The notes beneath the pieces are model-generated. The model was not told the DNA's origin and made no database searches. It was given only the letters and a program-made list of their open reading frames with translations. This document shows, piece after piece, positions 1 through 64,000 of a stretch of 64,000 nucleotides of DNA. Location: positions 438 to 64,437 of the forward strand of contig CAYHXO010000006.1 in NCBI GenBank assembly GCA_964360635.1, in the 5' to 3' direction. The stretch is from an uncultured Candidatus Peribacteria bacterium. Its GTDB lineage: Bacteria > Patescibacteriota > Gracilibacteria > UBA1369 > 2-02-FULL-48-14. The position numbers were made by a program, and so were the translations under genes. Every line of letters begins with the position of its first letter. The stretch's first letter is position 1.

Positions 1-2
1 CT

Positions 3-545
3 ATGAAAAAACAACAGAAATTGCCGGTGGTTTTAAGTAGAGAAGAGATTTTTGAGATTTTAGGGAAGATTGAAAATGAAAAACATAGAGCAATTTTGGC
101 ATTGAGTTATGGGGCTGGCCTTCGTGTTAGTGAAGTTTTAAAGTTAAGAATTTGCGACTTGGATTTTCAGGAGGGAATTGTGAAAATTCGAAATGGGAAA
201 GGCGGTAAAGATAGAATTAGTTTGCTTCCGGCAGTATTGAAAGATGAGTTGAAAGCAATGTGTGTTAGGCGTGGTGAAACGCGATATCTTTTTGAAAGTA
301 TTCGAGTTGGGAAATTAACAACGCGAACAGCACAGAAAGTTTTTGAAGTAGCGTTGAAGAAAAGTGGAGTCCGAAAAGAAGCTTCATTTCATTCATTGCG
401 GCATAGTTTTGCGACACATTTACTTGAGAATGGTGTGAACTTGAGGTGTATACAGGAGTTGCTTGGTCACAGCGATGTTCGAACAACAGAAAGATACACT
501 CATGTTTCTAAAAGTCTGATTCAGACGATTAAGAGTCCACTATAG
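3..545 (+). CDS. Tyrosine recombinase/integrase, catalytic C-terminal domain; probably 5'-truncated by the window edge
   Basis: The translation carries the Xer/phage-integrase catalytic signature: AGLRVSE (Arg), HSLRHSFATHLL (His-x-x-Arg) and LLGHSDVRTTERYTHV (His and Tyr nucleophile). Only ~180 aa are present, so the N-terminal core-binding domain is not inside the window. Confidence 0.8.
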   Translation: MKKQQKLPVVLSREEIFEILGKIENEKHRAILALSYGAGLRVSEVLKLRICDLDFQEGIVKIRNGKGGKDRISLLPAVLKDELKAMCVRRGETRYLFESIRVGKLTTRTAQKVFEVALKKSGVRKEASFHSLRHSFATHLLENGVNLRCIQELLGHSDVRTTERYTHVSKSLIQTIKSPL

Positions 546-740
546 TTTAATACCAGCGTCTTTCAAAATTGCATGAAGTGTACCGGTAGGAATATCTTTA
601 CTGTGTATAGGAACAACTACTTTTTTATCTTTTAATTCATTTTTAAATATTGCGTGACTTCCACTTTGACGTGCAAATACAAAACCATGTTGCCTTAGAA
701 ACTTTATAAGTTTGCTAGGAGTCATATTATATTTAGACAT
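540..740 (-). CDS. hicA: HicA-family mRNA interferase toxin
   Basis: 66 aa. The stretch LIKFLRQHGFVFARQSGSHAIFKN ... VVVPIHSKDIPTGTLHAILKDAGI is a typical HicA/YcfA pattern. It overlaps the upstream HicB-like gene by 8 nt. Confidence 0.8.
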   Translation of the reverse strand: MSKYNMTPSKLIKFLRQHGFVFARQSGSHAIFKNELKDKKVVVPIHSKDIPTGTLHAILKDAGIKL

Positions 741-954
741 GACTTGGCTTCTTTTTATTACGGACTTCTACAACTGTAATTACTGCCTTCATGGACTGAT
801 TCTCGATCTCATCTTCGAGATAAAGCATGACAGCATCCTTTAGATTTACTAATGCTTCTTCCTTAGTTTGTCCAAAAGTATGACATCCCTCTAATTGTGG
901 GCAAAAAGCATGCCATTTCTTCCCGTCCTTTTCTAACTTAAATGTGATTGGCAT
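733..954 (-). CDS. hicB: HicB-family antitoxin (UPF0150-like)
   Basis: 73 aa. The stretch WHAFCPQLEGCHTFGQTKEEALVNLKDAVMLYLED matches the HicB N-terminal fold motif. The gene sits immediately upstream of hicA. Confidence 0.7.
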   Translation of the reverse strand: MPITFKLEKDGKKWHAFCPQLEGCHTFGQTKEEALVNLKDAVMLYLEDEIENQSMKAVITVVEVRNKKKPSHV

Positions 955-1062
955 ATTTTTTTAATTATGCTCTAAATATACTCCTTATGTGAAGATTTTT
1001 CAATACTTGCAAGTTTCAAAGGGATCGAAATCGACCACTTTGCATTATGAATTAGGTATTCC

Positions 1063-1902
1063 CTAGTTTGCAATCCCAATCTCGTTCAACAAATACAATG
1101 TACCCTCTGGGCCTCTGAGTTTTTTGCCGGCTTCGTTGTAAACTGGGAGGGGGAAAGTGTTGTGAGTTTGATTGCCGACAGAGAATGCAGTACCGTAATT
1201 GCCGGAGAGAAATTCGGCGTCGTTTTTGCCGGGTTCGGGCATATCTCCGACAACAAGAAAATCGCGGAGGGGAATTTTGAGATATTGTGAAAGTCTTTTT
1301 ATAGCCTTACCCTTCCCGCTTTCTCTTGGAATTATGATTGTGCCAATGCCGGAATCTTCAACGTCGAAATAATTTTCGTAGCCTTCTTTTTTTATAATGC
1401 GGCGAGTGGCGGCCGCTAAAAATTTAGAAAGATGTATTATTAAAGTTGGGAAAACATAAAAAACCGGCGGGTAATAAAGTACAATGCTGTGATCGCGTGA
1501 TTTAACTTGAATCTTCCACGGGAGTTTTTTGTCGAGCACGAGCGCAAGCTCGCTTGCCGTTATTATTTTATCTGGCCATGGGATATTGAAAAGTTCCGTG
1601 TATGAATTTTTTTTTGAATCATATGAATGAGTTGCACCACCGTTTTCGGAAATTATAAAAAAGTTTTTACTGTCACTATTAATGTTCGCAGCCTTATTTT
1701 TGATGTGATCAATGTCGCGCCCGGAGCAAATCATAAATGGAATTTGCCTTGCAAGCTCACCGAGTTTTATAAGAAGCCTGCTTGGAATGGTAATTTTTGC
1801 GAGTTTTGTTAAAGTGCCATCAATGTCAAAGGCTGCTGCTTTGAATTTACGTTTTAAAGCCTGGTGGTAGGCTTTTTCTTGTTCTGGCGAATGGAATTTC
1901 AT
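1063..1902 (-). CDS. HAD-superfamily hydrolase (Cof/IIB-like phosphatase)
   Basis: HAD motif I is FDIDGTLT, a Ser/Thr motif is MICSGRD, and a distal acidic motif is VVGDMPEPGKNDAEF. The start overlaps the mutS stop by 4 nt. Confidence 0.7.
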   Translation of the reverse strand: MKFHSPEQEKAYHQALKRKFKAAAFDIDGTLTKLAKITIPSRLLIKLGELARQIPFMICSGRDIDHIKNKAANINSDSKNFFIISENGGATHSYDSKKNSYTELFNIPWPDKIITASELALVLDKKLPWKIQVKSRDHSIVLYYPPVFYVFPTLIIHLSKFLAAATRRIIKKEGYENYFDVEDSGIGTIIIPRESGKGKAIKRLSQYLKIPLRDFLVVGDMPEPGKNDAEFLSGNYGTAFSVGNQTHNTFPLPVYNEAGKKLRGPEGTLYLLNEIGIAN

Positions 1903-4469
1903 AATTTTTTGAGCTCGCTCAGTGCGATGAGTGCTTCAATCGGTGTCAGATCATTTATATCAATTCCCTTCAATCTTTCCAAGACAGGATGTCTGTCGGC
2001 AATATATTTTCCTGTGAAAAGTCCCATTTGATTTTCTGGAATTTTTGTTGGCTGTGATTCTATTTTTTCCGATTCAAGGTCAATGAGAATTTGCGCAGAG
2101 CGATCAATGACCGCAGTCGGCACTCCGGCAAGTTTTGCCACTTCAATGCCGTAACTTTTATCAATTCCACCTTCTATTATTTTGTGTAAAAATAAAACGC
2201 CTTTTGCGGATTCTTTAACGTCTACACAGTAATTTTTTGCTTTCGGTAAATTTTGCACTACATTAATTAACTCGTGGTAATGTGTCGCGAAAAGCGTGAA
2301 TGCTCCGATTTTGTCGTGGAGAAACTCAAGAATTGACCATGCGATACTTAGTCCATCATATGTACTTGTACCTCGCCCAATTTCATCAAGAATTACAAGA
2401 CTTTTTGCCGTGGCATGATTCAAAATATAAGCTGATTCCTGCATTTCAACCATGAAAGTTGATTGGCCGCGAACAAGATTATCGCTGGCTCCAACTCGTG
2501 TAAAAATTCTGTCGAAGAGAGGCAAAGTTGCAGCTTTAGCAGGTACAAAAGAGCCAATTTGGTTTAGTAATGCAATGAGTGCAATTTGACGAAGATAAGT
2601 AGATTTTCCACTCATATTTGGACCGGTAATTAACTTCAATTCTGTTTCACCTGCTTTGAAATTTGCATCATTCGGAACAAAAGAATTTTCAAAAGTTATG
2701 CTTTCAACAACTGGGTGTCGGCCGTCTTTAATAAACAATGATCGCTGCGCGACTGCGCCAAAAGTGGGTTTCACGTAATCACGTTTTATTGCAGTAATTG
2801 CAAAAGAAAGAAGCACATCTAGTTCGGCAATTATCTGTGCATTAAGTTTAATTTCTTTTATATATTCCAGAGTTTCACTTTTTAAATCTTGGAAAATTTC
2901 ATATTCAAGTTTGAAAGATTTTTCTTCGGCGCTGAGAACTTTTTCTTCGTACTCTTTTAGTTCCGGAGTAATGAAGCGTTCTGCATTCGCTAGAGTTTGT
3001 TTTCGAATGTATCTATCAGGAACTTTTTCCAAATTTATCCTGCTAATTTCAATGTAATAGCCAAAAACTCGGTTGTAAGAAACTTTCAAAGAGTTGATTT
3101 TTGTGGCTTCAATTTCTTTTTGTTCGATTTCTTTTAGCGCGGTTTTCCCATCCTTCATCAGTCGACGAAGTGAGTCGAGTTCGGCGTTGTATCCATCTTT
3201 AATTATATCTCCTTCGCTTGTTTTAAAACCGGGTTCGTCAGCAATTGAAGATGCGATCGTTTGACTGAGTTTTTCGAGTGGAAGTAGATCTTTTGCAAGT
3301 GAAATAAGCAGCGACGCAGTCGCAAATTCGATTGTTTTTTTTATTTTTGGAATTTGCGAAAGTGAATTTCCAAGTGACAGTAAATCGCGCGCGTTTGCCC
3401 CACTGGAAGAAAGCCGGCCAAGAATTCTTTCAATATCAGAAAGAGACGTTAAAATATCTTTGAAAGAATTTCTGAGATCTTCGTTTGAAATAAAATTTTC
3501 AACCGCATCGTGACGGCTTTGAATTGGCTCCTTGTGAATTAGCGGGCGAAGAAGCCATTTTCTGAGCATTCTTCCACCCATTGAAGAATTTGTATTATCA
3601 ATAACGCTGAGCAAACTTCCCTCTTCATCTTTGCCGCGCATTGTTGAAAAAAGTTCAAGATTTCTAATTGTACCTTCGTCTAAATACATCCAATTATTTC
3701 TATGATATGCGTGAATTCTATCGATGTGTTTTGCTTCATCTTTTTGAGTTTCTTGAATGTATTTCATTAAAATTCCGCTGGCTTCAATTGCAAAAGGCCA
3801 ACTCGCAATTCCAAATCCTTCAAGACTTTTCACATGAAAAGAGCCGAGCAAAAATTTATAGGCATCTTCGTAAAGTGCAACTGAAGAAATTGTTGCATCA
3901 GAAATTGAAATTGCTAAAGTCCGAATTGCGGGGTCGTCGTATTGATCACGTTCCAGAACTATTTCTGATGGATTTAATCTAAGAATTTCGTTGCGCAAAG
4001 CTTCGATTCCGCTGAGTTCAGCTGCATGAAATTCACCTGTACTTACATCACAAAATGCAATTCCAAAATAATCTTTTTTTGCATAAATTGAGAGAATGTA
4101 TCTATTTGATTTTTGATCTAAAACTTGATCAAGAATTGCTGTTCCCGGAGTAATAATTTTTACAATTTTTCTTTTAACAATTCCTGGAAGTGCAGGATCT
4201 GAAATTTGCTCACAAATGGCAACTTTTCTGCCGGATTTTACTAATTTTGCTATGTAATTTTCTGCGGCATGATAAGGAATTCCGCACATTGGAACGGCAT
4301 TTTCATCTTTACTACGAGACGTCAAAGTAATGTCCAAAATTTTCGATGCATCGTGCGCATCCTGACCGAACATTTCATAAAAATCGCCAAGTCGAAAGAA
4401 AAGAATTGCATCTTTGCACTCAGCTTTAATATCCTGATACTGTTCCATCATGGGCGTTAATTTCGCCAT
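1899..4469 (-). CDS. mutS: DNA mismatch repair protein MutS
   Basis: 856 aa. N-terminal TPMMEQYQDIK...FFRLGDFYEMF, Walker A GPNMSGKST, DEIGRGTSTYDG and FATHYHEL are all present. Confidence 0.95.
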   Translation of the reverse strand: MAKLTPMMEQYQDIKAECKDAILFFRLGDFYEMFGQDAHDASKILDITLTSRSKDENAVPMCGIPYHAAENYIAKLVKSGRKVAICEQISDPALPGIVKRKIVKIITPGTAILDQVLDQKSNRYILSIYAKKDYFGIAFCDVSTGEFHAAELSGIEALRNEILRLNPSEIVLERDQYDDPAIRTLAISISDATISSVALYEDAYKFLLGSFHVKSLEGFGIASWPFAIEASGILMKYIQETQKDEAKHIDRIHAYHRNNWMYLDEGTIRNLELFSTMRGKDEEGSLLSVIDNTNSSMGGRMLRKWLLRPLIHKEPIQSRHDAVENFISNEDLRNSFKDILTSLSDIERILGRLSSSGANARDLLSLGNSLSQIPKIKKTIEFATASLLISLAKDLLPLEKLSQTIASSIADEPGFKTSEGDIIKDGYNAELDSLRRLMKDGKTALKEIEQKEIEATKINSLKVSYNRVFGYYIEISRINLEKVPDRYIRKQTLANAERFITPELKEYEEKVLSAEEKSFKLEYEIFQDLKSETLEYIKEIKLNAQIIAELDVLLSFAITAIKRDYVKPTFGAVAQRSLFIKDGRHPVVESITFENSFVPNDANFKAGETELKLITGPNMSGKSTYLRQIALIALLNQIGSFVPAKAATLPLFDRIFTRVGASDNLVRGQSTFMVEMQESAYILNHATAKSLVILDEIGRGTSTYDGLSIAWSILEFLHDKIGAFTLFATHYHELINVVQNLPKAKNYCVDVKESAKGVLFLHKIIEGGIDKSYGIEVAKLAGVPTAVIDRSAQILIDLESEKIESQPTKIPENQMGLFTGKYIADRHPVLERLKGIDINDLTPIEALIALSELKKL

Positions 4470-4577
4470 AAGCCGCGAGGGTGAATCGTAGCTATTCTAA
4501 ACAAAATTTGGCTTTTTGCCACATTTAACTTAAAGTATGGCTCGCCAGCATCGACAAAAAGACATGTTGTGCATCTG

Positions 4578-4652
4578 GCCCTCGTAGTTCAATGGATAGA
4601 ACGACCCTCTCCTAAGGGGTAAATACAGGTTCGATTCCTGTCGAAGGCACCA
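4578..4652 (+). tRNA. tRNA-Arg (anticodon CCU), CCA encoded
   Basis: A hand-folded cloverleaf fits. The acceptor stem is GCCCTCG/CGAAGGC with one C-A mismatch, the D stem is GTTC/GAAC, and the anticodon stem is ACCCT/GGGGT with loop CTCCTAA (U33, then CCT). The T arm is ACAGG-TTCGATT-CCTGT, followed by discriminator A and CCA. Confidence 0.85.
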
Positions 4653-4806
4653 TTGTTAATAAAAGTGATTGCAAATTAGTCAATTAAGATGAAATCTCTT
4701 CGGTTAAGATTGGTAAATCTTCCATTGCTTTGTTTACTATAGATTGAGATTAGACCATGTGAATCTTTTTCGTCAATGCTTTACAGAAATGTGATAATAT
4801 GGCACT

Positions 4807-7800
4807 ATGCAGGTAATGACAATAGAGAATTTACAAATTAAAGGCAAACAATACCCTGCAGGGAGATTATTGAATGGCTTATTTAGCAAGAAAGAACTTG
4901 AGCTTGCTTGGGCTGAAACTTTAGAAATAATTGCTAATTCTAATGGCGATCCTAATCTTTTATTTAAGATTGGTAAATTGCCCTTTATTTTTAAAATGAA
5001 CGGCGACACGAGTCCTGAATATGCTTCGAAGCAGTTTGAAGAATATATTGAAGAGAATATTGAATCATTAAAAGAATTTAAACTTGCGGCCGTGAAAGAT
5101 AGTAGTGATGAGGCGGAAATTTGCAATGTTCCCGATTTTGAAATTGATAATCTAAAAGAAATAGGTATTGGAATTGATCGAGCTAATGAAATAATGATTT
5201 TCTTTAAATCATTAATGTTTAAAGAAGTGCGCAATAGGATTCAAGGTTTAAAAAATTGGAATTTTATTTTTGAGAATAAATCAGATTCTAATGATTTAAT
5301 CCCTGCAATTGGAAACGAATTTGATGTCAAAATAAATGAAAAAAACTTTGAGGATTTCGACAGACTTATCAAACGCGACATGAGTAGTGAAATGCAAATT
5401 GTAGATCTGAACAAAGAGGTCAATAGACTTTATGAAGAAGATGGAGAAAATTTTGAAAAGTTTAGTAAAAAGATGGAATTTTTTCTTTCTGCAACCTATG
5501 CATTTAATCCAAAAAATTGCACCCGCGGTCGCTCAATTAGATTACCGCATTCAATGGTGCATGAAGACCTATTTCGAGTTTTAGCTGGAAAAAGTTCTGA
5601 ATATCTTAAAATAATAAAAAGGTGTTTCCCAGATTTATATCCTAGCTTAATAATCGACATTGATAAGATACAATCTGGCGCACTTGAACCTTATCATGAC
5701 CCATTTCAAGTTGGTCAAGAGACATTGCGTGGAATAAGTTCTGCCGTTCAAGAAAATAATTTCATGAGTGATGATCGAATTGTGGATATGAATAATCTAT
5801 TAATGAAAATGGCAAAAGATATTCTCATTAAAAGAACAGCCGATGCGAAAATTAATGACCTCAAGAAAAGAAACCTTCCATATAAGGCAATTGAAGAAGA
5901 GATGAGAAAACAGATAAGTTTTATACCTGACTTTGATTTGATTTTTGATGCTTATCAGCCAAATATTTTGGATATATTTAGATCATTCGCTATTTTTGGG
6001 GAAAAACTTTCTGATGAAATTAATATAAGTAGTGTAGGAGAGATTACGGAGATTTATATAAAACTTAATGAAAGAGCTGAATATCTTGGAAAAACTAATA
6101 TAGCAAATATCTTTGGATTGAATAATGTATCAAGACCTATAAGTAGTAGATTAGCGGGCATGAAAAAAGATCTTAAGGAATATTTTGCAGCTGACCCTTG
6201 TGGATATACCTCTTCCAATCTAGGTCATTGTTTCCTAATGGATTCAAATTATAATGGTGATTTTTATCGTGCAATAAATGATGAAGAGATATTTTCAGGT
6301 CTGTTTAAAATAGCTAAAAATCTTAATAATTTGGGCTCGGCATATGCGATAAAAATACTTGCGAATTGGGCAAAAGATGACGAAAAGAAAATAGCTAGAG
6401 TTATTGAAAATCTGTTTAAGACAGATGTGGATTATGCGGACGTCGATGAAACTTTAAAAGTTAAACTTTTTCTTTTTGTGAAAGAAAGTAATGCAAATAT
6501 AGATTTAGTAATTGAAAAATTACTCTATAATTCTGAATCAATTGTAAATAATTTCAAAAGAGGTCATTCTGAACAATTTAAACTAGGGATATTTGATGCT
6601 TTTGAGAAAGAAGTTGTACAAAGAATTTTTAAAGAACTTTTTGATAGTCCGAGACAACTAACGGGTATTAAATCCTTTAAAAATCCGGAGAATTTCAACA
6701 AAATTCAATCATTAAAAGAAATAGAGGCTGAAGCATCAATTGCACTCGCAGAGCCGATATATGTTGATATGAGCGACTGCCTACCTGCGGGCTTTATGGT
6801 TAAACTTTTGCCAGTAAATAAAGCTTCTGAGAATGATTTTTCTTGGGCTGTAGAAATCAGCATCAGAGATTTTAAGGGTAAGCCGATATATGAAAAAGCT
6901 TCAGGAAGATTTGAAAATCTTAAGTTTAAATTTGGTTTTCAGGGTGCTTTTAGAGATATTTTCGAAGAGATTAGCGTATTAGCTTCACACAGATATTTCG
7001 TTAGAGATTGTGCAGAAGCAAATACTAGAAGAATTAGCGATAAAATTCGTGAGATTATTGATAAAAATAAAGCTAGTGAAACGGAGGAAGATAAGACTGT
7101 TGGGCCTAGATCTTCAGGCGCACTTTCTGTTGATATTAGCAGGCAAGATAAATCTGATGACACGGAAACAAAAAATCGCCTGAGTGAAAAAAATGTGAAA
7201 AGTAATATTATTATTAGAAAAATTATTAATGGAAAGATCATCACAGATGAAGAAGTTAAAGATTTATTAGTATTTAGATCTTCTAATTTAGGCGCTGGAA
7301 AGAATATTTACAGCAGGATTCCTGCAGAGGAATTAATTGAGTGGAATAATGTTGGAGACTTGAAAGCATTTATAATGCAGGATGAATGTTTTGTGATGAC
7401 AACTTTGGCTCATAGCCAAGCCGCAGGTTTTTACGTCAAAGGTTTTGAAAGCGATGCTGGTAACATTTTGTATGGCATTTCTCCGAAAAAACCTACCGAA
7501 TATTCAAAACTTGCCCACGAAGAATATTTAAATTCCGGCTTTAATCCGGTTTCAGTGAGTCCATATAAATCAAAACTTTCTGTGAGAGCAGATGGAAATG
7601 TAGAAGTCGGCACTGCTAAAATTAGTCTTGAAGGAAGTGATGAAATTATGGTTGAAACTATGGCTGTTAGAGAATCTCTAAATAGACAAATTGCCAAAAA
7701 AACTGCGAGTGCTGAATTTATTGACGATTGGGTTTCTGAACAGATTCGTGTGTTTAAAATAGAAAATCCTAATGCGAGTGACGCAGATCTTGATAATTTT

Positions 7801-7947
7801 ATTGAAGAACAAGTTAAGGTTTTGTCGGAGAACAAAGTTCTTGATTCTGAGACGGTTAAGTTATTTCTACCTGGAAAATATGAAACACAAAGGGTTTTTA
7901 ATCAGGGAGTATATAAGAAATTAAGTGAGGTGTTTGGAAAAGAATGA
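4807..7947 (+). CDS. Large hypothetical protein (1046 aa), no recognisable domain
   Basis: A long uninterrupted ORF encoding an acidic, Lys/Glu/Asn-rich protein. I see no signal peptide, TM segment or familiar motif. Confidence 0.6.
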   Translation: MQVMTIENLQIKGKQYPAGRLLNGLFSKKELELAWAETLEIIANSNGDPNLLFKIGKLPFIFKMNGDTSPEYASKQFEEYIEENIESLKEFKLAAVKDSSDEAEICNVPDFEIDNLKEIGIGIDRANEIMIFFKSLMFKEVRNRIQGLKNWNFIFENKSDSNDLIPAIGNEFDVKINEKNFEDFDRLIKRDMSSEMQIVDLNKEVNRLYEEDGENFEKFSKKMEFFLSATYAFNPKNCTRGRSIRLPHSMVHEDLFRVLAGKSSEYLKIIKRCFPDLYPSLIIDIDKIQSGALEPYHDPFQVGQETLRGISSAVQENNFMSDDRIVDMNNLLMKMAKDILIKRTADAKINDLKKRNLPYKAIEEEMRKQISFIPDFDLIFDAYQPNILDIFRSFAIFGEKLSDEINISSVGEITEIYIKLNERAEYLGKTNIANIFGLNNVSRPISSRLAGMKKDLKEYFAADPCGYTSSNLGHCFLMDSNYNGDFYRAINDEEIFSGLFKIAKNLNNLGSAYAIKILANWAKDDEKKIARVIENLFKTDVDYADVDETLKVKLFLFVKESNANIDLVIEKLLYNSESIVNNFKRGHSEQFKLGIFDAFEKEVVQRIFKELFDSPRQLTGIKSFKNPENFNKIQSLKEIEAEASIALAEPIYVDMSDCLPAGFMVKLLPVNKASENDFSWAVEISIRDFKGKPIYEKASGRFENLKFKFGFQGAFRDIFEEISVLASHRYFVRDCAEANTRRISDKIREIIDKNKASETEEDKTVGPRSSGALSVDISRQDKSDDTETKNRLSEKNVKSNIIIRKIINGKIITDEEVKDLLVFRSSNLGAGKNIYSRIPAEELIEWNNVGDLKAFIMQDECFVMTTLAHSQAAGFYVKGFESDAGNILYGISPKKPTEYSKLAHEEYLNSGFNPVSVSPYKSKLSVRADGNVEVGTAKISLEGSDEIMVETMAVRESLNRQIAKKTASAEFIDDWVSEQIRVFKIENPNASDADLDNFIEEQVKVLSENKVLDSETVKLFLPGKYETQRVFNQGVYKKLSEVFGKE

Positions 7948-7975
7948 TAGCATTTTTTGTAAACAAAAAATGTGC

Positions 7976-8004
7976 TTGACGGTGAGCAATGACTCACCTA
8001 GTAT
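7976..8004 (+). promoter_or_regulatory. Putative lexA promoter with an embedded palindrome (candidate LexA operator)
   Basis: TTGACG (7976-7981), a 17-nt spacer, then TAGTAT (7999-8004). The spacer is filled by the perfect inverted repeat GGTGAG-N6-CTCACC (7981-7998). The element lies 27 nt upstream of the lexA ATG. Confidence 0.45.
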
Positions 8005-8030
8005 GAGAGCGTTCATTCACCAAAAAATAT

Positions 8031-8648
8031 ATGGAAATACTTACAGACAAGCAAAAGGCCGTTCTTGATTTTATTGAAGATTACCAGATGGGCCATGGCT
8101 CATCGCCTACTTTGCGAGAAATGCGCGAACATTTTAAAGTAAAAAGTGACAACAGTGTGCTGAAACATGTGAAAGCACTTCACGAAAAAGGTTATATTAA
8201 AAAAGATGATACTCCTCGTGGAATCAAATTACTTAAAAGTGTGAAAGCAAAATTAGATGCGGCAACAAATATGTTTAGAATTCCGGTTTTGGGAACAATT
8301 CCAGCAGGTGGACCGGTTGTTTCTGAAGAATTTGTAATCGATTATTTTGAGATGGGAACAAGTATGTTGAAAAAACCTGATGGAACTTTTGCATTGAAAG
8401 TAACAGGATTAAGCATGATTGATGCAGGAATTTTGGAAGGTGACTTTGTTATTGCAAATAGATACTTAAAGGCTCGTGACGGAGATATTGTCATTGCACT
8501 GGTTGACGGAGCAAATACAGTAAAGCGATTTAGACAAAAAGGTCAGCATGTTTGGTTACAAGCTGAAAATAAAGACTACAAAGATATTGAAGCCAGTGAA
8601 TACCTTGAAGTTCAAGGTGTGGTAACAAATCTAATTAGGCAATATTAA
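8031..8648 (+). CDS. lexA: LexA repressor (S24 peptidase)
   Basis: 205 aa. The N-terminal wHTH is LTDKQKAVLDFIEDY...SPTLREMREHF. The C-terminal S24 domain has VTGLSMIDAGILEGD (Ser) and TVKRF (Lys). Confidence 0.9.
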   Translation: MEILTDKQKAVLDFIEDYQMGHGSSPTLREMREHFKVKSDNSVLKHVKALHEKGYIKKDDTPRGIKLLKSVKAKLDAATNMFRIPVLGTIPAGGPVVSEEFVIDYFEMGTSMLKKPDGTFALKVTGLSMIDAGILEGDFVIANRYLKARDGDIVIALVDGANTVKRFRQKGQHVWLQAENKDYKDIEASEYLEVQGVVTNLIRQY

Positions 8649-9201
8649 GCATAACGAATTCCGTTGTTGCTTCAGGTAATTCGCTCTTCAGTTTAACTGA
8701 GAATTTATCTTTAGTTGCGAGGTCACTTTTGCCTACTGCCTTCAGAAATTCGCTTGGAGCGCCTTCGTAACAAGAAAGAATTACAACTCGTGGATCGATT
8801 TCTTCAAATATTGTTTGAGCCTGTTTTGTGCTTAAAACTTCTTTTGTACCAACCGGTAAAATCAAAATATCAACATCACCAATTCTTTCAAACATGGCCT
8901 CTGTTATATCTGTTGAAAGTGTACCAAGTGAGCAAACACGAATATTGTCGATTGAGAATACAAAGATATTTATTGGCTTATCTTGAGGAGGAACACTTGG
9001 AATTGCTTCTATTGAAACATTTGAAACTTCATATTCTCCTGGCCAGCTTAAAATTTTTGCATTTTGAATACCTGATTCTGAATCTTGTTTGGTGAAAAGC
9101 ACAACATTTGCCTTAATGCTGTCATTCTGTGGATCAATTGTAACTGTTGCCTCTGAACCTTTAATTGTGAATGATGATTTACCTTGCCAGTTGATTTCCA
9201 T
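8635..9201 (-). CDS. Beta-lactamase-fold (Lactamase_B_3/UPF0173-like) protein lacking the HxHxDH motif
   Basis: 188 aa. The overall pattern resembles small MBL-fold hydrolases (ITWLGHSSF-like start INWQGKSSFTIKG, then DILILPVG). The metal-ligand motif position reads VVLFTKQDSES instead. Confidence 0.4.
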   Translation of the reverse strand: MEINWQGKSSFTIKGSEATVTIDPQNDSIKANVVLFTKQDSESGIQNAKILSWPGEYEVSNVSIEAIPSVPPQDKPINIFVFSIDNIRVCSLGTLSTDITEAMFERIGDVDILILPVGTKEVLSTKQAQTIFEEIDPRVVILSCYEGAPSEFLKAVGKSDLATKDKFSVKLKSELPEATTEFVMLNIA

Positions 9202-9269
9202 ATATTTTTTTAGATCGGGCGAATTCTAACAAAGCTTAGTGGATTAGGAAAGCGGGAGTTTTTTGGCAT

Positions 9270-10070
9270 TTAGGCTTTTGCTCTGAACATGGCACGGACG
9301 CCGCGCGAGTCTCCACCATTATTTACGAAGTCAAAATACGCCCAACGTTCCAGATAATACGGATCGTAGACCCCAACATACGCACCACCGATATTCTCAT
9401 TATTTTCTCCACTCTCAAACCATATTGATTTTTGGTACATAAGATTTTTAGAACTTACAATTTGTCCTCCAGTAAATCTTTCAAATTTAATAACTTCAAG
9501 AGATCTTTCAGGTGGAGCTATATGTGGGAAAAGAGCATAATCTTTTGAGATAAGGACTCTTCTTGATTTGTTATACCCCATTCCTGTCATGATTGGCTCA
9601 ACTCCTCCATTTGCCACAAGTGGATTGCCTTCTTTATCTAATCCAAAGAGTATACTTTCGGGAAGATTGACTGCTTTTTCAAGATTATTCCCGGTAAGAA
9701 GTCTATCCTGAACAAAATCCCATTTAGCTTTCTCTTTTTCCTCAGGCTGCCAATTCTCATACATGAATCTATATGAAGGCTGGCAGATGTCTACCAATTT
9801 GATTTCCTTTGCCAATCCTTTGAATAGTTTTTCATCTTTGACTCCTCTATAGAAAAAATCCATCATTACACTAACTCCGTCAAAATCTGTTCCATGAGGT
9901 ATTTTTTGAGATAATTTATCCAAAATTGCCTTTTTTGTTGATGTGTAAGGGGTTTCGACAACCTCATTTGCCCATGCCTTTAATAGCTCCTGTTGAGATA
10001 AGATGGTGCGTGCTGTTTCAACAGGTTGGGTTTCTATATCTTCGAGTTTTTGCTTTTCGGATTCGGACAT
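9270..10070 (-). CDS. Hypothetical protein (266 aa)
   Basis: An intact ORF with no recognised motif. Confidence 0.5.
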   Translation of the reverse strand: MSESEKQKLEDIETQPVETARTILSQQELLKAWANEVVETPYTSTKKAILDKLSQKIPHGTDFDGVSVMMDFFYRGVKDEKLFKGLAKEIKLVDICQPSYRFMYENWQPEEKEKAKWDFVQDRLLTGNNLEKAVNLPESILFGLDKEGNPLVANGGVEPIMTGMGYNKSRRVLISKDYALFPHIAPPERSLEVIKFERFTGGQIVSSKNLMYQKSIWFESGENNENIGGAYVGVYDPYYLERWAYFDFVNNGGDSRGVRAMFRAKA

Positions 10071-10134
10071 GTTTTTTAATTAGATGTGAATATACATCTA
10101 ATTCGAGGTTTGTCTAGGTGCTGTTAAAATTTAA

Positions 10135-11442
<1,308 letters not shown>

Positions 11443-11449
11443 AGGGAAG

Positions 11450-11468
11450 CTTGCCTTCGGCAAGTTTT
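11450..11468 (+). terminator. Rho-independent terminator after eno
   Basis: CTTGCC-TTC-GGCAAG hairpin followed by TTTT, 8 nt after the eno stop codon. Confidence 0.6.
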
Positions 11469-11589
11469 AAAAACCGACCCTAATTCCTGTTTGTAGAGAA
11501 TCTATATATAGTTCAATCAAACTTTTATGGGAGTAGAGTCGGTTTCGTGAATGGCGACGAACTCATTCTGTTTTTGTTTTTTTCTGCCT

Positions 11590-11820
11590 TATTTTGGTCG
11601 GGTTTATGGCCGGACCGGGGCTGCCCTTGGCGTGGAAGTGGCCGCTGTAACCGAAGTCAGGGAGCAGGAAACGCAAGTCCACAGAGCGATATGAGAGTCT
11701 GTCTCTCATGGGTTCCCTTGTCTAGAGAACCATCACAAAGCGAGAAAGAAAATTGTCGATGTTTATCGACCGCTTACCATCACGCTTAGTGCTGGGTAAT
11801 CCGCGTCAGGATTACTTTTT
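11590..11820 (+). ncRNA. Candidate structured non-coding RNA, class unresolved; the 5' boundary is uncertain and may begin near 11518
   Basis: A locally GC-enriched block in an AT-rich genome. Several perfect hairpins are present: ATGAGAG-tctgt-CTCTCAT, GTCGAT-gttt-ATCGAC and GGTTC-N11-GAACC. It ends in a strong intrinsic terminator, GTAATCC-gcgtca-GGATTAC + TTTTTGTTTTTGTTTTT (11796-11833). The only ORF here (11547-11789, GTG start) translates to an implausible Arg/Cys/Trp-rich peptide. Confidence 0.45.
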
Positions 11821-12035
11821 GTTTTTGTTTTTGTGTTTTCAATGTGCCTGGGTGAATCCAATGTTTGTCTTACTGAATTCATGTCATTATATCCCCCTTT
11901 GTTTTCTTTGCAACTAATATTACTCGACTAGTGCCGAAATATATTTCGTGGTGGTACATTTTCAGGTAGAGCATGTATCGCTTTCTATGGACTTTTCTTT
12001 TTTAAAAGCTATACTTTGGGCGATTAAATCCCCAA

Positions 12036-12722
12036 ATGACTAGCTTTTCAGTCTTCGACATTGCGGGTCCGGTAATGGTTGGGCCATCGAGCTCACATAC
12101 TGCAGGTGCGGCAAGGATCGGTCAGTTTGCGAGAGCTATTTTTGATGCGACTCCAACTAAAGTACACTTTTTGCTACACGGTTCTTTTGGCGAAGTATAT
12201 AAAGGCCACTCAACAGATAAGGCGCTACTTGGTGGCATTATGAAATTTCCACCTAATGATGAAAGAATTAAGATTGCATTCGAGGTTGCAAAAGAGAAAA
12301 ATATTGAATATGAATTTGAACCTGGAGATTTGGGCGGTGGATACCATCCTAACAGTGTAAAAATTACCCTTGAAAATGCTGAAAGGAAGATGACACTTAT
12401 TGGCTCTTCAATCGGTGGCGGGAATATAGAAATTTGTCAGATAGACGGCTTCGATATTTACCTAACCGGAAGTAGCGCGGAGCAATATTTTACGCTTGTG
12501 GTTGAAAATGAAAATATGCCCGGAATGTTGGCCAAGACAACAACTTTTCTCGGAGACAAAGGAATTAGAATTGTGAATATGCAAAGTTCATATCTTGCTG
12601 GTGAAAATAAGGTTTTGAGCGTTTTAAGTATAGATCAAAGTTTATCACTTGATGAAATTCTCACTCTGGAAATGGAGCCGGGAATTATTTTCGTTAGATC
12701 ACTTAACAAAATTGAGCAATGA
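12036..12722 (+). CDS. sdaAB: L-serine dehydratase, iron-sulfur-dependent, beta subunit (with ACT-like C-terminus)
   Basis: SVFDIAGPVMVGPSSSHTAGAARIG at the N-terminus. The stop overlaps the alpha-subunit start (ATGA). Confidence 0.85.
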   Translation: MTSFSVFDIAGPVMVGPSSSHTAGAARIGQFARAIFDATPTKVHFLLHGSFGEVYKGHSTDKALLGGIMKFPPNDERIKIAFEVAKEKNIEYEFEPGDLGGGYHPNSVKITLENAERKMTLIGSSIGGGNIEICQIDGFDIYLTGSSAEQYFTLVVENENMPGMLAKTTTFLGDKGIRIVNMQSSYLAGENKVLSVLSIDQSLSLDEILTLEMEPGIIFVRSLNKIEQ

Positions 12723-13648
12723 CAGCTTCATATATTTTCAGAAACGGTACTGAACTATTAGCAAGGTGTGTAGAGCATAAAATGACAATTTGGGAGGTAG
12801 TTTTAAATTATGAAATTCAGATGTCCGGTAATACGAAAGAGGAAATTTATAAAAAACTTTCCGATCGATTGCATGTTATTTTCAGAGGAATTGATGCCGC
12901 TATTGAAAACCCTGAGCTTTCTCCTAGTGGGATGGTCGGGAAATCGACCCCACTTCTTGCTACTGCCGTTAAAAATTGGAAAGAAGTTGCAGATGGATTG
13001 CTATTAAATGAGACTGCAGTGCGTGGAATGCTTGGTGCGATTGCAACAGGAGAAAATAATGCGAGAATGGGTGTTATTCTGGCCTTCCCAACTGCCGGTG
13101 CCGCCGGAGTTATTCCTGGAGCAATTTACGGCGCAATGAAAAAATTTAAGTTGAGCGAAGAACAATTGGTGCAAATGATGTTAACCGCTTCAGGAGTTGG
13201 AATTATTATCGCAAATACTGCCACACTTTCAGGTGCGGCAGGTGGATGTCAGGCAGAGGTTGGCAGTGCAACTGCAATGGCGGCTGCGGCTTTGACCGAA
13301 GTTAGAGGAAAATCACCTGAAACAACCTTACACGCTGCTTCATTGGCTTTGAAAAATATGCTTGGCTTGGCGTGCGACCCAATTGGTGGACTTGTGGAAG
13401 TTCCTTGTATTAAAAGAAATGGAATTGGTGCGGTTTTCTCGATGGCGGCTTCAGATATGGCCTGTATGGGAATTGAAAGTTTCGTTCCATTTGATGAAAT
13501 TGTTTCCGCAATGCGATCAATCGGCGACATGATGAGCCCAAAAATTCGTGAAACCGCTTTGGGTGGATTGGCCGTAACTCCAACAGGTCAAAAAGTTGCT
13601 AAGAAGATGGGGTTAATACAGTTGGGGAGTAATCCTTGTAGTAAGTAG
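12719..13648 (+). CDS. sdaAA: L-serine dehydratase, iron-sulfur-dependent, alpha subunit
   Basis: PTAGAAGVIPGA, SGAAGGCQAEVGSA and LGLACDPIGGLVEVPCIKRN are typical SDH_alpha blocks. Confidence 0.9.
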   Translation: MTASYIFRNGTELLARCVEHKMTIWEVVLNYEIQMSGNTKEEIYKKLSDRLHVIFRGIDAAIENPELSPSGMVGKSTPLLATAVKNWKEVADGLLLNETAVRGMLGAIATGENNARMGVILAFPTAGAAGVIPGAIYGAMKKFKLSEEQLVQMMLTASGVGIIIANTATLSGAAGGCQAEVGSATAMAAAALTEVRGKSPETTLHAASLALKNMLGLACDPIGGLVEVPCIKRNGIGAVFSMAASDMACMGIESFVPFDEIVSAMRSIGDMMSPKIRETALGGLAVTPTGQKVAKKMGLIQLGSNPCSK

Positions 13649-13713
13649 ATTGGAGATTTCGGGATTGTGACTCCGAATAATAAGTAAATTTTCGGGAATT
13701 GGATTCCGAATAA

Positions 13714-13742
13714 TTGACAGATTTTACGGAATTTGATAATAT
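13714..13742 (+). promoter_or_regulatory. Putative sigma70-type promoter of the AAA ATPase gene
   Basis: TTGACA (13714-13719), a 17-nt spacer, then TAATAT (13737-13742), 6 nt before the ATG at 13749. Confidence 0.4.
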
Positions 13743-13748
13743 AGAGCC

Positions 13749-14912
13749 ATGAATATTTGGAGAGCATATCAACCCATCAGTCACTTCTTGACTATAGGCA
13801 AAGTCTTAGTACTTTATGGGCCGAGACAAGCTGGTAAAACCACACTCATCAAAGAGAATGACCAGTTTTTTAGTACTAAAAAAATCCGTTGGGATACAGG
13901 AGATAATATCGAGACACGTGTACTTTTCGATGGTGAGAATTTAAAAGATATTTTAGCTTACGTAGAAGGTTATGATGTTCTCATCATTGATGAGGCTCAA
14001 AGAATTCCAAAGATTGGCCAAGGACTAAAAATGCTGGTTGACCATAGAAAAGATTTGTCTATTCTGGTAACTGGCTCATCCTCATTTGAATTAGCCGGAC
14101 AGGTAGGTGAGCCTCTTACGGGTCGTCATCGCACGCTTACGCTTTTCCCGATTTCTCAATATGAGCTTTTGGCTAAATCTTTTAGTGCATTTGATCTTCA
14201 AAAGAAACTGGATGAATTTTTAATTTATGGATCTTATCCGGAAATTTTAACGACAGATTCATCTGAAGAGAAACAAAGGAGAATTGAAGAAATAGCACAT
14301 TCATATTTGTTTAAAGACATACTTGAGCTCGATGCAATTCGTAACTCTAAAGTATTACTGGATTTGGTTAGATTACTCGCTTTCCAAATTGGAAATGAAG
14401 TTTCACTGTCTGAATTGGGTCAACAAATCGGCCTGGACAGTAAAACTGTAGCCAGATATTTAGATGTTTTGGAAAAAGCCTTTGTGATTTTTCAAGCCAG
14501 AGGATATGGCAATAATTTAAGAAAAGAAATTACTAAAAAAAGTAAATATTATTTTTATGATCTTGGCATTCGCAATGCGATTATTTCAAATTTTAATCCT
14601 GTAAATTTGAGAAATGATATCGGAGCATTATGGGAAAATTTTATTTTCATGGAACGAATTAAGTTCAGAAATTATGACAATATTTCAGCCAATGTTTTCT
14701 TTTGGAGAACATGGAATCAACAAGAAATTGATATTGTCGAAGAAAGAGGGGGAAAACTTTTTGGATATGAATGCAAGTGGTCAAAGAATTCTATAAAAAA
14801 AATTAATGCTCCAAGTGAATGGAAAAATAATTACAAAGATGCGAATTTTACAGTTATTACCCCTGATAATTATCTTGATTTTATTGCTAAGCCAAAAATA
14901 TATGCTAACTAA
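13749..14912 (+). CDS. AAA+ ATPase with DUF4143-like C-terminal domain (COG1373-type)
   Basis: Walker A is LYGPRQAGKTTL and Walker B is VLIIDEAQ. The C-terminal region is EIDIVEERGGKLFGYECKWS. Confidence 0.8.
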   Translation: MNIWRAYQPISHFLTIGKVLVLYGPRQAGKTTLIKENDQFFSTKKIRWDTGDNIETRVLFDGENLKDILAYVEGYDVLIIDEAQRIPKIGQGLKMLVDHRKDLSILVTGSSSFELAGQVGEPLTGRHRTLTLFPISQYELLAKSFSAFDLQKKLDEFLIYGSYPEILTTDSSEEKQRRIEEIAHSYLFKDILELDAIRNSKVLLDLVRLLAFQIGNEVSLSELGQQIGLDSKTVARYLDVLEKAFVIFQARGYGNNLRKEITKKSKYYFYDLGIRNAIISNFNPVNLRNDIGALWENFIFMERIKFRNYDNISANVFFWRTWNQQEIDIVEERGGKLFGYECKWSKNSIKKINAPSEWKNNYKDANFTVITPDNYLDFIAKPKIYAN

Positions 14913-15057
14913 GTCAATTAATATCAGTGATTTCAAAAGGAATTTTTATTCCTATGTAAGAAAGCCATTAAAAAATGTACGATACATTATTTTTCGTTAT
15001 AAAAAACCTATTTTAGAAATAAAACCTATTGATATAAATTCCTCTCATGACCTATAA
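14902..15057 (+). CDS. Possible orphan Phd/YefM-like antitoxin fragment (52 aa)
   Basis: Internal ATG of track ORF 14806-15057. The stretch INISDFKRNFYSYV...IIFRYKKPILEIKPI resembles the Phd/YefM N-terminal pattern. There is no partner toxin, and the ORF overlaps both neighbours. Confidence 0.25.
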   Translation: MLTKSINISDFKRNFYSYVRKPLKNVRYIIFRYKKPILEIKPIDINSSHDL

Positions 15058-15634
15058 AATTGCAGTTCTAGCGTCAACTCGTGGTACAGATTTAAAGGCT
15101 ATTTTTGATGAAATTGATGCGGGACTTTTAGCGAATGTAGAAGTTGCGATTGTCGTGAGTAATGTTGAGAATTGTGGAGCGCTTGATAAGGCAAAAGCGC
15201 ACAATGTGAAGGCGGTTTTTGTTGATCCTGCCGGTAAAAATAAAGAAGAATATGATGAGGAGCTCGCATCGCAAGTAGGCGAAGTAGACTTGGTTTGTTT
15301 GATCGGCTACATGAAAATTTTGACAGAGGGATTTGTGAAAAAATATGAAGGAAAAATTATAAATGTGCATCCGGCATTACTTCCAAAATATGGAGGAAAG
15401 GGTTTTTACGGGCAAAATGTGCATGAAGCGGTGATTGCAGCAGGTGAAAATGAAAGTGGAATGACAATTCATTTTGTTACTTCGGAAGTTGATGGCGGTG
15501 AGATTTTAATTCAAGAAAAAGTAGCAATTGAAGAAGGGGAAACTGCTGAAAGTTTGAGAGAGAAAGTTCAGGTGCTTGAGAAAAAATATTACCCTGAGGC
15601 AATAAGGTTGCTATCGAGGAAAAGGCATTTATAA
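15047..15634 (+). CDS. purN: Phosphoribosylglycinamide formyltransferase
   Basis: KIAVLASTRGTDL, INVHPALLPKYGG and GMTIHFVTSEVDGGEILIQ are present. Confidence 0.9.
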   Translation: MTYKIAVLASTRGTDLKAIFDEIDAGLLANVEVAIVVSNVENCGALDKAKAHNVKAVFVDPAGKNKEEYDEELASQVGEVDLVCLIGYMKILTEGFVKKYEGKIINVHPALLPKYGGKGFYGQNVHEAVIAAGENESGMTIHFVTSEVDGGEILIQEKVAIEEGETAESLREKVQVLEKKYYPEAIRLLSRKRHL

Positions 15635-15642
15635 TATGCCCG

Positions 15643-15894
15643 ATGTATAAAATAAGACATGATAGGCCGAATTGCATTGGCTGTAACGCCTGCGCTAACA
15701 TTGCGCCGAATTTTTGGACAATGAGTGCAATGGACGGAAAATCTGATATAATAGGTTCTCAATTGGGCGAAGATGGCTGGGAAGAGTTGGATATTACTGA
15801 TGCTGATTTTGATCTGAATCTGGCATCTGCAGAATCTTGCCCGGTAAACGTTATACATTTGATTCAAATTGGCACTGGAAAACAATTAATATGA
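15643..15894 (+). CDS. Small [4Fe-4S]/[3Fe-4S] ferredoxin
   Basis: 83 aa with CIGCNACANIAP ... SCPVNVI (CxxCxxC...CP). The stop overlaps the oxidoreductase alpha-subunit start (ATGA at 15891-15894). Confidence 0.75.
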   Translation: MYKIRHDRPNCIGCNACANIAPNFWTMSAMDGKSDIIGSQLGEDGWEELDITDADFDLNLASAESCPVNVIHLIQIGTGKQLI

Positions 15895-17660
15895 CAACAA
15901 AACATAATCATTTCACTTGGATGGTTGGAGGTGAAGCCGGATACGGAATCACCACGATGGGCCAAATGTTCTCACGTGCTTGCACGCAGAGCGGCTTATA
16001 CGCATTTGGTTATGTTGAATATCCGTCATTGATTCGTGGTGGGCATAATACTGCGATGGTTCGTGTTGGTAGCAATCCTGTTCACTCTCACAGCGATAAA
16101 GTTGATATGCTTTTGGCTTTGAATAAAGAAACTGTTGATTTGCATGTGAATGAAATGAGCATTGGTGGCGTGATTATTTATGACGGTGAAAATGTGATTT
16201 TGGATCAGGCGAGTTTACGAGCGGATGTTCTATATGCTTCTGTGCCACTTGGAAAAATTACAAAGGAATTGGGTGCGCAAGCACTAATGAGAAATACCGT
16301 GGCATTGGGTGCTTCATTTGGAATGATGAAATATGATTTTAAATATTTGGAAAAAGTTTTGGCTGATACTTTTGGAAGGAAAGGGCAGGAAGTTATGGAT
16401 TATAATGTGAAAGTGGCTAGAACAGGTTATGATTATGCAATTGCGAACTTTGGTGACAAGGTGAAAATTGGTGAGAATATTCAACCGATTGAAGGTGCAT
16501 CAACAAAAATTGTGCTTTCAGGAAATGAAGCAATTGCAATTGGAGCGATTAAAGCCGGCGTGAAATTTATGGCGGCTTATCCAATGACTCCAATAACAAC
16601 TGTGATGTTAGTGATTGCGAAATATGGAGTGAAATATGGAATTGTGATGAAGCATAGTGAAGATGAAATTGCCGCTGTGAATATGGCAATTGGAGCCGCA
16701 CACATGGGAGTTCGTTCGATGACTGCAACGTCCGGAGGTGGCTTCGCCCTAATGACGGAAGCATTGGGAATGGCAGGGATTACAGAAACTCCATTGGTAG
16801 TTATTGAGGGAATGCGACCAGGCCCATCAACAGGTTTACCAACATGGACTGATCAAGCGGATTTACGATTTGTAATGCATGCATCTCAGGGTGAATTTCC
16901 ACGAGTTTTATTTGCTCCGGGTGATGTTGATGAATGCTATAATATGACAATAAAAGCATTCGATTTAGCTGAAAAATATCAGATGCTTTGCATGATTATT
17001 ACAGATAAATATTTGGGTGAGTCAGTAATGACTACAGTTCCATTTGATCACAAAAATTATAAGCCAGATCGAGGACAATTAATTAGCCGAGCTGAAGCGG
17101 AAAAAATGGAAGATGGAAAATATAAAAGATTTGAATTTACTGAAACCGGAGTTTCAAAACGTGCTGTTCCCGGTACTCCAAATTGTGTTTATGCAGTTTC
17201 GACTGATGAACATAATGAAACTGGTGATTTGGATGAGGGCGCTGAAAATAGAAATAAAATGGTTGAAAAAAGAGATAGAAAATTACAAACGTTAAAGAAA
17301 GAATCTTTGAAGGAAATTGATATGTTGGAGCTTCATGGAGTCGCTGACGCGCCTCTGACTATTGTAAGTTGGGGTTCAACAAAAGGACCAATTTTGGAAG
17401 CACTCGATTTAGCGGAAGAACAGGGTAAAAAAGTCAATTTCTTACAAATAAAATGTGTGCTGCCATTCCCTACTGCAGAAGTTAAAAAAGTTTTGCTTGG
17501 GGCGAAAAAATTGCTAATGCTGGAGACTAATTTCGATTCACAAATGGCTGGTGTGATTGCTCAAAACACAGGTATTTTAATTCAAGATAAGTTATTACGT
17601 TACGATGGCCGTCCAATTCATCCTGCACAAATTTTAGAAAAAATATGTCAAACAATTTAA
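15891..17660 (+). CDS. 2-oxoacid:ferredoxin oxidoreductase, alpha subunit (fused gamma+alpha type)
   Basis: The start was trimmed to MTTKHNHFTWMVGGEAGYGI. GNEAIAIGAIKAGVKFMAAYPMTPIT and MTEALGMAGITETPLVV are present. Substrate (2-oxoglutarate versus pyruvate) cannot be decided by eye. Confidence 0.85.
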   Translation: MTTKHNHFTWMVGGEAGYGITTMGQMFSRACTQSGLYAFGYVEYPSLIRGGHNTAMVRVGSNPVHSHSDKVDMLLALNKETVDLHVNEMSIGGVIIYDGENVILDQASLRADVLYASVPLGKITKELGAQALMRNTVALGASFGMMKYDFKYLEKVLADTFGRKGQEVMDYNVKVARTGYDYAIANFGDKVKIGENIQPIEGASTKIVLSGNEAIAIGAIKAGVKFMAAYPMTPITTVMLVIAKYGVKYGIVMKHSEDEIAAVNMAIGAAHMGVRSMTATSGGGFALMTEALGMAGITETPLVVIEGMRPGPSTGLPTWTDQADLRFVMHASQGEFPRVLFAPGDVDECYNMTIKAFDLAEKYQMLCMIITDKYLGESVMTTVPFDHKNYKPDRGQLISRAEAEKMEDGKYKRFEFTETGVSKRAVPGTPNCVYAVSTDEHNETGDLDEGAENRNKMVEKRDRKLQTLKKESLKEIDMLELHGVADAPLTIVSWGSTKGPILEALDLAEEQGKKVNFLQIKCVLPFPTAEVKKVLLGAKKLLMLETNFDSQMAGVIAQNTGILIQDKLLRYDGRPIHPAQILEKICQTI

Positions 17661-18514
17661 AGTTATTAACGGACTTAGACACTGGCTCCAAATGTAATTG
17701 GTGCCCGGGTTGTGGTGATTTCGGAATTCTTGTTGCTCTTAAACAAGCCTTGTTTGAACTAAAAATAAATCCCGAAGAAACCATGATTGTTTCAGGAATT
17801 GGTTGTGGCTCACAGACTCCGCATTTAGTGAAAGTTTACGGGTTTCATTCGTTACACGGACGCGCTTTGCCTGTTGCGACCGCGATGAAAATGGCAAATC
17901 ACAAAATGAATGTGATAATTATTGGTGGAGATGGTGATGGATATGGAATTGGCATTGCACATTTAATTCATTCTTCACGTAGAAATTATAACGTGACTTA
18001 CATAGTGCAAAATAACCAAGTTTACGGCCTCACGAAAGGTCAAACTTCACCAACCAGCGATCATGGTTATGTATCAAAATCAACTCCGGAAGGAGTAATT
18101 GAAGTACCAATTCGTCCGCTTTCTATTGCACTTTCTGCCGGGGCAACTTTTATTGCTCGTGGTTACGCCGGAGACATAATGTATTTGAAAAAATTAATAA
18201 TGGATGGAATTCAGCATAAAGGATTTTCTTTGATTGATATTTTGCAGCCTTGTGTAACTTTCAATAAAATAAATACTTATCAATGGTATCAACAAAGAAT
18301 TCATAAATTGGATTCTGAAAATCATGATCCGACGGATAGGATGGCGGCCTTCAAATTAACAGAAGAATGGGGTGAGAAAATTCCTGTTGGTATTTATTAC
18401 AAAGAAGATCGTTGGCTTTATGAAGATGAACTTTTGATGTTAAAAGATAAAGCACTTGTTGACCATTCCATCGAGAATATCGATATCGATCCAATTATCA
18501 ATTCATACCTATAA
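17645..18514 (+). CDS. 2-oxoacid:ferredoxin oxidoreductase, beta subunit (TPP-binding)
   Basis: WCPGCGDFGIL, GIGCGSQ and GGDGDGYGIG are present. Confidence 0.9.
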   Translation: MSNNLKLLTDLDTGSKCNWCPGCGDFGILVALKQALFELKINPEETMIVSGIGCGSQTPHLVKVYGFHSLHGRALPVATAMKMANHKMNVIIIGGDGDGYGIGIAHLIHSSRRNYNVTYIVQNNQVYGLTKGQTSPTSDHGYVSKSTPEGVIEVPIRPLSIALSAGATFIARGYAGDIMYLKKLIMDGIQHKGFSLIDILQPCVTFNKINTYQWYQQRIHKLDSENHDPTDRMAAFKLTEEWGEKIPVGIYYKEDRWLYEDELLMLKDKALVDHSIENIDIDPIINSYL

Positions 18515-18515
18515 T

Positions 18516-18791
18516 ATGCCAAAAGTTACAAATAAAAGCCTATCAATGACAGTTGAATGTGAGGGCGGTGCCAAGTTAAGAGAAGTAGCCATGCAAAATA
18601 ATCTTGGAATCCCTTTCGGTTGTGAAAATGGAATTTGCTCAACTTGTTTGATTCAGATAAATACCGGAATGGAAAATATTACAGAGAGAACTGAACAAGA
18701 AGAAGCGACACTTTCAATTAGAAGCGCTGCACCAGAGCAAAGGCTAGCATGCCAGTGCAAGATCAATGGTGATGTAGAATTTGAATTTTAA
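18516..18791 (+). CDS. 2Fe-2S ferredoxin-like protein
   Basis: The start was trimmed to MPKVTNK, 1 nt after the beta-subunit stop. It carries the C-x4-C-x2-C motif (CENGICSTC) plus a distal ACQC. Confidence 0.7.
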   Translation: MPKVTNKSLSMTVECEGGAKLREVAMQNNLGIPFGCENGICSTCLIQINTGMENITERTEQEEATLSIRSAAPEQRLACQCKINGDVEFEF

Positions 18792-19465
18792 ACGGTTTCA
18801 CCGGTTCCTGAAGGTGCTGTTTTGATCTGCTCGAGTTCTTTTTGCTTTTCTGCCTCAGCATTTTGCTTCTTTATCTCCTCAAGATTAAGTAAAATTGCCT
18901 TCAATTCTTCAGGTGTGCCCTCATAGTGATCAAAAGTATAAGTACCAATTAATTGCTGATAATCGTTGTAACATTGTGCTTGATCTTGGCCGTCAGTTGG
19001 CAGATGCAACTCAAATAAGGAAGCTGGCATGCCTTCTCCATTGCTTGATGTTTCAAAAACACGCATCTCAATAACTCCTGTTACAGGATTCATGAATTCA
19101 TAATCAATACCAGACGTTCTATCACTTCTAAATGCCCATTGTGAGACTGTGTATTCCTTTTCTAGCTCGTAACCCTTCATTCCAGGTAGAACTATACAAG
19201 TACCATCTTCATAGCCCACGTGATCAAAATAAAAATTCGTAACATAATCACCTTTTGATTCTTTTATTTCCCAAAAAGTAGGGTCGAAACGCAATTTGAA
19301 ATATAAGTTTTCAGTTAAAACTGAATTCATTTTTACTACTGTCCATCCTGTTGCATCATCAGCAGGAAGAAGTTCATAATTTTGACCACTTGTTGCAAAT
19401 TTTTGTCCTCCACAAGATGTTAAAAGGAGTGCTAATAGTGAGATAATTGTTATAGATTTTTTCAT
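18788..19465 (-). CDS. Lipoprotein, function unknown
   Basis: Signal peptide with lipobox LLLTSCGG. Confidence 0.55.
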   Translation of the reverse strand: MKKSITIISLLALLLTSCGGQKFATSGQNYELLPADDATGWTVVKMNSVLTENLYFKLRFDPTFWEIKESKGDYVTNFYFDHVGYEDGTCIVLPGMKGYELEKEYTVSQWAFRSDRTSGIDYEFMNPVTGVIEMRVFETSSNGEGMPASLFELHLPTDGQDQAQCYNDYQQLIGTYTFDHYEGTPEELKAILLNLEEIKKQNAEAEKQKELEQIKTAPSGTGETV

Positions 19466-19470
19466 AAGTT

Positions 19471-20733
19471 TTATTTAAGCTTCAGCATCATAGCGTTTCT
19501 GGCTTCCGGGTCAATAGTGGCTTTATTGTCATCAATTTTGAGTTCAATTTTTCCACTCACATATTTCCCAGCTTCAATATCCTGAGCAATCACAAGTCCG
19601 GAAGTAATCATGGTGTTAGAACCAATTTTCACACCTGGCATTAAACTTGTATTTACTCCAATTCGAATATTATCACCGAGAATCGCTCCAAGTTTATTTG
19701 TTTCTTCAATTTTCTTTTCGTCTAAACGTAGATTTGCGCAAATTGCACCTGCTCCAAATCCACAATTATTTCCTATAATACTATCTCCAATATAGTTGGA
19801 ATGGAACCAAGTATCATCTCCAACATATGAACGAGCAACTTCTGTATTGAAGCCGATTACAGACCGTTTTCCAATAGATGACGCTCTAACAAGAGCATTA
19901 TTCCCCACGATAGAATTCTTTCCAATATATGCCGGCCCTTGAATCACCGCATGATCAAAAATCTTTACCCCACTTTCAATTACAACGTTTCCATTTATCA
20001 CAGCAGTTTTAGAAATCTGAGAATCTTCAGCAATACTTTTTTCCAATTTAGATAAGAAAAAAGCCGTCAAATTTAAAACATGCTGAGGGAATTTTAATGC
20101 CTGCCAGAAGCCACTATATGGAACTGCCTGAAATGTTCTTTCTTTCATTAAAATATCGAGTGCAATCTCATAACGATCATCTTTTTCTGAAGATACCTCT
20201 TTCAAAATCTCAAATAATCTTTTGGGATTTTTGTGCAAATGTAAAACTAAATTTATTAAATTTGAGGGTTCATTTCCCGCTCCGGGTTTTTCAATAATTC
20301 CGGTAATTTTTTCACCTTCTATTTTTAAATAACCTCCTGGAAAATATTCAAAAACTTCACGTGCCAACAGAAATGAATCGGCACCGGTGGCATTTTTCAT
20401 GGCATTATAAGCGCTTGTATCAACAACATCATTTCCACTTACAATAAATAAATCTTCTGCGCCGACTAAATCTTCTACAGATAGAACAGCTCCTGCCATT
20501 CCTTCATCCAAGTTTTTTTGTTCAACAACTTTTGCATCATATTTTTGAGCCACTTTTCTAAGCTTTTCTAAATTATGTGCTCCACCGACAATAATAATGT
20601 CATCAAAACCAGCTGATTTTAAAGCCTCAATTTGATGCTTAATTAAATATTTTCCACAGAATCTTAAGAAATTTTTATCTTCTATTGGTTTTGCCCTTTT
20701 ACTTCTACCAGCGGCTAACAGTAAAACTTTCAT
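19471..20733 (-). CDS. Bifunctional-type sugar-1-phosphate nucleotidyltransferase with hexapeptide-repeat (LbH) acyltransferase domain (GlmU-like)
   Basis: N-terminal MKVLLLAAGRSKR nucleotidyltransferase motif. The C-terminal half shows a hexapeptide periodicity of I/V/L-G-x-x (IGKNSIVGNNALV...IGNNCGFGAGAI...). The start was set to the ATG at 20733, because the track start is a TTG. Confidence 0.75.
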   Translation of the reverse strand: MKVLLLAAGRSKRAKPIEDKNFLRFCGKYLIKHQIEALKSAGFDDIIIVGGAHNLEKLRKVAQKYDAKVVEQKNLDEGMAGAVLSVEDLVGAEDLFIVSGNDVVDTSAYNAMKNATGADSFLLAREVFEYFPGGYLKIEGEKITGIIEKPGAGNEPSNLINLVLHLHKNPKRLFEILKEVSSEKDDRYEIALDILMKERTFQAVPYSGFWQALKFPQHVLNLTAFFLSKLEKSIAEDSQISKTAVINGNVVIESGVKIFDHAVIQGPAYIGKNSIVGNNALVRASSIGKRSVIGFNTEVARSYVGDDTWFHSNYIGDSIIGNNCGFGAGAICANLRLDEKKIEETNKLGAILGDNIRIGVNTSLMPGVKIGSNTMITSGLVIAQDIEAGKYVSGKIELKIDDNKATIDPEARNAMMLKLK

Positions 20734-20796
20734 AAATATCAATAAAGTGCTGGAATTTTACAGGTAAAAGGCTTTTCTTGCAATCTGACAGAATAG

Positions 20797-21576
20797 CTAT
20801 TTGTAATCCGGCAAAAAAGTCCAAAAAGACTGATGGATATTTCTCAAAGATTCTGCAATGTGAGGCTCTTCAATAATAATTCCAACAATGTCTCGGTAAA
20901 TTGAAACTATAGCGACTTTGTCACCATAAATATTTATTTCGACAGGAATATGTACATTATTTAACATTTTCAAAACCCGATTTTGTTCTTTACGATGCTT
21001 ATATGCCATATCTGAAGATTCTGACTTATTTAAAATTCCAAAATATTTAATTTTCTTTTTTGCACGACGAATTGTGTAATCCCAAAGCCAATTATTAAAA
21101 TCTTTTTGATTTGATACCGGAAAAAAATATTGAAAATCACCCATGCCATATATATTTACTCCCGGAGTTTTCAATGTATCTTCATAAATTTCTTTCATAC
21201 CTTCAAGCCCCTGAAAAAAGTGAATTTTTGGCTGAGCAAGAAGAGGATTTCTAATCTTTTCAAGATCCGGCAATATGCTGAGGAGTTTTTGTTTTTGGTT
21301 TTCTATTTCTTCTTTTCGATGATCCAAAATTGAAAGAATCGACTTGGGAGGGCGCGAATTAAAATATCTAACACTTCCCTTTGTGTACTCTTGCATTATT
21401 CTTTTTTCAATCAATGTGCCTAGAATATTGTAAGAATGACTTCTTTTAAGTCCACTTTTTTTGGCTAGTATTGATGCCGGCTGAGCACCTAATTCGAGAC
21501 AAGCCAGATAAAGTTTTGCTTCGAGGTCGCTGAGACCGAACTCAGTTAAAATGGAATTAATATCGAAATCTGCCAT
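20797..21576 (-). CDS. TrmB-family transcriptional regulator (copy a), divergent from the Cys-rich paralog array
   Basis: N-terminal wHTH FGLSDLEAKLYLACLELGAQPASILAKKSGLKRSHSYNILGTLIEKRIM. Length is ~255 aa, as in TrmB-like proteins. Confidence 0.8.
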   Translation of the reverse strand: MADFDINSILTEFGLSDLEAKLYLACLELGAQPASILAKKSGLKRSHSYNILGTLIEKRIMQEYTKGSVRYFNSRPPKSILSILDHRKEEIENQKQKLLSILPDLEKIRNPLLAQPKIHFFQGLEGMKEIYEDTLKTPGVNIYGMGDFQYFFPVSNQKDFNNWLWDYTIRRAKKKIKYFGILNKSESSDMAYKHRKEQNRVLKMLNNVHIPVEINIYGDKVAIVSIYRDIVGIIIEEPHIAESLRNIHQSFWTFLPDYK

Positions 21577-21658
21577 TATAAATAGCTATGAGAATTGAAA
21601 GAATATGAAATCATTTTTTAAATCAGATTGCAAGGCTTTTGTTGCAGGTATAAATATA

Positions 21659-21688
21659 TTGACATGAACTACATAATCAATATATTAT
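21659..21688 (+). promoter_or_regulatory. Putative promoter for the RHH gene and the paralog array
   Basis: TTGACA (21659-21664), then TATATT/TATTAT (21681-21688) after 16-18 nt. The TATGCATA palindrome and an ATCTAT...ATAGAC near-dyad lie just downstream. Confidence 0.4.
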
Positions 21689-21716
21689 CTATGCATATTA
21701 CATATAAGATAGACAT

Positions 21717-21875
21717 ATGCCCATTGTGAACTTTTCAATTCCAAAAAATCTTGATCTGCGAATTCAAGCAACAATTAAAGAAAAAGGCTTTGCTAGTAAG
21801 GCAGAATTTTTCCGTTACTGTGCTGTCCGCTATATTGACAGTGACAAAGATAGAAAGAATAATCTAGCAGGATGA
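21717..21875 (+). CDS. Small ribbon-helix-helix (CopG/Arc-like) protein, 52 aa; below the ORF-track cutoff
   Basis: Hand translation gives MPIVNFSIPKNLDLRIQATIKEKGFASKAEFFRYCAVRYIDSDKDRKNNLAG. The beta-strand (VNFSIP), helix, then GF-SKAEFFRY-helix arrangement is the RHH pattern. The ORF ends 13 nt before paralog 1. Confidence 0.55.
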   Translation: MPIVNFSIPKNLDLRIQATIKEKGFASKAEFFRYCAVRYIDSDKDRKNNLAG

Positions 21876-21888
21876 TCTCCCCAAACGG

Positions 21889-23478
21889 ATGATAAAAAAC
21901 TGCAAGAATTGCTCGGCTGAGTTTGAAATAACAAATGATGATTTGGATTTTTATGGGAAAATAAAAGTTCCTGAACCGACATTTTGTCCAGATTGTCGAT
22001 TACAGAGGAGATTGATGATGAGAAATGAAAAAAATCTTTATAAAAGGAGCTGTGATTTTTGTAAAAAATCCATAATTGCTTTTTTTGATTCAGATGTTAA
22101 CTTTCCGGTTTATTGTACTGATTGTTGGTGGAGTGATAAATGGGACCCTAGATCTTATGGACAAGATTTTAATTTCAATAGGCCATTTTTTGAGCAATTT
22201 AAAGAGTTAATAAATAAGGTTCCAAAAGCTAACCTACTTCAGCTTAATAATGAGAATTCTGAATATAATTCACTACTGGCATTTTCAAAAAATACATATA
22301 TGAGTCCAGGCTCATATTTATGTGAAGGATGTATTTATGTTAGAAAGAGTCAAAGCTGTAAAGACTGCATTAACAGCAATATAATTAATAAATGTGAACT
22401 TGTATCTAACTCTGTTAATTGTGATTCCTGTTATAGTTCGGACTATCTTTTAAACTGCCGTTCATGTTCATTCTCCTCATACTTGGATGATTGTTCAAAT
22501 ATGCAAAATTCGTTTATGTGCAGTGGAGTAAGAAATAAAAATTATTGTTTCAAAAATAAAGAATTAACTAAAGAAGAATTCGAGAAAATTCTTGCAGAAT
22601 ATAAAATGAAAAACCATGAAGATATATTTTCTGAATTTATGGGGTTCTCTTCATCCCTACCAAAACGTGCAGTAGTTCAATTTAATTGTGAAAATTCGAC
22701 TGGTGATTACTTGTATAACTCAAAAAATGCAGTCGAATGTTTTGATTCTTTTGATATTTTAGATTCAAAATATTTGGTTGAATGTTCGGGAATAAAAGAC
22801 TCAATGGATCTGTGCATGCATGATAAAGAAATTGAACTTTGCTATGAAATGAGTTCTGGTGGCGAAAAAAATTATATGTCTAAATTTTGCTATTGTTCAA
22901 TTGCCGCACCTTTTGGGGAATATTTATATTCATGTTTTTATTTATCAAATAGTTTTGGTTGCGATGGTTTTCATTCAAAAAATGAATACTGTATTTTGAA
23001 TAAACAGTATTCAAAAGAAGGGTACGAAGTTCTAGTCGCACGGGTTATTGAATATATGAAAACGGCTGGTGAATATGGTGAGTTTTTTCCTAATTTCATT
23101 TCAACATTTGCATATAATGAAAGTGCGGCTCAAGATTATTTCCCTCTAAGTAAAGAAGAAATCATATCGAAGGGATATGTATGGAAAGAAGCCGAGACTG
23201 CCAAAGCTCCAAGTGAAATCGCAGCCTTGGATTGTATAGTATGCAAAAAACAGTATCGAGTTATTAAACAAGAACAGGCACTTTACGACAAACTTAATTT
23301 AAAAATTCCAAAAAGATGCAGTGAATGTAGATATAAAGAACTATTAAAATGGAAAAATCCTCGAAAACTATGGACTCGTGCATGTGCAAAATGTGGAAAT
23401 AAAATCCACAGCAGCTATTCCCCGGAGCGAGCTGAGATTGTATACTGTGAAGCGTGCTATTTGGCTTCTGTATACTAA
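21889..23478 (+). CDS. Cys-rich multi-zinc-ribbon repeat protein, paralog 1 of 6 (unknown family)
   Basis: 529 aa with 38 Cys by my count. There are four terminal CxxC...CxxC ribbons and a duplicated Cys-ladder core. Shared family blocks include WWSDKWD, YCILNKQYSKE, GEYGEFFP and VYCEACYL. Confidence 0.85.
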   Translation: MIKNCKNCSAEFEITNDDLDFYGKIKVPEPTFCPDCRLQRRLMMRNEKNLYKRSCDFCKKSIIAFFDSDVNFPVYCTDCWWSDKWDPRSYGQDFNFNRPFFEQFKELINKVPKANLLQLNNENSEYNSLLAFSKNTYMSPGSYLCEGCIYVRKSQSCKDCINSNIINKCELVSNSVNCDSCYSSDYLLNCRSCSFSSYLDDCSNMQNSFMCSGVRNKNYCFKNKELTKEEFEKILAEYKMKNHEDIFSEFMGFSSSLPKRAVVQFNCENSTGDYLYNSKNAVECFDSFDILDSKYLVECSGIKDSMDLCMHDKEIELCYEMSSGGEKNYMSKFCYCSIAAPFGEYLYSCFYLSNSFGCDGFHSKNEYCILNKQYSKEGYEVLVARVIEYMKTAGEYGEFFPNFISTFAYNESAAQDYFPLSKEEIISKGYVWKEAETAKAPSEIAALDCIVCKKQYRVIKQEQALYDKLNLKIPKRCSECRYKELLKWKNPRKLWTRACAKCGNKIHSSYSPERAEIVYCEACYLASVY

Positions 23479-25101
23479 ATGTTAAATTGTAAAAAATGCG
23501 GACAAAACTTTGAACTTGAAGCCGAAGATTTTGAATTTTTAAAAAAGTTTGATGTTCCGGCGCCGACTCACTGCCCGGATTGCAGGAATCAAAGACGATT
23601 GGTTTTTCGAAATGACAGGAATTTTTACAAACGCGAATGTGATATGTGCAAGAAGATAATTATTTCGATTTATTCCGTGGACAGGCCATTCCCCGTCTAC
23701 TGCAAAGATTGTTTTTTAAGTGACAAATTCAATCCGCTCGATTACGGGAAAGATTTCAATTTCGACAAACCTTTTTTCGAACAATTTGAAGATATGAGAT
23801 CTAAAGTTCCTCGAATAGCGATTTATCAGACGCTTTGCGAAAACTCCGATTACATAGTGCATAGCGGAAAAAGTAAGAATTGTTACATGGGCAGTTCAAT
23901 GCGAGGTTGTGAAGATGTTTACTACTCGGATTTCGCACAAGTCAGCAGGGATTCACTCGATCTCTACATGTGCTCGCATATGGAAGAGTGCTATTTCTGC
24001 ACCGATTCAGACCAATGTTATCATTCATCGTATCTGGAGAATTGCCTAAGTTTAAATTTTTCCTATTTATGTTTTGACTGTCGCGCTTCCAATAATTTGA
24101 TCGGTTGCGTTGGACTTAGAAGAAAAGAATTTATGATTTTAAATCAGCCGTCGAATCAAAAAGATTTTGAGGAGACTTTAAAAAAATTAAATAATGATGC
24201 TGAGTTTAAGTGTGACTTTTTAGAAAAATTTGCGAAATTGAGACTCGAGATTCCGGTTAAATATTTTTGGGAGAAAAATTCTGAAAATTCTACCGGAAAT
24301 TATGTAGTTAATTCAAAAAATGCACGCGATTGTTATAATGTTTGGAATGTTGAAGACGGCAAATATATTTATGACAGTATGGACATGAAAGATTGCCTTG
24401 ATTCCACACGAATTGCAGGAGGAGAGATGCTTTATGAAACAAATGGTGGAATCGATCTGACTTTTAGCAAATTTTCCAATCTTTGTTACCAATGCAGTAA
24501 CATGGAATATTGCGACAATTCACAAAGTTCACATGATTGTTTCGGGTGCATGAGTTTAAAATCAAATCGTTTTTGCATTTTGAACAAACAATATAGCGAG
24601 GAAGAATGGAGAAAGCTCGCTACGCTCGTTATAGAACATATGAAAAAAACCGGTGAATATGGCGAATATTTCCCGGCGGGAATTACAGTTTTTGGATACA
24701 ATGAAACAAAGGCTTTTGACCACTTCCCACTTTCAAAAATAGAGGCAATTGCAAAAGGTTTTAAATGGAAGGATGTAGATTTGCGTCAATATTTACCGCA
24801 AACATATAAACTTACAAATGAAATAAATGATGATGTTTTAAATGAAATTTTGGCATGTTCATTATGCTCTAAAAACTACAAAATCATTCCGCAAGAATTA
24901 AAGTTCTATCGAAAAATGGGCCTTCCCATACCTGTTAAATGCTTTGAATGTAGGCATAAGGAGCGTCTGTCATATGAAAATCCACGAAAACTTTGGGATA
25001 GAAATTGTATGAAGTGTGGTGTCACGATTCAAACTACATATGCACCCGAATGTAGTGAAAAGGTGTATTGTGAGAAATGTTATTTAGCTGAAGTTCAATG
25101 A
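23479..25101 (+). CDS. Cys-rich multi-zinc-ribbon repeat protein, paralog 2 of 6
   Basis: 540 aa, homologous end to end with paralog 1. The ATG directly abuts the paralog 1 TAA. Confidence 0.85.
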   Translation: MLNCKKCGQNFELEAEDFEFLKKFDVPAPTHCPDCRNQRRLVFRNDRNFYKRECDMCKKIIISIYSVDRPFPVYCKDCFLSDKFNPLDYGKDFNFDKPFFEQFEDMRSKVPRIAIYQTLCENSDYIVHSGKSKNCYMGSSMRGCEDVYYSDFAQVSRDSLDLYMCSHMEECYFCTDSDQCYHSSYLENCLSLNFSYLCFDCRASNNLIGCVGLRRKEFMILNQPSNQKDFEETLKKLNNDAEFKCDFLEKFAKLRLEIPVKYFWEKNSENSTGNYVVNSKNARDCYNVWNVEDGKYIYDSMDMKDCLDSTRIAGGEMLYETNGGIDLTFSKFSNLCYQCSNMEYCDNSQSSHDCFGCMSLKSNRFCILNKQYSEEEWRKLATLVIEHMKKTGEYGEYFPAGITVFGYNETKAFDHFPLSKIEAIAKGFKWKDVDLRQYLPQTYKLTNEINDDVLNEILACSLCSKNYKIIPQELKFYRKMGLPIPVKCFECRHKERLSYENPRKLWDRNCMKCGVTIQTTYAPECSEKVYCEKCYLAEVQ

Positions 25102-26693
25102 TTAAAACTTGTAAAAATTGCTCGCAAAACTTTGAAATCAGGGAAGAAGATGTGGCAATTTATCAAAAATTGGATGTTCCTTATCCGAATTATTGCCCTA
25201 ACTGTAGAGCACAAAGAAGAACTTCATTTAGGAATGACTGGAATGTTTATAATAGAAAATGTGATTTGTGTAAAAAAAATATTGTGAGTGTTTATTCAAC
25301 GGATAAAAACGTAAAAGTATATTGTCAGGAATGTTATTGGAGTGACAAATGGGATGGCGGTCAATTTGCTAAAGATTTCGACTTTAACAGATCGTTTTTT
25401 GATCAAATGAAAGAATTAATTTCATCAGTTCCGCTCATTAATCTAACAATGATGAATTGTATAAACTGCGAATACAATACAAATGCGGTTAACTCAAAAG
25501 ATTGTTATTTGTCATCAAGATTGGGTGATAGCGAAGGAATTTTATATACATATTTGCCTGTGAAATCTTTGAATTGCGTTGACTGTTTCAACATAAATAC
25601 TTGCCAATATTGTTATGAATGTGTGGACTGTTGGAACTGTTATAACTCTATTTTTTGCGTTAGATGTAAAAGCACGAGTGATTCTTCTTTTTGTTTTGAG
25701 TGTATTAGTGTGAAAAATTGCTTTGGTTGTGTTGGGTTAAGAAACGTTGAATATTACTTTTTTAATCAAAAATGTACAAAAGAAGAATATGAAGAAAAAA
25801 TTAGAAATGTTGATATTTCCACACATGAAAAGCTCTTGGAAATGAAGAGAATATTTATTAAAAAGGTCAGCAAATATCCACACAGAGCTTCAGTTATTTT
25901 AAATTCAGAAAATGTCCTGGGTGACTATATTGCAGATTCAAAAAACGTATATAATTCATTCGACATCGAAAAAAGTGAAGATGTTGTTAACTCATGGGGT
26001 GTTGAATTTGCAAAGGATGTTTATGACGGATGTTTTATTTATATTGGCGAAAATGTTTACGATACAATTGGAAATTTTGATAGCCAGAATATAAGATTTT
26101 CTGCCTTCCCATATAATTGTCACGATAGTTACTACTTATTTTCTTGTTTCAATAACACCGGCAATTGCTTCGGTTGCGTTTCATTGAAACAAAAACAGTA
26201 CTGTATTTTAAATAAACAGTACACAAAAGAAGAGTATGAAGCTTTGCTTCCGCGAATTATTGAACATATGAAAAAAACCAGTGAATATGGTGAATTTTTC
26301 CCTGTTTCAATATCTCCATTTGCATATAATGAGACGGTTGCTTATGAATTTTTTCCAATGACAAAAGATGAAGTTTTAGCCTGTGGTTTAAAATGGAAAG
26401 ATTTTGAGCGAAAAAACTCATCCGGTCTAAGTGAAGATATTGTATCATGCATCCAATGTGAAAGAATTTTTAAATTAATTCCAAAAGAATTAGCCTTTTA
26501 TCGAGAGAAAAAGCTTCCAAATCCTAAAAAATGTCATATTTGCAGACATGCCGAAAGGTTAAATCAGAGAAATCCAAGACACCTTTGGACTCGAAATTGT
26601 GCTAAGTGCAAAGTCGAAATATCTACCGGCTATTCACCGGAAAGGTCGGAAACGGTATATTGTGAATCGTGTTACTTATCTGAAGTCTACTAA
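25098..26693 (+). CDS. Cys-rich multi-zinc-ribbon repeat protein, paralog 3 of 6
   Basis: 531 aa with the same blocks. It has an ATGA overlap with paralog 2. Confidence 0.85.
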   Translation: MIKTCKNCSQNFEIREEDVAIYQKLDVPYPNYCPNCRAQRRTSFRNDWNVYNRKCDLCKKNIVSVYSTDKNVKVYCQECYWSDKWDGGQFAKDFDFNRSFFDQMKELISSVPLINLTMMNCINCEYNTNAVNSKDCYLSSRLGDSEGILYTYLPVKSLNCVDCFNINTCQYCYECVDCWNCYNSIFCVRCKSTSDSSFCFECISVKNCFGCVGLRNVEYYFFNQKCTKEEYEEKIRNVDISTHEKLLEMKRIFIKKVSKYPHRASVILNSENVLGDYIADSKNVYNSFDIEKSEDVVNSWGVEFAKDVYDGCFIYIGENVYDTIGNFDSQNIRFSAFPYNCHDSYYLFSCFNNTGNCFGCVSLKQKQYCILNKQYTKEEYEALLPRIIEHMKKTSEYGEFFPVSISPFAYNETVAYEFFPMTKDEVLACGLKWKDFERKNSSGLSEDIVSCIQCERIFKLIPKELAFYREKKLPNPKKCHICRHAERLNQRNPRHLWTRNCAKCKVEISTGYSPERSETVYCESCYLSEVY

Positions 26694-28345
26694 TGCCTGA
26701 TATTAAACAGAACTGCCGAACTTGCTCAAAAGAATTCGTTGTGAATGAATGGGAACAAGCACATTTGCAAAAAATGGGTGGTTTTCCACTGCCAACTTTG
26801 TGTATAGATCACAGACATCAAAGAAGATTTGCCTATAGAAATGAGAGGAAATTATATAAAGATAAATGTGATTTTAGCGGAAAAGATATTATTTCAATTT
26901 ATTCGCCGGATAAAAATTTGAAAGTTTATTCCCAAGAAATTTGGTGGAGTGACAAATGGGATGGACGCGATTACGGAAGAGATTTTGACTTTAGTAGGCC
27001 ATTTTTTGATCAATTTCAAGAGCTAAGATTGTCGACTCCAAGAATGTCTCTTTTGAATTCAAATGGTGAAAATAGCGAATATTGCAATCTAACAACTGAT
27101 AATAAAAACTGCTATTTAGTTTTTGGGGGAGATTTTAATCAAGATGCTCTTTATTCAATATTTTGTTTTTATTCAAGAGATGTTGCGGATCTTTATTGGG
27201 TGAATAAATCGGAACTTATTTATGACTCAATTGATTGTTCGAATTGCTACAATATTAAGCATGCACAAAATACTTATAACTGTCGTGATGGGGCATTTTT
27301 ATTTGATTGTCGAAACTGTGAATATTGTATTGGATGTGTTGGTTTACGCGGTAAAAAATATCATATTTTCAACAAAGCATATTCGCCGGAAGATTATGCA
27401 AAAAAAATGCATGAATTAAGGTTAGATACTTGGAGCGGAGTACAAAAATTTAAAGTGGAGTTTAATAAATTTAAATTGAATTTTCCAATGCTTTTTGCAA
27501 GTATTGTGAATTGTGAAAACTGCAGTGGTGATAAAATTAAAGATGCTAAAAATTGTGAGAACTGCTTTGATATTTATGGCCCTGTTGAAGACTGTAAAGA
27601 TGTATTCTTAGGAGGCTGGAATTTAAAAGATGCTCTTAGCTCTAGTCACATTGGTCATAAATCAGAAATAGCATATGAATCAATTGGGATTCCCGGAGTT
27701 CACACAACTGCTTTTTCGTCATTTGTATGGTTTGGAAGCAATGTTTACTATTCAGATACAGTTGCTTATTGTAATAATATTTTTGGTTGTTCGAATATGA
27801 ATAAAGCCGAATATTGCATTTTGAACAAACAATACAGTAAAGAAGATTATGAAAGTTTACGTGCAAGAATTGTGGAGCATATGAAAAAAACCGGTGAATG
27901 GGGTGAGTTTATGCCAATCAAAAATTCTCTTTTTGCATACAATGAAACCGTTGCTCAAGATTTCTTTCCTAAAAGCAAGGATGAAGCTTTTTCCGAAGGC
28001 ATTAAATGGCTTGATGAAGAAGTTCGTGAGATAAAACCTCAAGATATTCCAGACTCAATTCACGATGCAAAAGATGATATTTTACAAGGAACATTCATAT
28101 GTGAAAAAACCGGAAGACCCTATCGGATTGTTCCTGCGGAATTAAAATTATATCGACAAATGGGAATCCCAATCCCTCATTTTGCTCCTGAAACTCGGAA
28201 TGAAATGCGCATTCAAGCTAGAAATCCTCATCATACCTGGTCAAGAAATTGCACAAAGTGTGGAATGAAGATTGAAACTAGTTATGCTCCTAATCGGCCA
28301 GAAAATGTATACTGTGAGCCTTGTTATTTGGCTGAGGTTTACTGA
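26693..28345 (+). CDS. Cys-rich multi-zinc-ribbon repeat protein, paralog 4 of 6 (degenerate N-terminal and third ribbons)
   Basis: 550 aa with a TAATG overlap with paralog 3. Ribbon 2 reads CDFSGK...VYSQEI instead of CDxCKK...VYCxxC. Confidence 0.85.
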   Translation: MPDIKQNCRTCSKEFVVNEWEQAHLQKMGGFPLPTLCIDHRHQRRFAYRNERKLYKDKCDFSGKDIISIYSPDKNLKVYSQEIWWSDKWDGRDYGRDFDFSRPFFDQFQELRLSTPRMSLLNSNGENSEYCNLTTDNKNCYLVFGGDFNQDALYSIFCFYSRDVADLYWVNKSELIYDSIDCSNCYNIKHAQNTYNCRDGAFLFDCRNCEYCIGCVGLRGKKYHIFNKAYSPEDYAKKMHELRLDTWSGVQKFKVEFNKFKLNFPMLFASIVNCENCSGDKIKDAKNCENCFDIYGPVEDCKDVFLGGWNLKDALSSSHIGHKSEIAYESIGIPGVHTTAFSSFVWFGSNVYYSDTVAYCNNIFGCSNMNKAEYCILNKQYSKEDYESLRARIVEHMKKTGEWGEFMPIKNSLFAYNETVAQDFFPKSKDEAFSEGIKWLDEEVREIKPQDIPDSIHDAKDDILQGTFICEKTGRPYRIVPAELKLYRQMGIPIPHFAPETRNEMRIQARNPHHTWSRNCTKCGMKIETSYAPNRPENVYCEPCYLAEVY

Positions 28346-29097
28346 GCCACGAAGGAAGTTGCGCCGAGCCAAGAAAGATCGAAAATTGCCTTTTGAGTGC
28401 GTGCATAAACAGCCGATTCGATTAAAACGCCGGTTAGTTCATCTGGATTGAGAGACATTATTGCAACAAAATTATCGTAAATTGAAATTTGGTTTTCAAA
28501 GGCAAATTCATTTGGATTCACGAAAAGAATTTCTACAAGTTCTTCCGGATATTTTTTTGGATAAAAGTTTTCAACAAAGTATCTGGCCTCCTTTGTTGAA
28601 GGGGTAAGTAGCCTGACTTTTATACCTTTCCTAACCAATTTCTGAAGATATCCTGGTAAATAATCTGGGAGTAAATTTCCGAGTGCTTCTAAATTTGTAT
28701 ATCCTAAAACATCTGATTTTGCTTCGAGAGTTTGTTCAAAAATAGTTTTAATTCCATCAATTCCCTCGTAAGAACGGATGATTGGTTTGAAGGCACTTGT
28801 ATTTGTTAGTGAAATTAATTCAGGTAAAAGTGATTTGGCTTTTTCAAATTTTTCTTCAATTTGATTCACGAGAACTTGTGGAGGTTCTGCAACAAAAAAT
28901 TTAACATTACCTTTCAAATTGGTCGTTATAAGTCCCTTATTTTTTAATGTATCAAGAATGTAATAACAGTTTACACGAGCTGTATTAGACTTTCTTGCAA
29001 TGGTACTGGCAAAAGATCCACCTAATTCCAATACAGTTATGTAAACTTGAGCTTCTTCTTTTGAAAGACCGAATTGTTCAAGCTGATTTACGAGCAT
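28339..29097 (-). CDS. TrmB-family transcriptional regulator (copy b), inside the array
   Basis: FGLSKEEAQVYITVLELGGSFASTIARKSNTARVNCYYILDTLKNKGLI. The gene is tail-to-tail with paralog 4 (7-nt overlap) and divergent from paralog 5. Confidence 0.8.
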   Translation of the reverse strand: MLVNQLEQFGLSKEEAQVYITVLELGGSFASTIARKSNTARVNCYYILDTLKNKGLITTNLKGNVKFFVAEPPQVLVNQIEEKFEKAKSLLPELISLTNTSAFKPIIRSYEGIDGIKTIFEQTLEAKSDVLGYTNLEALGNLLPDYLPGYLQKLVRKGIKVRLLTPSTKEARYFVENFYPKKYPEELVEILFVNPNEFAFENQISIYDNFVAIMSLNPDELTGVLIESAVYARTQKAIFDLSWLGATSFVAQ

Positions 29098-29193
29098 GTT
29101 GTAAGAATATTTCTACAAGAAATATACCCTGTTAAATGGCGGATTACAAGCTTATATTATGTACTTTTTTACAAGCTATGATAAAGTTTAAGC

Positions 29194-30846
29194 ATGGAAA
29201 TCAATAAAACATGTACATCGTGCGGCAAAAGTTTTGTAGTTAACGAACTAGACCAAAAATTTTATGAAAAAATGGTGGTTCCAATGCCAACATTATGTCC
29301 TGATGAAAGGGCAAAACGTAGGTTAGCATTCAGAAATGAAAAACACCTTTATCACAGGAAATGTGATTTAAGCGGGAAAAGTATTATTTCAAATTATTCC
29401 ATAGATAAAGTTAACAAAGTTTACGATCAGAAAGAGTGGTGGAGTGATAAATGGAGTGCAATGGATTATGGGCGTGATTTTGATTTTAATCGTTCATTTT
29501 TCGAACAATATTCTGAGCTTCAAAAAGAAGTGCCTCGCTTGAATTTGCTAAGTATAAATAATGAAAATAGTGATTACACAAATTGTGTTTCAAATTTGAA
29601 AAATTGTTACTTACTTTTTTCGTCCGATTTTAGTCAAGATTGTTATTACGGCGATTGGGTACAAAATTCAAAGAATTGCGTGGATAATTATTTAATAGTT
29701 AGAAGTGAATTGGCATACGAATGTTTCTATTCACAGAGCATTTACAGAGGTATTTATATCTTTAATTCATCAAATTGTACTGATAGCGCCTTTTTATATG
29801 ACTGTCGCGGCTGCAATGATTGTTTCATGTCATACGGCTTAAGAAATAAAAAATATTGCATCGAGAATAAGGAATATTCAAAAGAAGAGTATGAGAAATT
29901 GATGAAAGAAATTAAGATTAGTTCTAATGCGAATTTTTCAAAATTAAAGCAGAAGTTCTTTGAAATTATCAAAAATCATCCTCGACTTTACATGCAAAAA
30001 ATGGGGAGAGTTGAATCTTCAACGGGTGATCTTTTTATGGATAGTGAGAATTGTCTTGAATCATTTGAAGTTGTGAAAGGAAAAGACTGCAAGTTTGTAC
30101 AATCCGGATTTGAAATTAAGGATATTTATGATTCTTCTTATGTAAATGGCGAGCTGGGTTATGAAAACTGCGAATGTTTTCCAATGCCATATAATTCCGC
30201 CTTTAATGTAAACACATATACCGGCCAAAATCTTTTCTATACAGATAGTTGTATGAGCAATTGCTCAGATTGTTTTGGATGTATAAGTCTTCGCGCAAAT
30301 AAGTACTGTATTTTAAATAAACAATACACAAAAGAGGAATATGAAAATATGAAAGCTCGGATTATTGAGTATATGAAAAAAACCGGTGAATGGGGGGAGT
30401 TCTTCCCTATCGAACTTTCACCTTTTGGATACAATGAAACAAACGCTCAAGAGTTTTTCCCAATCACAAAAGAAGATGCTTTGAGTGAAAAATATAAGTG
30501 GAAGGAGGAAGATGAAAATTCGAGTTATTCAGGGCCTTATGTAAATATTCCGGATGATATTAAAGATGTGGATTCTGAAATTACGAAGCAGATTTTGAAA
30601 TGCGAAATTAGTGGAAAACTTTATAAAATAATTCCTCAGGAGTTAGAATGTTATAAAACTATGGGCATTCCAATTCCAAGGTGTTCGCCCGAACAAAGAT
30701 GGAAAGATAGATTTTCAAAGCAAAATCCTAGAACACTTTGGGATAGAAAATGTGAGAATTGTTCAAAAGGAATTAAAAGCACTTATTCTCCGGATAGACC
30801 TGAAAAAGTTTATTGTGAGGTGTGCTATTTAAAAATAGTCTATTAA
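29194..30846 (+). CDS. Cys-rich multi-zinc-ribbon repeat protein, paralog 5 of 6
   Basis: 550 aa with the same family blocks. The N-terminal ribbons are degenerate (CPDE, CDLSGK). Confidence 0.85.
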   Translation: MEINKTCTSCGKSFVVNELDQKFYEKMVVPMPTLCPDERAKRRLAFRNEKHLYHRKCDLSGKSIISNYSIDKVNKVYDQKEWWSDKWSAMDYGRDFDFNRSFFEQYSELQKEVPRLNLLSINNENSDYTNCVSNLKNCYLLFSSDFSQDCYYGDWVQNSKNCVDNYLIVRSELAYECFYSQSIYRGIYIFNSSNCTDSAFLYDCRGCNDCFMSYGLRNKKYCIENKEYSKEEYEKLMKEIKISSNANFSKLKQKFFEIIKNHPRLYMQKMGRVESSTGDLFMDSENCLESFEVVKGKDCKFVQSGFEIKDIYDSSYVNGELGYENCECFPMPYNSAFNVNTYTGQNLFYTDSCMSNCSDCFGCISLRANKYCILNKQYTKEEYENMKARIIEYMKKTGEWGEFFPIELSPFGYNETNAQEFFPITKEDALSEKYKWKEEDENSSYSGPYVNIPDDIKDVDSEITKQILKCEISGKLYKIIPQELECYKTMGIPIPRCSPEQRWKDRFSKQNPRTLWDRKCENCSKGIKSTYSPDRPEKVYCEVCYLKIVY

Positions 30847-32513
30847 TGACTGTGATTACTAAAACATGTCGGGTTAGTGGAAAAGAATTCATTGTCACAG
30901 ATGAAGATCAGCAGTTTTATGAAAAAATGGGAGTGCCGTTGCCAACTTTATGTCCCGAAGAACGAATGCGACGTAGATTGGCTTTTCGAAATGAAAGGAA
31001 TCTTTATCATAGAAAATGTGATTTAAGCGGAAAAGAGTTGATTTCAAATTTTTCACCTGATAAACCTAATAAAGTTTATGACCAAAAAGACTGGTGGAGT
31101 GATAAATGGGATGCACTTTCGTATGGAATGGACTTTGATTTTACCCGGCCTTTTTTTGACCAATTTGAGGAACTATTAAAAAAAGTTCCACTCCCACATG
31201 TCGTTGGCTCAATTGATATTGAGGAAAGCAATTGTAGATATACCAATTATGCTGGTGATAACAAAAATTGTTATTTAATTTTTGACTCAGATTTTAATGA
31301 AGATTGTCAGTATGGTGAAGTAATTAAACATTCAAAATCTTGCTTGGATTCTTCCTATTTGAAAAGCTGTGAATTGATGTATGGATGCCTAGATTGTCAT
31401 AGTTGTTATAATTTAAAATACTCACAAGATTGTACAAATAGTTTTGATTCTTTTTTTCTAAAAAATTGCATTTCGTGTAAGAATTGTTTTGGATGTGTTG
31501 GTCTTGTACAAAAAGAATACTACATTTTCAATAAGCCATTTAGCAGAGAGGAATATCAGAATTTTCTTAAAAAGTTCGTAGCAGGCAAAAGGAGTGCAGT
31601 ATTAGATATGCAGAAAAAATTTGAAGAATTCTCAACTTGTTTCCCAGTTAAATATTTCCATGGGATACAAATCGAAAATTCCGATGGTGATTATTTAAGC
31701 AATGTAAAAGATGTCCATAATTGTTTTGATGTAGGAAATTCTAGAGATCTGCATTATTGCGACTCACTATACACCGCAAATGACTGCATGGATGTTTCTT
31801 CATTTGGAGAGAAAATTGAACTCGTTTATGAATCAGGAACAGTTGGCATTAATTGTACAAACATTAAATTCTGCCATGGAATTGTAAACAATTGTTCCGA
31901 TATAAATTATTCAATGTACTGTAGATCATCACAAAATCTTTTCGGATGTGTGGGAATAAAAAGGGGTAATTATACTATTCTTAACAAGAAATATACGAAA
32001 GAAGAGTATGAATTTTTATTACCACGAGTTATAGAACATATGAAGAAAACAGGCGAATTGGGCGAGTATTTCCCAATGAAATTATCTCCGTATTGTTATA
32101 ATGAATGTATGTCACAGGAATATTTTCCAATTACTAAAGAAGAAACTTTAAAGTTGGGTTTAAAGTGGTTTGAACCTGAAACTCAAAGCCATTATCAAGG
32201 TCAAAAAATAGTGACTCCAGAAAATATCATAGATGTGGATGAATCGATTTTAAAACAAATTCTTACATGTAATAACTGTACAAAAAATTATAAAATAAAT
32301 AAAATGGAGCTGGATTTTTATAAAAATATGGGAATTCCTGTGCCGCAAATTTGCTCACATTGCAGGTATAAAGTGAGAATGAAACAAAAAAATCCTAGAC
32401 AATTATTAGAAAGGAACTGTAGCAATTGTTCAAAAGATATCCAAACTACATACTCAAATGAACGAGTTGAGAAAGTTTATTGTGAAGAGTGTTATTTAAA
32501 GCATGTTTACTAA
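30846..32513 (+). CDS. Cys-rich multi-zinc-ribbon repeat protein, paralog 6 of 6
   Basis: The start was moved to the ATG at 30846 (MTVITKTCRVSGKEF). This aligns with the other N-termini and gives the same TAATG junction seen between paralogs 3 and 4. Length is ~555 aa. Confidence 0.8.
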   Translation: MTVITKTCRVSGKEFIVTDEDQQFYEKMGVPLPTLCPEERMRRRLAFRNERNLYHRKCDLSGKELISNFSPDKPNKVYDQKDWWSDKWDALSYGMDFDFTRPFFDQFEELLKKVPLPHVVGSIDIEESNCRYTNYAGDNKNCYLIFDSDFNEDCQYGEVIKHSKSCLDSSYLKSCELMYGCLDCHSCYNLKYSQDCTNSFDSFFLKNCISCKNCFGCVGLVQKEYYIFNKPFSREEYQNFLKKFVAGKRSAVLDMQKKFEEFSTCFPVKYFHGIQIENSDGDYLSNVKDVHNCFDVGNSRDLHYCDSLYTANDCMDVSSFGEKIELVYESGTVGINCTNIKFCHGIVNNCSDINYSMYCRSSQNLFGCVGIKRGNYTILNKKYTKEEYEFLLPRVIEHMKKTGELGEYFPMKLSPYCYNECMSQEYFPITKEETLKLGLKWFEPETQSHYQGQKIVTPENIIDVDESILKQILTCNNCTKNYKINKMELDFYKNMGIPVPQICSHCRYKVRMKQKNPRQLLERNCSNCSKDIQTTYSNERVEKVYCEECYLKHVY

Positions 32514-32848
32514 AACATCAACGCCATTTGGATTTTGATTCTTTTCATTATTGTTTCATCTAGATTTGAGACGTGTTTTTGTATTCTAATTTTATCGATA
32601 GTTCTAATTTGAAATAAAAGAGCGACACTATCAAAATTTAGCTTTGAAATTCTTTTGTCTATAAAATATGTAGTGATGTGACCTTTTGCAGTGAGATTTT
32701 TTGTTAATGGAGCAACTATGACGGTGTTTAGATTTTTATTTAAAATATCATTTTGAAGAATTAGAATCGGTCGACAACCTGATTGTTCATGGACTTTAAC
32801 AGGGTCAAGATTTGCGAGATAAATTCCGGCTTGTTTAATTTCAATCAT
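32510..32848 (-). CDS. mazF: PemK/MazF-family toxin
   Basis: 112 aa. GIYLANLDPVKVHEQSGCRPILILQND...VIVAPLT is the PemK/MazF core pattern. Confidence 0.8.
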   Translation of the reverse strand: MIEIKQAGIYLANLDPVKVHEQSGCRPILILQNDILNKNLNTVIVAPLTKNLTAKGHITTYFIDKRISKLNFDSVALLFQIRTIDKIRIQKHVSNLDETIMKRIKIQMALMF

Positions 32849-33068
32849 TTTTTGGCATTATTGCTAACCATTCATCTTCACTAGGAAGATCATCGAATTT
32901 TATTTTTGAAAGTGCCTTAGCATCTTTTTCAAGTTGAGTGTTGAGCAAATCTTTAATTGCATGTTCAATTAATGAGCTTTTACTTACACCTGATGTTTCT
33001 GTGAGATTATCTAACATTTCGTTTATGACAGGGTTAATTGTAATGGAGATACGGGTTTTACTTTGCAT
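32841..33068 (-). CDS. Ribbon-helix-helix antitoxin (MazE/CopG-like) paired with the MazF-like toxin
   Basis: 75 aa. RISITINPVINEMLDNLTETSGVSKSSLIEHAIKDLL fits the RHH pattern. It overlaps the toxin gene by 8 nt. Confidence 0.7.
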   Translation of the reverse strand: MQSKTRISITINPVINEMLDNLTETSGVSKSSLIEHAIKDLLNTQLEKDAKALSKIKFDDLPSEDEWLAIMPKND

Positions 33069-33134
33069 AGTATGTAATATTAGTAATATTAATTATACAT
33101 ACTTATATCTTACTGAACAAGAATAATAAGCACT

Positions 33135-33163
33135 AAACCTGAAAAAGTCCTGAATTATTCCTG
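33135..33163 (+). repeat. Left copy of a ~29-bp imperfect direct repeat (26/29 identical to 38694-38722)
   Basis: The sequence is aaacctgaaaaagtcctgaattattcctg; the copy at 38694 is aaaactgacaaagtcctgaataattcctg. Confidence 0.7.
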
Positions 33164-33220
33164 CAATAATTCCACCCTCAACAGGTTGACGGAGCCGCTA
33201 TAATAAGGTATAATTACTCT

Positions 33221-35464
33221 ATGGATTTTTTACATGTAATAGTCCCACAGGGAACGGCTGAAAATCCGAAAAAAGAAGGACTTTTCCTTCAGTTTTTGCA
33301 GAATCTACATAAAACGGCACATCATAAACATTTGTCGTTTGAACTTTTTGGTTATAATCAATACACATATTTTTTTATTGGTTGCGAGCCGGATATTACA
33401 AAACTTGTAGAGGGTTTGATTTATTCAAGCTACCCGGATGCAGAAATTAGACCTGTAAAAGACTATACAACTGTCTATGATCCCAAAAAACATGTTTTGC
33501 TGGGAACTAGCGCAAAGTTTGCAATGAGCGATATTTATCCCTTCAAAGCTTACGATGAATTTGAGGTGGATTCCCTATCTTCGATTTTTTCAGTAATTTC
33601 GAAATTGGGAAGAAATGATCATGCTTGGGTACAAATTTTGACGGTACCGATTGATGAAGATTGGAAGTATCATTTTTTGAGAAAATTCAGAATGCGACTT
33701 AATAGATTTTTGCGAAGATTCCGTTTGAAGAATTATGTTCGAATGAAAGAAAAATCAGAATATTACAAAGAAGAAGAGGCACTTTTTATTCATAAATCAG
33801 AGCATGAACCATTTAAAGTTCAAATTCGATTTGGAGCAGTGTCTGACAAAGAAGATGAAGCACAGAAAAATTTATTAGCGCTTTCGAAGGCATTTTTTCA
33901 GTTTAATAAAACAGATGCAAATCATTTTGAATTGGAAAAAGTTAAAAAGGGCGCTGCATTTTTGCGTGAATATCAAAGTAGACATATTGATAACGGCGCG
34001 ATTGTTAGCGATCATGAATTGGCTACATTTTTCCATATTCCGAATGCAGATCACGTTCCACACGTTGTGCATGTGATGGCAAAAAAACATGAGCCACCAA
34101 AAGATTTACCAACCGGCGGCCCGGATGTTTGTATGTTTGGAATGACAAATTACCATAATAATTTTCAGCACTTTGGAATTAAACGTGATGATAGACGAAG
34201 GCATCTTTATCTTGTTGGAAAGAGCGGAACCGGTAAATCAAAAATGCTTGAGCTTTTGATTCAGGCAGATATAAATGCCGGGAAAGGTATTGGTGTTTTA
34301 GACCCGCACGGTGATCTTGTGGATAACATTTTGCGAATGATTCCTGAATCAAGAATGAAGGATGTAATTTTGTTCGATCCTTCTGATACTGAGTTCCCTA
34401 TCGCATTTAATCCGCTCGAAAAAGTTGATGAAAAATTCAAGATGCAAATCACAATTGGTTTCATTGATATTTTCAAAAAACTATTCGGCGGAAACTGGTC
34501 TGATCGTTTGGAACACGTTTTGCGATATACAACTTTAGCGCTTTTAGATTCCCCGAACACAACGGTACTTTCAATTTTGAAAATGCTTTCTGATAAAAAT
34601 TACCGTCAGAAAATTGTGGCAAGAATTGAAGATTCAGTGGTGAAAAATTTCTGGGTGAATGAATTTGCTGGATGGAGCGAGAAGTTTGATAGCGAGGCGA
34701 TTACTCCACTTTTGAATAAAGTTGGACAGTTGGTTTCAACAAATATGATTCGAAATATTATCGGTCAGCCGGTGAATACTTTCAATATTCGAGACATAAT
34801 GGACAATAAAAAAATCCTCTTAATGAAAGTCTCAAAAGGGCTTCTTGGAGAGGAAAATTCACAGTTAGTTGGAGCAATGATTATCACGAAAATTTATCAA
34901 GCAGCAATGGCTAGAGCAGACATGCGAGAAGACGATAGAAGTGATTTTTATTTCTATGTGGATGAGTTCCAAAACTTTGCAACAAATACATTTTCTGAGA
35001 TTTTATCTGAAGCGCGAAAATACAGATTGAACATGACTATTGCTCACCAATATATTGGACAGCTTTCAGACCTCGTTAGAAAAACAGTTTTTGGTAACGT
35101 TGGTACAATTGTAAACTTTCGTGTTGGTGCGGAAGATGCGGTGATTTTGGCAGAAGAATACACTCCGATTTTCAATGTTCGAGATATTATTAATCTTGGA
35201 GTTCGAGAATTTTATACAAAAATGTCCGTACAAGGTGAACTTTCAGAAGCTTTTTCAGGCCGAACTTTAGATATCAAATATAACCCTGTTGATAAGACTC
35301 GTGAAATTATTGATATTTCTCGTGCTGCTTATTGCCACCCTCGTGAAGAGGTTGAAGAAATGTTGAAAAAATGGGATGAAGGAAAAATTGAAGAACCCGG
35401 TGCTATTGCTCCAAAGAACGATGTTATTGAAGAAGCCGCGGAGTTTGAGATGCCTTTGATTTAA
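33221..35464 (+). CDS. TraD/VirD4-like (FtsK/HerA-superfamily) P-loop NTPase, no TM segment
   Basis: Walker A is LVGKSGTGKSK and Walker B is FYFYVDEFQNFAT. EARKYRLNMTIAHQYIGQL resembles coupling-protein C-terminal motifs. The ~300-aa N-terminal domain is unrecognised. Confidence 0.7.
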   Translation: MDFLHVIVPQGTAENPKKEGLFLQFLQNLHKTAHHKHLSFELFGYNQYTYFFIGCEPDITKLVEGLIYSSYPDAEIRPVKDYTTVYDPKKHVLLGTSAKFAMSDIYPFKAYDEFEVDSLSSIFSVISKLGRNDHAWVQILTVPIDEDWKYHFLRKFRMRLNRFLRRFRLKNYVRMKEKSEYYKEEEALFIHKSEHEPFKVQIRFGAVSDKEDEAQKNLLALSKAFFQFNKTDANHFELEKVKKGAAFLREYQSRHIDNGAIVSDHELATFFHIPNADHVPHVVHVMAKKHEPPKDLPTGGPDVCMFGMTNYHNNFQHFGIKRDDRRRHLYLVGKSGTGKSKMLELLIQADINAGKGIGVLDPHGDLVDNILRMIPESRMKDVILFDPSDTEFPIAFNPLEKVDEKFKMQITIGFIDIFKKLFGGNWSDRLEHVLRYTTLALLDSPNTTVLSILKMLSDKNYRQKIVARIEDSVVKNFWVNEFAGWSEKFDSEAITPLLNKVGQLVSTNMIRNIIGQPVNTFNIRDIMDNKKILLMKVSKGLLGEENSQLVGAMIITKIYQAAMARADMREDDRSDFYFYVDEFQNFATNTFSEILSEARKYRLNMTIAHQYIGQLSDLVRKTVFGNVGTIVNFRVGAEDAVILAEEYTPIFNVRDIINLGVREFYTKMSVQGELSEAFSGRTLDIKYNPVDKTREIIDISRAAYCHPREEVEEMLKKWDEGKIEEPGAIAPKNDVIEEAAEFEMPLI

Positions 35465-35467
35465 TTT

Positions 35468-36460
35468 ATGGAAGACCAAAAAAAATGGTGGGAGGATGCT
35501 CATGCGGAAATACCTAGACATGCAACGAAAATTGTCTGTGATACGGATAAAAATAAAATTCTTAAACTAAAATCAGGGGATGAGTTGAATGTAAATGTAA
35601 TTGATTCAAAAAATAAAAAGTTTGAGGTTAAGATATCTATAAAAACCATTGAGTTAATTGGAGAGATTTATTCAGTTGAAGGTTTTACAATCAATAAATA
35701 TCCGATTAATCTGGAGCTTAGTTTTAGTGATCCTGAATCTAGTTTAATTTGGTGGCATGGTCAAAAACCTAGAGAGCTAAAAACTGATGAAGATGAATTT
35801 ATAGACAATCCTGTTGTAAGAGAAATGTATCGAGCAAAATTGGAATTAATTCAAAATTATTCCGATAATTTTCCACATTCCGATGGGCCTGAAAATATAG
35901 ATTTACCAAAAAATAAAGCGGAATTTAGTACTAGTCAAAATCGATTTGAAAATGAGTTAAGTCCATATCAAACGAAATTCAGCAATCATGAACAAACACA
36001 GATTTTTTGGAGAGGGAATGAAAATATCGGTCATAAATTACATTTAAATGTGGCTCTAAATAACGTGAAGAAAGTGTCTGAATATCTCATAAGAAATCGG
36101 ATACTACATAAATATTTATCCGGAGGAGAAGTTGATGACGGGAAAATTTTTACTATATATGGCGGCTCAAAAAAAAATACTGATAAAATTGCTAAACAAA
36201 TTTCTGATGATCTAAAAAATGAGCTGTGCAAACCTCTTGCCAATGGCGAAGTGGAATATGCACCGAATGTTGTCGGTAGATTTTTCCCAAGAGGTGATGA
36301 TTTTGCACAGTATGGGCTTGGACTCAAAGGTATCACTCCAAAATATGAATTCGTTCACAATCTTGTTGATGGTAAAAATCCTCAACTTTTACCGATCGCT
36401 TTTAAAGCATCTTTTGATGAATTATCAGCAAGATATGGAGAATATTTTTATGGGAACTAA
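35468..36460 (+). CDS. Hypothetical protein (330 aa); the C-terminal half has an OspF/SpvC-lyase-like motif string (low confidence)
   Basis: The gene starts 3 nt after the ATPase gene. The motif string is GHKLHLNV ... LHKYLS ... GKIFTIYGG. Confidence 0.5.
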   Translation: MEDQKKWWEDAHAEIPRHATKIVCDTDKNKILKLKSGDELNVNVIDSKNKKFEVKISIKTIELIGEIYSVEGFTINKYPINLELSFSDPESSLIWWHGQKPRELKTDEDEFIDNPVVREMYRAKLELIQNYSDNFPHSDGPENIDLPKNKAEFSTSQNRFENELSPYQTKFSNHEQTQIFWRGNENIGHKLHLNVALNNVKKVSEYLIRNRILHKYLSGGEVDDGKIFTIYGGSKKNTDKIAKQISDDLKNELCKPLANGEVEYAPNVVGRFFPRGDDFAQYGLGLKGITPKYEFVHNLVDGKNPQLLPIAFKASFDELSARYGEYFYGN

Positions 36461-36469
36461 TACTTTTAT

Positions 36470-37042
36470 ATGTCTGAAACAAATCCTGAAAATCAAAAAA
36501 ATATAATTGCCGAACTTTATCAAACTGAAGTAATTGAAAATGACGAAAGATATTATGGAGCGCATGGAACTCCTACTAAAGAATTGGCTGATAAAATATT
36601 AGCAGAAGGAATAATAACTATGCACTCCGGAGATTTAGGCCGAACTTGTTTGGCAATACCTACTGATCCTGCCAAAGCCGGAAATATTTTGCTGAATTAT
36701 GAACATCGTCAGCCATTAAAATACATTGTGATTGTTTCATATAAATTAGGAATCCGTGATCACCAAATCATTCAAGAGGATGTGCCGGAGCTTATGGCTA
36801 AAGCTGTTCCTGGATATGAAAGTTATAATTCATATGTTCATAAAATTTCTCCTCAATTTATAAAGGGTTATTTTGATTGTATTGAGAATAAATTTGTGAA
36901 AAATCCGCTTTATGATTCAAATGCCGAACCTGTTACAACTAGGCGTTCGCAATTTCCTCAAGTTACCTTAGAAGAATTGTCTTCTCAATATGGAGAAACA
37001 GCTGTTAAAATAACAGAAACTAATCCTGACGATTGGGTATGA
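36470..37042 (+). CDS. Hypothetical protein (190 aa)
   Basis: An intact ORF 9 nt after the previous gene. It overlaps the MFS transporter gene by 10 nt and has no recognised motif. Confidence 0.5.
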   Translation: MSETNPENQKNIIAELYQTEVIENDERYYGAHGTPTKELADKILAEGIITMHSGDLGRTCLAIPTDPAKAGNILLNYEHRQPLKYIVIVSYKLGIRDHQIIQEDVPELMAKAVPGYESYNSYVHKISPQFIKGYFDCIENKFVKNPLYDSNAEPVTTRRSQFPQVTLEELSSQYGETAVKITETNPDDWV

Positions 37043-38211
37043 AATCCAAAATCCTTCAGAACATTCCGAAACTATATTTAATGCAGTTTTTTTCGGAGCT
37101 GATTTTCTTTATTCCTATAATGATCCCATTTTTTGGAGGGTTAGGATTTTCGATGAAAGAGATTTTGATGCTGGAAGGTGCTTTTGCCGCGATGTTGGTA
37201 CTTTTTGAAATTCCATCAGGATATTTTTCGGATAGAGTTGGTAGAAAAAAGACATTGATACTCGGTACATTAATTCAGCTGATTGGATTAATCTTATTTG
37301 TTTTCTCTAATGAGTATTTATGGTTTTTTATTGGCGAGTTAATAATTGGTATTGGTAGTAGTTTGGTTTCCGGAACTGTTGAGGCTTTGATTTTTGAAAG
37401 TCTTGCTGAGGCAAAACAAAGTTCAAAATATAAAAAAATCCAAGGAAATATTTTTTCATTTGCAAGAATCGGTTCGCTTTTCAGCAATATTTTAGGAGCA
37501 ATGTTGGCAATTATTTCAATCAGACTTCCTTTTCACTTAACTCTAATTACATGGACAATTTGGTTCTTAATTAATTTAACTTTAATTGAGCCAGAGAAAC
37601 ATGAGATGGAATCTGAGAAGTGGCAGCACTTTAAACGTATTTTTAGAGAAACTTTCGGCGGTAATAAAAAATTGGGATTATTCATTGTTTACTCATCAAT
37701 TCCATATGGTTTTTTCTTTATAACTTTCTGGCTTTATCAGAGATATATGGAGTTTATAGAATTGCCGATTTTTTATTTTGGATTCGTGATTGCAGCAATG
37801 AATATTGCGTCAATTATCGGTTCAAAATATGGTAAAGAGATTGAGGATTTTGTCGGCCAAAAACTTTGCATGATCTTACTACCTCTCGTTGCAGTTTTAG
37901 ATTGGATTTTGCTCGCGAATATTCAAACATTTTGGGCGATTCCTTTTTTAACAATTACAAGCCTGCTTTGGGGATTAACGATGCCATTATTTTATGACTA
38001 CATTCAACAAACAATAAGTAACGATAGACGAGCTACTGTTCTTTCAATTCGAAGCTTTTTCTCACGCGGAATTTATTTTGTATTCTCACCACTTTTAGGA
38101 ACCATAACGGATTTGTGGGGAATACAAGATGCACTATTAGCTTCTGCTATTTTGCTGTTTATTTTTAGCGGGGCGAGTTGGATTAGCCTAAGGAAAGTTG
38201 GGGTTTTATAA
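37033..38211 (+). CDS. MFS transporter
   Basis: About 12 hydrophobic segments. The MFS loop motif is GYFSDRVGRKKTLILG. Confidence 0.8.
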   Translation: MGMKSKILQNIPKLYLMQFFSELIFFIPIMIPFFGGLGFSMKEILMLEGAFAAMLVLFEIPSGYFSDRVGRKKTLILGTLIQLIGLILFVFSNEYLWFFIGELIIGIGSSLVSGTVEALIFESLAEAKQSSKYKKIQGNIFSFARIGSLFSNILGAMLAIISIRLPFHLTLITWTIWFLINLTLIEPEKHEMESEKWQHFKRIFRETFGGNKKLGLFIVYSSIPYGFFFITFWLYQRYMEFIELPIFYFGFVIAAMNIASIIGSKYGKEIEDFVGQKLCMILLPLVAVLDWILLANIQTFWAIPFLTITSLLWGLTMPLFYDYIQQTISNDRRATVLSIRSFFSRGIYFVFSPLLGTITDLWGIQDALLASAILLFIFSGASWISLRKVGVL

Positions 38212-38403
38212 GTCTGCATCTCTAAAAATCTGCTTTATTATTTTGGGATGTAGAGTTTTTGAGGTGTGAAATGGTATAGTTAAACGAATTCCGGATTCAT
38301 TTTTGTAGATTCTATGGCTTCCACTTTGTCGGATAAGTTTAAATCCACGCTTCTCGACCAAAGTAGCCAAATCCTTGGCATTTAATCTAGGTAATTTGAC
38401 CAT
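38206..38403 (-). CDS. hicA: HicA-family toxin (second copy)
   Basis: The start was trimmed to MVKLPRLNAKDLATLVEKRGFKLIRQSGSHRIYKN... The track start extends into hicB. Confidence 0.75.
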   Translation of the reverse strand: MVKLPRLNAKDLATLVEKRGFKLIRQSGSHRIYKNESGIRLTIPFHTSKTLHPKIIKQIFRDADL

Positions 38404-38405
38404 AA

Positions 38406-38654
38406 TTAAATGCTTACCTGAAGTGAAGTGACATTTATGGATTTGGGGCTTCTCCAAGTTTGCCCTTCCTCCATTCTGTCCTCAATGTGGAGTTTTATGA
38501 CATCTTTAATATTAAAAAGCGCCTGCTCATAAGTTTCGCCTTGAGTGTAACAGCCCTGTAACTGCGGACAGTAAGCAAAGAAACCACTATTGTCTTCTTC
38601 TATTATCACCGTAAAAAGTTGTTTCTTTTTCATGAAATCGATATATGTTTTCAT
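38406..38654 (-). CDS. hicB: HicB-family antitoxin (second copy)
   Basis: FTVIIEEDNSGFFAYCPQLQGCYTQGETYEQALFNIKDVIKLHIED is present. Confidence 0.7.
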   Translation of the reverse strand: MKTYIDFMKKKQLFTVIIEEDNSGFFAYCPQLQGCYTQGETYEQALFNIKDVIKLHIEDRMEEGQTWRSPKSINVTSLQVSI

Positions 38655-38693
38655 ATAGATTATATTATGGATTAAGTAATAAGGATAGCCTTC

Positions 38694-38722
38694 AAAACTG
38701 ACAAAGTCCTGAATAATTCCTG
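38694..38722 (+). repeat. Right copy of the ~29-bp imperfect direct repeat
   Basis: See the feature at 33135-33163. Confidence 0.7.
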
Positions 38723-38787
38723 AATTTTTCAGAAAGAACTTGACATATTAATCACAAAAAATGTTTAGCATAAAATTTACCTGAAAA

Positions 38788-38805
38788 AGTGTTCCCGGGA
38801 ACACT
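38788..38805 (-). terminator. Terminator of the purH-purP-purP operon
   Basis: A perfect 18-bp palindrome, AGTGTTCCCGGGAACACT, followed on the minus strand by TTTTT. It lies 26 nt past the purP stop codon. Confidence 0.6.
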
Positions 38806-38830
38806 TCTCAATCTATAAATTATAAAATAA

Positions 38831-39940
38831 TTAAGTCAGAATCTGGCTCAACTTCTTCGTCTTAATCGCCTCTTTAATTTCGATTGCGATTCTTTCACCG
38901 TAGCTCATTGGTTCGCCCCAGAGATAACTTGTGTAAGGTGTGAATTTTGTTCCTGGAGAACCTGGAATTCGCATTGAGACGTCGAAAATTACTAATTCTT
39001 CTCGGCCATTTTCAGAGGCAACGGCGCCTTGTAATGCGAAAGGACCGATTATGCCGGGCTTTGAGTGTTTCTGTGTGGCTGCAACGAATCTCTCACCAAT
39101 TTCATAGGCTTTTTCTACAAGTGATTCTTTGATTGTTACTGCGAAGTGACCGGTTTCAATCATGGTTGGGTTGTAGCCTGAGTTTAAAAGTTCTGATTGA
39201 ACATTTGAGTTTAGGCGAAGAAATCCATCAAGACTAGTTTGGCGTCGAGCATCAGTTCCCATTAATTCGAGTCGTTTTGAAAGTGGGGAATAGAAAAAGT
39301 TGAAGTTCACTTGAGCGCCAATTATGAATTCTTCGATTACTGCTTTTTCTAGCCCGGCTTTTGTGATTTGACCTTTTTTGATCATAGCAGATGATTTTTC
39401 TTCATAGTCTTTTTGGCTCACTGCAACAAAGAATGCGCGTTCGTAAGAACGAGTTGCTTCATTAACTTTCACAATGACAGGACGGTCAATTTTTGATGGA
39501 GAACTTATCATTTTTGGTATTCTTATTCCGGCTTGTTCAAGCAACCAGTACTGATTTTTTTCAACATCACGTTCTTCAAGACGAACCATATGACGAGTGC
39601 CGAAAATTGGAATTTCGAAGTTTTTTTCGATCTGGTCAAAGTCGCAATAAACCCAAAAATAACGATTGTGAATGAAAATTACATTTCGTTTTTTTAGTTC
39701 TTTTTGGACTTCTGGTTTTGTAATATCAGAAAATTTGTCTACTAAAATTACTTCATCAATGCAGCCTAGGCCATCACGAGTTTTGTAATATTCCGCGTAA
39801 GTTTTTTCACGACCTTTTTGGCAAACAGCGAGAGTTTTGAAGCCATGTTTTTTTGCTCCGGCGCAAACGTCTAGTGCGCTGTGACCTCCGAGAACTGCAA
39901 TTGTCACGTCCTTTGGAGTGATTTTATTGTTTGTTTTCAT
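38831..39940 (-). CDS. purP: PurP-family ATP-grasp enzyme (5-formaminoimidazole-4-carboxamide ribonucleotide synthetase-like), paralog 2
   Basis: 369 aa. VTIAVLGGHSALDVCAGAKKHGF, IFIHNRYFWVY and GPFALQG...LVIFDVSMRIPG are present. It is collinear with the adjacent paralog. Confidence 0.75.
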   Translation of the reverse strand: MKTNNKITPKDVTIAVLGGHSALDVCAGAKKHGFKTLAVCQKGREKTYAEYYKTRDGLGCIDEVILVDKFSDITKPEVQKELKKRNVIFIHNRYFWVYCDFDQIEKNFEIPIFGTRHMVRLEERDVEKNQYWLLEQAGIRIPKMISSPSKIDRPVIVKVNEATRSYERAFFVAVSQKDYEEKSSAMIKKGQITKAGLEKAVIEEFIIGAQVNFNFFYSPLSKRLELMGTDARRQTSLDGFLRLNSNVQSELLNSGYNPTMIETGHFAVTIKESLVEKAYEIGERFVAATQKHSKPGIIGPFALQGAVASENGREELVIFDVSMRIPGSPGTKFTPYTSYLWGEPMSYGERIAIEIKEAIKTKKLSQILT

Positions 39941-40965
39941 CCTAGAATATCTTGTAAACGGCCAGATTGAATTGCTGTTTTAATTTCGCGAGCTACACGA
40001 CGACCAGTAGACATTGGCTCGTTATATTTTAACCAAGTATATGGTGAACCATTTGTGTAAGGATTTGTTCCTGCGACAATTCTTGCAGATATTTCGAAAA
40101 CACGGAAATTTAAATTTGGATCAATAATTCCTTCGAGACAGAAAGGACCGTAAAGACCCTTTGGAACTCCGTCGAGTTTTTTTGAAGCCGCAACAACATC
40201 TTCACCAATTTTGAAAAACATCGGCAACATTGATTCACGCACAACAATCGGAATATTTCCTGTGATTGTGTAACTGGTTTGAATTCCGGCATCGAGCTGA
40301 TCTTTGGCGGCAATTCGACCGATTGAGTCTGCGTTTGATTCATAACGTTTATCGAAGCTCATGATTTCAAGTTCACCTGTGAGTGCCGATTGAAAGTAAT
40401 GAACATACATAGGAACTCCAACAATATATTCTTGAATAACATAATCATCAGGATCTTTAAATTTTTTAATTCTTTCGTAGAATTCTTCAGTTGAATTTGC
40501 AATAAAATAACCGAAGCCACCTTTTGCTCCGTGGAATTTCACGATTGCCGGACCGTCAATTTCTTCCGGAGTTTTATAAATTTTAGGCAGATTTAAACCC
40601 GCATCTTGAAGCCAAACTCTTTCCATTGATCGGTCTGATTCCCAGATCAAAATTCCTTTTGATCCGTAGTGCATTGCCTTTAGCGAATCTTTGATTTTCT
40701 GAGGACCAAGATAACTAACAAAACTTCCGTGCGGAATTACGATTGCATTTTTTCCCATCAGAATTTTCTCGATTTCAAAAAAATTCTCGAAAGAATCTAT
40801 TTCGATTATTTCATCGGCTACTCCATAACTATCGTATGGTTTGCGCGTTTCTTTAGTACAAATCGCTATTGCCTTCATGCCTTCATCACGAGCACCCTTG
40901 AGGATTTGGAGAGCCGTGTGGCTCCCTAGTGTGGCTATCGCAAAATCTTTAATATCGTTGCTCAT
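39937..40965 (-). CDS. purP: PurP (archaeal-type, formate/ATP-dependent FAICAR synthetase), paralog 1
   Basis: 342 aa. IATLGSHTALQILKGARDEGM, IVIPHGSFVSY, VKFHGAKGGFGYFIANSTEEFY, DKRYESN, ITGNIPIVVRESMLP and GPFCLEG...FEISARIVAGTN closely match my recollection of Methanocaldococcus PurP. Confidence 0.85.
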   Translation of the reverse strand: MSNDIKDFAIATLGSHTALQILKGARDEGMKAIAICTKETRKPYDSYGVADEIIEIDSFENFFEIEKILMGKNAIVIPHGSFVSYLGPQKIKDSLKAMHYGSKGILIWESDRSMERVWLQDAGLNLPKIYKTPEEIDGPAIVKFHGAKGGFGYFIANSTEEFYERIKKFKDPDDYVIQEYIVGVPMYVHYFQSALTGELEIMSFDKRYESNADSIGRIAAKDQLDAGIQTSYTITGNIPIVVRESMLPMFFKIGEDVVAASKKLDGVPKGLYGPFCLEGIIDPNLNFRVFEISARIVAGTNPYTNGSPYTWLKYNEPMSTGRRVAREIKTAIQSGRLQDILG

Positions 40966-41009
40966 TTGAGCTATTCTATCAATTTTTTGAGTTTTGTCGA
41001 GGGAAAATT

Positions 41010-42572
41010 TTAATGCCTAAAACTCCTTATTCCGGTTACCACCATCGCTATTCCAAGTTCATCAGCTTTTGCGATTACTTCCGCATCACGGATTGAACCA
41101 CCCGGTTGGATTATTGCCATGATTCCAGCGCTGTGGGCCTCTTCAACGCTGTCTGCAAACGGGAAAAATGCATCGGATGACATTACTGAACCCGGAATTC
41201 TGTCACCGCCTTTCATGCGGGCGAGCATAACTGCATCTACTCGAGACATTTGGCCGGCACCGATTCCGGTTGCAACACAGCCACCCTTTTCGTGAGTTTT
41301 TGCGAATACAACGGAGTTTGATTTTACGTGTTTAACAAGAACCCGAGCAAATAACATTGCCTCAATTTGATCTGCTGTCGCTTCTTTTTTTGTGACTGTT
41401 TTGAGATCTTTTTCAGTTACGATATATTGATCAGCTGTTTGTACAAGAATTCCACCGCTGACCGTTTTTATGTTTCTTTGATTTGGATTTTTTCGTAGTT
41501 CGCCGGTTTCAAGAAGTCGTAAGTTTTCTTTTTTTGACAAAATTTCGAGCGCGCCTTTTTCAAATTTTGTTGCCACAATTATTTCCACAAAAAGTTTGTG
41601 TTCTTGTATGTATTCCGCAATTTCTTTTGTACATTCACGGTTCAACGCAATCACGCAACCAAAAGCAGATTTTGGATCAACTTCGAATGCGAGAGTGAAA
41701 GCGTCGTTGATTTTTTCTGCAGTGGCACAACCACAAGGATTTGTATGTTTTATCACCGCAGCAGCTGCTTTATCAAAATCTTTCACAAGTTCTAATGCGG
41801 CATCTGTATCAATTATATTGTTGTAAGAAAGTTGTTTTCCTTGAAGTACTTTTGCGTTAGTTACATTTGGGAAATGATCTGTCGGATCACGGAAAAATGC
41901 AGCTTTTTGATGAGGATTTTCGCCGTAACGAAGACTCATTACTTTCTCATAATGAAGGTCGAGTAGTTCAACCGGCTCACCTTTATATCTCAAATACTCG
42001 GCAATTGCGGAATCATAATTTGAAGTTTTATCAAAGACTTCAATTGCGAGTTTTCTTCGTGTTGCCAATGTTATTCCATTAAATTTTTCGAGTTCTTCAA
42101 TAATTAATTTGTAATCATTTATTGCTGTGAGTGCGGTAACAAATTTGAAATTTTTTGCAGCAGAACGAAGCATTGCAGGACCGCCAATATCGATTTGTTC
42201 AATTGCTTCATCTTCAGTTGCACCTTCCTTAGCGATTGTTTCACGAAATGGGTACAGATTAATAACGACCATGTCGATTGGAAGAATTCCATTTTTCTCT
42301 GCTTCTACTTCGTCTAAACCTCTACGCTGTAAAATTCCTCCGTGAATTTTTGGGTGAAGTGTTTTTAATCGCCCACCCATCATTTCAGGAAATTCTGTGT
42401 AGTCAGAAACATCAGTCACTTCGAATCCGGCTTCTTTCAAGAATTTAGCAGTTCCACCGGTAGATAAAATTTCTGCACCATGAGCACGAAGTGCCTCAGC
42501 TAAAACACTAAGCTCAGATTTATCAGACACGCTGATTAAAACTCTAGCAATTTTTCTTGTATCTTCAGTCAT
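41010..42572 (-). CDS. purH: Bifunctional AICAR formyltransferase / IMP cyclohydrolase
   Basis: 520 aa. RVLISVSDKS (MGS-like), KTLHPKIHGGIL, KHTNPCG and IIQPGGSIRD are present. Confidence 0.95.
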   Translation of the reverse strand: MTEDTRKIARVLISVSDKSELSVLAEALRAHGAEILSTGGTAKFLKEAGFEVTDVSDYTEFPEMMGGRLKTLHPKIHGGILQRRGLDEVEAEKNGILPIDMVVINLYPFRETIAKEGATEDEAIEQIDIGGPAMLRSAAKNFKFVTALTAINDYKLIIEELEKFNGITLATRRKLAIEVFDKTSNYDSAIAEYLRYKGEPVELLDLHYEKVMSLRYGENPHQKAAFFRDPTDHFPNVTNAKVLQGKQLSYNNIIDTDAALELVKDFDKAAAAVIKHTNPCGCATAEKINDAFTLAFEVDPKSAFGCVIALNRECTKEIAEYIQEHKLFVEIIVATKFEKGALEILSKKENLRLLETGELRKNPNQRNIKTVSGGILVQTADQYIVTEKDLKTVTKKEATADQIEAMLFARVLVKHVKSNSVVFAKTHEKGGCVATGIGAGQMSRVDAVMLARMKGGDRIPGSVMSSDAFFPFADSVEEAHSAGIMAIIQPGGSIRDAEVIAKADELGIAMVVTGIRSFRH

Positions 42573-42652
42573 AATTTGGAAATCTTTGCGGCCCTTTTGG
42601 GCCTAATGCTTAGGCCTTCAGCCTAACTGCCCGGGAGACATTACACCTTATC

Positions 42653-42874
42653 TCATGGCAAATCAATACCCCCGCGCGACCAAGGATTACAACGAATAAC
42701 TCTCCAAATTCCCATTAAAATTCCCTTTATGTTGCCATGTTTTGTGATCGCTTCATGCGTGTAAGCACTACAGCTTGGCGTAAACTTGCAATAACCACCT
42801 GGAAAATAATGTCTCAGCCAAGAATGATCTGGTGAAAGTGTCTTTTGGTAAATACGAATTAGGAATCTTACCAT
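42653..42874 (-). CDS. yidD: Membrane protein insertion efficiency factor YidD
   Basis: 73 aa. YQKTLSP...CKFTPSCSAYTHEAI.KHG...G...RVIRCNPWSRGGIDLP is present. Confidence 0.85.
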   Translation of the reverse strand: MVRFLIRIYQKTLSPDHSWLRHYFPGGYCKFTPSCSAYTHEAITKHGNIKGILMGIWRVIRCNPWSRGGIDLP

Positions 42875-44061
42875 TTTGTTCCGTTACCCGTAAAATTTGA
42901 GCCTAATGCACTCGCAGGAAGCTTCTGACCTTTATATGAAACTTCAAAGTGAAGATGTATTCCGGTAGCACCTCGAACACGGCCGCTTTTTCCCATCTTT
43001 GCGATAACTTGTCCTTGTTTAACTGTATCTCCAACATTCACATAAAGTGCCTCAGCATGGGCATAAAGTGTCACATAACCATTTCCGTGATCAATAACAA
43101 TATGATTTCCATAACCACCACCGTAGTCACCTGAATGTGCTTTAACCACCGTGCCACCTGCCGCTGCAACAATTGCCGGCTGAGAACGATCTGCAATATC
43201 ATAAGCATAATGTCCGGAATGAAAACCTTGTGTCACAAGACCATGAGTAGGTAAAATCCACCCCTGAGGATTTGGCGGAATATCATATTGTAAGACAGTA
43301 GGTCTGATTGAAGATGTTCCAGATTTACCTGGCGAGCTTGCAATATATGTAACTTCAGGCTGACCATCTACAATTAGAAGATCAGTATCAGCAATTAATT
43401 CACCGTCCAAGCCATTAAATTCTTTGGTTTTATCAAGATTTCCTTTGTATTTTTCAATAAGTTTGGCAATTGAATCACCTGCTTTTGCCTTAACGTAATA
43501 ACCGTCTTTCGGTGGAATAGATAATTTTTGACCGATTTTGAGGTAATCGCCGCTTCCAATAGTAGGATTTGCATATTTAATTGTGCTACTTTTTAAACCA
43601 TATCTATATGCAATAACAGATAGAGTATCACCAGGCTGCACCTCATGTTCTACCTTATCGCTGCGATTTTGGCTAAAAAGGGCTTCACCTTCCAGTGGAG
43701 ACGATTTAACAATGTAGCCCTCTTCATCTGTTATTACATCGAACCCTTCCTCCAAACCAAGATTTTCATCAGTGTAATCAGCACCCTCATCATAGTTTGC
43801 GCTACTTATATTTACGGAAGTCATAACTAAAATAAGCATACTCCACGCAGTCACTGTCATATAAAGTCTTTTGGGAGCAGGCAGTCCATCAAGCGGATGC
43901 CTAAAAGACGGCAAAATTTTCCTTGAAGGAGTAATCAAATCCAAAACCTTCTTTATTGCTCTGATCAGGAGAAACCAAAGGTGGCCCAAACGGCTTTGAT
44001 AATGCCCTTCAAAGAGTTTTTTATGTCTCTCTTTTTTTGCATCTGAATTTATTTTGCTCAC
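42868..44061 (-). CDS. LysM-domain M23 metallopeptidase
   Basis: Two LysM-like units are present (HEVQPGDTLSVIAYRYGL and YVKAKAGDSIAKLIEKY). The M23 core is HSGHYAYDIA ... GYGNHIVIDHGNGYVTLYAH ... GIHLHFEV. Confidence 0.85.
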   Translation of the reverse strand: MSKINSDAKKERHKKLFEGHYQSRLGHLWFLLIRAIKKVLDLITPSRKILPSFRHPLDGLPAPKRLYMTVTAWSMLILVMTSVNISSANYDEGADYTDENLGLEEGFDVITDEEGYIVKSSPLEGEALFSQNRSDKVEHEVQPGDTLSVIAYRYGLKSSTIKYANPTIGSGDYLKIGQKLSIPPKDGYYVKAKAGDSIAKLIEKYKGNLDKTKEFNGLDGELIADTDLLIVDGQPEVTYIASSPGKSGTSSIRPTVLQYDIPPNPQGWILPTHGLVTQGFHSGHYAYDIADRSQPAIVAAAGGTVVKAHSGDYGGGYGNHIVIDHGNGYVTLYAHAEALYVNVGDTVKQGQVIAKMGKSGRVRGATGIHLHFEVSYKGQKLPASALGSNFTGNGTKW

Positions 44062-44102
44062 CGAGCCATTTTACTACTTTGTCTGTGATGGTCAATCCCC
44101 CC

Positions 44103-47100
44103 TCATTTAGCAGGTCTGCGTCTAAATAACGCAAGCGCAATCAAAGATAGAAGAACTAGTGCGCTTCCACCAATTGTTATAAGTGGTGAAATCTCTTCTG
44201 TTTGCCCTCCGGCGAAACCTGTTGTTGTTAATGTGAATTGTACTTGTACAGGCTTGCTTTGCGAATTATCAAGGTTACTAACAGAGTAGACTGTCGCTGT
44301 GTGCTCTCCGGCTTCCAAGCCTTCAGGTGCTGTTAGTTTAAAGTTCTGATCTGCAACGATTGTATTGGTTAGTACAAGACTTCTCCATGTTACAACGATG
44401 CTTGTATCTTCACTCTGACTTAGACCGTCGATTGTTGCATTATTACCGTCTACTTTTACTGCAATTTCAGGCGCTTTTATGCTTACTTCTTTTGATACAA
44501 TCAAATCCTGGGGATATGAAACTGATATTGTTTTGTTATCTTTGCTCAATACCGCCGCAACTGTGTATTTTCCCTCTCCAAGTTCAGATGTGCTCAAGGA
44601 ATATAATCCTTTTGCATCTGTTTTTGTTGTTCCGATAGTTGTTTGGTTTCCTTCAGCGTCAATTAGATAAATACTTACATCTGTATCAGGTGAATCTGTT
44701 CCTCCCATCATGTACTGCTCACCTACAGAATTAACCTGTCCTTTCTTCACGTTACCTATGCTGATTCCGGCAACTTTCGATGCCTTTGCAGGGTTAGTAT
44801 CGTAAAGGAGTACTTCTGTTCCATCTGTTAATCCGTCTGAATCAGAATCGTCATTTCTTGGGTCTGTTCCCATTTGTTGCTCCTGTCCATCTGAAAGACC
44901 ATCTTTATCTGTATCTATATTGCTGATTGTTTCATCTACAATTTTTGGATTGAATTTAGAAACTTCTTCCGGCTTTTCCATCTCATCTGCAATACCGTCA
45001 CCGTCTGTATCGTAACTTGCTGGGTTGCTTCCGTTTGCTAGTTCTACTGTATCTGCAACTCCATCTTTATCTGAATCGTTTGATTTTGGATCTGTTCCAT
45101 ACAAGAACTCTTTAATATCTGGTAGACCGTCTTTATCAGTATCAGTATCGACAGCCAATTCCAAACCACTTCCGAAATTTTGATCCTTCCACCAAAGTGG
45201 TATTCCGTCAGTTCCTTTCTCCCCCATGAAATCTGATTTTAATAGAATTGGCGAGAATGCTATGGGCTCTTGTTGTACTAAAATTTCTTCTGGCTTTTCG
45301 GCTGTTTCTTTCTGTACCGGAATTTCCGTTACTTCATTTGTATCTGGAGCATATAGATTTGAATATGTTTCTTTGACTACTTGTTCTGGCTCAACTTGAG
45401 TCATGTCAGTATTTGTTTCTTCAACAGGAGCTAGGTTGACTTCAGGTACTACAGTAATAGTTTCCTCTGTGCTTTCTGTACCGATCTCTGGTTCCCCTGC
45501 CATACTTTGTCCTTCATCTTCTTCTACTAGCGATGCGTTTGGGATGTATGTTGGTAGACCAGTATTCTGGCCTCCACCACTTGTTCCTCCAGAAGGTGCG
45601 ATTATTGCCGTAACAGTGCTTGATGTTCGCGCGAATGCGTCTACAGCTCTAATGTTAAATATATTTGCCCCTACTATTGTTGATACAGATAAAGTGAATG
45701 AACCGTCCCCTGCAACAGTTGTTGTATAAACATCATTAACATAAATTAGTGTCGCCACCTCACCTGAACCACTAATAATGGACGATTCTCCTGAATACAA
45801 TGGATCATAGACAAGTGTTGGGGGTGTTGGCGCTATTGTGTCTAAGGTTACATAATATGTTCCTGTCGTGGAAATGTTGTTTGATAAATCTCTTGAATCC
45901 AGTAGAAAAGTATTTAAACCTTCTATCAGTGTGAGCGGGCTAGCCGTCCAACTTGTTAATGAATCAGTAGCGATCACAAGACTACCTGCATTGTATACTG
46001 CAGAATAGGCTTCCTTTGTTCCGGCAAGTATATATGTCGGATTTATTGTTGTACCTGTTGCAGAGGTAAGTATTGGTTCACTTGGAGGAGTCAGATCTGC
46101 CACAAGCGTTCCGGTTCCTGTTGTTGCCGAGCTTCTTCTATTAGTAACGTCATAGCTGTATACCCAGTAGTTGTCATTTGTTAGCCCCAGCCCGGATACA
46201 ACAAAACTGAGATCTGGATCCACTGTATTGTAGTTCTCAAACATGGCGAGGCTTCCTGTTCCACTTAGATAAAAGATTTCAGTTGGTCCTGATGATCCAT
46301 AAGTTCCGGCAATACCCGAAGTATTTGCAGTTGTGATTGTCACGTCAGGAACTTTGCCGGCATTTGGGCTATTTGTGAAAATTATTGGAGCAAGTCCATT
46401 GTCAGGTAAATTATTTTCTAAAATTGCAATTCTGTCTGTTGACGCTCCATCAACTTTAATACCTGCAATTGCATTGTTTGCAATAGCCTGTGGAGTTCCG
46501 TTATGAGCACCGATATATACATCAGTAGCTCCACCATCAACTAAAATTCCTGAACCTCCATTACCTCTTGGAGATTGATCAGCTAGCCTTCCAATTTCAT
46601 TCAATTCAATAATTGAGTTTGATGCACCTGTTCCACTTATTAGAATTCCATTCCCGACGTTTGACCCAATTATATTTTTATTCACATCAACGTTGGCGGT
46701 ACCAATTTTAACAGTACCGTAAGCTTCAACTCCATGTGAGCCATTACCAAGAGCTTGACCTGAAGATCCTACTCCAATTCCATTATCATAAATCAATGTT
46801 CCGGTTGAAGTATTCGTAGTATAAATTCCTGATAGACTGTTAGAGGCAATTTGATTTGTGATAATTTGCGTGCCTGTAACCCATTCATCAATTTTGATAC
46901 CGTTCTGAATATTTGGCTTGGCAACGCTTCCTGATGCAGAAACACCAATGTAATTTTTAGAAATTAAGTTATTTGATGAAGCAGTTCCTGTCACATATAC
47001 TCCGCTCAATGTATTTCCTGAAATATAATTTCTTTGCGATGAAGTTGCCCCACCAACCGTGTGATTTCCACTATTTAGGTGAATTCCATTCTGAGCATTT

Positions 47101-48026
47101 CCGGCAATAAACCCAGTTGCGGATATACCAATATAGTTATTTCTAATTGTTGAAAATTGAGTGTTTGGGCCAATTAAAATTCCATTCTGAGCATTTCCCA
47201 AAATTTGATTTGCCGCTGTAACACCACCAATTATCAGTGAAGTTACCGAGCCATTATTTGCGTTAATTCCATTTTCTCCATTTCCTGCGATTGTGCCTGC
47301 AAATCGGGCTCCGATAACATTGCCTGCAAGAGCTACGCTGGTACCGCCTGTGATATTTATGCCATGTGTTGTACTCGATACAATTTCATTTCCCTGCATT
47401 GCGGAGTCACCACCAATGGCAATAGTATTACCTCCTGAAATAGTTATACCGACGTTATTGGCACTCAGCGTACCAATGCTGTTGAAATATGCGCGTAAGC
47501 TAGAACCTGCTTCGAAAGAAATTCCCGATGTTGTTGATCCATCAAAATAGCAACTTTGCCTTGCTCCGGTGCCACCAACTTGAAAGTTTGAAACGGCAGC
47601 ATTATCTACTTTTACTCCCTTTCTACATCCTGTGAAACCAATGCCATAAATTAATGTATTTGATCCGTTGCTGACAACCATACAATCTATCGAAGAACTT
47701 CCTGATAAAATTATGTCTGGACCGATTAAATCATCCGGTGCCGTTGTACCATCAATAATAGTTTCACCTGTAATTGCATTCATCGTTGAAGAAAGAGCAA
47801 TTGTTCCCGTTGTTGTGAAGTTTATTGTGTCACCTCCTGGATTTCCATTTGCATCTACAATCGCCTGTCTAAATGAGCCAGCTCCGGCATCTGCAGTAGT
47901 TGACACAGTGTACGTTGCCGCTTTTGTAAGCGGAATATTCGAAAGATATGTGAAAGGAAGCACTATACCTAGAGATAGGATTAATGTTACTAATCCTGAA
48001 ATATATTTTTTAAGTAGATTTGCCAT
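44103..48026 (-). CDS. Giant surface protein with parallel beta-helix repeats, TSP3-like Ca-binding repeats, Ig-like regions and a C-terminal TM anchor
   Basis: 1307 aa with an N-terminal signal/anchor. A long run of G-N/S-x-I-G/N repeats follows (NGI.I.., GN.I..). DxDxDG repeats are present (DTDKDGLPD, DSDKDGVAD, DTDGDGIAD, DTDKDGLSD, DSDSDGLTD). The C-terminus is LITIGGSALVLLSLIALALFRRRPAK. Confidence 0.75.
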   Translation of the reverse strand: MANLLKKYISGLVTLILSLGIVLPFTYLSNIPLTKAATYTVSTTADAGAGSFRQAIVDANGNPGGDTINFTTTGTIALSSTMNAITGETIIDGTTAPDDLIGPDIILSGSSSIDCMVVSNGSNTLIYGIGFTGCRKGVKVDNAAVSNFQVGGTGARQSCYFDGSTTSGISFEAGSSLRAYFNSIGTLSANNVGITISGGNTIAIGGDSAMQGNEIVSSTTHGINITGGTSVALAGNVIGARFAGTIAGNGENGINANNGSVTSLIIGGVTAANQILGNAQNGILIGPNTQFSTIRNNYIGISATGFIAGNAQNGIHLNSGNHTVGGATSSQRNYISGNTLSGVYVTGTASSNNLISKNYIGVSASGSVAKPNIQNGIKIDEWVTGTQIITNQIASNSLSGIYTTNTSTGTLIYDNGIGVGSSGQALGNGSHGVEAYGTVKIGTANVDVNKNIIGSNVGNGILISGTGASNSIIELNEIGRLADQSPRGNGGSGILVDGGATDVYIGAHNGTPQAIANNAIAGIKVDGASTDRIAILENNLPDNGLAPIIFTNSPNAGKVPDVTITTANTSGIAGTYGSSGPTEIFYLSGTGSLAMFENYNTVDPDLSFVVSGLGLTNDNYWVYSYDVTNRRSSATTGTGTLVADLTPPSEPILTSATGTTINPTYILAGTKEAYSAVYNAGSLVIATDSLTSWTASPLTLIEGLNTFLLDSRDLSNNISTTGTYYVTLDTIAPTPPTLVYDPLYSGESSIISGSGEVATLIYVNDVYTTTVAGDGSFTLSVSTIVGANIFNIRAVDAFARTSSTVTAIIAPSGGTSGGGQNTGLPTYIPNASLVEEDEGQSMAGEPEIGTESTEETITVVPEVNLAPVEETNTDMTQVEPEQVVKETYSNLYAPDTNEVTEIPVQKETAEKPEEILVQQEPIAFSPILLKSDFMGEKGTDGIPLWWKDQNFGSGLELAVDTDTDKDGLPDIKEFLYGTDPKSNDSDKDGVADTVELANGSNPASYDTDGDGIADEMEKPEEVSKFNPKIVDETISNIDTDKDGLSDGQEQQMGTDPRNDDSDSDGLTDGTEVLLYDTNPAKASKVAGISIGNVKKGQVNSVGEQYMMGGTDSPDTDVSIYLIDAEGNQTTIGTTKTDAKGLYSLSTSELGEGKYTVAAVLSKDNKTISVSYPQDLIVSKEVSIKAPEIAVKVDGNNATIDGLSQSEDTSIVVTWRSLVLTNTIVADQNFKLTAPEGLEAGEHTATVYSVSNLDNSQSKPVQVQFTLTTTGFAGGQTEEISPLITIGGSALVLLSLIALALFRRRPAK

Positions 48027-48095
48027 ACTTCCGGTATAAATTTTTATTTATCCTGATATTATAGCAAAATTCCGGTGATTTATCTAGTGCTTGCT

Positions 48096-48986
48096 CTATT
48101 TTAGAAGAGTGTTGATGTGATCTGCAACAGTCTGCATTAAATTCATATCAAAAGAGTCAGCCAACATTTTTGGCAGATTGCTTTCATCAACTGCAGATTT
48201 GATTTTTTCTTCATTTAAATAGACTTTTCGCAGTCCGCCGGAAAGTGCTGAGTTTATCATAACAACAGTATGCTTATAATCAGGCTGAGCGTGATCTTTT
48301 TCAGTTTGGATTCTCCAGTATGGAACTTTAATTTTTGCTATAAAAGTTGAAGCCTCACGTTCAGCCCAAAAAGTTTCATCATCACAATCTGCAACTTCAT
48401 CTAAATGACCGAGGCCGGAACCATCACAGCCGGCTGTATCATCTCTATTTGCAGGGCCTTCATAATCAGATAGAAATTTAATTGGCAAATCAGGATATCG
48501 AGATAAAACACCTGATGCCATTGTGACTCCAAAAGAGAACGAAGCAATTCCCATCTTATCCGAATCAACTTCTGGTAATTTTGCTACATATTCAATAATT
48601 GCCTTTAAACCATCCTGTTGAATAAAACCATCATGATCTTCCTTGCCAGCACTATTTCCCCTACCGTCAGGATCAAAAATAACAACCGTGAAGCCTTGAT
48701 CAGCCAAATCTTGTGCGGATGTTTTACGACTCAAGAACGCAGAACTGTCTCCCGTTGCACCCGGTACTAGGAAAACCGTTGGTAATTCACCTTGATTCCA
48801 ATCACTAGGGTGAATAATTTTTACATATAACTGAGCCGAGTCTGATGGGTTTTCGACATAATAAGTATCTTTTTCCTGATGGGCACTGGTCTCAGTTGAT
48901 ACTGTTGGCAATATTTTATTTTGGGTTTGAGTACAAGAAACAATAAAAATAAAACATAATATGAGAATTATATTTTTCTTAAGCAT
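48096..48986 (-). CDS. Alpha/beta-hydrolase-fold lipoprotein
   Basis: The start was trimmed to MLKKNIILILCFIFIVSC (lipobox). The nucleophile-elbow-like motif is GIASFSFG. Confidence 0.55.
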   Translation of the reverse strand: MLKKNIILILCFIFIVSCTQTQNKILPTVSTETSAHQEKDTYYVENPSDSAQLYVKIIHPSDWNQGELPTVFLVPGATGDSSAFLSRKTSAQDLADQGFTVVIFDPDGRGNSAGKEDHDGFIQQDGLKAIIEYVAKLPEVDSDKMGIASFSFGVTMASGVLSRYPDLPIKFLSDYEGPANRDDTAGCDGSGLGHLDEVADCDDETFWAEREASTFIAKIKVPYWRIQTEKDHAQPDYKHTVVMINSALSGGLRKVYLNEEKIKSAVDESNLPKMLADSFDMNLMQTVADHINTLLK

Positions 48987-49932
48987 TTGCATTAGTATTA
49001 ACATTCGCCTTGTTTTCATTTCTTGATTTCAAGAAGAAGTACACAATTGTGCCGATTGTTAGAATTGGAGAAAGCCATTCCGGAATAGGATAGTGGAATG
49101 CATGTCCAAGCATTACCAAAGACAAGAAGAAAACTGAATACATGGCACCGTTGCCCAAGTAGGCATATTTTTTGATCCTTTCGATGTTTCCGATTGTAAG
49201 CTCTCTTACCACGAATGCACCGATACCATTTCCTAATAAAATTAATGGCACTGAAAGTGTGAATGCAAATGCTCCCAAAACTCCATCAATAGAGAATGAA
49301 ATATCAATTATTTCAAGGAATAAAATCTTACTAACATCGGACATATTTCCCGTCATAAGTTTTTTCTCTGCCTGTTCGGCGTTTTGTTTGAAGCCATGAG
49401 TGATGAAAAATCCGGTTGAACCGACTACCGCCGCAAATCCCAAAACAGGATCGATTTTCATTCCATACCAAACAATTATACTTAATAAAATTGAAACAAT
49501 CGCATAAAACCAAACTCCGTGTTTCATGAAGAATTTTTCCCCATGCAATCCAAAGTTTTTTTCTTCTAAAAATAGCCAATGGAAAAATAAGAATAGTAAA
49601 AATACTCCGCCCCCCATCAACAAGATTGGTGCGGTTTTCTCTATTGATTCTGCTATCGCAGGATCGTTACTGAAAGTTGCCGTAAGTGCGCCGATTGGGC
49701 CAAGAACTGGGTTAACCATCCAAACAATAAACCATGGCAGAAGGCCTCTAACAACAAAAACTGCAAAGAAAAGTCCGTAAAATAAAAACCACTTCTTCGC
49801 TTTTTGTGACATTGTTGAAAGAACCTGTGCATTGATAATTGCGTTATCAATACTGCTGACTGTTTCAAATACAACGAGCCCGAGTACCGTCAAAATCATT
49901 CCTAATATGTTCATGATTTTTATTTTAGTCAT
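48979..49932 (-). CDS. DUF475/TerC-like integral membrane protein
   Basis: Multi-TM protein with ETVSSIDNAIINAQVL. The track ORF (to 50175) has an ~80-aa N-terminal extension that runs antisense into mutL, so I trimmed the start to the ATG at 49932 (an alternative ATG is at 49914). Confidence 0.6.
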   Translation of the reverse strand: MTKIKIMNILGMILTVLGLVVFETVSSIDNAIINAQVLSTMSQKAKKWFLFYGLFFAVFVVRGLLPWFIVWMVNPVLGPIGALTATFSNDPAIAESIEKTAPILLMGGGVFLLFLFFHWLFLEEKNFGLHGEKFFMKHGVWFYAIVSILLSIIVWYGMKIDPVLGFAAVVGSTGFFITHGFKQNAEQAEKKLMTGNMSDVSKILFLEIIDISFSIDGVLGAFAFTLSVPLILLGNGIGAFVVRELTIGNIERIKKYAYLGNGAMYSVFFLSLVMLGHAFHYPIPEWLSPILTIGTIVYFFLKSRNENKANVNTNANA

Positions 49933-49954
49933 AATTATGCTTAAATCAAGATGT

Positions 49955-51646
49955 ATGCAAAAAATCATTGTTCTAAGCGAAGAATTGATAAGCCAAATCG
50001 CCGCCGGTGAAGTTATTGAGAGACCGGCATCTGCTTTGAAGGAACTTTTGGAAAACAGTATTGATGCAGGTTCTGATAAAATTTCCGTTGAAATCGAAGA
50101 GGGTGGTTTGAAGAAAATTCGTGTTAGCGACAATGGAAGTGGTATGTGCGCCGAAGACGCACGTTTATCGTTCAAGAAACATGCAACAAGTAAAATTAAA
50201 TCGATTGAAGATTTATTTCACGTAAAAAGTTTGGGCTTTCGTGGGGAGGCACTCGCGAGCATTGCAAGTATTGCTCGTGTGGTTTTAGAAACTTGTTCAG
50301 AGAGAATTGGAACTTTGGTGGAAATTGATGGTGGAAAAGAAATTAGATTTGAAGAAAGTGCTTGTTCAAAAGGAACAGATATTTCGATTTTTGGACTTTT
50401 TCAGCACACGCCCGTTCGAAAAAAATATATGAAACAGGAAAGAACTGAGTATGGTCATATTTTTGAGGTGTTGGCGAATGTGGCTTTATCTCACCCGGAA
50501 ATTTCTTTCAAATTGAAAAATAATAATGAAGAAGTTTTTGATTTACCGGGACGTCAATCTTTGAAAGAAAGAATTCGCTCTTTATATGGTGAGGCTGCAA
50601 ATGCTTTGATTCCAATTAGTTATCAACAGTCGAATTTAATTCTGAGTGGCTTTGTTGGAAAACCCGAACTTTCACGTACAAGTAAAAAATATCAATTTTT
50701 GTTTGTGAACGGTCGGCCAATTGAAGATAGAATGATTTCACACGCGGTGAAAGATGCATTCCACTCCCTTCTGATGCATGAGAAATTTCCTTGGTATTTG
50801 ATAGATATGCAAATTGATCCGAATTTGATAGATGTTAATGTCCACCCACGAAAACTTGAAATCAGATTTCTGAATCAGCAGGAAGTTTTTAGAGTTGTTA
50901 TGTCTACAATTCATCACGCGCTTGAAGCCAACGTTTTGGCGCCGATAATTGGGCAGCCAAAAGTTGAGTTTACACGGGAGGCGGAAGCTGGCATTCGACC
51001 GGTGTTTGAACTTAATGCTGACCTTCGGTCAGTGCAATCAATTAGAGAAGCAATTCCGCAGAAACTTATTGAATTCGAAAAAGTTTATATGCGGCCGATT
51101 GCACAAGTCGCCAATTCTTATATTGTTGCAGAAAGCGAAGAAGGTCTGATTTTAATAGATCAACATGCGGCTCACGAAAGAGTACGCTATGCAGGATTGA
51201 TGGAGAATTTGGAGAGTAAAAAAATTGAAAAACAGGCCGTTTTGGTTCCGTTAGAATTAGAGTTGGGAAAAGATGGATTCAGAATTGTTAAGGATCATTT
51301 GGCAGATTTTGAACTTTTAGGATTTGACTTGGAGGAATTTGGCGGGCGAACTTTTTTGCTGAGGGCGACACCTTTTGGCGTGCGAAATCCGGATGCTTTT
51401 TTGAATGAAATTATTAGCGATTTGAGCTCGAATCCTGTTAAAGATTTTCGTGAAACTTTGCTGACTTACACCGCTTGCCGAGGTGCGATAAAATTTGGTG
51501 ATAATTTGACTATAAGTGAAATGGAAGCGCTGATTCGCGACATGGAAAAAACCAAGCACTGTAGCCATTGTCCACATGGACGTCCTGCTTTTGTGACTTT
51601 GACTTTTGATGGATTGGAGACCATGTTTAAGAGGAAGAATTTCTAG
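49955..51646 (+). CDS. mutL: DNA mismatch repair protein MutL
   Basis: The start was trimmed to MQKIIVLSEELISQIAAGEVIERPASALKELLENSIDAG. DNGSGM and FRGEALASI are present, and the C-terminal block is ACRGAIKFGD...CPHGRP. Confidence 0.9.
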   Translation: MQKIIVLSEELISQIAAGEVIERPASALKELLENSIDAGSDKISVEIEEGGLKKIRVSDNGSGMCAEDARLSFKKHATSKIKSIEDLFHVKSLGFRGEALASIASIARVVLETCSERIGTLVEIDGGKEIRFEESACSKGTDISIFGLFQHTPVRKKYMKQERTEYGHIFEVLANVALSHPEISFKLKNNNEEVFDLPGRQSLKERIRSLYGEAANALIPISYQQSNLILSGFVGKPELSRTSKKYQFLFVNGRPIEDRMISHAVKDAFHSLLMHEKFPWYLIDMQIDPNLIDVNVHPRKLEIRFLNQQEVFRVVMSTIHHALEANVLAPIIGQPKVEFTREAEAGIRPVFELNADLRSVQSIREAIPQKLIEFEKVYMRPIAQVANSYIVAESEEGLILIDQHAAHERVRYAGLMENLESKKIEKQAVLVPLELELGKDGFRIVKDHLADFELLGFDLEEFGGRTFLLRATPFGVRNPDAFLNEIISDLSSNPVKDFRETLLTYTACRGAIKFGDNLTISEMEALIRDMEKTKHCSHCPHGRPAFVTLTFDGLETMFKRKNF

Positions 51647-51768
51647 AGCTAAAGGTGGCGAAATACGAGTGCACACTCACCCAGCGAATTGTCCAGCTGA
51701 AGTGGGCGTTTTGATCTGTTAATCGCGTGGGTTTTTGCTATACTTTTTTTAATTTAACCCCACCTAAA

Positions 51769-52539
51769 ATGAACGATAAAGAACTACTAGAGATGGCTCT
51801 GACTTATGGTCGAAATGCTCTGCTTTGGCGGCAGAAATTTATTGGACTTTTGCCGGAGATTTACAAGAGGCGTTTGTTTGAACAGAAAGGTTGTAGTTCT
51901 ATCTTCGAGTTCGCAGCGAAATTCTGCGGTCTTTCTAATGATCAAGTTCGTTTGACGCTAAAGTTGGAGGAGAGATTTACTGAGATGCCAAGATTGCACG
52001 AACAACTTGTAACTGGCGAAGTAAGTATTAATAAGCTCGCCCGAATTGCATCAATTGCGACAAAAGAGAACGAAGTAGAGCTTTCTGAAATCGTTCAAAA
52101 TATGTCACAAAAAGCAGTAGAAACTTTAGTACGTGATGAAAAGTTTACAGGGATGCGCGCGCAGACTTTAAGCTTAAATGATGAAGTTCGGAGTAGACTT
52201 GTTGAACTTCAGGAGAAAGGAATCGATGTTAATGAGCTAATCAGCGCCGCGCTTAACAAACGAGAAGAAGAAATTGCAGAAGAGAAAGCTCAACCTGTTG
52301 AGACAGCAAAAAGTAGACCTGTTCCAGCCAAAACAGAAAGACTTCTCACAAAAGAACACGGCACCAAATGCTCCATTCCAACCTGTTATAAACCATCTGA
52401 AGTTATTCACCACACGCAAACATTCGCACTTTCACACAGGCACGACCCAAACTATCTCGCGCCACTCTGCAAAGAACACCACGAAATTGCGCATGCGATT
52501 AATTTGAAGGTGAGGGAAAAGAGAAAATACGTCGCTTGA
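51769..52539 (+). CDS. HNH endonuclease domain protein (DUF222-like architecture)
   Basis: C-terminal CSIPTCYKPSEVIHHTQ...NYLAPLCKEHHEIAH. The start was set to the first ATG, because the track start is a GTG. Confidence 0.6.
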   Translation: MNDKELLEMALTYGRNALLWRQKFIGLLPEIYKRRLFEQKGCSSIFEFAAKFCGLSNDQVRLTLKLEERFTEMPRLHEQLVTGEVSINKLARIASIATKENEVELSEIVQNMSQKAVETLVRDEKFTGMRAQTLSLNDEVRSRLVELQEKGIDVNELISAALNKREEEIAEEKAQPVETAKSRPVPAKTERLLTKEHGTKCSIPTCYKPSEVIHHTQTFALSHRHDPNYLAPLCKEHHEIAHAINLKVREKRKYVA

Positions 52540-52585
52540 CTTATTGTAGTTTTAATGTATAGTGTGGCTCTATTAACAAAAAATT

Positions 52586-53137
52586 ATGTCAAAAATTAGA
52601 CAATTTACAGCAGGGACAATGGCCGTAGGATTGGCTGCTTGTATAAGTGACAATGCACAACAAGAAGAATCACCAATTAAACCTAAAATTGTTGAGCAGA
52701 AAGCTCCTGAAGCCCATGAAGCGACTGAGATTTCAGATATTGCCAAATACACATCTGATCACGCGCTAAATCAAACTCTAGATATTGCTGGTGGCGACAG
52801 TTTTGATACAGAAGTTTCGGGTATGCTTTTGAACAAGAATGGCCTACTTTATTTAGACATAAGCAGCGTGGCTGATCCAAGGTTTGAAACAAGCGTACGG
52901 ACTATGATAGATGAAGGGAATACTCTGAATGCTAAAGGTGAAAATTCATTGTTGTTCAGATTAAGTTGTATTGAAAATGGGAAATTTGTATCTGATAGTG
53001 GGATAACTGGTCTATCAAATTTACCAAAAATTGACGGCGTTGTTCGCCCATTCACTCTTGGTTTTAAGCTTACTGAAGAAACAGGAATGGCTGATGGAAA
53101 ATGTGTAAGTTTGGCAGATTCAATTTCCTCAAAATAA
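52586..53137 (+). CDS. Lipoprotein, function unknown
   Basis: Lipobox MAVGLAACISD. Confidence 0.5.
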   Translation: MSKIRQFTAGTMAVGLAACISDNAQQEESPIKPKIVEQKAPEAHEATEISDIAKYTSDHALNQTLDIAGGDSFDTEVSGMLLNKNGLLYLDISSVADPRFETSVRTMIDEGNTLNAKGENSLLFRLSCIENGKFVSDSGITGLSNLPKIDGVVRPFTLGFKLTEETGMADGKCVSLADSISSK

Positions 53138-53139
53138 AT

Positions 53140-55224
53140 CTAACGATAAAGCAGCTTTATATCTAAATCAGATTCGAAGCTGTTTTTTAGTATATAATCA
53201 AAAGGTTCCTCTGGTGGATTTGGAAGCGGATAACTGGAAAGTAAGTCGCGTTCCGAAGTGAAGGTTTTTGTGAAGTCGATATTTTTTAGACCCGGCTGTT
53301 TGTAGACATGGAAATTGTATTCCGTGAAATTTCCGTTGAAAGACTTAGGAAGCGCGTATTGAATTGAAAATGATTTTGATTCGCCTGGATTTACGATTGA
53401 TTCAGTATAGAAATATGAAACTTCTTCAATTGGATCGTAGTAAAATTGAAGATCATCGCGAAGTACACCGGCAGTTGACAGTATTCTTGAACCCTCTGGT
53501 AAGTAGATTCGAATTCCTGTTTTGTTAGGAGCATTTCCAAGTACTTTTTCAAGATCGGGATTCCATTTTGTGAAACCATATTCTTCTGTGATTTTTTTTA
53601 TCCATGAAAGAGTTGAGGCGTTAAAAGTGTGTGTTCGAGTGATTGAAACTGTTCCAACTACCCCTCCGTCTGTCAGGATTTGTGTATCGTGATTTATTGA
53701 AGTCTGCATGTAACGATCACTTTTATTAGCTCCGATATTTGTGAAAATAGGCATAAAATAATCGTCGCTGAGAGTGAATGCACCGTCTAAGTGAAGCTGA
53801 GTAATGAGGCTCTGTACTTCCGGGAATTTGTGGTAAGCAAGAATTTGTTTTTTACCCGCCTCAAGCATCACTCGCGCAGCGAGCTTCCTATCAATTTCAG
53901 TATTTTTTAGTTTTTCTAGAAATGATTTTACTAGCTCGTTTAGAATTTGTTTTGGAGAGCCTACTCCGTAATATTTTGATTCAACAAGTGTGCTTAAAAG
54001 TGTTGGTAGAGTTTCTGCAGAAATTGCTTTGCCCAAAGACGGCACTGTTAATGGACCGGTTTCTTCAAGCATTGCCTGCATTGCTGATAAATTTACACCT
54101 ATTACTCCGTCAACTCCCGGGCCCCCTTCTTGCTCAAGAAACCAAGCTGCTTTTTGTGCAGAATATGTGAAATCGGGAGAAATATTGCTATCACGCATTC
54201 GCCAAAATCTGCTTAATGCTTTTAGTTCATGAATTGGCACTTCGATTGGATTTTGATAAATCCCATCATATTCATAAACGTCATGGAATTCGTAATTTGT
54301 CAGTCGTCCATCATTTAAATCTACTAAAACGAAACTACCAATGAAGCCGCCACCCGGGCGCATTTCATCATTGTTCATTAAAAGTACAAGATAGCGTTGA
54401 GGATAGCGATGTCCGAGTAGAGTTAAAACCGCATCTTTATTTTCTACCCACATTTGGAACATCGCAGAAAGTGCTTTCACTTTTTCGCGAAAGTCGATAA
54501 ATTTTGTTTCGTAATCAGTTGTACTGAGATCTACGTTTGCGAGAAGAGCATTAATTTGTGTAAGTTTCTCAGATGCAGGCTCGATATCTGAAATTGAAAT
54601 TTGATCGAGATATTCAGTTAATGAGCCTTCTTTCGGTAGATTTTCAAAAGATGTTTTTGCAGTAGAAATATGTTGACCGACTTCTGCGATCAATGTCCCT
54701 GCATCAAGAATATTTCTTAAACTTTTTACTTCTGCAGGTTCAGCGAGCCATTCGGACTGATGAACAAGTAGAAATTTACTTTTTTCTTCCGCTTCTGCAA
54801 AAAGTTTTTCGGCTTCTTCAAAAAGAATCAGATCTGACCCCTCTTCACCTGAGATTACTGACTGGCCAGCTCCTTTCAAAGATGTGAAGGCTTGTGCAGC
54901 TGATGCAAGGGCCTCTTTACCTTTCGTTTTTCCCAAAAATAAAACTTGGCCAAGGTTCAAAAGTACAATCAAAAATACTGCCGTGGCAATCATTCCAATT
55001 CTTCCCAGACCTTGTTTATCAGGTGAAATTTCTCCAACGATACATATCCTGCCGGAAGAAGTTCTTTGTGATTTGATTTCTTCTTTTGTGTTGATTGTGA
55101 CGTTTTCATGAGCTCGAGATTTTTTTCGACTATCAACAGATTTTAAATTCAATAAATGCTCGGAAACCGTAGGTGTTTCTTCTTCGCTCAAAATCTCCGG
55201 ACCAATGTCTAATTTGAGGTTCAT
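53140..55224 (-). CDS. DUF4012-domain membrane-anchored protein
   Basis: One N-terminal TM segment. RYLVLLMNNDEMRPGGGFIGSFVLVDLNDGRL matches the DUF4012 core as I recall it. Confidence 0.7.
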   Translation of the reverse strand: MNLKLDIGPEILSEEETPTVSEHLLNLKSVDSRKKSRAHENVTINTKEEIKSQRTSSGRICIVGEISPDKQGLGRIGMIATAVFLIVLLNLGQVLFLGKTKGKEALASAAQAFTSLKGAGQSVISGEEGSDLILFEEAEKLFAEAEEKSKFLLVHQSEWLAEPAEVKSLRNILDAGTLIAEVGQHISTAKTSFENLPKEGSLTEYLDQISISDIEPASEKLTQINALLANVDLSTTDYETKFIDFREKVKALSAMFQMWVENKDAVLTLLGHRYPQRYLVLLMNNDEMRPGGGFIGSFVLVDLNDGRLTNYEFHDVYEYDGIYQNPIEVPIHELKALSRFWRMRDSNISPDFTYSAQKAAWFLEQEGGPGVDGVIGVNLSAMQAMLEETGPLTVPSLGKAISAETLPTLLSTLVESKYYGVGSPKQILNELVKSFLEKLKNTEIDRKLAARVMLEAGKKQILAYHKFPEVQSLITQLHLDGAFTLSDDYFMPIFTNIGANKSDRYMQTSINHDTQILTDGGVVGTVSITRTHTFNASTLSWIKKITEEYGFTKWNPDLEKVLGNAPNKTGIRIYLPEGSRILSTAGVLRDDLQFYYDPIEEVSYFYTESIVNPGESKSFSIQYALPKSFNGNFTEYNFHVYKQPGLKNIDFTKTFTSERDLLSSYPLPNPPEEPFDYILKNSFESDLDIKLLYR

Positions 55225-56819
55225 TTGAACTGAAGTGAGTGTCTAGTGAATATACCGTCATCAAACACTTTACGTGTTGTTGCGAAATTTTTAAAGCCTT
55301 TTAACAGGTCTTTTAAGATATTCCCATCAGGAAGCAGTTCAATGTGCAGAATTGAGATCTCATCAGAGCCCGATAAAAGCTGACCGTAGTCACGAATTGA
55401 ACGCTTTTCGGCACGGCCGTCCATCTTGTCTAAAATGTCAAAAAGATCTTTCTCATTTGTCGCAAAAACTGCTTTATCATCTAAAATTGCGATGCTGGCA
55501 AAAGATTTATCTCCGGCTTTCCATTCAACATAAGTGTGACCTTCATAATTTTTATCTATCTGTGTTAATGGCACAAGTGTTGCTTGAGTTTCTGTCACTT
55601 TATTTCCATCTATTTCCACTTCGACCTGCCTTTCATTTTTATATTGATAAGTTCGTGCAAAAAGATCTCGAAGTTTGTAAATTTCACTGCTTTCTTCAAG
55701 AGTGATTTCAAGAATTAATACTACCGATTCAGGACTCATTGCAAAAAGATATTCACCATCTAGGATTGGGTAAATTTCTTTTTCGAGATCGATTCCTTCT
55801 CCTAAATACTGAAGTGCTGTCGCCTTAATTGAAGATTCAAAAATTAGTGCTGCGCTTGAGTGAAGTGCATTTAACAGATCAATCATTCTAAAAACCTGGG
55901 CTTTGATGTTATGGCCTCCCCATTCAAACAAAAAATTCTCAGGCAAATATGGTAAAAATTTCTGTTCATATTTTGTGTCATATCTGAAAAATGCCTCGTT
56001 TTCGATTCTACTTTTATCAACTGCTGTAAAAGTTTCAAGATTCCAACCTGAATCGCTCATTTTTATAGTGCCTCCAAAAGATGAAAAAATTTGAAAAAGT
56101 GATTCCATGAAGCCCAGTTCGTTTACGCCGATTTTTGCAAACGCTTGCGCGATGTACAACCTTGTTTTCGGTAGATTTGAGTAGAAAAATGCAGAAGAAA
56201 AATATTGTAAACGTGAGCGTAAATTTTGATAATTTTCCGTGTCTATGATTTTTTCGTTGTCATCTAGAATTTCTTTGAGAATCTCCGGTTTTGTAGAAAA
56301 AGCCAAAAGATTTTCAGTGAAAGCGAATGAAAAAGGGTGGGAAACAGGATAAGAATAAATATTATTTTCTTCTGATAATTCTTCATCAGGGATGAGAAGA
56401 GTTTTTAGATATTTAAGGGCTTTTTTTTCGGATTTAATTTTGAAAAATATCACAGGTTCTTCAGACACGAATGCAATTCCAATTTTGTCATCAATAAAAT
56501 CGAGTTTTTCAGGATTTGATCCAAGATAATATTCGAATGGAATTTGTAATTTCGAAGCTGCAAAAGGGCTATCATCTGGTAACGCATCTGCCGATGCCAA
56601 ATAATCTTCAATTGAAAATGTTGCGAACGCGAAAGTATCTTCCGCAGGTAAAATTGCCGCAAGATCGGGCAGTTTTTGAGTTCGCATATAAATGAAAAAA
56701 ACGAAAATCAGAGCCGCAAGCAAAAGGCTGGCAATCAGCAGACTTTCAGAAACGTAAAGCTGCATTTTATAGACAACTCTAACAAGTTTCTCCTTAAAAT
56801 TTGATATTTTCTCTTCCAT
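55221..56819 (-). CDS. Hypothetical membrane-anchored protein (532 aa)
   Basis: One N-terminal TM segment. It has an ATGA overlap with the DUF4012 gene, so the two are probably co-transcribed. Confidence 0.5.
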   Translation of the reverse strand: MEEKISNFKEKLVRVVYKMQLYVSESLLIASLLLAALIFVFFIYMRTQKLPDLAAILPAEDTFAFATFSIEDYLASADALPDDSPFAASKLQIPFEYYLGSNPEKLDFIDDKIGIAFVSEEPVIFFKIKSEKKALKYLKTLLIPDEELSEENNIYSYPVSHPFSFAFTENLLAFSTKPEILKEILDDNEKIIDTENYQNLRSRLQYFSSAFFYSNLPKTRLYIAQAFAKIGVNELGFMESLFQIFSSFGGTIKMSDSGWNLETFTAVDKSRIENEAFFRYDTKYEQKFLPYLPENFLFEWGGHNIKAQVFRMIDLLNALHSSAALIFESSIKATALQYLGEGIDLEKEIYPILDGEYLFAMSPESVVLILEITLEESSEIYKLRDLFARTYQYKNERQVEVEIDGNKVTETQATLVPLTQIDKNYEGHTYVEWKAGDKSFASIAILDDKAVFATNEKDLFDILDKMDGRAEKRSIRDYGQLLSGSDEISILHIELLPDGNILKDLLKGFKNFATTRKVFDDGIFTRHSLQFK

Positions 56820-56852
56820 AAGCGTTTAATGCCGCGTGATTATACCTGAATG

Positions 56853-56867
56853 TCTAGACAAAGAAAA
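56853..56867 (+). repeat. Left copy of the exact 15-bp direct repeat TCTAGACAAAGAAAA
   Basis: An identical 15-mer recurs at 58281-58295. The two copies bracket the AbiEi/AbiEii pair. Confidence 0.6.
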
Positions 56868-56976
56868 TGCATCGAGGAATTTGAGGGGGATTTCAATTGA
56901 GCTTGAAAAGAAATGACTAAAGTGATACAATGAGAGCTAAAGGTAAGAATAAATCTTACATTTAGCCTCCATATGT

Positions 56977-57543
56977 ATGAATGAGCTGCTAAGATCAAAA
57001 CAAACAGTATTCTCTTTTAAAGAACTTATTTTATTGTGGGGAAATCTCGAGGTAAAAACAGCAAAATCCAGGGTGAATTATTACGTTAGGAAAGGGCAAC
57101 TTTATCACATTCGTCGTGGCCTATATGGCAAAGATAAAAACTATGACAGATATGAATTAGCAAATAAAATTTTTTCGCCTTCTTACATAAGTTTTGAAAC
57201 TGTCTCCGGTGCCGCCGGACTAACTTTTCAATACTATAGTCAGATTTTTCTTGCATCGTATCAAACTAGAGAATTAATTTGTGATGATCAAAAATTTAGC
57301 TTTAAAACTATTAAAGACTCTATTCTACTCGATACAACTGGAATAGAAAAACGTGAGAGCTATTATATCGCAAGCCCTGAAAGAGCTTTTTTAGATATGA
57401 TTTATCTTCATCCAACTTACTATTTTGATAATCTTTCAACATTAAATTGGGAAAAAGTATATGCAATTTTACCGATATATAACTCCAGAAGAATGGAAAA
57501 AGCTGTCAAAGTATATCAAGATGAATACATGAAAAGTCTTTAA
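56977..57543 (+). CDS. AbiEi-like antitoxin/transcriptional regulator (type IV TA)
   Basis: 188 aa immediately upstream of an AbiEii-like gene. The N-terminal stretch is wHTH-like (FSFKELILLWG...VNYYVRKGQLYHIRRGLY). Confidence 0.6.
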   Translation: MNELLRSKQTVFSFKELILLWGNLEVKTAKSRVNYYVRKGQLYHIRRGLYGKDKNYDRYELANKIFSPSYISFETVSGAAGLTFQYYSQIFLASYQTRELICDDQKFSFKTIKDSILLDTTGIEKRESYYIASPERAFLDMIYLHPTYYFDNLSTLNWEKVYAILPIYNSRRMEKAVKVYQDEYMKSL

Positions 57544-57552
57544 TTTAATTTT

Positions 57553-58257
57553 ATGACTCTAAATCAGGCAACACATAGAACTATTTTCATAAAAATTCTG
57601 AGTGATATTTTTAAAGATCCTACTGTAGGTCCTGTTTTAGGCTTCAAAGGAGGTACAGCGGCTTACTTATTTTATGATTTAAATAGATTCTCTGTTGATC
57701 TTGATTTCGATTTATTAGATATAGAAAAAAAAGATTACGTTTTTGAGCGAGTAAAAAATATTCTTGAAACTTACGGAACTTTAAGAAATGCAGATGTAAA
57801 AAGTTATACCCTTTTTTATCTTCTTTCCTACCACGATAAGGAGAAAAATCATCAAAATATAAAGGTTGAAATAAGTCATCGTGAATGTGAGTCGAGATAT
57901 GAGGTTAAATCTTATATGGGAATTTCAATGAAAGTTATGGTTAAAGATGACATGGTAGCCAATAAATTACTAGCAATGAAAAATCGTATGGGACGAGCAA
58001 ATCGAGATATTTTTGATGTATATTTTTTCCTAAAAAATGATTGGCCGATAAATAAAGTACTGGTTGAAAAACGAAGCGGGCTAGCGTATATCAAATTTAT
58101 TGAGGAGTGCATTGAATCCCTAGAAAAAAGGGGTAGCAATGACATACTCTCGCGAATGGGTGAACTTCTAACTCAATCACAAAAAGAATGGGTTCGTTCA
58201 AAACTTGTTCCCGAAACAATTTTTTTGCTTAAACTTACTCTGGATAACGAAAGGTAA
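57553..58257 (+). CDS. AbiEii/AbiGii-family nucleotidyltransferase toxin (DUF1814)
   Basis: LGFKGGTAAYLFYDLNRFSVDLDFD is the characteristic NTase block. Confidence 0.8.
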   Translation: MTLNQATHRTIFIKILSDIFKDPTVGPVLGFKGGTAAYLFYDLNRFSVDLDFDLLDIEKKDYVFERVKNILETYGTLRNADVKSYTLFYLLSYHDKEKNHQNIKVEISHRECESRYEVKSYMGISMKVMVKDDMVANKLLAMKNRMGRANRDIFDVYFFLKNDWPINKVLVEKRSGLAYIKFIEECIESLEKRGSNDILSRMGELLTQSQKEWVRSKLVPETIFLLKLTLDNER

Positions 58258-58280
58258 CTTTATCTCTATGACACAAGTAA

Positions 58281-58295
58281 TCTAGACAAAGAAAA
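58281..58295 (+). repeat. Right copy of the exact 15-bp direct repeat TCTAGACAAAGAAAA
   Basis: See the feature at 56853-56867. Confidence 0.6.
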
Positions 58296-58397
58296 CTGCC
58301 GATGATAAGCACAAGTACTCTAATTTTATTTATGTCACTTGAATTCAGAAAATCATTAATTGACTCACGAATACTTTAGAATGACGGAGGTCAACTT

Positions 58398-58823
58398 TTG
58401 GTGACTTCACAATCGACTTTAAATTGGATGAATGAAGGCCTCGTGGAATATAATAGACAGATTTCGGATAGAGCATTTCGACCTAATATTTTACTTGATG
58501 GACTTCCGCCCAATGTGGAAGATTTAATTGATAGTGCTGTCATTAAACCCGGATACATGAAAGAAAGCGGTTTAAAACTAGTTAATGGAGTAAGGATGGA
58601 ATTCGGAAAAATGTGTGTGAGATGTGCTATTCCAAATATTGACCCTAAAACTGCTACTCATACTGCCGAACCGGGGAAATGGTTAGTAAAAAATAGACCG
58701 AGAAGACTTGATGTTCCCAAAGCAACTTTTGGTGTTAATGCGGAATTTGATGTTAGTGAAGGGAAACATCTTATTACCGATGATGACAAATTCATAATCA
58801 CTGGAGAAAAAACTTCATTATGA
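58398..58823 (+). pseudogene. MOSC-domain remnant (C-terminal part only)
   Basis: FRPNILLDGLPPNVEDLI ... CVRCAIPNIDPKT ... ATFGVNA are MOSC C-terminal blocks. The frame opens only with a TTG directly after an in-frame TAG, and the N-terminal beta-barrel part is absent. Confidence 0.55.
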
Positions 58824-58835
58824 TAAAATCGCCAC

Positions 58836-60887
58836 ATGAAAGCTTCTGAAGTAAGACAAAAATTCATCAAATTCTTCGTTGAGAGACACGAACACAAAGA
58901 GATTAAAGGCTCGAGTTTGATTCCTGAAAATGATCCTACCGTTTTATTTACAACTGCGGGAATGCATCCGCTTGTTCCATATTTATTGGGTGAAAAACAT
59001 CCGGAGGGGCGAAGGCTTGTGGATGTGCAAAAATGTATTCGAACCGGAGATGTTGATGAAGTTGGAGATGATTCACATCTTACTTTTTTCGAAATGTTGG
59101 GGAACTGGTCACTTGGAGATTATTTTAAAAAAGAAGCGATTAATTTTTCTTATGAATTTTTAACGAGTGAATTGGGAATTGATCCTGCACGAATTTTGGT
59201 TACTTGTTTTGAAGGTGATGAAAATGCTCCGAGAGATGAAGAGGCTGCGGAAATTTGGCGAGAGCTTGGAATGACTGTTTTCTTTTATGAAAAGAAAAAA
59301 AACTGGTGGGGTCCTGCTGGATTAACTGGGCCATGTGGTCCGGATACTGAAATGTTTTATGATAAACACCCGGAGCTTGCTGCAGGCAAACATAAGGAAG
59401 GCGCAAGTGAAGAGCTCATCAAGAAATATGCAATTGCGAGTGGCGAATGTCACCCAAATTGTGAATGTGGAAGATATGTGGAGATTTGGAATGATGTTTT
59501 CATGCAATATAATAAAAATGAAGATGGAACTTTCACCCCTCTTGTTCAGCAGAATGTTGATACTGGAATGGGTCTTGAGCGAGTTGCGGCACTTTTGCAG
59601 GAGAAAAAAACTCCTTTTGAAACTGAACTTTTTGAGCCGGTGATGAATAGAATTCGTGAGCTTGCAAAGGATTATAATGAGACTAGCGCGCGTGTTGTTG
59701 CAGATCATATACGTGCGGCTGTATTTATTTTAGGTGATGAGCGAAGTGTTTCGCCATCAAATAATGATCAAGGTTATGTTTTGAGAAAAATTATTCGCCG
59801 AGCTATAAGACACGGAAGAAAAATGGGAATCTCGGAAGGCTTTAGTGTTCAAATTGCACGTTTATTTTTGGGAATTAACGGAGAGTATTACAAAGAGCTG
59901 ATTAAGTATGAAAAAAGAATTTTGGATGAATTGAAAAAAGAAGAAGAACAGTTCCAAAATGCGCTGACTGCCGGTGAGATGGAAATTGAAAAAGATATTG
60001 AAAAAGTAAAAGAGTCTTTAGAAATTTTGAGCAGCGATAATGTTGTTTCACAGCTTGAAAAAGCTCTGAATGGCGTATCATCAATAATTTCTGCAGGAGG
60101 ATGTTTGGAGGTTTTTAATAAAACTTTGCGGCCTTTGATGGGAAAGTTGAGAGCTGAATTCAAGGGTGAAGCGGCAAGTAAAAAAATTGATGAAGAAGCG
60201 CTTGGCACGGTTAGAGAAAAAGCGAATTATTTGAAAACTGAAGGTTGGATTTTGCGTGGTGATCGAGCGTTTTTATACTATGAAAGCTTCGGATTTCCGC
60301 TAGAAATGACTGTTGAAATGATGAAGGAACGCGGCATTGAAGTTGATCGTGAAGGATTTGATAAAGCATATGAATTACATCAAGAAAAATCACGAGCCGG
60401 AGCTGAACAAAAATTCGCAGGAGGGCTTGTAGATCATAGTCATGAAAGCAAAAAACTTCACACTGCGACACATTTGATGCTTGAAAGTTTACGCAGACTT
60501 TTCGGGAATCACATCGAACAAAAAGGATCAAATATTACGCAAGAAAGATTACGATTTGATTTTAATTTTGATAGAAAATTAACTGTAGAGGAGCTGGCGA
60601 AAATTGAGAAGTTTGTGAACGATGCAATTAAGGCGGATTATAAGGTTCACTTTGAGGAAATGACTGTTGAAGAGGCGAAAAAATTAAATGCTACCGGGAT
60701 TTTCGTTGATAAATATGAAGGAGAGTTAGGTGGAAAAGTAAAAGTATATTTCATGGGAGATTTTTCAAAAGAAATTTGCGGCGGACCACACGTTGATCAC
60801 ACAGGCGAATTAGGTTCATTCAAGATTACTAAGGAGGAGGCAAGCTCAAGTGGAGTGAGAAGAATAAAAGCGGTTGTAGGCAAATAA
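58836..60887 (+). CDS. alaS: Alanine--tRNA ligase, shortened form without the C-Ala domain
   Basis: MKASEVRQKFIKFF..., TTAGMHP, FFEMLGNWSLGDYFK, the editing-site HTATHLM and ICGGPHV are present. The protein ends at GVRRIKAVVGK (683 aa). Confidence 0.9.
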   Translation: MKASEVRQKFIKFFVERHEHKEIKGSSLIPENDPTVLFTTAGMHPLVPYLLGEKHPEGRRLVDVQKCIRTGDVDEVGDDSHLTFFEMLGNWSLGDYFKKEAINFSYEFLTSELGIDPARILVTCFEGDENAPRDEEAAEIWRELGMTVFFYEKKKNWWGPAGLTGPCGPDTEMFYDKHPELAAGKHKEGASEELIKKYAIASGECHPNCECGRYVEIWNDVFMQYNKNEDGTFTPLVQQNVDTGMGLERVAALLQEKKTPFETELFEPVMNRIRELAKDYNETSARVVADHIRAAVFILGDERSVSPSNNDQGYVLRKIIRRAIRHGRKMGISEGFSVQIARLFLGINGEYYKELIKYEKRILDELKKEEEQFQNALTAGEMEIEKDIEKVKESLEILSSDNVVSQLEKALNGVSSIISAGGCLEVFNKTLRPLMGKLRAEFKGEAASKKIDEEALGTVREKANYLKTEGWILRGDRAFLYYESFGFPLEMTVEMMKERGIEVDREGFDKAYELHQEKSRAGAEQKFAGGLVDHSHESKKLHTATHLMLESLRRLFGNHIEQKGSNITQERLRFDFNFDRKLTVEELAKIEKFVNDAIKADYKVHFEEMTVEEAKKLNATGIFVDKYEGELGGKVKVYFMGDFSKEICGGPHVDHTGELGSFKITKEEASSSGVRRIKAVVGK

Positions 60888-60929
60888 ATATTACTCTAAA
60901 ATTTCATTACTTTAATTTATTTTCGTTTT

Positions 60930-61322
60930 ATGAAAAAGACTATTTCACTAAGTTTGTTAGGTTTTTTGGTTTTAACAGGATGTGGAGGTCCAACAAAGGT
61001 GGCATATCACAGCAGTGAATTCACTTATGACTCAAGCGTTTTTGAAAGTTTTTCAAATGACATAACAAGCGGAATCGGAGCAAAGGGTGATGAATCTTGC
61101 TGGATTGATCTTACCGGAGACTTATCAAGTCCATTGGACAGTGAAGAACTGCAAAATGCGACAGAAGGAAATATGACTCTAATGAGTGATTCAATGGGAG
61201 TTCCTCAATATATTTCATTCGGTATCGGTAATGAAATAGTTTACGCAAGAGTTAGTGTTGAAGACACTGATAACTGCACAGGGAAATTGGTAGCTTTGGC
61301 TGAGATGAATGCGACTAAATAA
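60930..61322 (+). CDS. Lipoprotein, function unknown
   Basis: Lipobox FLVLTGCGG. Confidence 0.5.
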   Translation: MKKTISLSLLGFLVLTGCGGPTKVAYHSSEFTYDSSVFESFSNDITSGIGAKGDESCWIDLTGDLSSPLDSEELQNATEGNMTLMSDSMGVPQYISFGIGNEIVYARVSVEDTDNCTGKLVALAEMNATK

Positions 61323-62673
61323 GCTCGCCGTCCAGATGCCAATCGCCGGAACTTGTGACTCGCACATTTGCTAGTTGGCCTAGCAATTTTCTGCCGGATT
61401 GAAAGTGAACTTCTTTGTTTTCACGTGAACGGCCTATGCAATGTTGACTAATTTGCTGTTCAACTAAAACCTCGACAATTCTATTGATGAATGCCTTGTG
61501 TTTTCTATTGGAAATTTCTTTAACAAGAGAGTTTAGTTCATGCCACCGTCGAGCTTTTTCTTGAGGAGAAACGCTATCTTCTAGTTTCTTATCTGAGTAA
61601 GTTCCCTTTCGTGGTGAATAGCGATTATTAAAACAAAAATCCCATTCCATTTCACGATACATGTTCAATGTATTTGTGAATTCTTCTTCAGTTTCGCCAC
61701 AAAATCCTACAATAATATCAGTTGAAATTGAAATGTCGGGAATGGCTTTTTTTAGCTTGTTCATTATGTCTTTATATTCGGCGGTTTTGTAATTTCTGTT
61801 CATGCGGCGGAGCACTCGGTCGTCACCTGCTTGAACCGGCATGTGAACATATGGGCACATAGTCCGAAGCTCTGACATTGCTTGAATTACTTCATCAAAA
61901 AAATCCCGTGGATGTGGTGATGTGAAACGAAGACGACGAAGGCCGAGGTCATAAAGCTTGTCGATTTCTCGGAGTAAAGCAGCAAAAGGGCTCAGGCCGA
62001 ATTCGACGAATTTGCCGGATTTCTTATCGTTAAAAGAAAGGCCATAAGAGTTCACCGTTTGGCCAACTAGTGTGATTTCTAAGGCGCCTTCAAGCACATG
62101 TTTTTTGCATTCTTCAAGTATCTCATTGAAATCTCTGCTGGCTTCACGGCCACGAGTGAATGGAACAATGCAGTAAGTACAAAATTTGTCGCAACCGTTT
62201 GAGATTGGAACAAATACAGCAAAATTTGAGGTTTTTTTGGGGTTTATTTTGAAGTAATTTTCGAGTGTTCCATCTTCAATGTCGTCTGTGAAAGTTAGGA
62301 GTGGATCTACTGTTTTTAATAGATCTGGTAATTTTGCAACATCTTCAATTCGAAAAACGAAATCTACTTCGGGCATTCTTTTTAGAATATCGTCGATTTT
62401 GGGGTCCGTTTGTGTTGAAGAACTACGAACCATGCAACCTGTTACAGTAACTTTCAGATTTTTGTTGGCTTTTTTTAAGGTGGCGATTTGCTTGCGGAGT
62501 CCGAAGAGTTTGTCTTCAGCTTTTTGTTTAATTTGGCATGTATTGTAAATAATAATATCAGCTGATTTTTCATCATCACCGAGCTCATAACCGATTCGTT
62601 CAAGAACACTGGCAACGCGCTCCGAATCAGAGTAATTCATGGCACAACCGAATGTTTTGATGTGATACTTCAT
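61315..62673 (-). CDS. miaB: Radical-SAM methylthiotransferase, MiaB-like
   Basis: N-terminal IKTFGCAMNYSDSE, the radical-SAM motif CDKFCTYCIVP, and a C-terminal TRAM-like region. Confidence 0.8.
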   Translation of the reverse strand: MKYHIKTFGCAMNYSDSERVASVLERIGYELGDDEKSADIIIYNTCQIKQKAEDKLFGLRKQIATLKKANKNLKVTVTGCMVRSSSTQTDPKIDDILKRMPEVDFVFRIEDVAKLPDLLKTVDPLLTFTDDIEDGTLENYFKINPKKTSNFAVFVPISNGCDKFCTYCIVPFTRGREASRDFNEILEECKKHVLEGALEITLVGQTVNSYGLSFNDKKSGKFVEFGLSPFAALLREIDKLYDLGLRRLRFTSPHPRDFFDEVIQAMSELRTMCPYVHMPVQAGDDRVLRRMNRNYKTAEYKDIMNKLKKAIPDISISTDIIVGFCGETEEEFTNTLNMYREMEWDFCFNNRYSPRKGTYSDKKLEDSVSPQEKARRWHELNSLVKEISNRKHKAFINRIVEVLVEQQISQHCIGRSRENKEVHFQSGRKLLGQLANVRVTSSGDWHLDGELI

Positions 62674-62675
62674 AT

Positions 62676-63143
62676 TTAGCTAAGTTCCGGGAGGGAAAAT
62701 ATAGCTGAAGCAAGCGAATAAGGAAATCTTTTTCGTAAGTCTGAGTATATCTCTGATTTTGCCTTTATTTCTATATTTGAGGCTTCGATGTGTTTATTTA
62801 GATCAGAAATATTTTTTTTTGCTTCATGAAAATTGATATTTTTTATGGATTGTGAGCTAGCGAAAAAACCCTGCAGGGTTTCAAGAATTTCTGTTTGGGA
62901 ACTGTCAGTGCGGCTTCTTAAATCAAGAAGTTTTCTCCAAAGATCTGTCGGTTCAGATGCTGCCTTATATGATTCAAGCAAATATGGAATTATGTCGCGT
63001 CGCTTAGCAAAATCGGTTTTTAAAATTGATTGAATTTGAGTAACTGCAATAAGATCTCTCATCAAAGAATTTCGCAACCAAAATAACCAAATAAAAATAA
63101 TTATTATTATTGCGCCTATTATTAGAAATAGATTTTCAATCAT
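62676..63143 (-). CDS. LemA-family protein
   Basis: One N-terminal TM segment. AKRRDIIPYLLESYK resembles the LemA RR.dLiPnLv block. Confidence 0.5.
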   Translation of the reverse strand: MIENLFLIIGAIIIIIFIWLFWLRNSLMRDLIAVTQIQSILKTDFAKRRDIIPYLLESYKAASEPTDLWRKLLDLRSRTDSSQTEILETLQGFFASSQSIKNINFHEAKKNISDLNKHIEASNIEIKAKSEIYSDLRKRFPYSLASAIFSLPELS

Positions 63144-63670
63144 TTTTTAATTCTTTTTAAAAATTTATCGCGAATATCAAGAATTTTTCTTGAATTCTCA
63201 AAAGGCTGCTCAGCGTCATGTAGACTAAAAATTACAACATCGGCTGCAGTTCGAAGCTCAATTTTACCGAAGTGGAAAATGGTCTCTATTAAGCCGACTT
63301 CTGTTCCACGAACATCTTGCAATTGATCTAGGTTGGCAGCAGAAACTTGTCTGTTAAGGAATGCAATTTGGTCATGATTTATAACTCTTTCATTTGTAAC
63401 AATAATCACGTCCAGCTCATGATTTAGCCATGAAATAAATGTAACTAATATGACTGTAAGCAGATAAAACGAAAAAAGAAAAAGTACTATCAAATGATTA
63501 TTCTCTATACGTCCTGGAAAATATTTTATTGCGCCAAAAATATATGCGATTATTGGAACAATTGCGAAAAAGAAAAGGCTTAATAGGACTTTTAAATCAC
63601 TTATCCAATGTTTTTTTAGAATCAATAATGCTTCTTCATGTGGTCTTTGACCTGGAAACTGTAATTTCAT
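63140..63670 (-). CDS. Membrane protein with bacterial PH-like (YdbS/YdbT-type) domain
   Basis: Two TM segments followed by VIIVTNERVI...FGKIELRTAA. The start was trimmed to the ATG at 63670, which forms an ATGA overlap with the upstream glycosyltransferase stop. Confidence 0.45.
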   Translation of the reverse strand: MKLQFPGQRPHEEALLILKKHWISDLKVLLSLFFFAIVPIIAYIFGAIKYFPGRIENNHLIVLFLFSFYLLTVILVTFISWLNHELDVIIVTNERVINHDQIAFLNRQVSAANLDQLQDVRGTEVGLIETIFHFGKIELRTAADVVIFSLHDAEQPFENSRKILDIRDKFLKRIKK

Positions 63671-64000
63671 TTTAATTCTTTTAAGAATATTTCTGCGGTC
63701 TTCTTCCAAGTATATTTCTTTGATACCAACTTTTCCGCTATCGCAACTTGCTTACGGAAATTTGCATCTTGTAGCTTTTTTATTATAGCAAGAGATGAGG
63801 CTTTTGGCGAAATAAAGAGTGCCGAATTTTGAGAGACTTCACGGTTGATTGCAATGTCTTTAACAATTGCCGGACAGCCAACAGACATTGCCTGTAAAAG
63901 TGGAATATTAAAGCCTTCTGAATCTGAAAAATGTAAAAATGCGAATGCCGAGGCAAGAAGTTCATAGACTTTTTTATCTGGAATATTTCCTAGTAAAGTT
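63667..64000 (-). CDS. Family-1 glycosyltransferase, C-terminal part (5' end outside the window)
   Basis: The hand-extended frame reads ...FLHFSDSEGFNIPLLQAMSVGCPAIVKDIAINREV..., which is the GT1 E-x-F-G...EAM..G.P motif region. The frame stays open to the window edge. Confidence 0.7.
   Translation of the reverse strand, partial: TLLGNIPDKKVYELLASAFAFLHFSDSEGFNIPLLQAMSVGCPAIVKDIAINREVSQNSALFISPKASSLAIIKKLQDANFRKQVAIAEKLVSKKYTWKKTAEIFLKELK

Follow-up and report, generated by a model that had tools for sequence, protein, structure and literature searches.

A candidate minus-strand gene for a new structured RNA between eno and sdaAB in Candidatus Peribacteria

Several structured RNAs of bacteria provide points of comparison for the element described here. 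6S RNA is a long irregular closed helix with a central bubble and is matured from a longer transcript. The raiA motif RNA, OLE, ROOL and GOLLD are orphan structured RNAs whose function is not known, and all were described in phyla other than Patescibacteria. The lysine riboswitch is a five-way-junction aptamer similar in size to the RNA discussed below. Very few non-coding RNAs have been described from the Patescibacteria (CPR), the small genomes of which leave little room for idle sequence.

The window (the whole 64,000-nt stretch of DNA that was analysed, from an uncultured Candidatus Peribacteria bacterium) has a gap of 593 nt between eno (10171-11442, plus strand) and sdaAB (12036-12722, plus strand). 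A sequence-only reading had given this size correctly and had proposed that the gap carries an RNA gene on the plus strand. The same reading took the gap for the longest non-coding stretch of the window, but with 619 nt the interval 38212-38830 exceeds it by a crude measure based on ORFs of at least 100 aa. The G+C-enriched block that it described is borne out by a peak of 0.61 at 11600-11699, compared to approximately 0.35-0.45 around it. The proposal of an RNA gene stands, as the element is structured, is conserved with covariation and has its core represented in RNA libraries; the plus-strand orientation, promoter and terminator proposed with it were probably misread. It is very likely that the locus is a genuine gene encoding a new structured RNA, a member of an uncatalogued family of conserved structured bacterial RNAs.

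Structure, covariation and identity of the core

The core of approximately 165 nt (window positions 11582-11750) folds as a five-way junction in which P1 is joined by two short hairpins, the P8 hairpin and a UUCG-capped long arm that comprises four helices. Its parts, with the helices taken from the consensus fold, are as follows.

11582-11750, minus strand: core RNA, five-way junction (consensus fold, pair counts, MFE fold, R1 score, RNA-library contigs)
11735-11744 with 11583-11592, minus strand: P1
11725-11731 with 11711-11717, minus strand: P2
11704-11707 with 11693-11696, minus strand: P3
11683-11687 with 11623-11627, minus strand: P4 (long arm)
11678-11682 with 11632-11636, minus strand: P5 (long arm)
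11663-11668 with 11642-11646, minus strand: P6 (long arm)
11656-11659 with 11648-11651, minus strand: P7 (long arm), capped by a UUCG loop at 11652-11655
11610-11616 with 11596-11601, minus strand: P8

The minus-strand fold has 44 pairs in 30 same-family sequences, with 97.4% of cells paired (33-47% when partners are slid by one to three columns) and 31 pairs compensated. It contains 65 further pair types, a number reached by none of 500 shuffles, and has a score of 0.405. The junction strands are near-invariant and the P8 hairpin has a conserved CCAUAAAC loop. The MFE fold of the window sequence alone has the same five-way architecture, with a weak z-score of -1.45, and the covariance model built from the window's family (R1) scores 138.7 bits at the window locus. 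A first hand-drawn structure for the plus strand, with one hairpin still in a wrong helix register, has 43 pairs and is 92.6% paired in the 30 family sequences, compared to 37-47% with slid partners; the register was corrected with relatives from other families.

Two hairpins of the sequence-only reading, ATGAGAG/CTCTCAT and GGTTC/GAACC, recur as conserved helices of this fold and show compensatory changes. Its possible long-range pairing of GGGGCTGCCC with GGGAGCAG is unsupported, as GCUGCCCU pairs with AGAGCGAU instead.

Protein-coding explanations were considered and rejected. The frames of a GTG ORF (11547-11789), whose peptide had been judged implausible in the sequence-only reading, and an ATG ORF (11551-11694) are not kept among relatives. 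The conserved blocks are split by indels of 1-2 nt, and in locus L009 these bases fall in a different frame. Because of these indels and the loss of the overlapping frames, the element is considered non-coding. A minus-strand ORF (11763-11882) begins at or before the predicted transcription start site and is conserved only in Lys/Thr runs derived from A tracts.

The RNA was compared with the 4227 models of Rfam 15, a scan that the sequence-only reading had also suggested after finding no match by eye to the classes it checked. Across the whole window, only one tRNA (4578-4649) was matched. A search of 11400-12080 on both strands at E-values up to 10 gave one chance-level lncRNA match, 15 family loci gave no match, and 20 order-level loci at E-values up to 0.01 gave one tRNA only. 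In the literature that was searched, the RNA is not described. Three common structured RNAs were rejected as identities because they are found elsewhere: RNase P RNA on contig C10 (160 bits), tmRNA on contig C24 (119 bits) and 5S rRNA in five of five complete relatives (the rRNA operon of the window's genome is unassembled).

Strand, transcription signals and RNA-library evidence

Pairing, consensus energies, the UUCG loop, promoter, terminator and the comparison of two covariance models, taken together, favour the minus strand, and it is very probable that the RNA gene lies there. On the plus strand, the same 30 sequences give 44 pairs with 92.8% paired, 25 compensated and a score of 0.271. 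The 45 further pair types on this strand are reached by 149 of 500 shuffles and are no better than shuffles. Consensus energies from three alignments favour the minus strand (-32.6 vs -28.3, -26.7 vs -18.0 and -13.3 vs -8.9). Single-sequence energies favour the plus strand in 26 of 30, 38 of 54 and 17 of 29 sequences. Recurrent C·A mismatches on the plus strand correspond to G·U pairs on the minus strand, where the apical loop of the long arm reads UUCG.

When the structure derived on the plus strand is applied to 54 order-wide sequences, 89.8% of cells are paired on the plus strand compared to 86.4% on the minus strand, with G·U in 202 cells and A·C in 127. An invariant UUU/GGG stretch accounts for most of these G·U cells; the A·C cells are scattered over covarying pairs and become G·U intermediates when read on the minus strand. 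One helix has a run of three U·G pairs that only the plus strand can form, and in the window's family the outer part of this helix is missing from the minus strand. On the plus strand, G·U cells are also more frequent than A·C cells in the stem of the terminator and the hairpin next to it (approximately 61 vs 22, by manual count). Of 29 held-out relatives, 25 score higher with the minus-strand model R3 than with the plus-strand model R1, by approximately 4 bits on average; both models were built from the same sequences, but R3 has a longer and better-annotated P1, such that this is not a pure strand test.

The signals around the core, most of them on the minus strand, are listed below in the order of minus-strand transcription, followed by two plus-strand features that belong to the flanking genes.

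11886-11913, minus strand: predicted promoter of the RNA gene, -35 TTGCAA (11913-11908), 16-nt spacer and -10 TATAAT (11891-11886), 10 of 12 matches
11751-11879, minus strand: predicted 5' leader of the primary transcript (sequence and hairpins)
11818-11833, minus strand: A-rich tract in the leader (sequence)
11794-11817, minus strand: leader hairpin, read earlier as a terminator from the other strand (hairpin scan)
11755-11770, minus strand: leader hairpin GTCGAT/ATCGAC (hairpin scan)
11569-11582, minus strand: A-rich tract AAAAAAACAAAAAC directly 3' of the core (alignments; the motif is almost invariant in the family)
11549-11568, minus strand: small conserved hairpin, described earlier as weak (covarying stem)
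11469-11545, minus strand: predicted terminator, made up of a long branched hairpin (11471-11545) and then a U run (11473-11469) (covarying helix and U run)
11447-11468, plus strand: eno terminator-like hairpin CTTGCC-TTCG-GGCAAG followed by TTTT (sequence; a scan gives the same hairpin on the other strand)
11988-12015, plus strand: sdaAB promoter-like site TGGACT-16-TATACT, 9 of 12 matches in the promoter scan

The strand, promoter and terminator of the RNA gene are well supported. Transcription would start near 11879 on the minus strand. Locus L009, in which the unit is repeated in tandem, has a near-consensus TTGATA-17-TATATT on the minus strand in both units, and across genera the -10 element varies only as TAnnnT. 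Promoter-like sites with at least 10 of 12 matches point into the core from the minus side at 37 of 69 loci. The three controls for the other strand and flank reach 2, 5 and 2 of 69, and shuffled sequences reach 2 of 69. The plus-strand promoter of the sequence-only reading (TTCCTG-N17-TATAGT) was not detected by the promoter scan, and G+C-rich hairpins take its place in other genera.

The predicted terminator hairpin is a helix of 15+5 bp. Among 25 predicted pairs of this upstream region in 30 same-family sequences (20 in the long helix and 5 in the next hairpin), 18 have compensatory changes. At 70 of 73 loci, a hairpin that closes immediately before a U run is found approximately 60-155 nt (mostly 95-135 nt) beyond the core, a count made without a control. 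In L009, each tandem unit has its own promoter and terminator. The structure at the window locus is likewise flanked by its own promoter and terminator, as expected of an independent RNA gene. A hammerhead-like CUAUCA...CUGAGG in the terminator hairpin of other families was compared by eye with the hammerhead consensus and rejected as a misfit.

The small hairpin between the 3' A-rich tract and the terminator has the stem variants GAAUGG/CCAUUC, GAAAGG/CCUUUC and GAAUAG/CUAUUC. Its loop may pair with four adjacent bases, as judged by eye from UCGU/ACGA, UCAU/AUGA and UAG/CUA on the plus strand. A Shine-Dalgarno-like GGUGAYC in this loop was rejected as a ribosome-binding signal, as half of the family has GGCGAUG there.

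With the gene on the minus strand, the "strong terminator" and the "weak hairpin with U-run" of the sequence-only reading become modules inside the transcript, and its "long stem" becomes the real terminator. The long stem (11471-11487 with 11529-11545) is present and kept with compensatory changes. The GAATG/CATTC hairpin (11549-11568) exists with its T tract and covaries. The hairpin and T run at 11794-11833 are present as described, but would make up a module of A tract and hairpin within the minus-strand leader; GTCGAT/ATCGAC was also correctly placed in sequence. The statement that U-tracts occur only on the plus strand overlooked the A run at 11469-11473, which is a minus-strand U run after the long stem. 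Modules of hairpin plus T run on one strand misled the strand call, and only comparative evidence put the strand right.

RNA coverage, a further check named in the sequence-only reading, was sought in four metatranscriptome runs from four studies, compared as assembled contigs with 10900-12500. The core is covered in all four, although such contigs carry no strand, have no reliable ends and cannot rank abundance, and RNA libraries may include DNA. X16 has a contig identical to 11583-11730, X15 has contigs identical to 11605-11728 (depth 252) and 11583-11634 (depth 133), X18 has a contig identical to 11605-11727, and X19 covers 11615-11736 with two differences. This is good evidence that the core exists as RNA. 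No contig of the four runs covers 11440-11547 or 11764-12500, and uncovered parts prove nothing alone. The eno gene is covered only by pieces with 4-6 differences per approximately 40 letters, which presumably come from other organisms.

The contigs give no cover of the leader (11751-11879) beyond the edge of the core, so the leader is probably removed from the transcript. At the other end, the X15 contig starting at 11583 is preceded by 17 letters that we take to be the tail of an Illumina adapter, and the next three letters fit either sequence. The contig end at 11583-11586 is the outer edge of P1, beside the A-rich tract, and the X16 contig starts at the same place. This suggests a processing site at the A-rich tract 3' of the core, and hints at a discrete core species with one end fixed next to this tract.

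Distribution and gene neighbourhood

Within the window's family, 24 of the 27 other genomes have matches to the DNA of the gap; beyond the family, a single 28-nt match was found among 33 genomes of the order. More distant relatives were located with R1 and with a second model, R2, built from 29 sequences of other genera and families. Both models are in the plus orientation and still locate the gene, since both strands are searched. R1 matches 59 of 151 genomes of the order and none of 135 from the other orders of the class. R2 matches 111 of 151 and 19 of 135 genomes, respectively, and none of 143 genomes from other classes of the phylum. In eight families of the order with at least three genomes sampled each, all sampled genomes are positive with R2. 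Two families have no R2 match (0 of 16 and 0 of 3 genomes), absences that may reflect the sensitivity of the model. When R1 was run with filters off on eight loci upstream of sdaAB in match-less families, it gave one weak true match (L100), the only one of these loci that R2 confirmed. A search for SDH_beta (PF03315) across the order at 1e-10 placed even the window's own genome below the cut-off.

The window's own genome has a single copy of the element, as do most genomes; some families have two unlinked copies. Several genera have two or three copies approximately 500 nt apart, and in L009 the whole unit of approximately 497 nt is in tandem between eno and sdaAB. At all family loci with enough flank, the element is located between eno (or a gene after eno) and sdaAB.

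The RNA gene is well supported as being tail-to-tail with eno (convergent) and back-to-back with sdaAB (divergent). The eno terminator-like hairpin abuts the terminator of the RNA gene. The sdaAB promoter-like site is 20 nt before the ATG and downstream of the entire RNA gene; its equivalent in L009 is TTGCTA-17-CATAAT, and among 22 distinct upstream sequences from the family, approximately 19 have a resembling site by eye. Because sdaAB has its own promoter and the RNA gene diverges from it, the RNA is not part of the sdaAB leader.

Outside the window's genus, the terminator-side neighbours are eno, MscS-type channels, SLH proteins or a GATase. On the promoter side, the neighbours encode F420_ligase-like (8 loci), DinG-like exonuclease-helicase (4), MiaB-like (2), formyltransferase (2), DUF881 (2) and CDP-alcohol transferase (1) proteins, as well as SdaAB. 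Of 44 loci from other genera, 37 have this promoter-side neighbour running in the opposite direction, which is the layout of an independent gene rather than a leader. In one family, the neighbour is on the other strand in all five informative loci. A cis-acting 5' leader or riboswitch was rejected as an identity because the strand tests favour the opposite strand, the sdaAB promoter is downstream of the element and the adjacent genes are functionally incoherent. The element is probably neither a riboswitch nor a 5' leader.

Proposed model, rival readings and comparison with known RNAs

The proposed model is as follows. Transcription would start from the sigma-70-type promoter at 11913-11886, near 11879, and would end at the long hairpin and U run (11545-11469), giving a primary transcript of approximately 410 nt. 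Cleavage of this transcript within the two A-rich tracts that flank the core, followed by trimming, would leave a stable, P1-closed core of approximately 150-170 nt (11750-11582). A protein or small ligand might be bound by the near-invariant junction strands and loops, and the RNA might act in trans, like other abundant housekeeping-type RNAs. A trans-acting, partner-binding role may be given roughly an even chance. The model as a whole (a stand-alone minus-strand gene for an uncatalogued structured RNA that is processed, acts in trans and binds a partner) is judged slightly better than even.

One rival is an RNA on the plus strand, transcribed after eno and ended at 11794-11833, as either an independent RNA or a riboswitch-like leader governing read-through into sdaAB. 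Compatible with this are the plus-strand modules of hairpin and U run that flank the core, the stabler single-sequence folds on that strand, the G·U pairs that one helix and the long upstream stem form there, the position upstream of sdaAB in all family loci with enough flank, and the tandem copies of some genera, as found in some riboswitches. In the window's genus, CACAAAGCG (11734-11742) can also pair by eye with CGCUUAGUG (11784-11792) before the hairpin. However, there is no plus-strand promoter before the core, and the hairpin and U run directly upstream of it would halt transcription. Consensus pairing is poorer on this strand (92.8% vs 97.4%) and the extra pair types are at shuffle level (149 of 500). 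The promoter of sdaAB is downstream of the element, and the smallest-genome relative lacks a hairpin and U run between the core and sdaAB. The neighbours vary across the order (F420_ligase-like, DinG-like, MiaB-like, formyltransferase, DUF881, SdaAB), and all five informative loci of one family have a neighbour on the opposite strand. A plus-strand RNA is therefore considered very unlikely. It is only a little less improbable that the minus-strand core is a catalytic RNA, such as a self-cleaving ribozyme that makes its own end. The sharp end where P1 has its outer edge (11583-11586; the X15 adapter junction and the X16 contig start) would suit such an activity, and both the multi-helix junction with near-invariant joining strands and the size are comparable to those of ribozyme cores. 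Yet no Rfam ribozyme matches on either strand at E-values up to 10, cellular RNases cutting the A-rich tract would explain the end equally well, and contig ends are weak evidence.

Two further readings assign the RNA to a known type. A base-pairing regulatory sRNA, acting on mRNAs via a conserved single-stranded loop, would fit the promoter and terminator of the element, its tandem and unlinked paralogues, as found in some sRNA families, and its conserved loops such as CCAUAAAC in P8. Most of the conserved sequence, however, is in helices and junction strands, and a 165-nt fold kept across the class is unusual for such sRNAs, making this reading quite improbable. The RNA could also be a very divergent form of a housekeeping RNA that is seemingly lacking here, with 6S RNA the most plausible and SRP RNA much less likely. 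Neither was found in the genome: 6S RNA (RF00013) has no match in the genome or, at E-values up to 10, at the locus, and SRP RNA (RF00169, RF01854) has no match in the window's genome, with RF00169 also absent from 41 of 41 relatives. The element is of similar size, is mostly single-copy and is found in RNA libraries. A 6S identity was nevertheless rejected, as covariation supports a five-way junction rather than a long closing helix with a central bubble. For SRP RNA, the protein partners were sought: PF02978 (M domain) and PF00448 (SRP54 GTPase) of Ffh were not found in the genome, no DT[AS]GR motif occurs in its six frames, and a search for Ffh or SRP54-type proteins in five near-complete relatives gave only a 22-bit P-loop match, with neither an SRP54-type GTPase nor an M domain. 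A regular expression for the helix-8 motif gave one unconvincing match that resembles coding sequence. SRP RNA was excluded because Ffh and FtsY are also missing and the fold differs. Neither RNA gives even a weak Rfam match at E-values up to 10, and RNase P RNA and tmRNA (elsewhere in the genome) and 5S rRNA (elsewhere in all five complete relatives) are accounted for, such that a divergent housekeeping RNA is as poorly placed as the plus-strand reading.

The element is a candidate for a lineage-specific core function, given its compensatory conservation in most of the order and in sister orders, its own transcription signals, its duplications in several lineages and its presence in RNA libraries of several studies. 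Under a stronger proposal, which is doubtful at present, the RNA forms the core of a housekeeping ribonucleoprotein or ribozyme that is new, restricted to this class of ultra-small bacteria and expressed at a level similar to other stable RNAs. If true, this would be a housekeeping RNA whose function is performed elsewhere by proteins or by RNAs that these organisms have lost. The element also provides a well-defined new fold for ligand, partner or catalysis tests.

Compared with known systems, the RNA resembles 6S RNA in length (approximately 150-200 nt), in having one or two copies per genome and in its probable maturation from a precursor, but differs in its five-way junction and in having no Rfam match. 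Like SRP RNA, it is a small structured RNA, in a genome where Rfam searches find no SRP RNA itself; unlike SRP RNA, it occurs where the partners Ffh and FtsY are missing, has no helix-8 motif and has another fold. The lysine riboswitch is also a P1-closed five-way junction of approximately 170 nt with conserved junction nucleotides. The lysine riboswitch model gives no Rfam match, however, and the RNA described here has mutually unrelated neighbours and is transcribed away from the adjacent gene, so that it is not a 5' leader. The raiA motif RNA, OLE, ROOL and GOLLD were compared by Rfam scans only, in which there is no Rfam 15 match; like them, the RNA has a covarying multi-helix fold, is restricted to a lineage, has its own transcription signals and is found in RNA libraries.

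Elements flanking the core

The core of the structured-RNA gene between eno and sdaAB is bordered on each flank by an A-rich tract, as follows.

11569-11582, minus strand: A-rich tract of the form CAAAAACAAAAA, on one flank of the core
11818-11833, minus strand: A-rich tract of the same form, on the other flank

Both tracts are nearly invariant, have a hairpin next to them and can be read as A-R-N triplets. They may serve as a processing site or in protein binding.

A small hairpin (11549-11568) lies between the core and the terminator hairpin. Examined by eye in the window (11545-11568) and in the alignment of the RNA gene from the window's family, its loop covaries with four adjoining bases (UCGU/ACGA, UCAU/AUGA and UAG/CUA in the plus-strand reading). 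Because the two change together, this inspection of the sequences suggests a pseudoknot between the loop and the neighbouring four bases. On the leader (promoter) side, family f13 (L064, L067, L068, L074 and L079) has an additional structured segment, conserved over at least 130 nt and including a 14-bp helix; the window's family has no counterpart of it.

Additional copies of the RNA gene

Several genera carry tandem duplications of the entire RNA gene, comprising promoter, leader, core and terminator (unit of approximately 497 nt).

L009, 1433-2420: tandemly duplicated RNA gene
Loci of genera g5, g8 and g9: tandemly duplicated RNA gene

Two diverged core types are often adjacent in the tandem loci, one having the loop UAU with GAUA and the other UAG with GGAG (plus-strand reading). 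A second copy that is unlinked to the first is present in families f2 and f9 (L117, L119, L123 and L127). This copy is flanked by the gene for an SLH-domain protein or by a GATase gene, together with a DinG-like gene whose product combines an RNase_T exonuclease with a helicase. Next to the first copy is an F420_ligase-like gene.

The region upstream of sdaAB

A conserved promoter-like site is located only 12-25 nt upstream of the sdaAB ATG (within 11988-12035 of the window, and in family loci), and no obvious Shine-Dalgarno sequence lies between this site and the ATG in the window or the family loci. This spacing and the lack of such a sequence suggest that the sdaAB leader is very short. Elsewhere in the window, 38212-38830 is a stretch of 619 nt with no ORF of at least 100 aa, which exceeds the eno-sdaAB gap in length; an Rfam scan gave no match within it.

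SRP components

Neither an SRP54-type GTPase (Ffh, FtsY), an Ffh M domain nor an SRP RNA was found in the source genome, and the same was true of five near-complete relatives. A class sample of 151 genomes returned only P-loop matches (at most 24 bits), and a phylum sample returned none (0/121 at E<=1e-10). That many CPR bacteria are without two SRP subunits is already stated in section 7 of PMC8080830.

Follow-up and report, generated by a model that had tools for sequence, protein, structure and literature searches.

What are six tandem, cysteine-rich paralogs of an uncharacterised family doing side by side in a Peribacteria bacterium? The array occupies 21889-32513 of the 64-kb stretch analysed here (the window) and consists of six intact, co-directional paralogs, F1-F6, of 529-555 aa and ~40% identity, with no internal stops in any of the six ORFs (Table 1). 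They align over their full length, at 39-43% identity to F1 and with 100 invariant columns, and the family HMM matches exactly these six proteins and nothing else in the window. The F6 ORF is 563 aa long if the GTG at 30822 is the start and 555 aa if the ATG at 30846 is, and it is the ATG that lines up with the N-termini of the other copies in the alignment.

A sequence-only reading of this DNA had proposed a tandem expansion of an uncharacterised family, and the expansion is genuine. The four junctions it described are all present, at F1/F2 (TAA directly followed by ATG, 23476-23481), F2/F3 (ATGA, 25098-25101), F3/F4 (TAATG, 26691-26695) and F5/F6 (TAATG, 30844-30848). Judged from them, translational coupling is plausible, and the copies are probably co-transcribed. 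A recount also returned the same 38 Cys in F1. Several of the sequence blocks it quoted are consensus-like and not exact; (W/Y)WSDKWD, given for five of the six copies, is exact in F1, F3, F4 and F6 only, with WWSDKWS in F5 and FLSDKFN in F2. The single TrmB-like gene it reported must be corrected to two, both on the minus strand.

Table 1. Features of the array and its neighbours; positions are those of the window.
Feature	Position	Strand	Length	Remarks
TrmB-like regulator 1	20797-21576	-	259 aa	Pfam TrmB PF01978, 33.3 bits (cut-off 25.6)
Perfect 10-nt inverted repeat, AATATATTGA-N14-TCAATATATT	21653-21686	+		upstream of F1
F1	21889-23478	+	529 aa	four Cys4 sites intact
F1 zinc module N	21889-22164	+		
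F1 linker and solenoid A	22165-22563	+		
F1 helices	22564-22662	+		
F1 solenoid B	22663-23004	+		
F1 conserved helical region	23005-23217	+		
F1 zinc module C	23218-23475	+		
F2	23479-25101	+	540 aa	four Cys4 sites; start abuts F1 stop
F3	25098-26693	+	531 aa	four Cys4 sites; ATGA overlap with F2
F4	26693-28345	+	550 aa	zinc sites degenerate; TAATG overlap with F3
TrmB-like regulator 2	28339-29097	-	252 aa	Pfam TrmB, 49.2 bits
F5	29194-30846	+	550 aa	
F6	30846-32513	+	555 aa from ATG	TAATG overlap with F5
Soluble VirD4/TrwB-type (T4CP-like) ATPase	33221-35464	+	747 aa	Pfam T4SS-DNA_transf, TrwB_AAD_bind, TraG-D_C

The core found no match in Pfam, NCBIfam, PADLOC, PDB (by sequence and by fold) or BFVD, and PHROGs gave only weak matches to an unannotated family. 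The claim that these proteins belong to no characterised family stands, as far as the core is concerned, for the databases searched. Phage and plasmid collections essentially lack the family. More than 6,222 homologs were found at 90% clustering, and the core alone gives 4,110 clusters at 50% identity, 1,739 of these at E<=1e-30. A family HMM search, as proposed in the earlier reading, places the family only in the ultra-small Patescibacteria, among the genomes sampled, in arrays of 1 to ~10 copies with two recurrent neighbours.

Each protein runs from a double treble-clef zinc module through solenoid A, helices, solenoid B and a conserved helical region to a second double zinc module. The N and C modules are homologous to each other (hhalign E 1.8e-31), as are the two solenoids (E 1.1e-35); judging by these alignments, both zinc module and solenoid are internally duplicated within each protein. 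AF2 models reached pLDDT 86 and pTM 0.89 for F1, and 92.6 and 0.91 for F3. No TM segment or signal sequence was found in F1-F6 (maximum Kyte-Doolittle 19-residue mean <=1.18) and the N-termini begin directly with a zinc knuckle, which supports the cytoplasmic location suggested before. The picture of a compact cytoplasmic molecule, with two homologous tight beta-solenoids flanked by zinc modules, is well supported.

The modelling and Foldseek comparison, also suggested earlier, yielded a solenoid core with no close fold match. The only recurring neighbours are left-handed beta-helix proteins of the acyltransferase type (LpxD, LpxA, GlmU, gamma-carbonic anhydrase), and these confirm a solenoid-type core. 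However, TM is 0.06-0.12, rmsd 11-22 A and identity 4-15%, and no hexapeptide-repeat Pfam match was obtained. The hexapeptide repeats of the left-handed fold have a 2+4 inward-facing pattern, whereas the inward period of the array family is 3.

Against the treble-clef families zf_Tbcl (PF13451) and zf_Tbcl_2 (PF23477)/TIGR04272 "CxxC-x17-CxxC", the zinc modules score weakly or close to threshold. Both fingers occur in tandem in the N and C modules, and the C-terminal site is exactly C-x2-C-x17-C-x2-C, invariant in two alignments (125 and 145 sequences). Stand-alone versions of these fingers exist in Firmicutes and a gut phage. The likeness is limited: neither Pfam family has a known function, they span just ~170 of ~540 residues, the scores lie at or below threshold, and the array family can do without three of its four sites. 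No protein has more than four Cys4 sites, and the zinc fingers are the two terminal modules only. The description "multi-zinc-ribbon" thus holds for the termini, but most Cys belong to the beta-solenoid repeats. F1-F3 keep all four sites, while F4-F6 have lost some (Cys at sites 1-4: 3/1/1/4 in F4 and F5, 2/1/4/4 in F6). Across the family, sites 1-3 are degenerate in most members, with 2 and 3 mostly lost. The Cys of a site are gained and lost as sets, with phi of 0.98-1.0 for site 2 and 0.86 for site 1; at site 3 it is 0.97 for C452-C480 and ~0.70 for pairs with C477.

As for charge, the zinc modules have a pI of 7.5-9.3 (8.3-9.3 in all except the F1 N module), and solenoid B is acidic, as are solenoid A and the conserved helical region in most copies. 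This region, between solenoid B and zinc module C, is aromatic/acidic and highly conserved. The most conserved segments are non-repeat, with D95, Q103, N371, K372, H389, E395, E398, Y409, N410 and E411 invariant or nearly so.

Total Cys in F1-F6 are 38, 37, 40, 27, 30 and 35, F3 having the richest ladder. Most of them, including all positions enriched in Cys family-wide, fall within the two solenoid repeats. The solenoid is very tight, with a 12-residue register and an inward-facing residue at every third position, and 16/16 Cys-enriched positions of solenoid A share one residue class modulo 3 (P ~7e-8). These Cys are swapped individually for S, V, L, T or A across the family and vary almost independently (phi<=0.34, save one i,i+3 pair at 0.57); the best-covarying pairs are mostly i,i+12. 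By this pattern of substitution, solenoid Cys are stackable core residues and not obligate metal ligands.

Positional orthologs of the paralogs were found between the window and loci of other genomes (L002 and L001). Solenoid identity is 0.60-0.63 between orthologs versus 0.32-0.34 between paralogs, and between orthologs the solenoids are as conserved as the rest of the protein. A rapidly diversifying set for host or phage interaction, the role raised in the sequence-only reading, is disfavoured by these observations.

Only two genes recur beside the arrays, TrmB and an ATPase, in the pattern T< F>..F> A>; no metabolic gene does so. The first TrmB-like gene lies upstream of the array, divergent from F1. 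The second, 29% identical to it, sits between F4 and F5, divergent from F5, with its 3' end running 7 nt into that of F4. A TrmB gene is upstream of or within 18 of the 66 arrays with room to judge, and the internal position is shared with loci L001, L002, L011 and L066. The inverted repeat upstream of F1 overlaps the best promoter-like site (TTGACA-16-TATATT, 21659-21686). We take it as a candidate promoter/operator and as no more than a lead, since promoter-like sites as a whole are no commoner than in shuffled sequence.

The recurrent ATPase, an "orphan" motor of the secretion type, had been missed in the earlier reading. The window copy has a Walker A motif (GKSGTGKS), an acidic C-terminal tail ending in EFEMPLI and no detected TM segment, and an ortholog carries DUF8128. 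An ATPase follows within 1.5 kb downstream in 13/58 arrays. Seen from the ATPase side, 18/80 loci adjoin same-strand family genes, on either flank or interleaved. Adjacency to ATPase and TrmB is facultative (~22-27% of arrays), with many arrays and single genes having neither within the available flanking sequence. The C-terminal P[LMI][ILV] tail occurs in 29/37 family-adjacent ATPases versus 6/76 others, an association confounded by phylogeny because the family-adjacent ATPases are mutual closest relatives. Members of this ATPase family in other Patescibacteria adjoin a Sigma70_r4+HARE-HTH DNA-binding protein.

Our preferred explanation, itself tentative, is that the paralogs may be cytoplasmic, paralog-specific adaptors or scaffolds serving the soluble, hexameric VirD4/TrwB-like ATPase encoded next to the array. 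As pure conjecture, the zinc modules, which are basic, would dock on nucleic acid, on the conserved acidic tail of the ATPase, or on both. The solenoid surfaces, paralog-divergent yet ortholog-conserved, would give each paralog its own cargo or target, and the divergent and internal TrmB regulators would control array expression. Copy number (1 to ~10) argues against a fixed hetero-oligomer. By analogy with TrwB-TrwA/TrwC, TraD-TraM and DotL-IcmSW, where an acidic-tailed ATPase of this type likewise goes with such partners, the multi-paralog family could comprise adaptors or substrates like those of type IV coupling proteins. In contrast to those systems, the window ATPase is a soluble protein, its surroundings contain neither relaxase nor T4SS channel genes, and the family is not homologous to known adaptors, relaxases or effectors.

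It is rather unlikely that the paralogs are instead effectors, recruited by the ATPase and exported via the Patescibacterial T4SS into or onto host cells, where the Cys ladders would turn into disulfide staples. Coupling-protein genes classically adjoin their substrates, as stated for relaxases (PMC12102498), the family genes adjoin or interleave with the ATPase on the same strand, and effector sets typically show paralog expansion. Furthermore, the closest analogue of the solenoid A pattern is the secreted, disulfide-stapled antifreeze protein of Tenebrio molitor (PDB 1EZG), a Cys-rich beta-helix with the same 12-residue register, small inward residue every third position and high Cys. That match is not significant (E=2) and 1EZG is not among the Foldseek matches listed; the array family lacks its TxT ice-binding face and signal peptide, shows no i,i+6 disulfide-pair covariation, and embeds the solenoid in a 540-aa cytoplasmic multidomain protein. 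Against export also stand the missing membrane anchor of the ATPase, the lack of T4SS channel genes in the 64-kb window, a C-terminus that is a folded invariant Cys4 finger and not a disordered signal, and paralog surfaces that are ortholog-conserved, not fast-evolving. Of 5,713 VirD4-type homologs reported in Patescibacteria just 148 lie near virB4, from which exaptation of these homologs was suggested, a point that also fits the adaptor reading; the single T4CP homolog examined proved dispensable for epibiotic growth (PMC12102498). Extracellular Cys-rich proteins are known from Peribacteria, ~1,655 aa long, mostly signal-peptide-bearing and encoded in a 14-gene cluster (Anantharaman et al. 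2016, PMC4736985); the array family shares the broad lineage and a similar Cys content (~7%), but is ~540 aa, cytoplasmic and of another architecture.

We consider it unlikely that the core is an enzyme whose active site is built, where the two solenoids meet, from invariant polar and aromatic residues, with zinc modules binding substrate and paralogs differing in substrate. The non-repeat conservation would agree with this, and the most conserved polar residues of the core, H389, E395, E398, N410, E411, D95 and Q103, could equally form a catalytic site. Some members (P0222, P0262) consist of the core and lack zinc modules, therefore the essential activity resides in the core, which also counts against the adaptor reading; one member (P0132) is fused to a GNAT-family domain, and the nearest, weak fold neighbours are the acyltransferases. 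However, Foldseek values are poor (TM<=0.12, rmsd>=11 A), no catalytic motif is recognisable, metabolic genes do not recur beside arrays, and neither Hexapep nor another enzyme family matches, while a neighbouring nucleotidyltransferase gene, the positive control for Hexapep, scores 61.9 bits.

Co-assembly through the solenoids into a bactofilin-like cytoplasmic lattice or filament is quite improbable. Beta-solenoid domains, several co-expressed and translationally coupled paralogs (as the junctions suggest) and their long-term retention would fit, but the models are compact, high-pTM monomers whose solenoids both sit between conserved cap motifs and helices, no bactofilin or other polymer family matches, and copy number ranges from 1 to ~10. 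Lastly, a role as Fe-S carriers, stores of metal (Zn/Fe) or thiol redox buffers, of which metal binding and redox buffering had been put forward earlier, is very improbable despite 27-40 Cys per copy (5-7.5%), many CxxC pairs, CxxCxxCxxC runs and CX2CX2CX2C blocks at 172-181 and 202-211, because the solenoid Cys are replaceable one by one without the covariation of true ligand sets (phi 0.86-1.0), the best-conserved Cys block is incomplete in F1, F2 and F5, and most members lack zinc sites 2 and 3.

Whichever role applies, it is well supported that this is a real, large and uncharacterised family, widespread in Patescibacteria/CPR, with a new double beta-solenoid core.

The family occupies six same-strand genes, F1 to F6 (see table), and a family HMM run on the whole window matched exactly these six. 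The sequence-only reading had described six co-directional ORFs with coupled junctions (TAA|ATG, ATGA, TAATG and TAATG); the coordinates were confirmed without a single internal stop, and each junction was found in place. F6 has an alternative upstream GTG start at 30822 that would give 563 aa, and its ATG start lines up with the other N-termini. The copies can be aligned over their full length, as claimed, with 39-43% identity to F1 and 100 invariant columns. The count of 38 cysteines in F1 was also right, and some of the quoted motif blocks are consensus-like and not exact. Only one TrmB-like regulator had been reported; there are two, TrmB-1 upstream of F1 and TrmB-2 between F4 and F5, with 29% identity to each other.

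Features of the array and its surroundings. For the family genes the remarks give the cysteines in total, the cysteines at zinc sites 1 to 4, and the zf_Tbcl score over the N-terminal treble-clef unit
Feature	Position	Strand	Length	Remarks
ORF	4807-7947	+	1,046 aa	no Pfam match at E<=1e-5
Hexapep gene	19471-20742			61.9 bits, positive control
TrmB-1	20797-21576	-		upstream of F1
Inverted repeat	21653-21686			candidate TrmB operator; AATATATTGA-N14-TCAATATATT
RHH-like ORF	21717-21875	+	52 aa	N-terminus MPIVNFSIPKNLDLRIQ...
F1	21889-23478	+	529 aa	38 Cys; 4444; 24.1 bits
F2	23479-25101	+	540 aa	37 Cys; 4444; 18.3 bits
F3	25098-26693	+	531 aa	40 Cys; 4444; no match
F4	26693-28345	+	550 aa	27 Cys; 3114; 17.5 bits
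TrmB-2	28339-29097	-		between F4 and F5
Palindrome	29099-29118			candidate TrmB operator; TTGTAAGAATATTTCTACAA
Direct repeat	29144, 29169			candidate TrmB operator; TTACAAGCT x2
F5	29194-30846	+	550 aa	30 Cys; 3114; 24.6 bits
F6	30846-32513	+	555 aa from ATG	35 Cys; 2144; 17.1 bits
MazF/PemK toxin, RHH antitoxin	32510-33068	-	112 aa, 75 aa	between F6 and ATPase
VirD4-like ATPase	33221-35464			T4SS-DNA_transf, TrwB_AAD_bind, TraG-D_C (Pfam)
HicA-type toxin-like, HicB-type antitoxin-like ORFs	38206-38654	-	83 aa, 82 aa	small, overlapping
DUF1246/DUF1297 genes	38831-42572	-		two in tandem, beside PurH
ORF with bacterial TSP3 repeats	44103-48026	-	1,307 aa	M23/LysM peptidase adjoins

The array is set among housekeeping genes of the chromosome (MutS, LexA, enolase, serine dehydratase, POR, PurH/PurP, MutL, AlaRS and MiaB). 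Stop codon use in the window includes TGA, and its closest matches are Peregrinibacteria/Peribacteria MAGs, so that a Patescibacteria member of Peregrinibacteria type is its most likely source. The tandem DUF1246/DUF1297 genes, which we take to be archaeal-type PurP (5-formaminoimidazole-4-carboxamide ribonucleotide synthetase), belong to purine synthesis, which is notable in a reduced CPR genome. The 1,307-aa ORF is probably a large surface protein.

In terms of intergenic elements, a perfect inverted repeat with 10-nt arms overlaps the best -35/-10-like site ahead of F1, and a palindrome and a direct repeat lie between TrmB-2 and F5. The small RHH-like ORF directly upstream of F1 was considered as a conserved module member or TrwA-like accessory and rejected. 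It matches nothing in Pfam and has no homolog among the 80 related loci, which probably places it outside the conserved module. These arrays seem prone to insertion of toxin-antitoxin pairs: the MazF/PemK toxin overlaps the F6 stop by 4 nt at its 3' end, and a HicA/HicB pair lies inside the array of L001, a related Peregrinibacteria locus. Another pair resembling HicA (...GSHRIYKN...) and HicB was recognised from translation only, further downstream in the window.

Each protein starts and ends with a zinc module. Residues 3-82 are homologous to 447-526 (profile-profile comparison, hhalign E 1.8e-31), which is an internal duplication, and each module has two Cys4 sites: site 1 (C5, C8, C33, C36) and site 2 (C55, C58, C76, C79) in the N module, site 3 (C449, C452, C477, C480) and site 4 (C499, C502, C520, C523) in the C module. 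The modules correspond to Pfam zf_Tbcl followed by zf_Tbcl_2/TIGR04272, with scores at or below threshold. For zf_Tbcl (PF13451) the gathering score is 24 bits, a value that only F1 and F5 reach. For zf_Tbcl_2 (PF23477) and TIGR04272 the curated scores are 27 and 36 bits, and the copies fall under both cut-offs with 14.5-21.2 and 14-17 bits. By these profile scores, the terminal modules are borderline members of known treble-clef families that lack a characterised function.

Site 4 is the sole invariant zinc site in the family, its C499-x2-C502-x17-C520-x2-C523 pattern occurring in every one of the six copies and not varying across alignments of 125 and 145 sequences. Among the window copies, the C5/C8/C33/C36 set is complete only in F1-F3. 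In related loci, proteins with all four sites intact are the largest single class, yet a minority. Across 447 non-redundant members, Cys co-occurrence (phi) reaches 0.98-1.0 at site 2 and 0.86 at site 1; at site 3 the C452-C480 pair has 0.97, and pairs that involve C477 about 0.70. At sites 1-3 the cysteines are gained and lost together, as those of genuine metal sites should be. The modules are basic, with a pI of 7.5-9.3 (8.3-9.3 except for the N module of F1). A stand-alone 92-aa double zinc module is encoded on Pusillibacter faecalis plasmid pMM59_01 (locus L081, 5025-5303), directly 3' of a sigma-70 family sigma factor gene. This is the usual place of an anti-sigma factor, and as a single anecdote it suggests a protein-binding role for the module.

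Between the zinc modules, residues 109-238 are homologous to 255-386 (profile-profile, hhalign E 1.1e-35), a second internal duplication. In the first of these repeats, repeat A, all 16 of the 16 Cys-enriched positions fall in one residue class modulo 3 (chance ~7e-8), and the power at period 3 is above that of all 2,000 shuffles. Conserved K(N/D)C motifs are spaced every 12 residues, and when the sequence is written in rows of 12, Cys, Ser, Val and Thr stack into four columns. Apart from a single i,i+3 pair, the best co-occurring solenoid cysteines are mostly i,i+12, pointing to stacking between successive coils and not to i,i+6 partners or four-ligand sets. AlphaFold2 yielded compact models with confident scores. 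That of F1 (pLDDT 86, pTM 0.89) has only moderate confidence in repeat A. That of F3, from a more diverse alignment (pLDDT 92.6, pTM 0.91), has beta-bridges at each third residue across it. From the periodicity, the Cys stacking, these models and weak Foldseek matches of solenoid type, we interpret the core as a pair of very tight beta-solenoids that would use cysteine as a stackable interior residue.

Solenoid B and the short 93-112 linker are acidic, as are solenoid A and the conserved helical region in most copies. Neither a transmembrane segment nor a signal sequence was found in the family copies, and the cytoplasmic location proposed earlier holds. The prediction for each copy is a soluble, compact molecule carrying at most four zinc sites, along with two Cys-ladder solenoids. 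Some variations of this architecture were found: P0132 (731 aa) is a member fused to an N-terminal GNAT acetyltransferase, and P0222 (343 aa) and P0262 (329 aa) are stand-alone core-only members with neither zinc module. Short genes similar to these two are present in loci L017, L020, L028, L073 and L076.

Scans of all six copies against Pfam, NCBIfam and PADLOC gave terminal zinc-finger matches only, with no PADLOC defence model at E<=1, and the PHROGs scan gave one weak unannotated match (phrog_15341, E ~1e-4). The PDB profile search returned LIM-like matches to the last finger, plus the Tenebrio molitor antifreeze protein TmAFP (PDB 1EZG) at a non-significant E=2. In sequence pattern, the solenoids appear closest to this 12-residue antifreeze helix, although the profile match is non-significant. 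The likeness lies in solenoid A, with its 12-residue K(N/D)C spacing and Cys-rich positions in one class modulo 3, in the i,i+12 pairs among the strongest, and in the modelled bridges every third residue. In contrast to TmAFP, the family has no i,i+6 among its top Cys pairs and no signal or transmembrane segment, and 1EZG is absent among the Foldseek matches listed. Foldseek of the core against PDB and BFVD gave no TM above 0.12 and no true structural neighbour; left-handed beta-helix enzymes alone recur, as weak matches (TM 0.06-0.12, rmsd 11-22 A). A hexapeptide-repeat transferase of this type was rejected: Hexapep and Hexapep_2 gave nothing at E<=1 on the copies, with the adjacent Hexapep gene as positive control.

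The core of about 330 residues has no described family and no solved fold among those compared (Pfam, PDB and BFVD). No description of the family was found in the literature searched, and the view of it as unrecognised is upheld. The Cys-rich Peribacteria proteins already reported are large and secreted (PMC4736985), and therefore different. What is new concerns the family, its fold and its context, and not a demonstrated mechanism.

At 90% identity the family falls into more than 6,222 clusters, every one annotated as "hypothetical" or "zinc-ribbon domain containing". With the core alone as query, 4,110 clusters at 50% identity were found (1,739 at E<=1e-30), nearly all sharing the ~550-aa architecture. 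GTDB representative genomes gave at least 574 stretches, of which the best 80 were taken. All but one of these 80 carry the label of a Patescibacteria lineage or just that of "bacterium" (Peregrini-, Peri-, Gracili- and Abawacabacteria, Paceibacterota, Nomurabacteria and, for a few bins, Saccharibacteria), the lone exception being a bin labelled Micrarchaeota. Phage, plasmid and IMG/VR collections are essentially without the family: the stand-alone zinc module and a single marginal match were all they gave, so a mobile-element or phage origin was rejected.

In related loci the same-strand arrays hold between 1 and about 10 copies. The window array is syntenic with L002 (on a 962-kb contig) and L001 (CP064962), including the internal TrmB gene, and in a neighbour-joining tree window copies 1, 2, 5 and 6 pair with L002 copies 1, 2, 4 and 5. 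Between orthologs, identity is 0.60-0.63 in the solenoids and 0.63 over the whole protein; between paralogs, the solenoids (0.32-0.34) and helix 1 (0.24) are the most divergent parts. Judging from this pairing and from the conservation of solenoids between orthologs, the paralogs are old and individually maintained, not a fast-diversifying set. Synonymous sites would be saturated, since the nearest orthologs share only ~63-77% protein identity.

Clustering of all neighbouring ORFs left two real recurrent neighbours, a TrmB-like regulator and an ATPase; neighbour clusters 2-5, seemingly conserved, were antisense ORF artefacts. The regulator, divergent or internal, accompanies 18 of the 66 arrays whose surroundings could be judged. 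A soluble VirD4/TrwB-type ATPase of ~750 aa directly follows 13 of 58 arrays. In the window, the ATPase has no transmembrane or hydrophobic segment, follows F6 after the opposite-strand MazF/RHH pair, and has only generic ATPase-level matches to mad8/HerA in PADLOC. Searching from the ATPase, 18 of 80 metagenomic loci have same-strand adjacent family genes, before, after or between ATPase genes, and 30 of 80 have an upstream Sigma70_r4+HARE-HTH protein (~350 aa) instead. The C-terminus of family-adjacent ATPases is a conserved ...(E)P[LMI][ILV] tail behind a variable acidic linker, a motif seen in 29 of 37 of them vs 6 of 76 other ATPases (Fisher 4.5e-14, a comparison confounded by relatedness). 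Another ATPase subtype, whose tail reads ...VPEDVLRKILE, is found within family clusters (A>F>A>). More distant homologs (L090-L121 and others) do not have the family as neighbour.

The genes are real, conserved and paralog-specific, and genomically linked to TrmB and a soluble ATPase resembling type IV coupling proteins (T4CPs). Tentatively, the family proteins may be a battery of adaptors or scaffolds for this ATPase: their basic zinc modules would bind nucleic acid and/or its acidic tail, paralog-specific solenoid faces would give specificity, and TrmB would regulate expression, possibly from the inverted repeat and the palindrome. A broader idea, which we hold as rather doubtful, is that the family might form, together with the "orphan" soluble VirD4-like ATPases of Patescibacteria, an unrecognised lineage-specific cytoplasmic machine. 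In it, zinc-finger/double-solenoid paralogs of a new fold would select different cargos, either nucleic acid or protein, for an ATP-driven translocase.

Export of the family proteins as effectors by a type IV secretion system is unlikely. Their genes do lie beside a T4CP gene, as looked for in coupling-protein partners, in the window, in 13/58 arrays and at 18/80 ATPase loci; the ATPase lacks the hydrophobic segment of a membrane-anchored T4CP, and no virB-type Pfam matches were obtained among the larger window ORFs scanned. Of 5,713 VirD4-type homologs in Patescibacteria, only 148 are near virB4, and the single homolog put to the test was dispensable for epibiotic growth and may be exapted (PMC12102498). 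An enzyme is quite improbable as well. Its site would be in the non-repeat segments DFDFxRPFFEQF (93-112) and YCILNKQYSKEEYE...IEHMKKTGEWGEFFP...FAYNET (366-420), which are the most conserved of the protein, and the recurring matches of the fold search, weak as they are, are beta-helix enzymes. That the tight solenoids make a structural polymer is very unlikely for molecules modelled as compact. Finally, metal or redox storage, suggested by the many cysteines, is hardly credible: "multi-zinc-ribbon" fits the terminal modules only, and for most cysteines both it and the metal-buffer idea fail, as does a metallothionein-like or Fe-S carrier, since solenoid cysteines are swapped one at a time for S, V, L, T or A and lack co-varying ligand sets (phi <=0.34, save the i,i+3 pair at 0.57, vs 0.86-1.0 at terminal zinc sites).

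Patescibacteria account for a large share of bacterial diversity, with much of their small proteome uncharacterised. Here the family takes about 1% of a genome of roughly 1-1.3 Mb. The family has thousands of sequence clusters, ordered paralog sets kept across species, and a core without relative in Pfam, PDB or BFVD, and an architecture of up to four zinc sites and two predicted Cys-ladder solenoids replaces the vague "Cys-rich" label. The role of thousands of VirD4-like ATPases away from secretion systems was left undecided (PMC12102498), and the linkage gives both families a first testable functional context. If the cytoplasmic machine is true, it could feed the host-interaction apparatus of Patescibacteria episymbionts.

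What the first reader, a model, noticed from the sequence alone, without database searches (positions are those of the whole stretch)
21889..23478. Nested internal duplications: the same double zinc-ribbon module at both termini and a twice-repeated Cys-ladder core
This is seen in every paralog; coordinates are given for copy 1.

The first ~85 aa and the last ~80 aa are recognisably the same module. The N-terminal module reads C..C..F(E/V)(I/V)....(F/L)(Y).K..VP.PT.CP.CR.QRRL..RNE..LY.R.CD.C.K.I.S.Y......VYC..C. The C-terminal module reads C..C.K.Y(R/K)(I/V)I..E..(F/L)Y.K(M)G(I/L)P(I/V)P..C..CR..ER.....NPR.LW.R.C..C...I...Y(S/A)P(E/D)...E.VYCE.CY. In copy 2, compare CKKCGQNFELEAEDFEFLKKFDVPAPTHCPDCRNQRRLVFRNDRNFYKRECDMCKK with CSLCSKNYKIIPQELKFYRKMGLPIPVKCFECRHKERLSYENPRKLWDRNCMKCGV.

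The centre is also duplicated. Two stretches carry short, quasi-periodic C/S/N/D-rich segments, for example SQSCKDCINSNIINKCELVSNSVNCDSCYSSDYLLNCRSCSF. Each stretch ends in the same cap. In copy 3 the caps are NCFGCVGLRNVEYYFFNQKCTKEEYEEKI and NCFGCVSLKQKQYCILNKQYTKEEYEALL.

The periodic Cys spacing is reminiscent of Cys-ladder beta-solenoids such as beetle antifreeze proteins. That analogy is purely structural speculation.

The architecture reads as ribbon pair, [solenoid-like + cap] x2, helical GEYGEFFP region, then ribbon pair. I do not recognise it.
Basis: seen in the sequence. Interest (0 to 1): 0.7.

Follow-up and report, generated by a model that had tools for sequence, protein, structure and literature searches.

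The report
Zinc-clamped double Cys-ladder solenoid family
Six neighbouring genes encode an undescribed but very widespread protein of tiny "CPR" bacteria, built from two copies of a 12-residue cysteine-lined coil held between two copies of a double zinc-finger module; what it does is unknown.

Summary
In all six tandem paralogs (21889-32513, + strand) the first ~85 and last ~85 residues are homologous (BLASTP E 2e-8 to 2e-18; profile E 8e-32). The two central halves are also homologous (E 5e-6 to 2e-15; profile E 4e-35).

A deep-alignment AlphaFold2 model is confident (pLDDT 94.8, pTM 0.92). Coevolution independently shows a 12-residues-per-turn solenoid in both halves: 31 of the top 60 couplings in core 1 lie at i,i+12, against 1.1 expected.

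Each terminal module has two four-Cys sites with treble-clef geometry (Pfam zf_Tbcl plus zf_Tbcl_2), not classic zinc ribbons. The ladder cysteines behave as small interior packing residues, not obligate ligands or disulfides.

The core has no Pfam, NCBIfam, PDB or literature match. The family is large (about 2,300 clusters at 50% identity). It was found only in Patescibacteria/CPR, and a pattern-seeded scan of IMG/VR viral contigs confirmed none. It lies in arrays of up to nine ancient, roughly 42%-identical copies.

Arrays recur next to TrmB-like regulators and a soluble VirD4-like ATPase. Function is unproven. My best inference is a rigid scaffold with a conserved docking face and a variable recognition face, possibly working with that ATPase.

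The parts
21889..23478 (+). Copy 1 (529 aa), the reference copy. All four four-Cys sites are intact.
   Evidence: ORF; family search; AF2 model.
21889..22164 (+). Copy 1 N-terminal double zinc-finger module (residues 1-92). Site Zn1 = C5, C8, C33, C36 (zf_Tbcl-like). Site Zn2 = C55, C58, C76, C79 (CxxC-x17-CxxC, zf_Tbcl_2-like).
   Evidence: Pfam PF13451 scores 24.1 bits at residues 4-41. DSSP shows a hairpin knuckle plus a helix N-terminus. Cys quartets co-vary: 8-36, 58-79, 58-76. Homologous to the C module at E 8e-32.
22165..22239 (+). Copy 1 conserved linker and helix (residues 93-117, DFNFNRPFFEQFKEL..VP). It packs on helix 385-393.
   Evidence: Lowest entropy of the protein. DCA pairs 94-386, 96-386, 94-389 and 96-389.
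22240..22608 (+). Copy 1 solenoid 1 with cap and helices (residues 118-240). About 8 rungs of 12 residues, consensus C-x-x-C-x-x-(C/S)-x-x-(C/L)-x-(N/D). Cap: NCF.C.G..NK.Y.. N.. (S/T)KEEY.
   Evidence: 31 of the top 60 DCA pairs lie at separation 12, against 1.1 expected. Column composition. pLDDT 94-98.
22609..23043 (+). Copy 1 solenoid 2 with leading helix and cap (residues 241-385). Homologous to solenoid 1, with fewer ladder Cys and one or two indels between rungs.
   Evidence: hhalign E 4e-35 against core 1. 32 of the top 60 DCA pairs lie at separation 11-13, against 3.3 expected.
23044..23220 (+). Copy 1 unique middle region (residues 386-444). Long helix, then the conserved motifs GE(Y/W)GEFFP and YNE(T/S).AQ..FP, then a variable linker.
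   Evidence: No internal homolog. High conservation at G397, P401, Y409, N410, P419 and W432. 23 DCA pairs to the N module.
23221..23475 (+). Copy 1 C-terminal double zinc-finger module (residues 445-529). Site Zn3 = C449, C452, C477, C480. Site Zn4 = C499, C502, C520, C523. Basic, mean net charge +6.
   Evidence: PF23477 scores 21.2 bits at residues 492-525 and TIGR04272 matches weakly. Zn4 is kept in 98% of 491 sequences. Charge.
23479..25101 (+). Copy 2 (540 aa). All four sites intact. Its start abuts the stop codon of copy 1.
25098..26693 (+). Copy 3 (531 aa), the most Cys-rich copy (40 Cys). Its start overlaps the stop of copy 2 by 4 nt.
26693..28345 (+). Copy 4 (550 aa). Sites Zn2 and Zn3 have lost their cysteines. 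Its start overlaps the stop of copy 3 by 1 nt.
29194..30846 (+). Copy 5 (550 aa). Only site Zn4 is complete.
30846..32513 (+). Copy 6 (555 aa from the ATG at 30846; the mechanical ORF starts at GTG 30822). Sites Zn3 and Zn4 are complete.
20797..21576 (-). TrmB-family winged-helix protein (259 aa), divergent from copies 1-4.
   Evidence: PF01978, E 4.5e-8. TrmB-like genes lie within 500 bp of a family gene in 34 of 41 cases across 83 loci.
28339..29097 (-). Second TrmB-family protein (252 aa), divergent from copies 5-6.
   Evidence: PF01978, E 4.6e-13. PDB 3QPH TrmB, E 1.9e-6. Orthologs sit in the same position in L001 and L007.
33221..35464 (+). Soluble VirD4/TraD-like (type IV coupling protein-like) P-loop ATPase (747 aa) downstream of the array.
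   Evidence: PF02534 and PF10412; NCBIfam VirD4-like CD1115 family. Next to arrays in 23 of 52 long loci, and on the same strand in 21 of 22 close cases.

Best explanation
**Shown.** Each gene encodes a soluble, cytoplasmic, mildly acidic protein of about 540 aa with a pseudo-two-fold build.
- Two homologous beta-solenoids of about eight 12-residue turns form the centre. Their narrow interior is lined every third residue by Cys, Ser or Leu, and each ends in a conserved cap.
- Two homologous double zinc-finger modules form the ends. Each has two four-Cys sites of treble-clef geometry, and each docks on the conserved face of the other half's solenoid.
- One face of each solenoid (rung positions 2-6) is conserved and carries the docking contacts. 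The opposite face (positions 8, 9, 11, 12) is hypervariable.

**Inferred.** The zinc sites and the Cys ladder are structural. The protein is a rigid recognition scaffold. Its conserved chassis (N module, linker, cap 2, GEYGEFFP region, and the ever-present fourth zinc site) serves a common function or partner. The variable faces give each ancient paralog its own target.

**Inferred, weaker.** The arrays are switched by the adjacent TrmB-like regulators. They may work as adaptors or clients of the neighbouring 'orphan' VirD4-like coupling ATPase.
For: **Structure**
- Both internal duplications are highly significant.
- The AF2 model has pLDDT 94.8 and pTM 0.92.
- DCA on 469 sequences shows massive i,i+12 enrichment in both cores and none in the zinc modules.
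- Zinc quartets co-vary and are lost all-or-none. Retention is Zn4 98%, Zn1 87%, Zn3 59%, Zn2 53%.
- N-module contacts to core 2 (40-320, 24-304, 37-307) mirror C-module contacts to core 1 (485-174, 468-159, 485-162).
- There is no transmembrane segment or signal peptide.

**Packing role of the ladder Cys**
- Cys presence at different ladder positions is only weakly correlated.
- The i,i+6 pairs show size complementarity (C-L, S-C) rather than Cys-Cys pairing.

**Chassis and variable face**
- Mean entropy is 1.5-1.75 bits at rung positions 2-6 and 2.8-3.4 bits at positions 8, 9, 11 and 12.
- The docking couplings fall on positions 3, 5 and 6.

**Paralog behaviour**
- Copies within a locus have median 42% identity, and none exceeds 70%.
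- 202 of 212 copies have their nearest relative in another genome.
- Array content differs between genomes whose ATPase is 97% identical.
- Copies are still under purifying selection, dN/dS <= 0.09.

**Partners**
- TrmB-like genes and the ATPase are the only other gene families that recur around arrays.
- Close ATPase homologs (>=50% identity) are mostly array-adjacent.
- The literature reports thousands of Patescibacteria VirD4-like genes away from virB4 with no assigned role (PMC12102498).
Against: - No binding partner, ligand or activity has been observed. All functional statements are inference from anatomy and gene neighbourhood.
- The ATPase link is only partial. It is seen in 44% of long array loci, and distant ATPase homologs sit beside topA, a sigma-like gene and pilin-like genes instead. 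It could therefore be lineage synteny.
- The variable face could simply be unconstrained surface.
- I could not inspect model coordinates. Handedness, interfaces and surface features rest on DCA and DSSP strings only.
- Zinc binding itself is inferred from motifs and co-loss, not measured.
Confidence: 0.4

Rival explanations
1. Nucleic-acid-binding proteins. The basic treble-clef modules (especially the C-terminal one) bind DNA or RNA. The solenoids act as spacers or as an acidic counter-surface. The neighbouring VirD4-like ATPase is the DNA translocase they serve, for example in DNA uptake or processing.
For: - The C module has mean charge +6 and the N module +2.4.
- The modules carry invariant Arg clusters: R37, R40, R41, R45, R481, R497.
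- Treble-clef fingers often bind nucleic acids (general knowledge).
- VirD4/TraD proteins are DNA-coupling ATPases.
- Neighbours include HTH proteins.
Against: - The whole protein is acidic, with pI about 6.
- Conserved arginines co-vary with acidic residues of the solenoid (R40-E320, 31-320). They therefore look like intramolecular salt bridges.
- Three of the four zinc sites are dispensable in many members.
Confidence: 0.18
2. A conflict or defence module. The arrays are repertoires of sensors or decoys that recognise invader or host proteins through their variable faces, with the P-loop ATPase as the effector or motor.
For: - Array content turns over between close genomes.
- The family evolves 6-10 times faster at the amino-acid level than flanking genes.
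- The solenoids have a variable face.
- Toxin-antitoxin and defence-type genes lie nearby in several loci: MazF in the window; ParE, SLFN/AlbA, PIN and AbiEii in L004 and L006.
- The ATPase weakly matches a PADLOC 'mads8' model.
Against: - The family has no PADLOC hit.
- The paralogs are ancient and stable, with no recent duplications.
- Selection is purifying.
- The family appears near-universal across many CPR lineages rather than patchy.
- No effector domain such as a nuclease is present.
Confidence: 0.14
3. Subunits of a fixed hetero-oligomeric or filamentous structural assembly. Translationally coupled paralogs would co-assemble end to end or side by side.
For: - Start and stop codons overlap or abut between copies 1-2, 2-3, 3-4 and 5-6.
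- The paralog lineages are ancient and distinct.
- Solenoid ends are natural polymerisation surfaces (general knowledge).
Against: - Copy number per locus ranges from 1 to 9, and the set of paralogs differs even between close genomes.
- Both solenoid ends are capped by conserved cap structures.
Confidence: 0.12
4. Metal store, metal wire or redox protein. The roughly 22 ladder cysteines bind additional Zn, Fe-S or other metals inside the coil, or form reversible disulfides.
For: - Members carry a mean of 38 Cys per protein.
- CxxC motifs stack every 12 residues, and some rungs are CxxCxxCxxC (copy 3).
- A ferredoxin and a 2-oxoacid:ferredoxin oxidoreductase are encoded upstream.
Against: - Ladder positions freely exchange Cys, Ser, Leu and Asn. 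They show no all-or-none pattern, unlike the four bona fide zinc sites.
- No Cys-Cys coupling is seen at i,i+6.
- The oxidoreductase neighbourhood is not conserved in other loci.
Confidence: 0.07
5. Ice-binding or antifreeze protein, like the beetle Cys-ladder beta-helix.
For: - Both have a 12-residue coil with small inward residues every third position.
- The beetle protein 1EZG is the third-best, non-significant, PDB hit of the core profile (E 0.66).
Against: - The protein is cytoplasmic, with no signal peptide.
- It has no Thr-x-Thr ladder.
- It has no disulfide-type Cys coupling.
- The flat faces are occupied by zinc modules or are hypervariable.
- No homology is detectable.
Confidence: 0.01

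Closest known systems
Tenebrio molitor antifreeze protein (TmAFP, PDB 1EZG): 12-residue Cys-ladder beta-helix
   Same: Both have a 12-residue turn, a very narrow core filled by Cys, Ser or Ala-sized residues at every third position, and a regular stack of rungs.
   Different: - No detectable homology (E 0.66; no Pfam hit).
- TmAFP is secreted, its Cys form i,i+6 disulfides, and a TxT face binds ice.
- Here the protein is cytoplasmic, Cys is interchangeable with Ser or Leu and is not pair-coupled, and there are two solenoids plus zinc modules.
Left-handed beta-helix (hexapeptide-repeat) proteins: GlmU, LpxA/LpxD, gamma-carbonic anhydrase
   Same: These are the only class of PDB structures that Foldseek retrieves for the model (E 2e-4 to 2e-2). 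Both are regular beta-solenoids with short strands.
   Different: - TM-scores are only 0.08-0.2.
- Their turn is 18 residues, against 12 here.
- There is no hexapeptide Pfam match.
- Those proteins are trimeric enzymes with inter-subunit active sites.
Pfam PF13451 (zf_Tbcl) and PF23477 (zf_Tbcl_2) / TIGR04272 CxxC-x17-CxxC: small 'zinc-ribbon domain containing' proteins of bacteria and phages
   Same: Fingers 1 and 3 match zf_Tbcl, and fingers 2 and 4 match zf_Tbcl_2 and the CxxC-x17-CxxC pattern. The best viral structural hit is a phage 'putative zinc-ribbon domain protein' (E 5e-3).
   Different: - Scores are at or below the curated cut-offs.
- Those families are short stand-alone or repeated fingers of unknown function.
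- Here a fixed pair of different fingers is duplicated and clamps a solenoid pair.
LIM domains (CRP1/CRP2, muscle LIM protein)
   Same: Both have zinc fingers with four-Cys-type ligand sets and act as protein-interaction modules. The profile gives weak hits from the fourth finger to LIM chains (E 1.4e-3 to 2e-2; Pfam LIM E 0.04-0.06).
   Different: The hits fall below the family thresholds. The ligand spacing and inter-finger linker differ, and LIM is eukaryotic.
Pentapeptide-repeat proteins (MfpA, Qnr)
   Same: Both are cytoplasmic bacterial beta-solenoids with capped ends and an acidic solenoid surface, used as a rigid binding or mimicry scaffold (general knowledge).
   Different: Their turn is 20 residues with four faces and an A(D/N)LxX motif. 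No sequence or Pfam match is found, and they have no zinc modules.

Membership tests
Pfam PF13451 zf_Tbcl (probable treble clef domain) | Score at or above the gathering threshold (24 bits) for the family HMM. | tested here: inconclusive
   Copy 1 scores 24.1 bits and copy 5 scores 24.6 bits, just above the threshold. Copies 2, 4 and 6 score 17-18 bits. Copy 3 has no hit. The precomputed annotation marks PF13451 on many homologs.
Pfam PF13451 zf_Tbcl | Two CxxC pairs arranged as a beta-hairpin knuckle plus a helix N-terminus (treble clef). | tested here: met
   C5/C8 lie in hairpin E2-4/E11-13, and C33/C36 lie at the start of helix 34-42. The same holds for C449/C452 and C477/C480. The quartets co-vary.
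Pfam PF23477 zf_Tbcl_2 / NCBIfam TIGR04272 CxxC-x17-CxxC | Score at or above the curated cut-off (27 bits / 36 bits). | tested here: not met
   Scores are 14.5-21.2 bits for PF23477 and 14-17 bits for TIGR04272. The CxxC-x17-CxxC spacing itself is present (C499, C502 ... C520, C523).
Left-handed beta-helix / hexapeptide repeat (PF00132) | Hexapeptide motif with 18 residues per turn. | tested here: not met
   There is no Hexapep hit at E <= 10 on the cores. The coupling period is 12, not 18. Foldseek TM is <= 0.2.
Insect Cys-ladder antifreeze beta-helix (TmAFP type) | 12-residue repeat. | tested here: met
   31 of the top 60 couplings lie at separation 12 in core 1, and 15 of 60 in core 2.
Insect Cys-ladder antifreeze beta-helix (TmAFP type) | Obligate intra-coil disulfide pairs (Cys at i and i+6), a Thr-x-Thr ice-binding ladder, and secretion. 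| tested here: not met
   There is no Cys-Cys association at i,i+6; C-L and S-C pairs dominate. The column composition shows no TxT ladder. There is no signal peptide. Sequence similarity is not significant.
Type IV coupling protein (VirD4/TraD) substrates or adaptors | Physical recognition by the coupling ATPase. | not testable with these tools
   Only gene adjacency is available: 23 of 52 long loci, with 21 of 22 close cases on the same strand.
Known anti-phage defence systems (PADLOC-DB) | Match to a PADLOC protein model. | tested here: not met
   Copies 1 and 4 have no hit at E <= 0.01. Only the ATPase matches, weakly (mads8, 1e-10).

The most novel reading that the evidence does not exclude
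The arrays may encode a Patescibacteria-specific repertoire of variable-face solenoid adaptors. These adaptors would give the 'orphan' VirD4-like coupling ATPase its targets. Thousands of copies of that ATPase are kept away from any virB4 and have no assigned role.

On this reading, the array, the TrmB-like switch and the ATPase form a previously unrecognised ATP-driven recognition and translocation (or remodelling) system. Such a system could be central to the biology of these reduced, host-dependent bacteria.
Probability: 0.2. Interest if true: 0.85.

Novelty: new variant of a known kind. Interest (0 to 1): 0.66.

Why it matters
**Genome investment.** Patescibacteria/CPR make up a large share of bacterial diversity and have genomes of about 1 Mb. 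One locus can devote up to nine genes of about 1.6 kb to this family, and several genomes carry more than one array.

**Annotation gap.** The core has no domain-database entry, no solved relative, and no mention in the papers I could search.

**Structure.** It is a confident example of a 12-residue Cys-lined solenoid that is cytoplasmic, duplicated, and clamped by four zinc sites in a pseudo-symmetric arrangement. Its domain order (Zn-sol-sol-Zn) cannot arise from a simple tandem duplication.

**Biology.** The recurrent link to VirD4-like ATPases gives a concrete, testable lead. It bears on a question stated as open in the literature: what the many coupling-protein homologues of Patescibacteria do when they are not next to a type IV secretion system.

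Tried and rejected
- **Family libraries.** Pfam, NCBIfam and PADLOC scans of whole proteins, and Pfam scans of isolated core 1, core 2 and middle region up to E 10, found only the terminal fingers.
- **PDB by sequence.** The whole-family profile gave only weak LIM hits on finger 4. The core-1 profile gave nothing significant.
- **Foldseek.**
  - The first, shallower model gave no hit below E 1 in PDB and only finger hits in BFVD.
  - The better model gave only left-handed beta-helix proteins, at TM <= 0.2.
- **First DCA run.** It was dominated by gap artefacts and was discarded. I reran it on low-gap columns, excluding the gap state.
- **Two-class split.** I looked for a simple split of paralogs into full-zinc and degenerate types that always co-occur. 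None exists: the sites are lost in many combinations.
- **Other partners.** All-against-all clustering of ORFs from 84 loci found no recurrent partner beyond the TrmB-like genes and the ATPase. The other large cluster appears to be antisense shadow ORFs, which I inferred but did not check.
- **Positive selection.** dS is saturated and dN/dS <= 0.09, so there is no signal. My POR_a coordinates were misframed, and that row should be ignored.
- **Viral origin.** A pattern-seeded scan of IMG/VR confirmed no member.
- **Archaeal occurrence.** The single 'Micrarchaeota' contig has bacterial neighbours and is probably misbinned.
- **Fusions.** Only one GNAT fusion was found among the long members examined. 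That is too thin to use.
- **Literature.** Searches for the Pfam, InterPro and TIGR identifiers, DUF8128, and CPR cysteine-rich or zinc-ribbon paralogs found nothing on this family.
Full report
**What is at the coordinates**

The ORF 21889-23478 (+) encodes a 529-aa protein. Five paralogs of 531-555 aa follow on the same strand, at 23479-25101, 25098-26693, 26693-28345, 29194-30846 and 30846-32513. Pairwise identity is 39-47%.

Start and stop codons abut or overlap between copies 1-2, 2-3, 3-4 and 5-6. Each protein contains 27-40 cysteines. None has a hydrophobic segment that could be a signal peptide or membrane helix, and pI is 5.6-6.7.

**Are the internal duplications real?**

Yes. With single sequences, BLASTP aligns the N-terminal ~85 residues to the C-terminal ~85 residues in all six copies. 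E-values run from 2e-8 to 2e-18, over about 80 ungapped columns. The two central halves align at E 5e-6 to 2e-15.

Profile-profile comparison on slices of a 143-sequence family alignment gives 99.9% probability for both pairs. The terminal modules score E 8e-32 over 80 columns, and the core halves score E 4e-35 over 135 columns.

Within a terminal module the two fingers are different. Finger 1 matches finger 3 (E 8e-24) and finger 2 matches finger 4 (E 3e-17), but finger 1 versus finger 2 is not significant. The region 386-444 has no internal counterpart.

**Is the core a solenoid?**

I used two independent lines of evidence.

- **Structure prediction.**
  - AlphaFold2 with a 55-sequence alignment gave pTM 0.82 but only pLDDT 55-75 in the cores.
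  - With 143 more diverse sequences it gave mean pLDDT 94.8 and pTM 0.92, with 94-98 across both cores and short strands recurring with a 12-residue beat.
- **Coevolution.**
  - I harvested 491 non-redundant family members from the protein searches and from 84 fetched loci, and ran mean-field direct-coupling analysis.
  - In core 1, 31 of the 60 strongest couplings lie at sequence separation exactly 12, against 1.1 expected.
  - In core 2, 15 lie at 12 and 32 lie at 11-13, against 3.3 expected.
  - The zinc modules show no such peak.

Column composition shows Cys, Ser or Leu at every third position from residue 136 to 211, and a looser version from 267 to 358. It also shows alternating Lys/Glu ladders 12 residues apart (134/146/158/170 and 279/291/303/316).

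Foldseek against the PDB finds only left-handed beta-helix proteins, at E 2e-4 to 2e-2 and TM-scores of 0.08-0.2. The fold class is therefore recognised, but there is no real structural relative.

**The zinc modules**

Pfam places fingers 1 and 3 in PF13451 (zf_Tbcl), at or just below threshold. It places fingers 2 and 4 in PF23477 (zf_Tbcl_2) and the CxxC-x17-CxxC pattern, below threshold.

In the model each site pairs a beta-hairpin CxxC with a CxxC at a helix N-terminus. That is the treble-clef arrangement, not a zinc ribbon.

The ligand quartets are among the strongest couplings (58-79, 452-480, 58-76, 8-36). Across the family they are kept or lost as sets. All-four-ligand retention is 98% for site 4, 87% for site 1, 59% for site 3 and 53% for site 2, with bimodal counts. 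In the window, copies 1-3 keep all four sites, while copies 4-6 have lost one to three.

This behaviour is what real metal sites show. Metal binding itself was not measured.

**The ladder cysteines are different**

Their presence at different ladder positions is only weakly correlated (phi <= 0.5). The i,i+6 positions, which face each other across a 12-residue turn, show size complementarity (Cys-Leu, Ser-Cys) rather than Cys-Cys pairing.

I therefore read them as small apolar packing residues of a very narrow coil. I do not read them as obligate ligands or disulfides. The beetle-antifreeze analogy holds for geometry only.

**Overall arrangement (from couplings)**

- The N module contacts core 2 (40-320, 24-304, 37-307, 31-320), the middle region (51-411, 43-402, 39-420) and the post-module linker.
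- The linker 94-99 contacts helix 385-393.
- The C module contacts core 1 (485-174, 468-159, 485-162).
- After applying the duplication offsets, the C-module-to-core-1 pairs are the mirror images of the N-module-to-core-2 pairs.
- N-C pairs 38-492 and 48-478/479 are also mirror mates.
- Core 1 to core 2 pairs with roughly constant i+j (189-274, 177-286, 132-327) suggest antiparallel side-by-side solenoids.

So the protein appears pseudo-two-fold symmetric, with each zinc module docked on the other half's solenoid. The order Zn-sol-sol-Zn cannot come from one tandem duplication of a Zn-sol unit. I could not inspect coordinates, so this rests on coevolution alone.

**Conserved and variable surfaces**

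Rung positions 2-6 are conserved (mean entropy 1.5-1.75 bits in core 1). They carry the docking couplings at positions 3, 5 and 6. Positions 8, 9, 11 and 12 are highly variable (2.8-3.4 bits).

Together with the N module these form one junction according to the couplings.

**Distribution**

- One search returned more than 6,286 clusters at 90% identity. All are named 'hypothetical' or 'zinc-ribbon domain containing'.
- An exhaustive profile search of 1.84 billion representatives gave 2,291 clusters at E <= 1e-30. The best 150 are all 497-731 aa.
- A scan of GTDB species representatives found at least 563 loci. The best 80 are all Patescibacteria/CPR: Peribacteria/Peregrinibacteria, Gracilibacteria, Abawacabacteria, Paceibacterota and others.
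- The one 'Micrarchaeota' contig has bacterial neighbours and is probably misbinned.
- A pattern-seeded scan of IMG/VR viral contigs confirmed no member.
- The closest locus (75% identity) is from a Candidatus Peribacteria MAG, so the window is probably from that group.

**Arrays and neighbours**

- Among the 52 loci of at least 15 kb, 42 have two or more copies, up to nine.
- Copies within a locus have median 42% identity, and none exceeds 70%.
- 202 of 212 copies have their nearest relative in a different genome, so the paralogs are old and are not homogenised.
- Only two other gene families recur around the arrays.
  - TrmB-like winged-helix proteins lie within 500 bp of a family gene in 34 of 41 cases, mostly divergently oriented.
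  - A soluble VirD4/TraD-like ATPase occurs in 23 of the 52 long loci. It lies within 500 bp of a family gene in 22 of its 36 occurrences, and 21 of those 22 are on the same strand.
- From the ATPase side, homologs at 50% identity or more are mostly array-adjacent. More distant homologs sit beside topA, a sigma-70-region-4/HARE-HTH gene and pilin-like genes instead. The link is real but not obligatory.
- A 2025 survey counted 5,713 VirD4-like genes in 2,918 Patescibacteria genomes. Only 148 were near virB4, and the authors left their role open (PMC12102498).

**Evolutionary tempo**

I compared the window with the related locus L007.

| Gene | Amino-acid identity to L007 |
|---|---|
| ATPase | 97% |
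| POR subunits | 93-95% |
| Copies 1, 2 and 4 | 72-76% |
| Copies 3, 5 and 6 | no ortholog |

dN is 0.16-0.20 for the family copies, against 0.02-0.03 for the ATPase and the POR beta subunit. dN/dS stays at or below 0.09, and dS is saturated. The family therefore evolves fast and array content turns over, but under purifying selection.

**What it most likely is and does**

The structural reading is well supported. I put it at about 0.9: a cytoplasmic, zinc-clamped, pseudo-symmetric double 12-residue solenoid.

Function is inferred. The anatomy is a conserved chassis plus variable faces in many stable paralogs. That anatomy fits a family of rigid recognition scaffolds best. The neighbourhood points to control by TrmB-like regulators and to possible cooperation with the orphan coupling-type ATPase. 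I give the combined statement 0.4.

The rivals are nucleic-acid binding (0.18), a conflict or defence repertoire (0.14), a fixed hetero-oligomeric assembly (0.12), metal storage or redox (0.07), and antifreeze (0.01).

**Novelty**

The terminal fingers belong to known but uncharacterised finger families, and beta-solenoids are a known fold class. The core domain, the whole architecture and the gene-array system are not described in Pfam, NCBIfam, the PDB or the papers I could search. I rate it a new variant of a known kind, with a real chance of marking an unrecognised system.

Noticed in passing
window 21717-21875 (+): A 52-aa ORF (MPIVNFSIPKNLDLRIQATIKEKGFASKAEFFRYCAVRYIDSDKD...) lies in the divergent region between the first TrmB-like gene and copy 1. 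By eye it resembles a ribbon-helix-helix protein. Pfam gives no hit at E <= 10.
   Followed up: partly
window 32510-32848 (-) and 32841-33068 (-): A PemK/MazF toxin gene (Pfam E 7.6e-26) and an overlapping 75-aa upstream ORF, likely the antitoxin, are inserted between copy 6 and the ATPase. They are absent from the syntenic loci L001 and L007.
   Followed up: partly
window 26693-32513 (copies 4-6): Copies 4-6 have lost the cysteines of one to three zinc sites while keeping the rest of the fold signature. Family-wide, site 4 is almost never lost, and sites 2 and 3 are lost in about 40-47% of members.
   Followed up: yes
window 33221-35464 versus L007 19386-21626: The VirD4-like ATPase is 97% identical between two genomes whose family orthologs are only 72-76% identical and whose arrays differ in content. 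The ATPase has no transmembrane N-terminus, and its N-terminal ~320 aa are annotated DUF8128 in precomputed tables.
   Followed up: partly
L101 3300-10451; L115 4057-13216: More distant homologs of the ATPase (about 40% identity) sit in a different conserved neighbourhood: topoisomerase I, a sigma-70-region-4/HARE-HTH protein, the ATPase, then pilin-like (N_methyl) genes.
   Followed up: partly
L048 (contig DUGF01000091.1, labelled Micrarchaeota archaeon UBA10214): This is the only 'archaeal' locus carrying the family. Its neighbours are bacterial in type: an SLH domain, an RluA-type pseudouridine synthase and a dCache histidine kinase. The contig is probably misbinned.
   Followed up: yes
protein P0181 (731 aa): One family member carries an N-terminal GNAT acetyltransferase domain (E 3e-8). 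A separate GNAT gene lies about 5 kb from the array in L002. This may be a real fusion or a gene-calling artefact.
   Followed up: no
L021, L023, L073 (whole loci): In some genomes the unit 'TrmB-like gene (-) plus one to four family genes (+)' is itself repeated three or four times in a row. This suggests that regulator and array duplicate together.
   Followed up: no
window 15837-18791 (+): A 2-oxoacid:ferredoxin oxidoreductase (alpha/gamma fusion and beta subunit) and a 2Fe-2S ferredoxin lie upstream, syntenic with L001 and L007. A lipoprotein-like gene (18788-19465, -) and a nucleotidyltransferase with a hexapeptide beta-helix (19471-20742, -) follow.
   Followed up: partly
window 4578-4652 (+): tRNA-Arg (CCT) is the only RNA gene found in the window by ARAGORN and Rfam.
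   Followed up: yes
literature, PMC4736985: The Peribacteria genome paper reports an unusually high proteome cysteine content. It lists only large extracellular Cys-rich proteins (Cys count >= 56). This roughly 38-Cys cytoplasmic family, present in Ca. Peribacter riflensis as P0054, is not in that list.
   Followed up: yes
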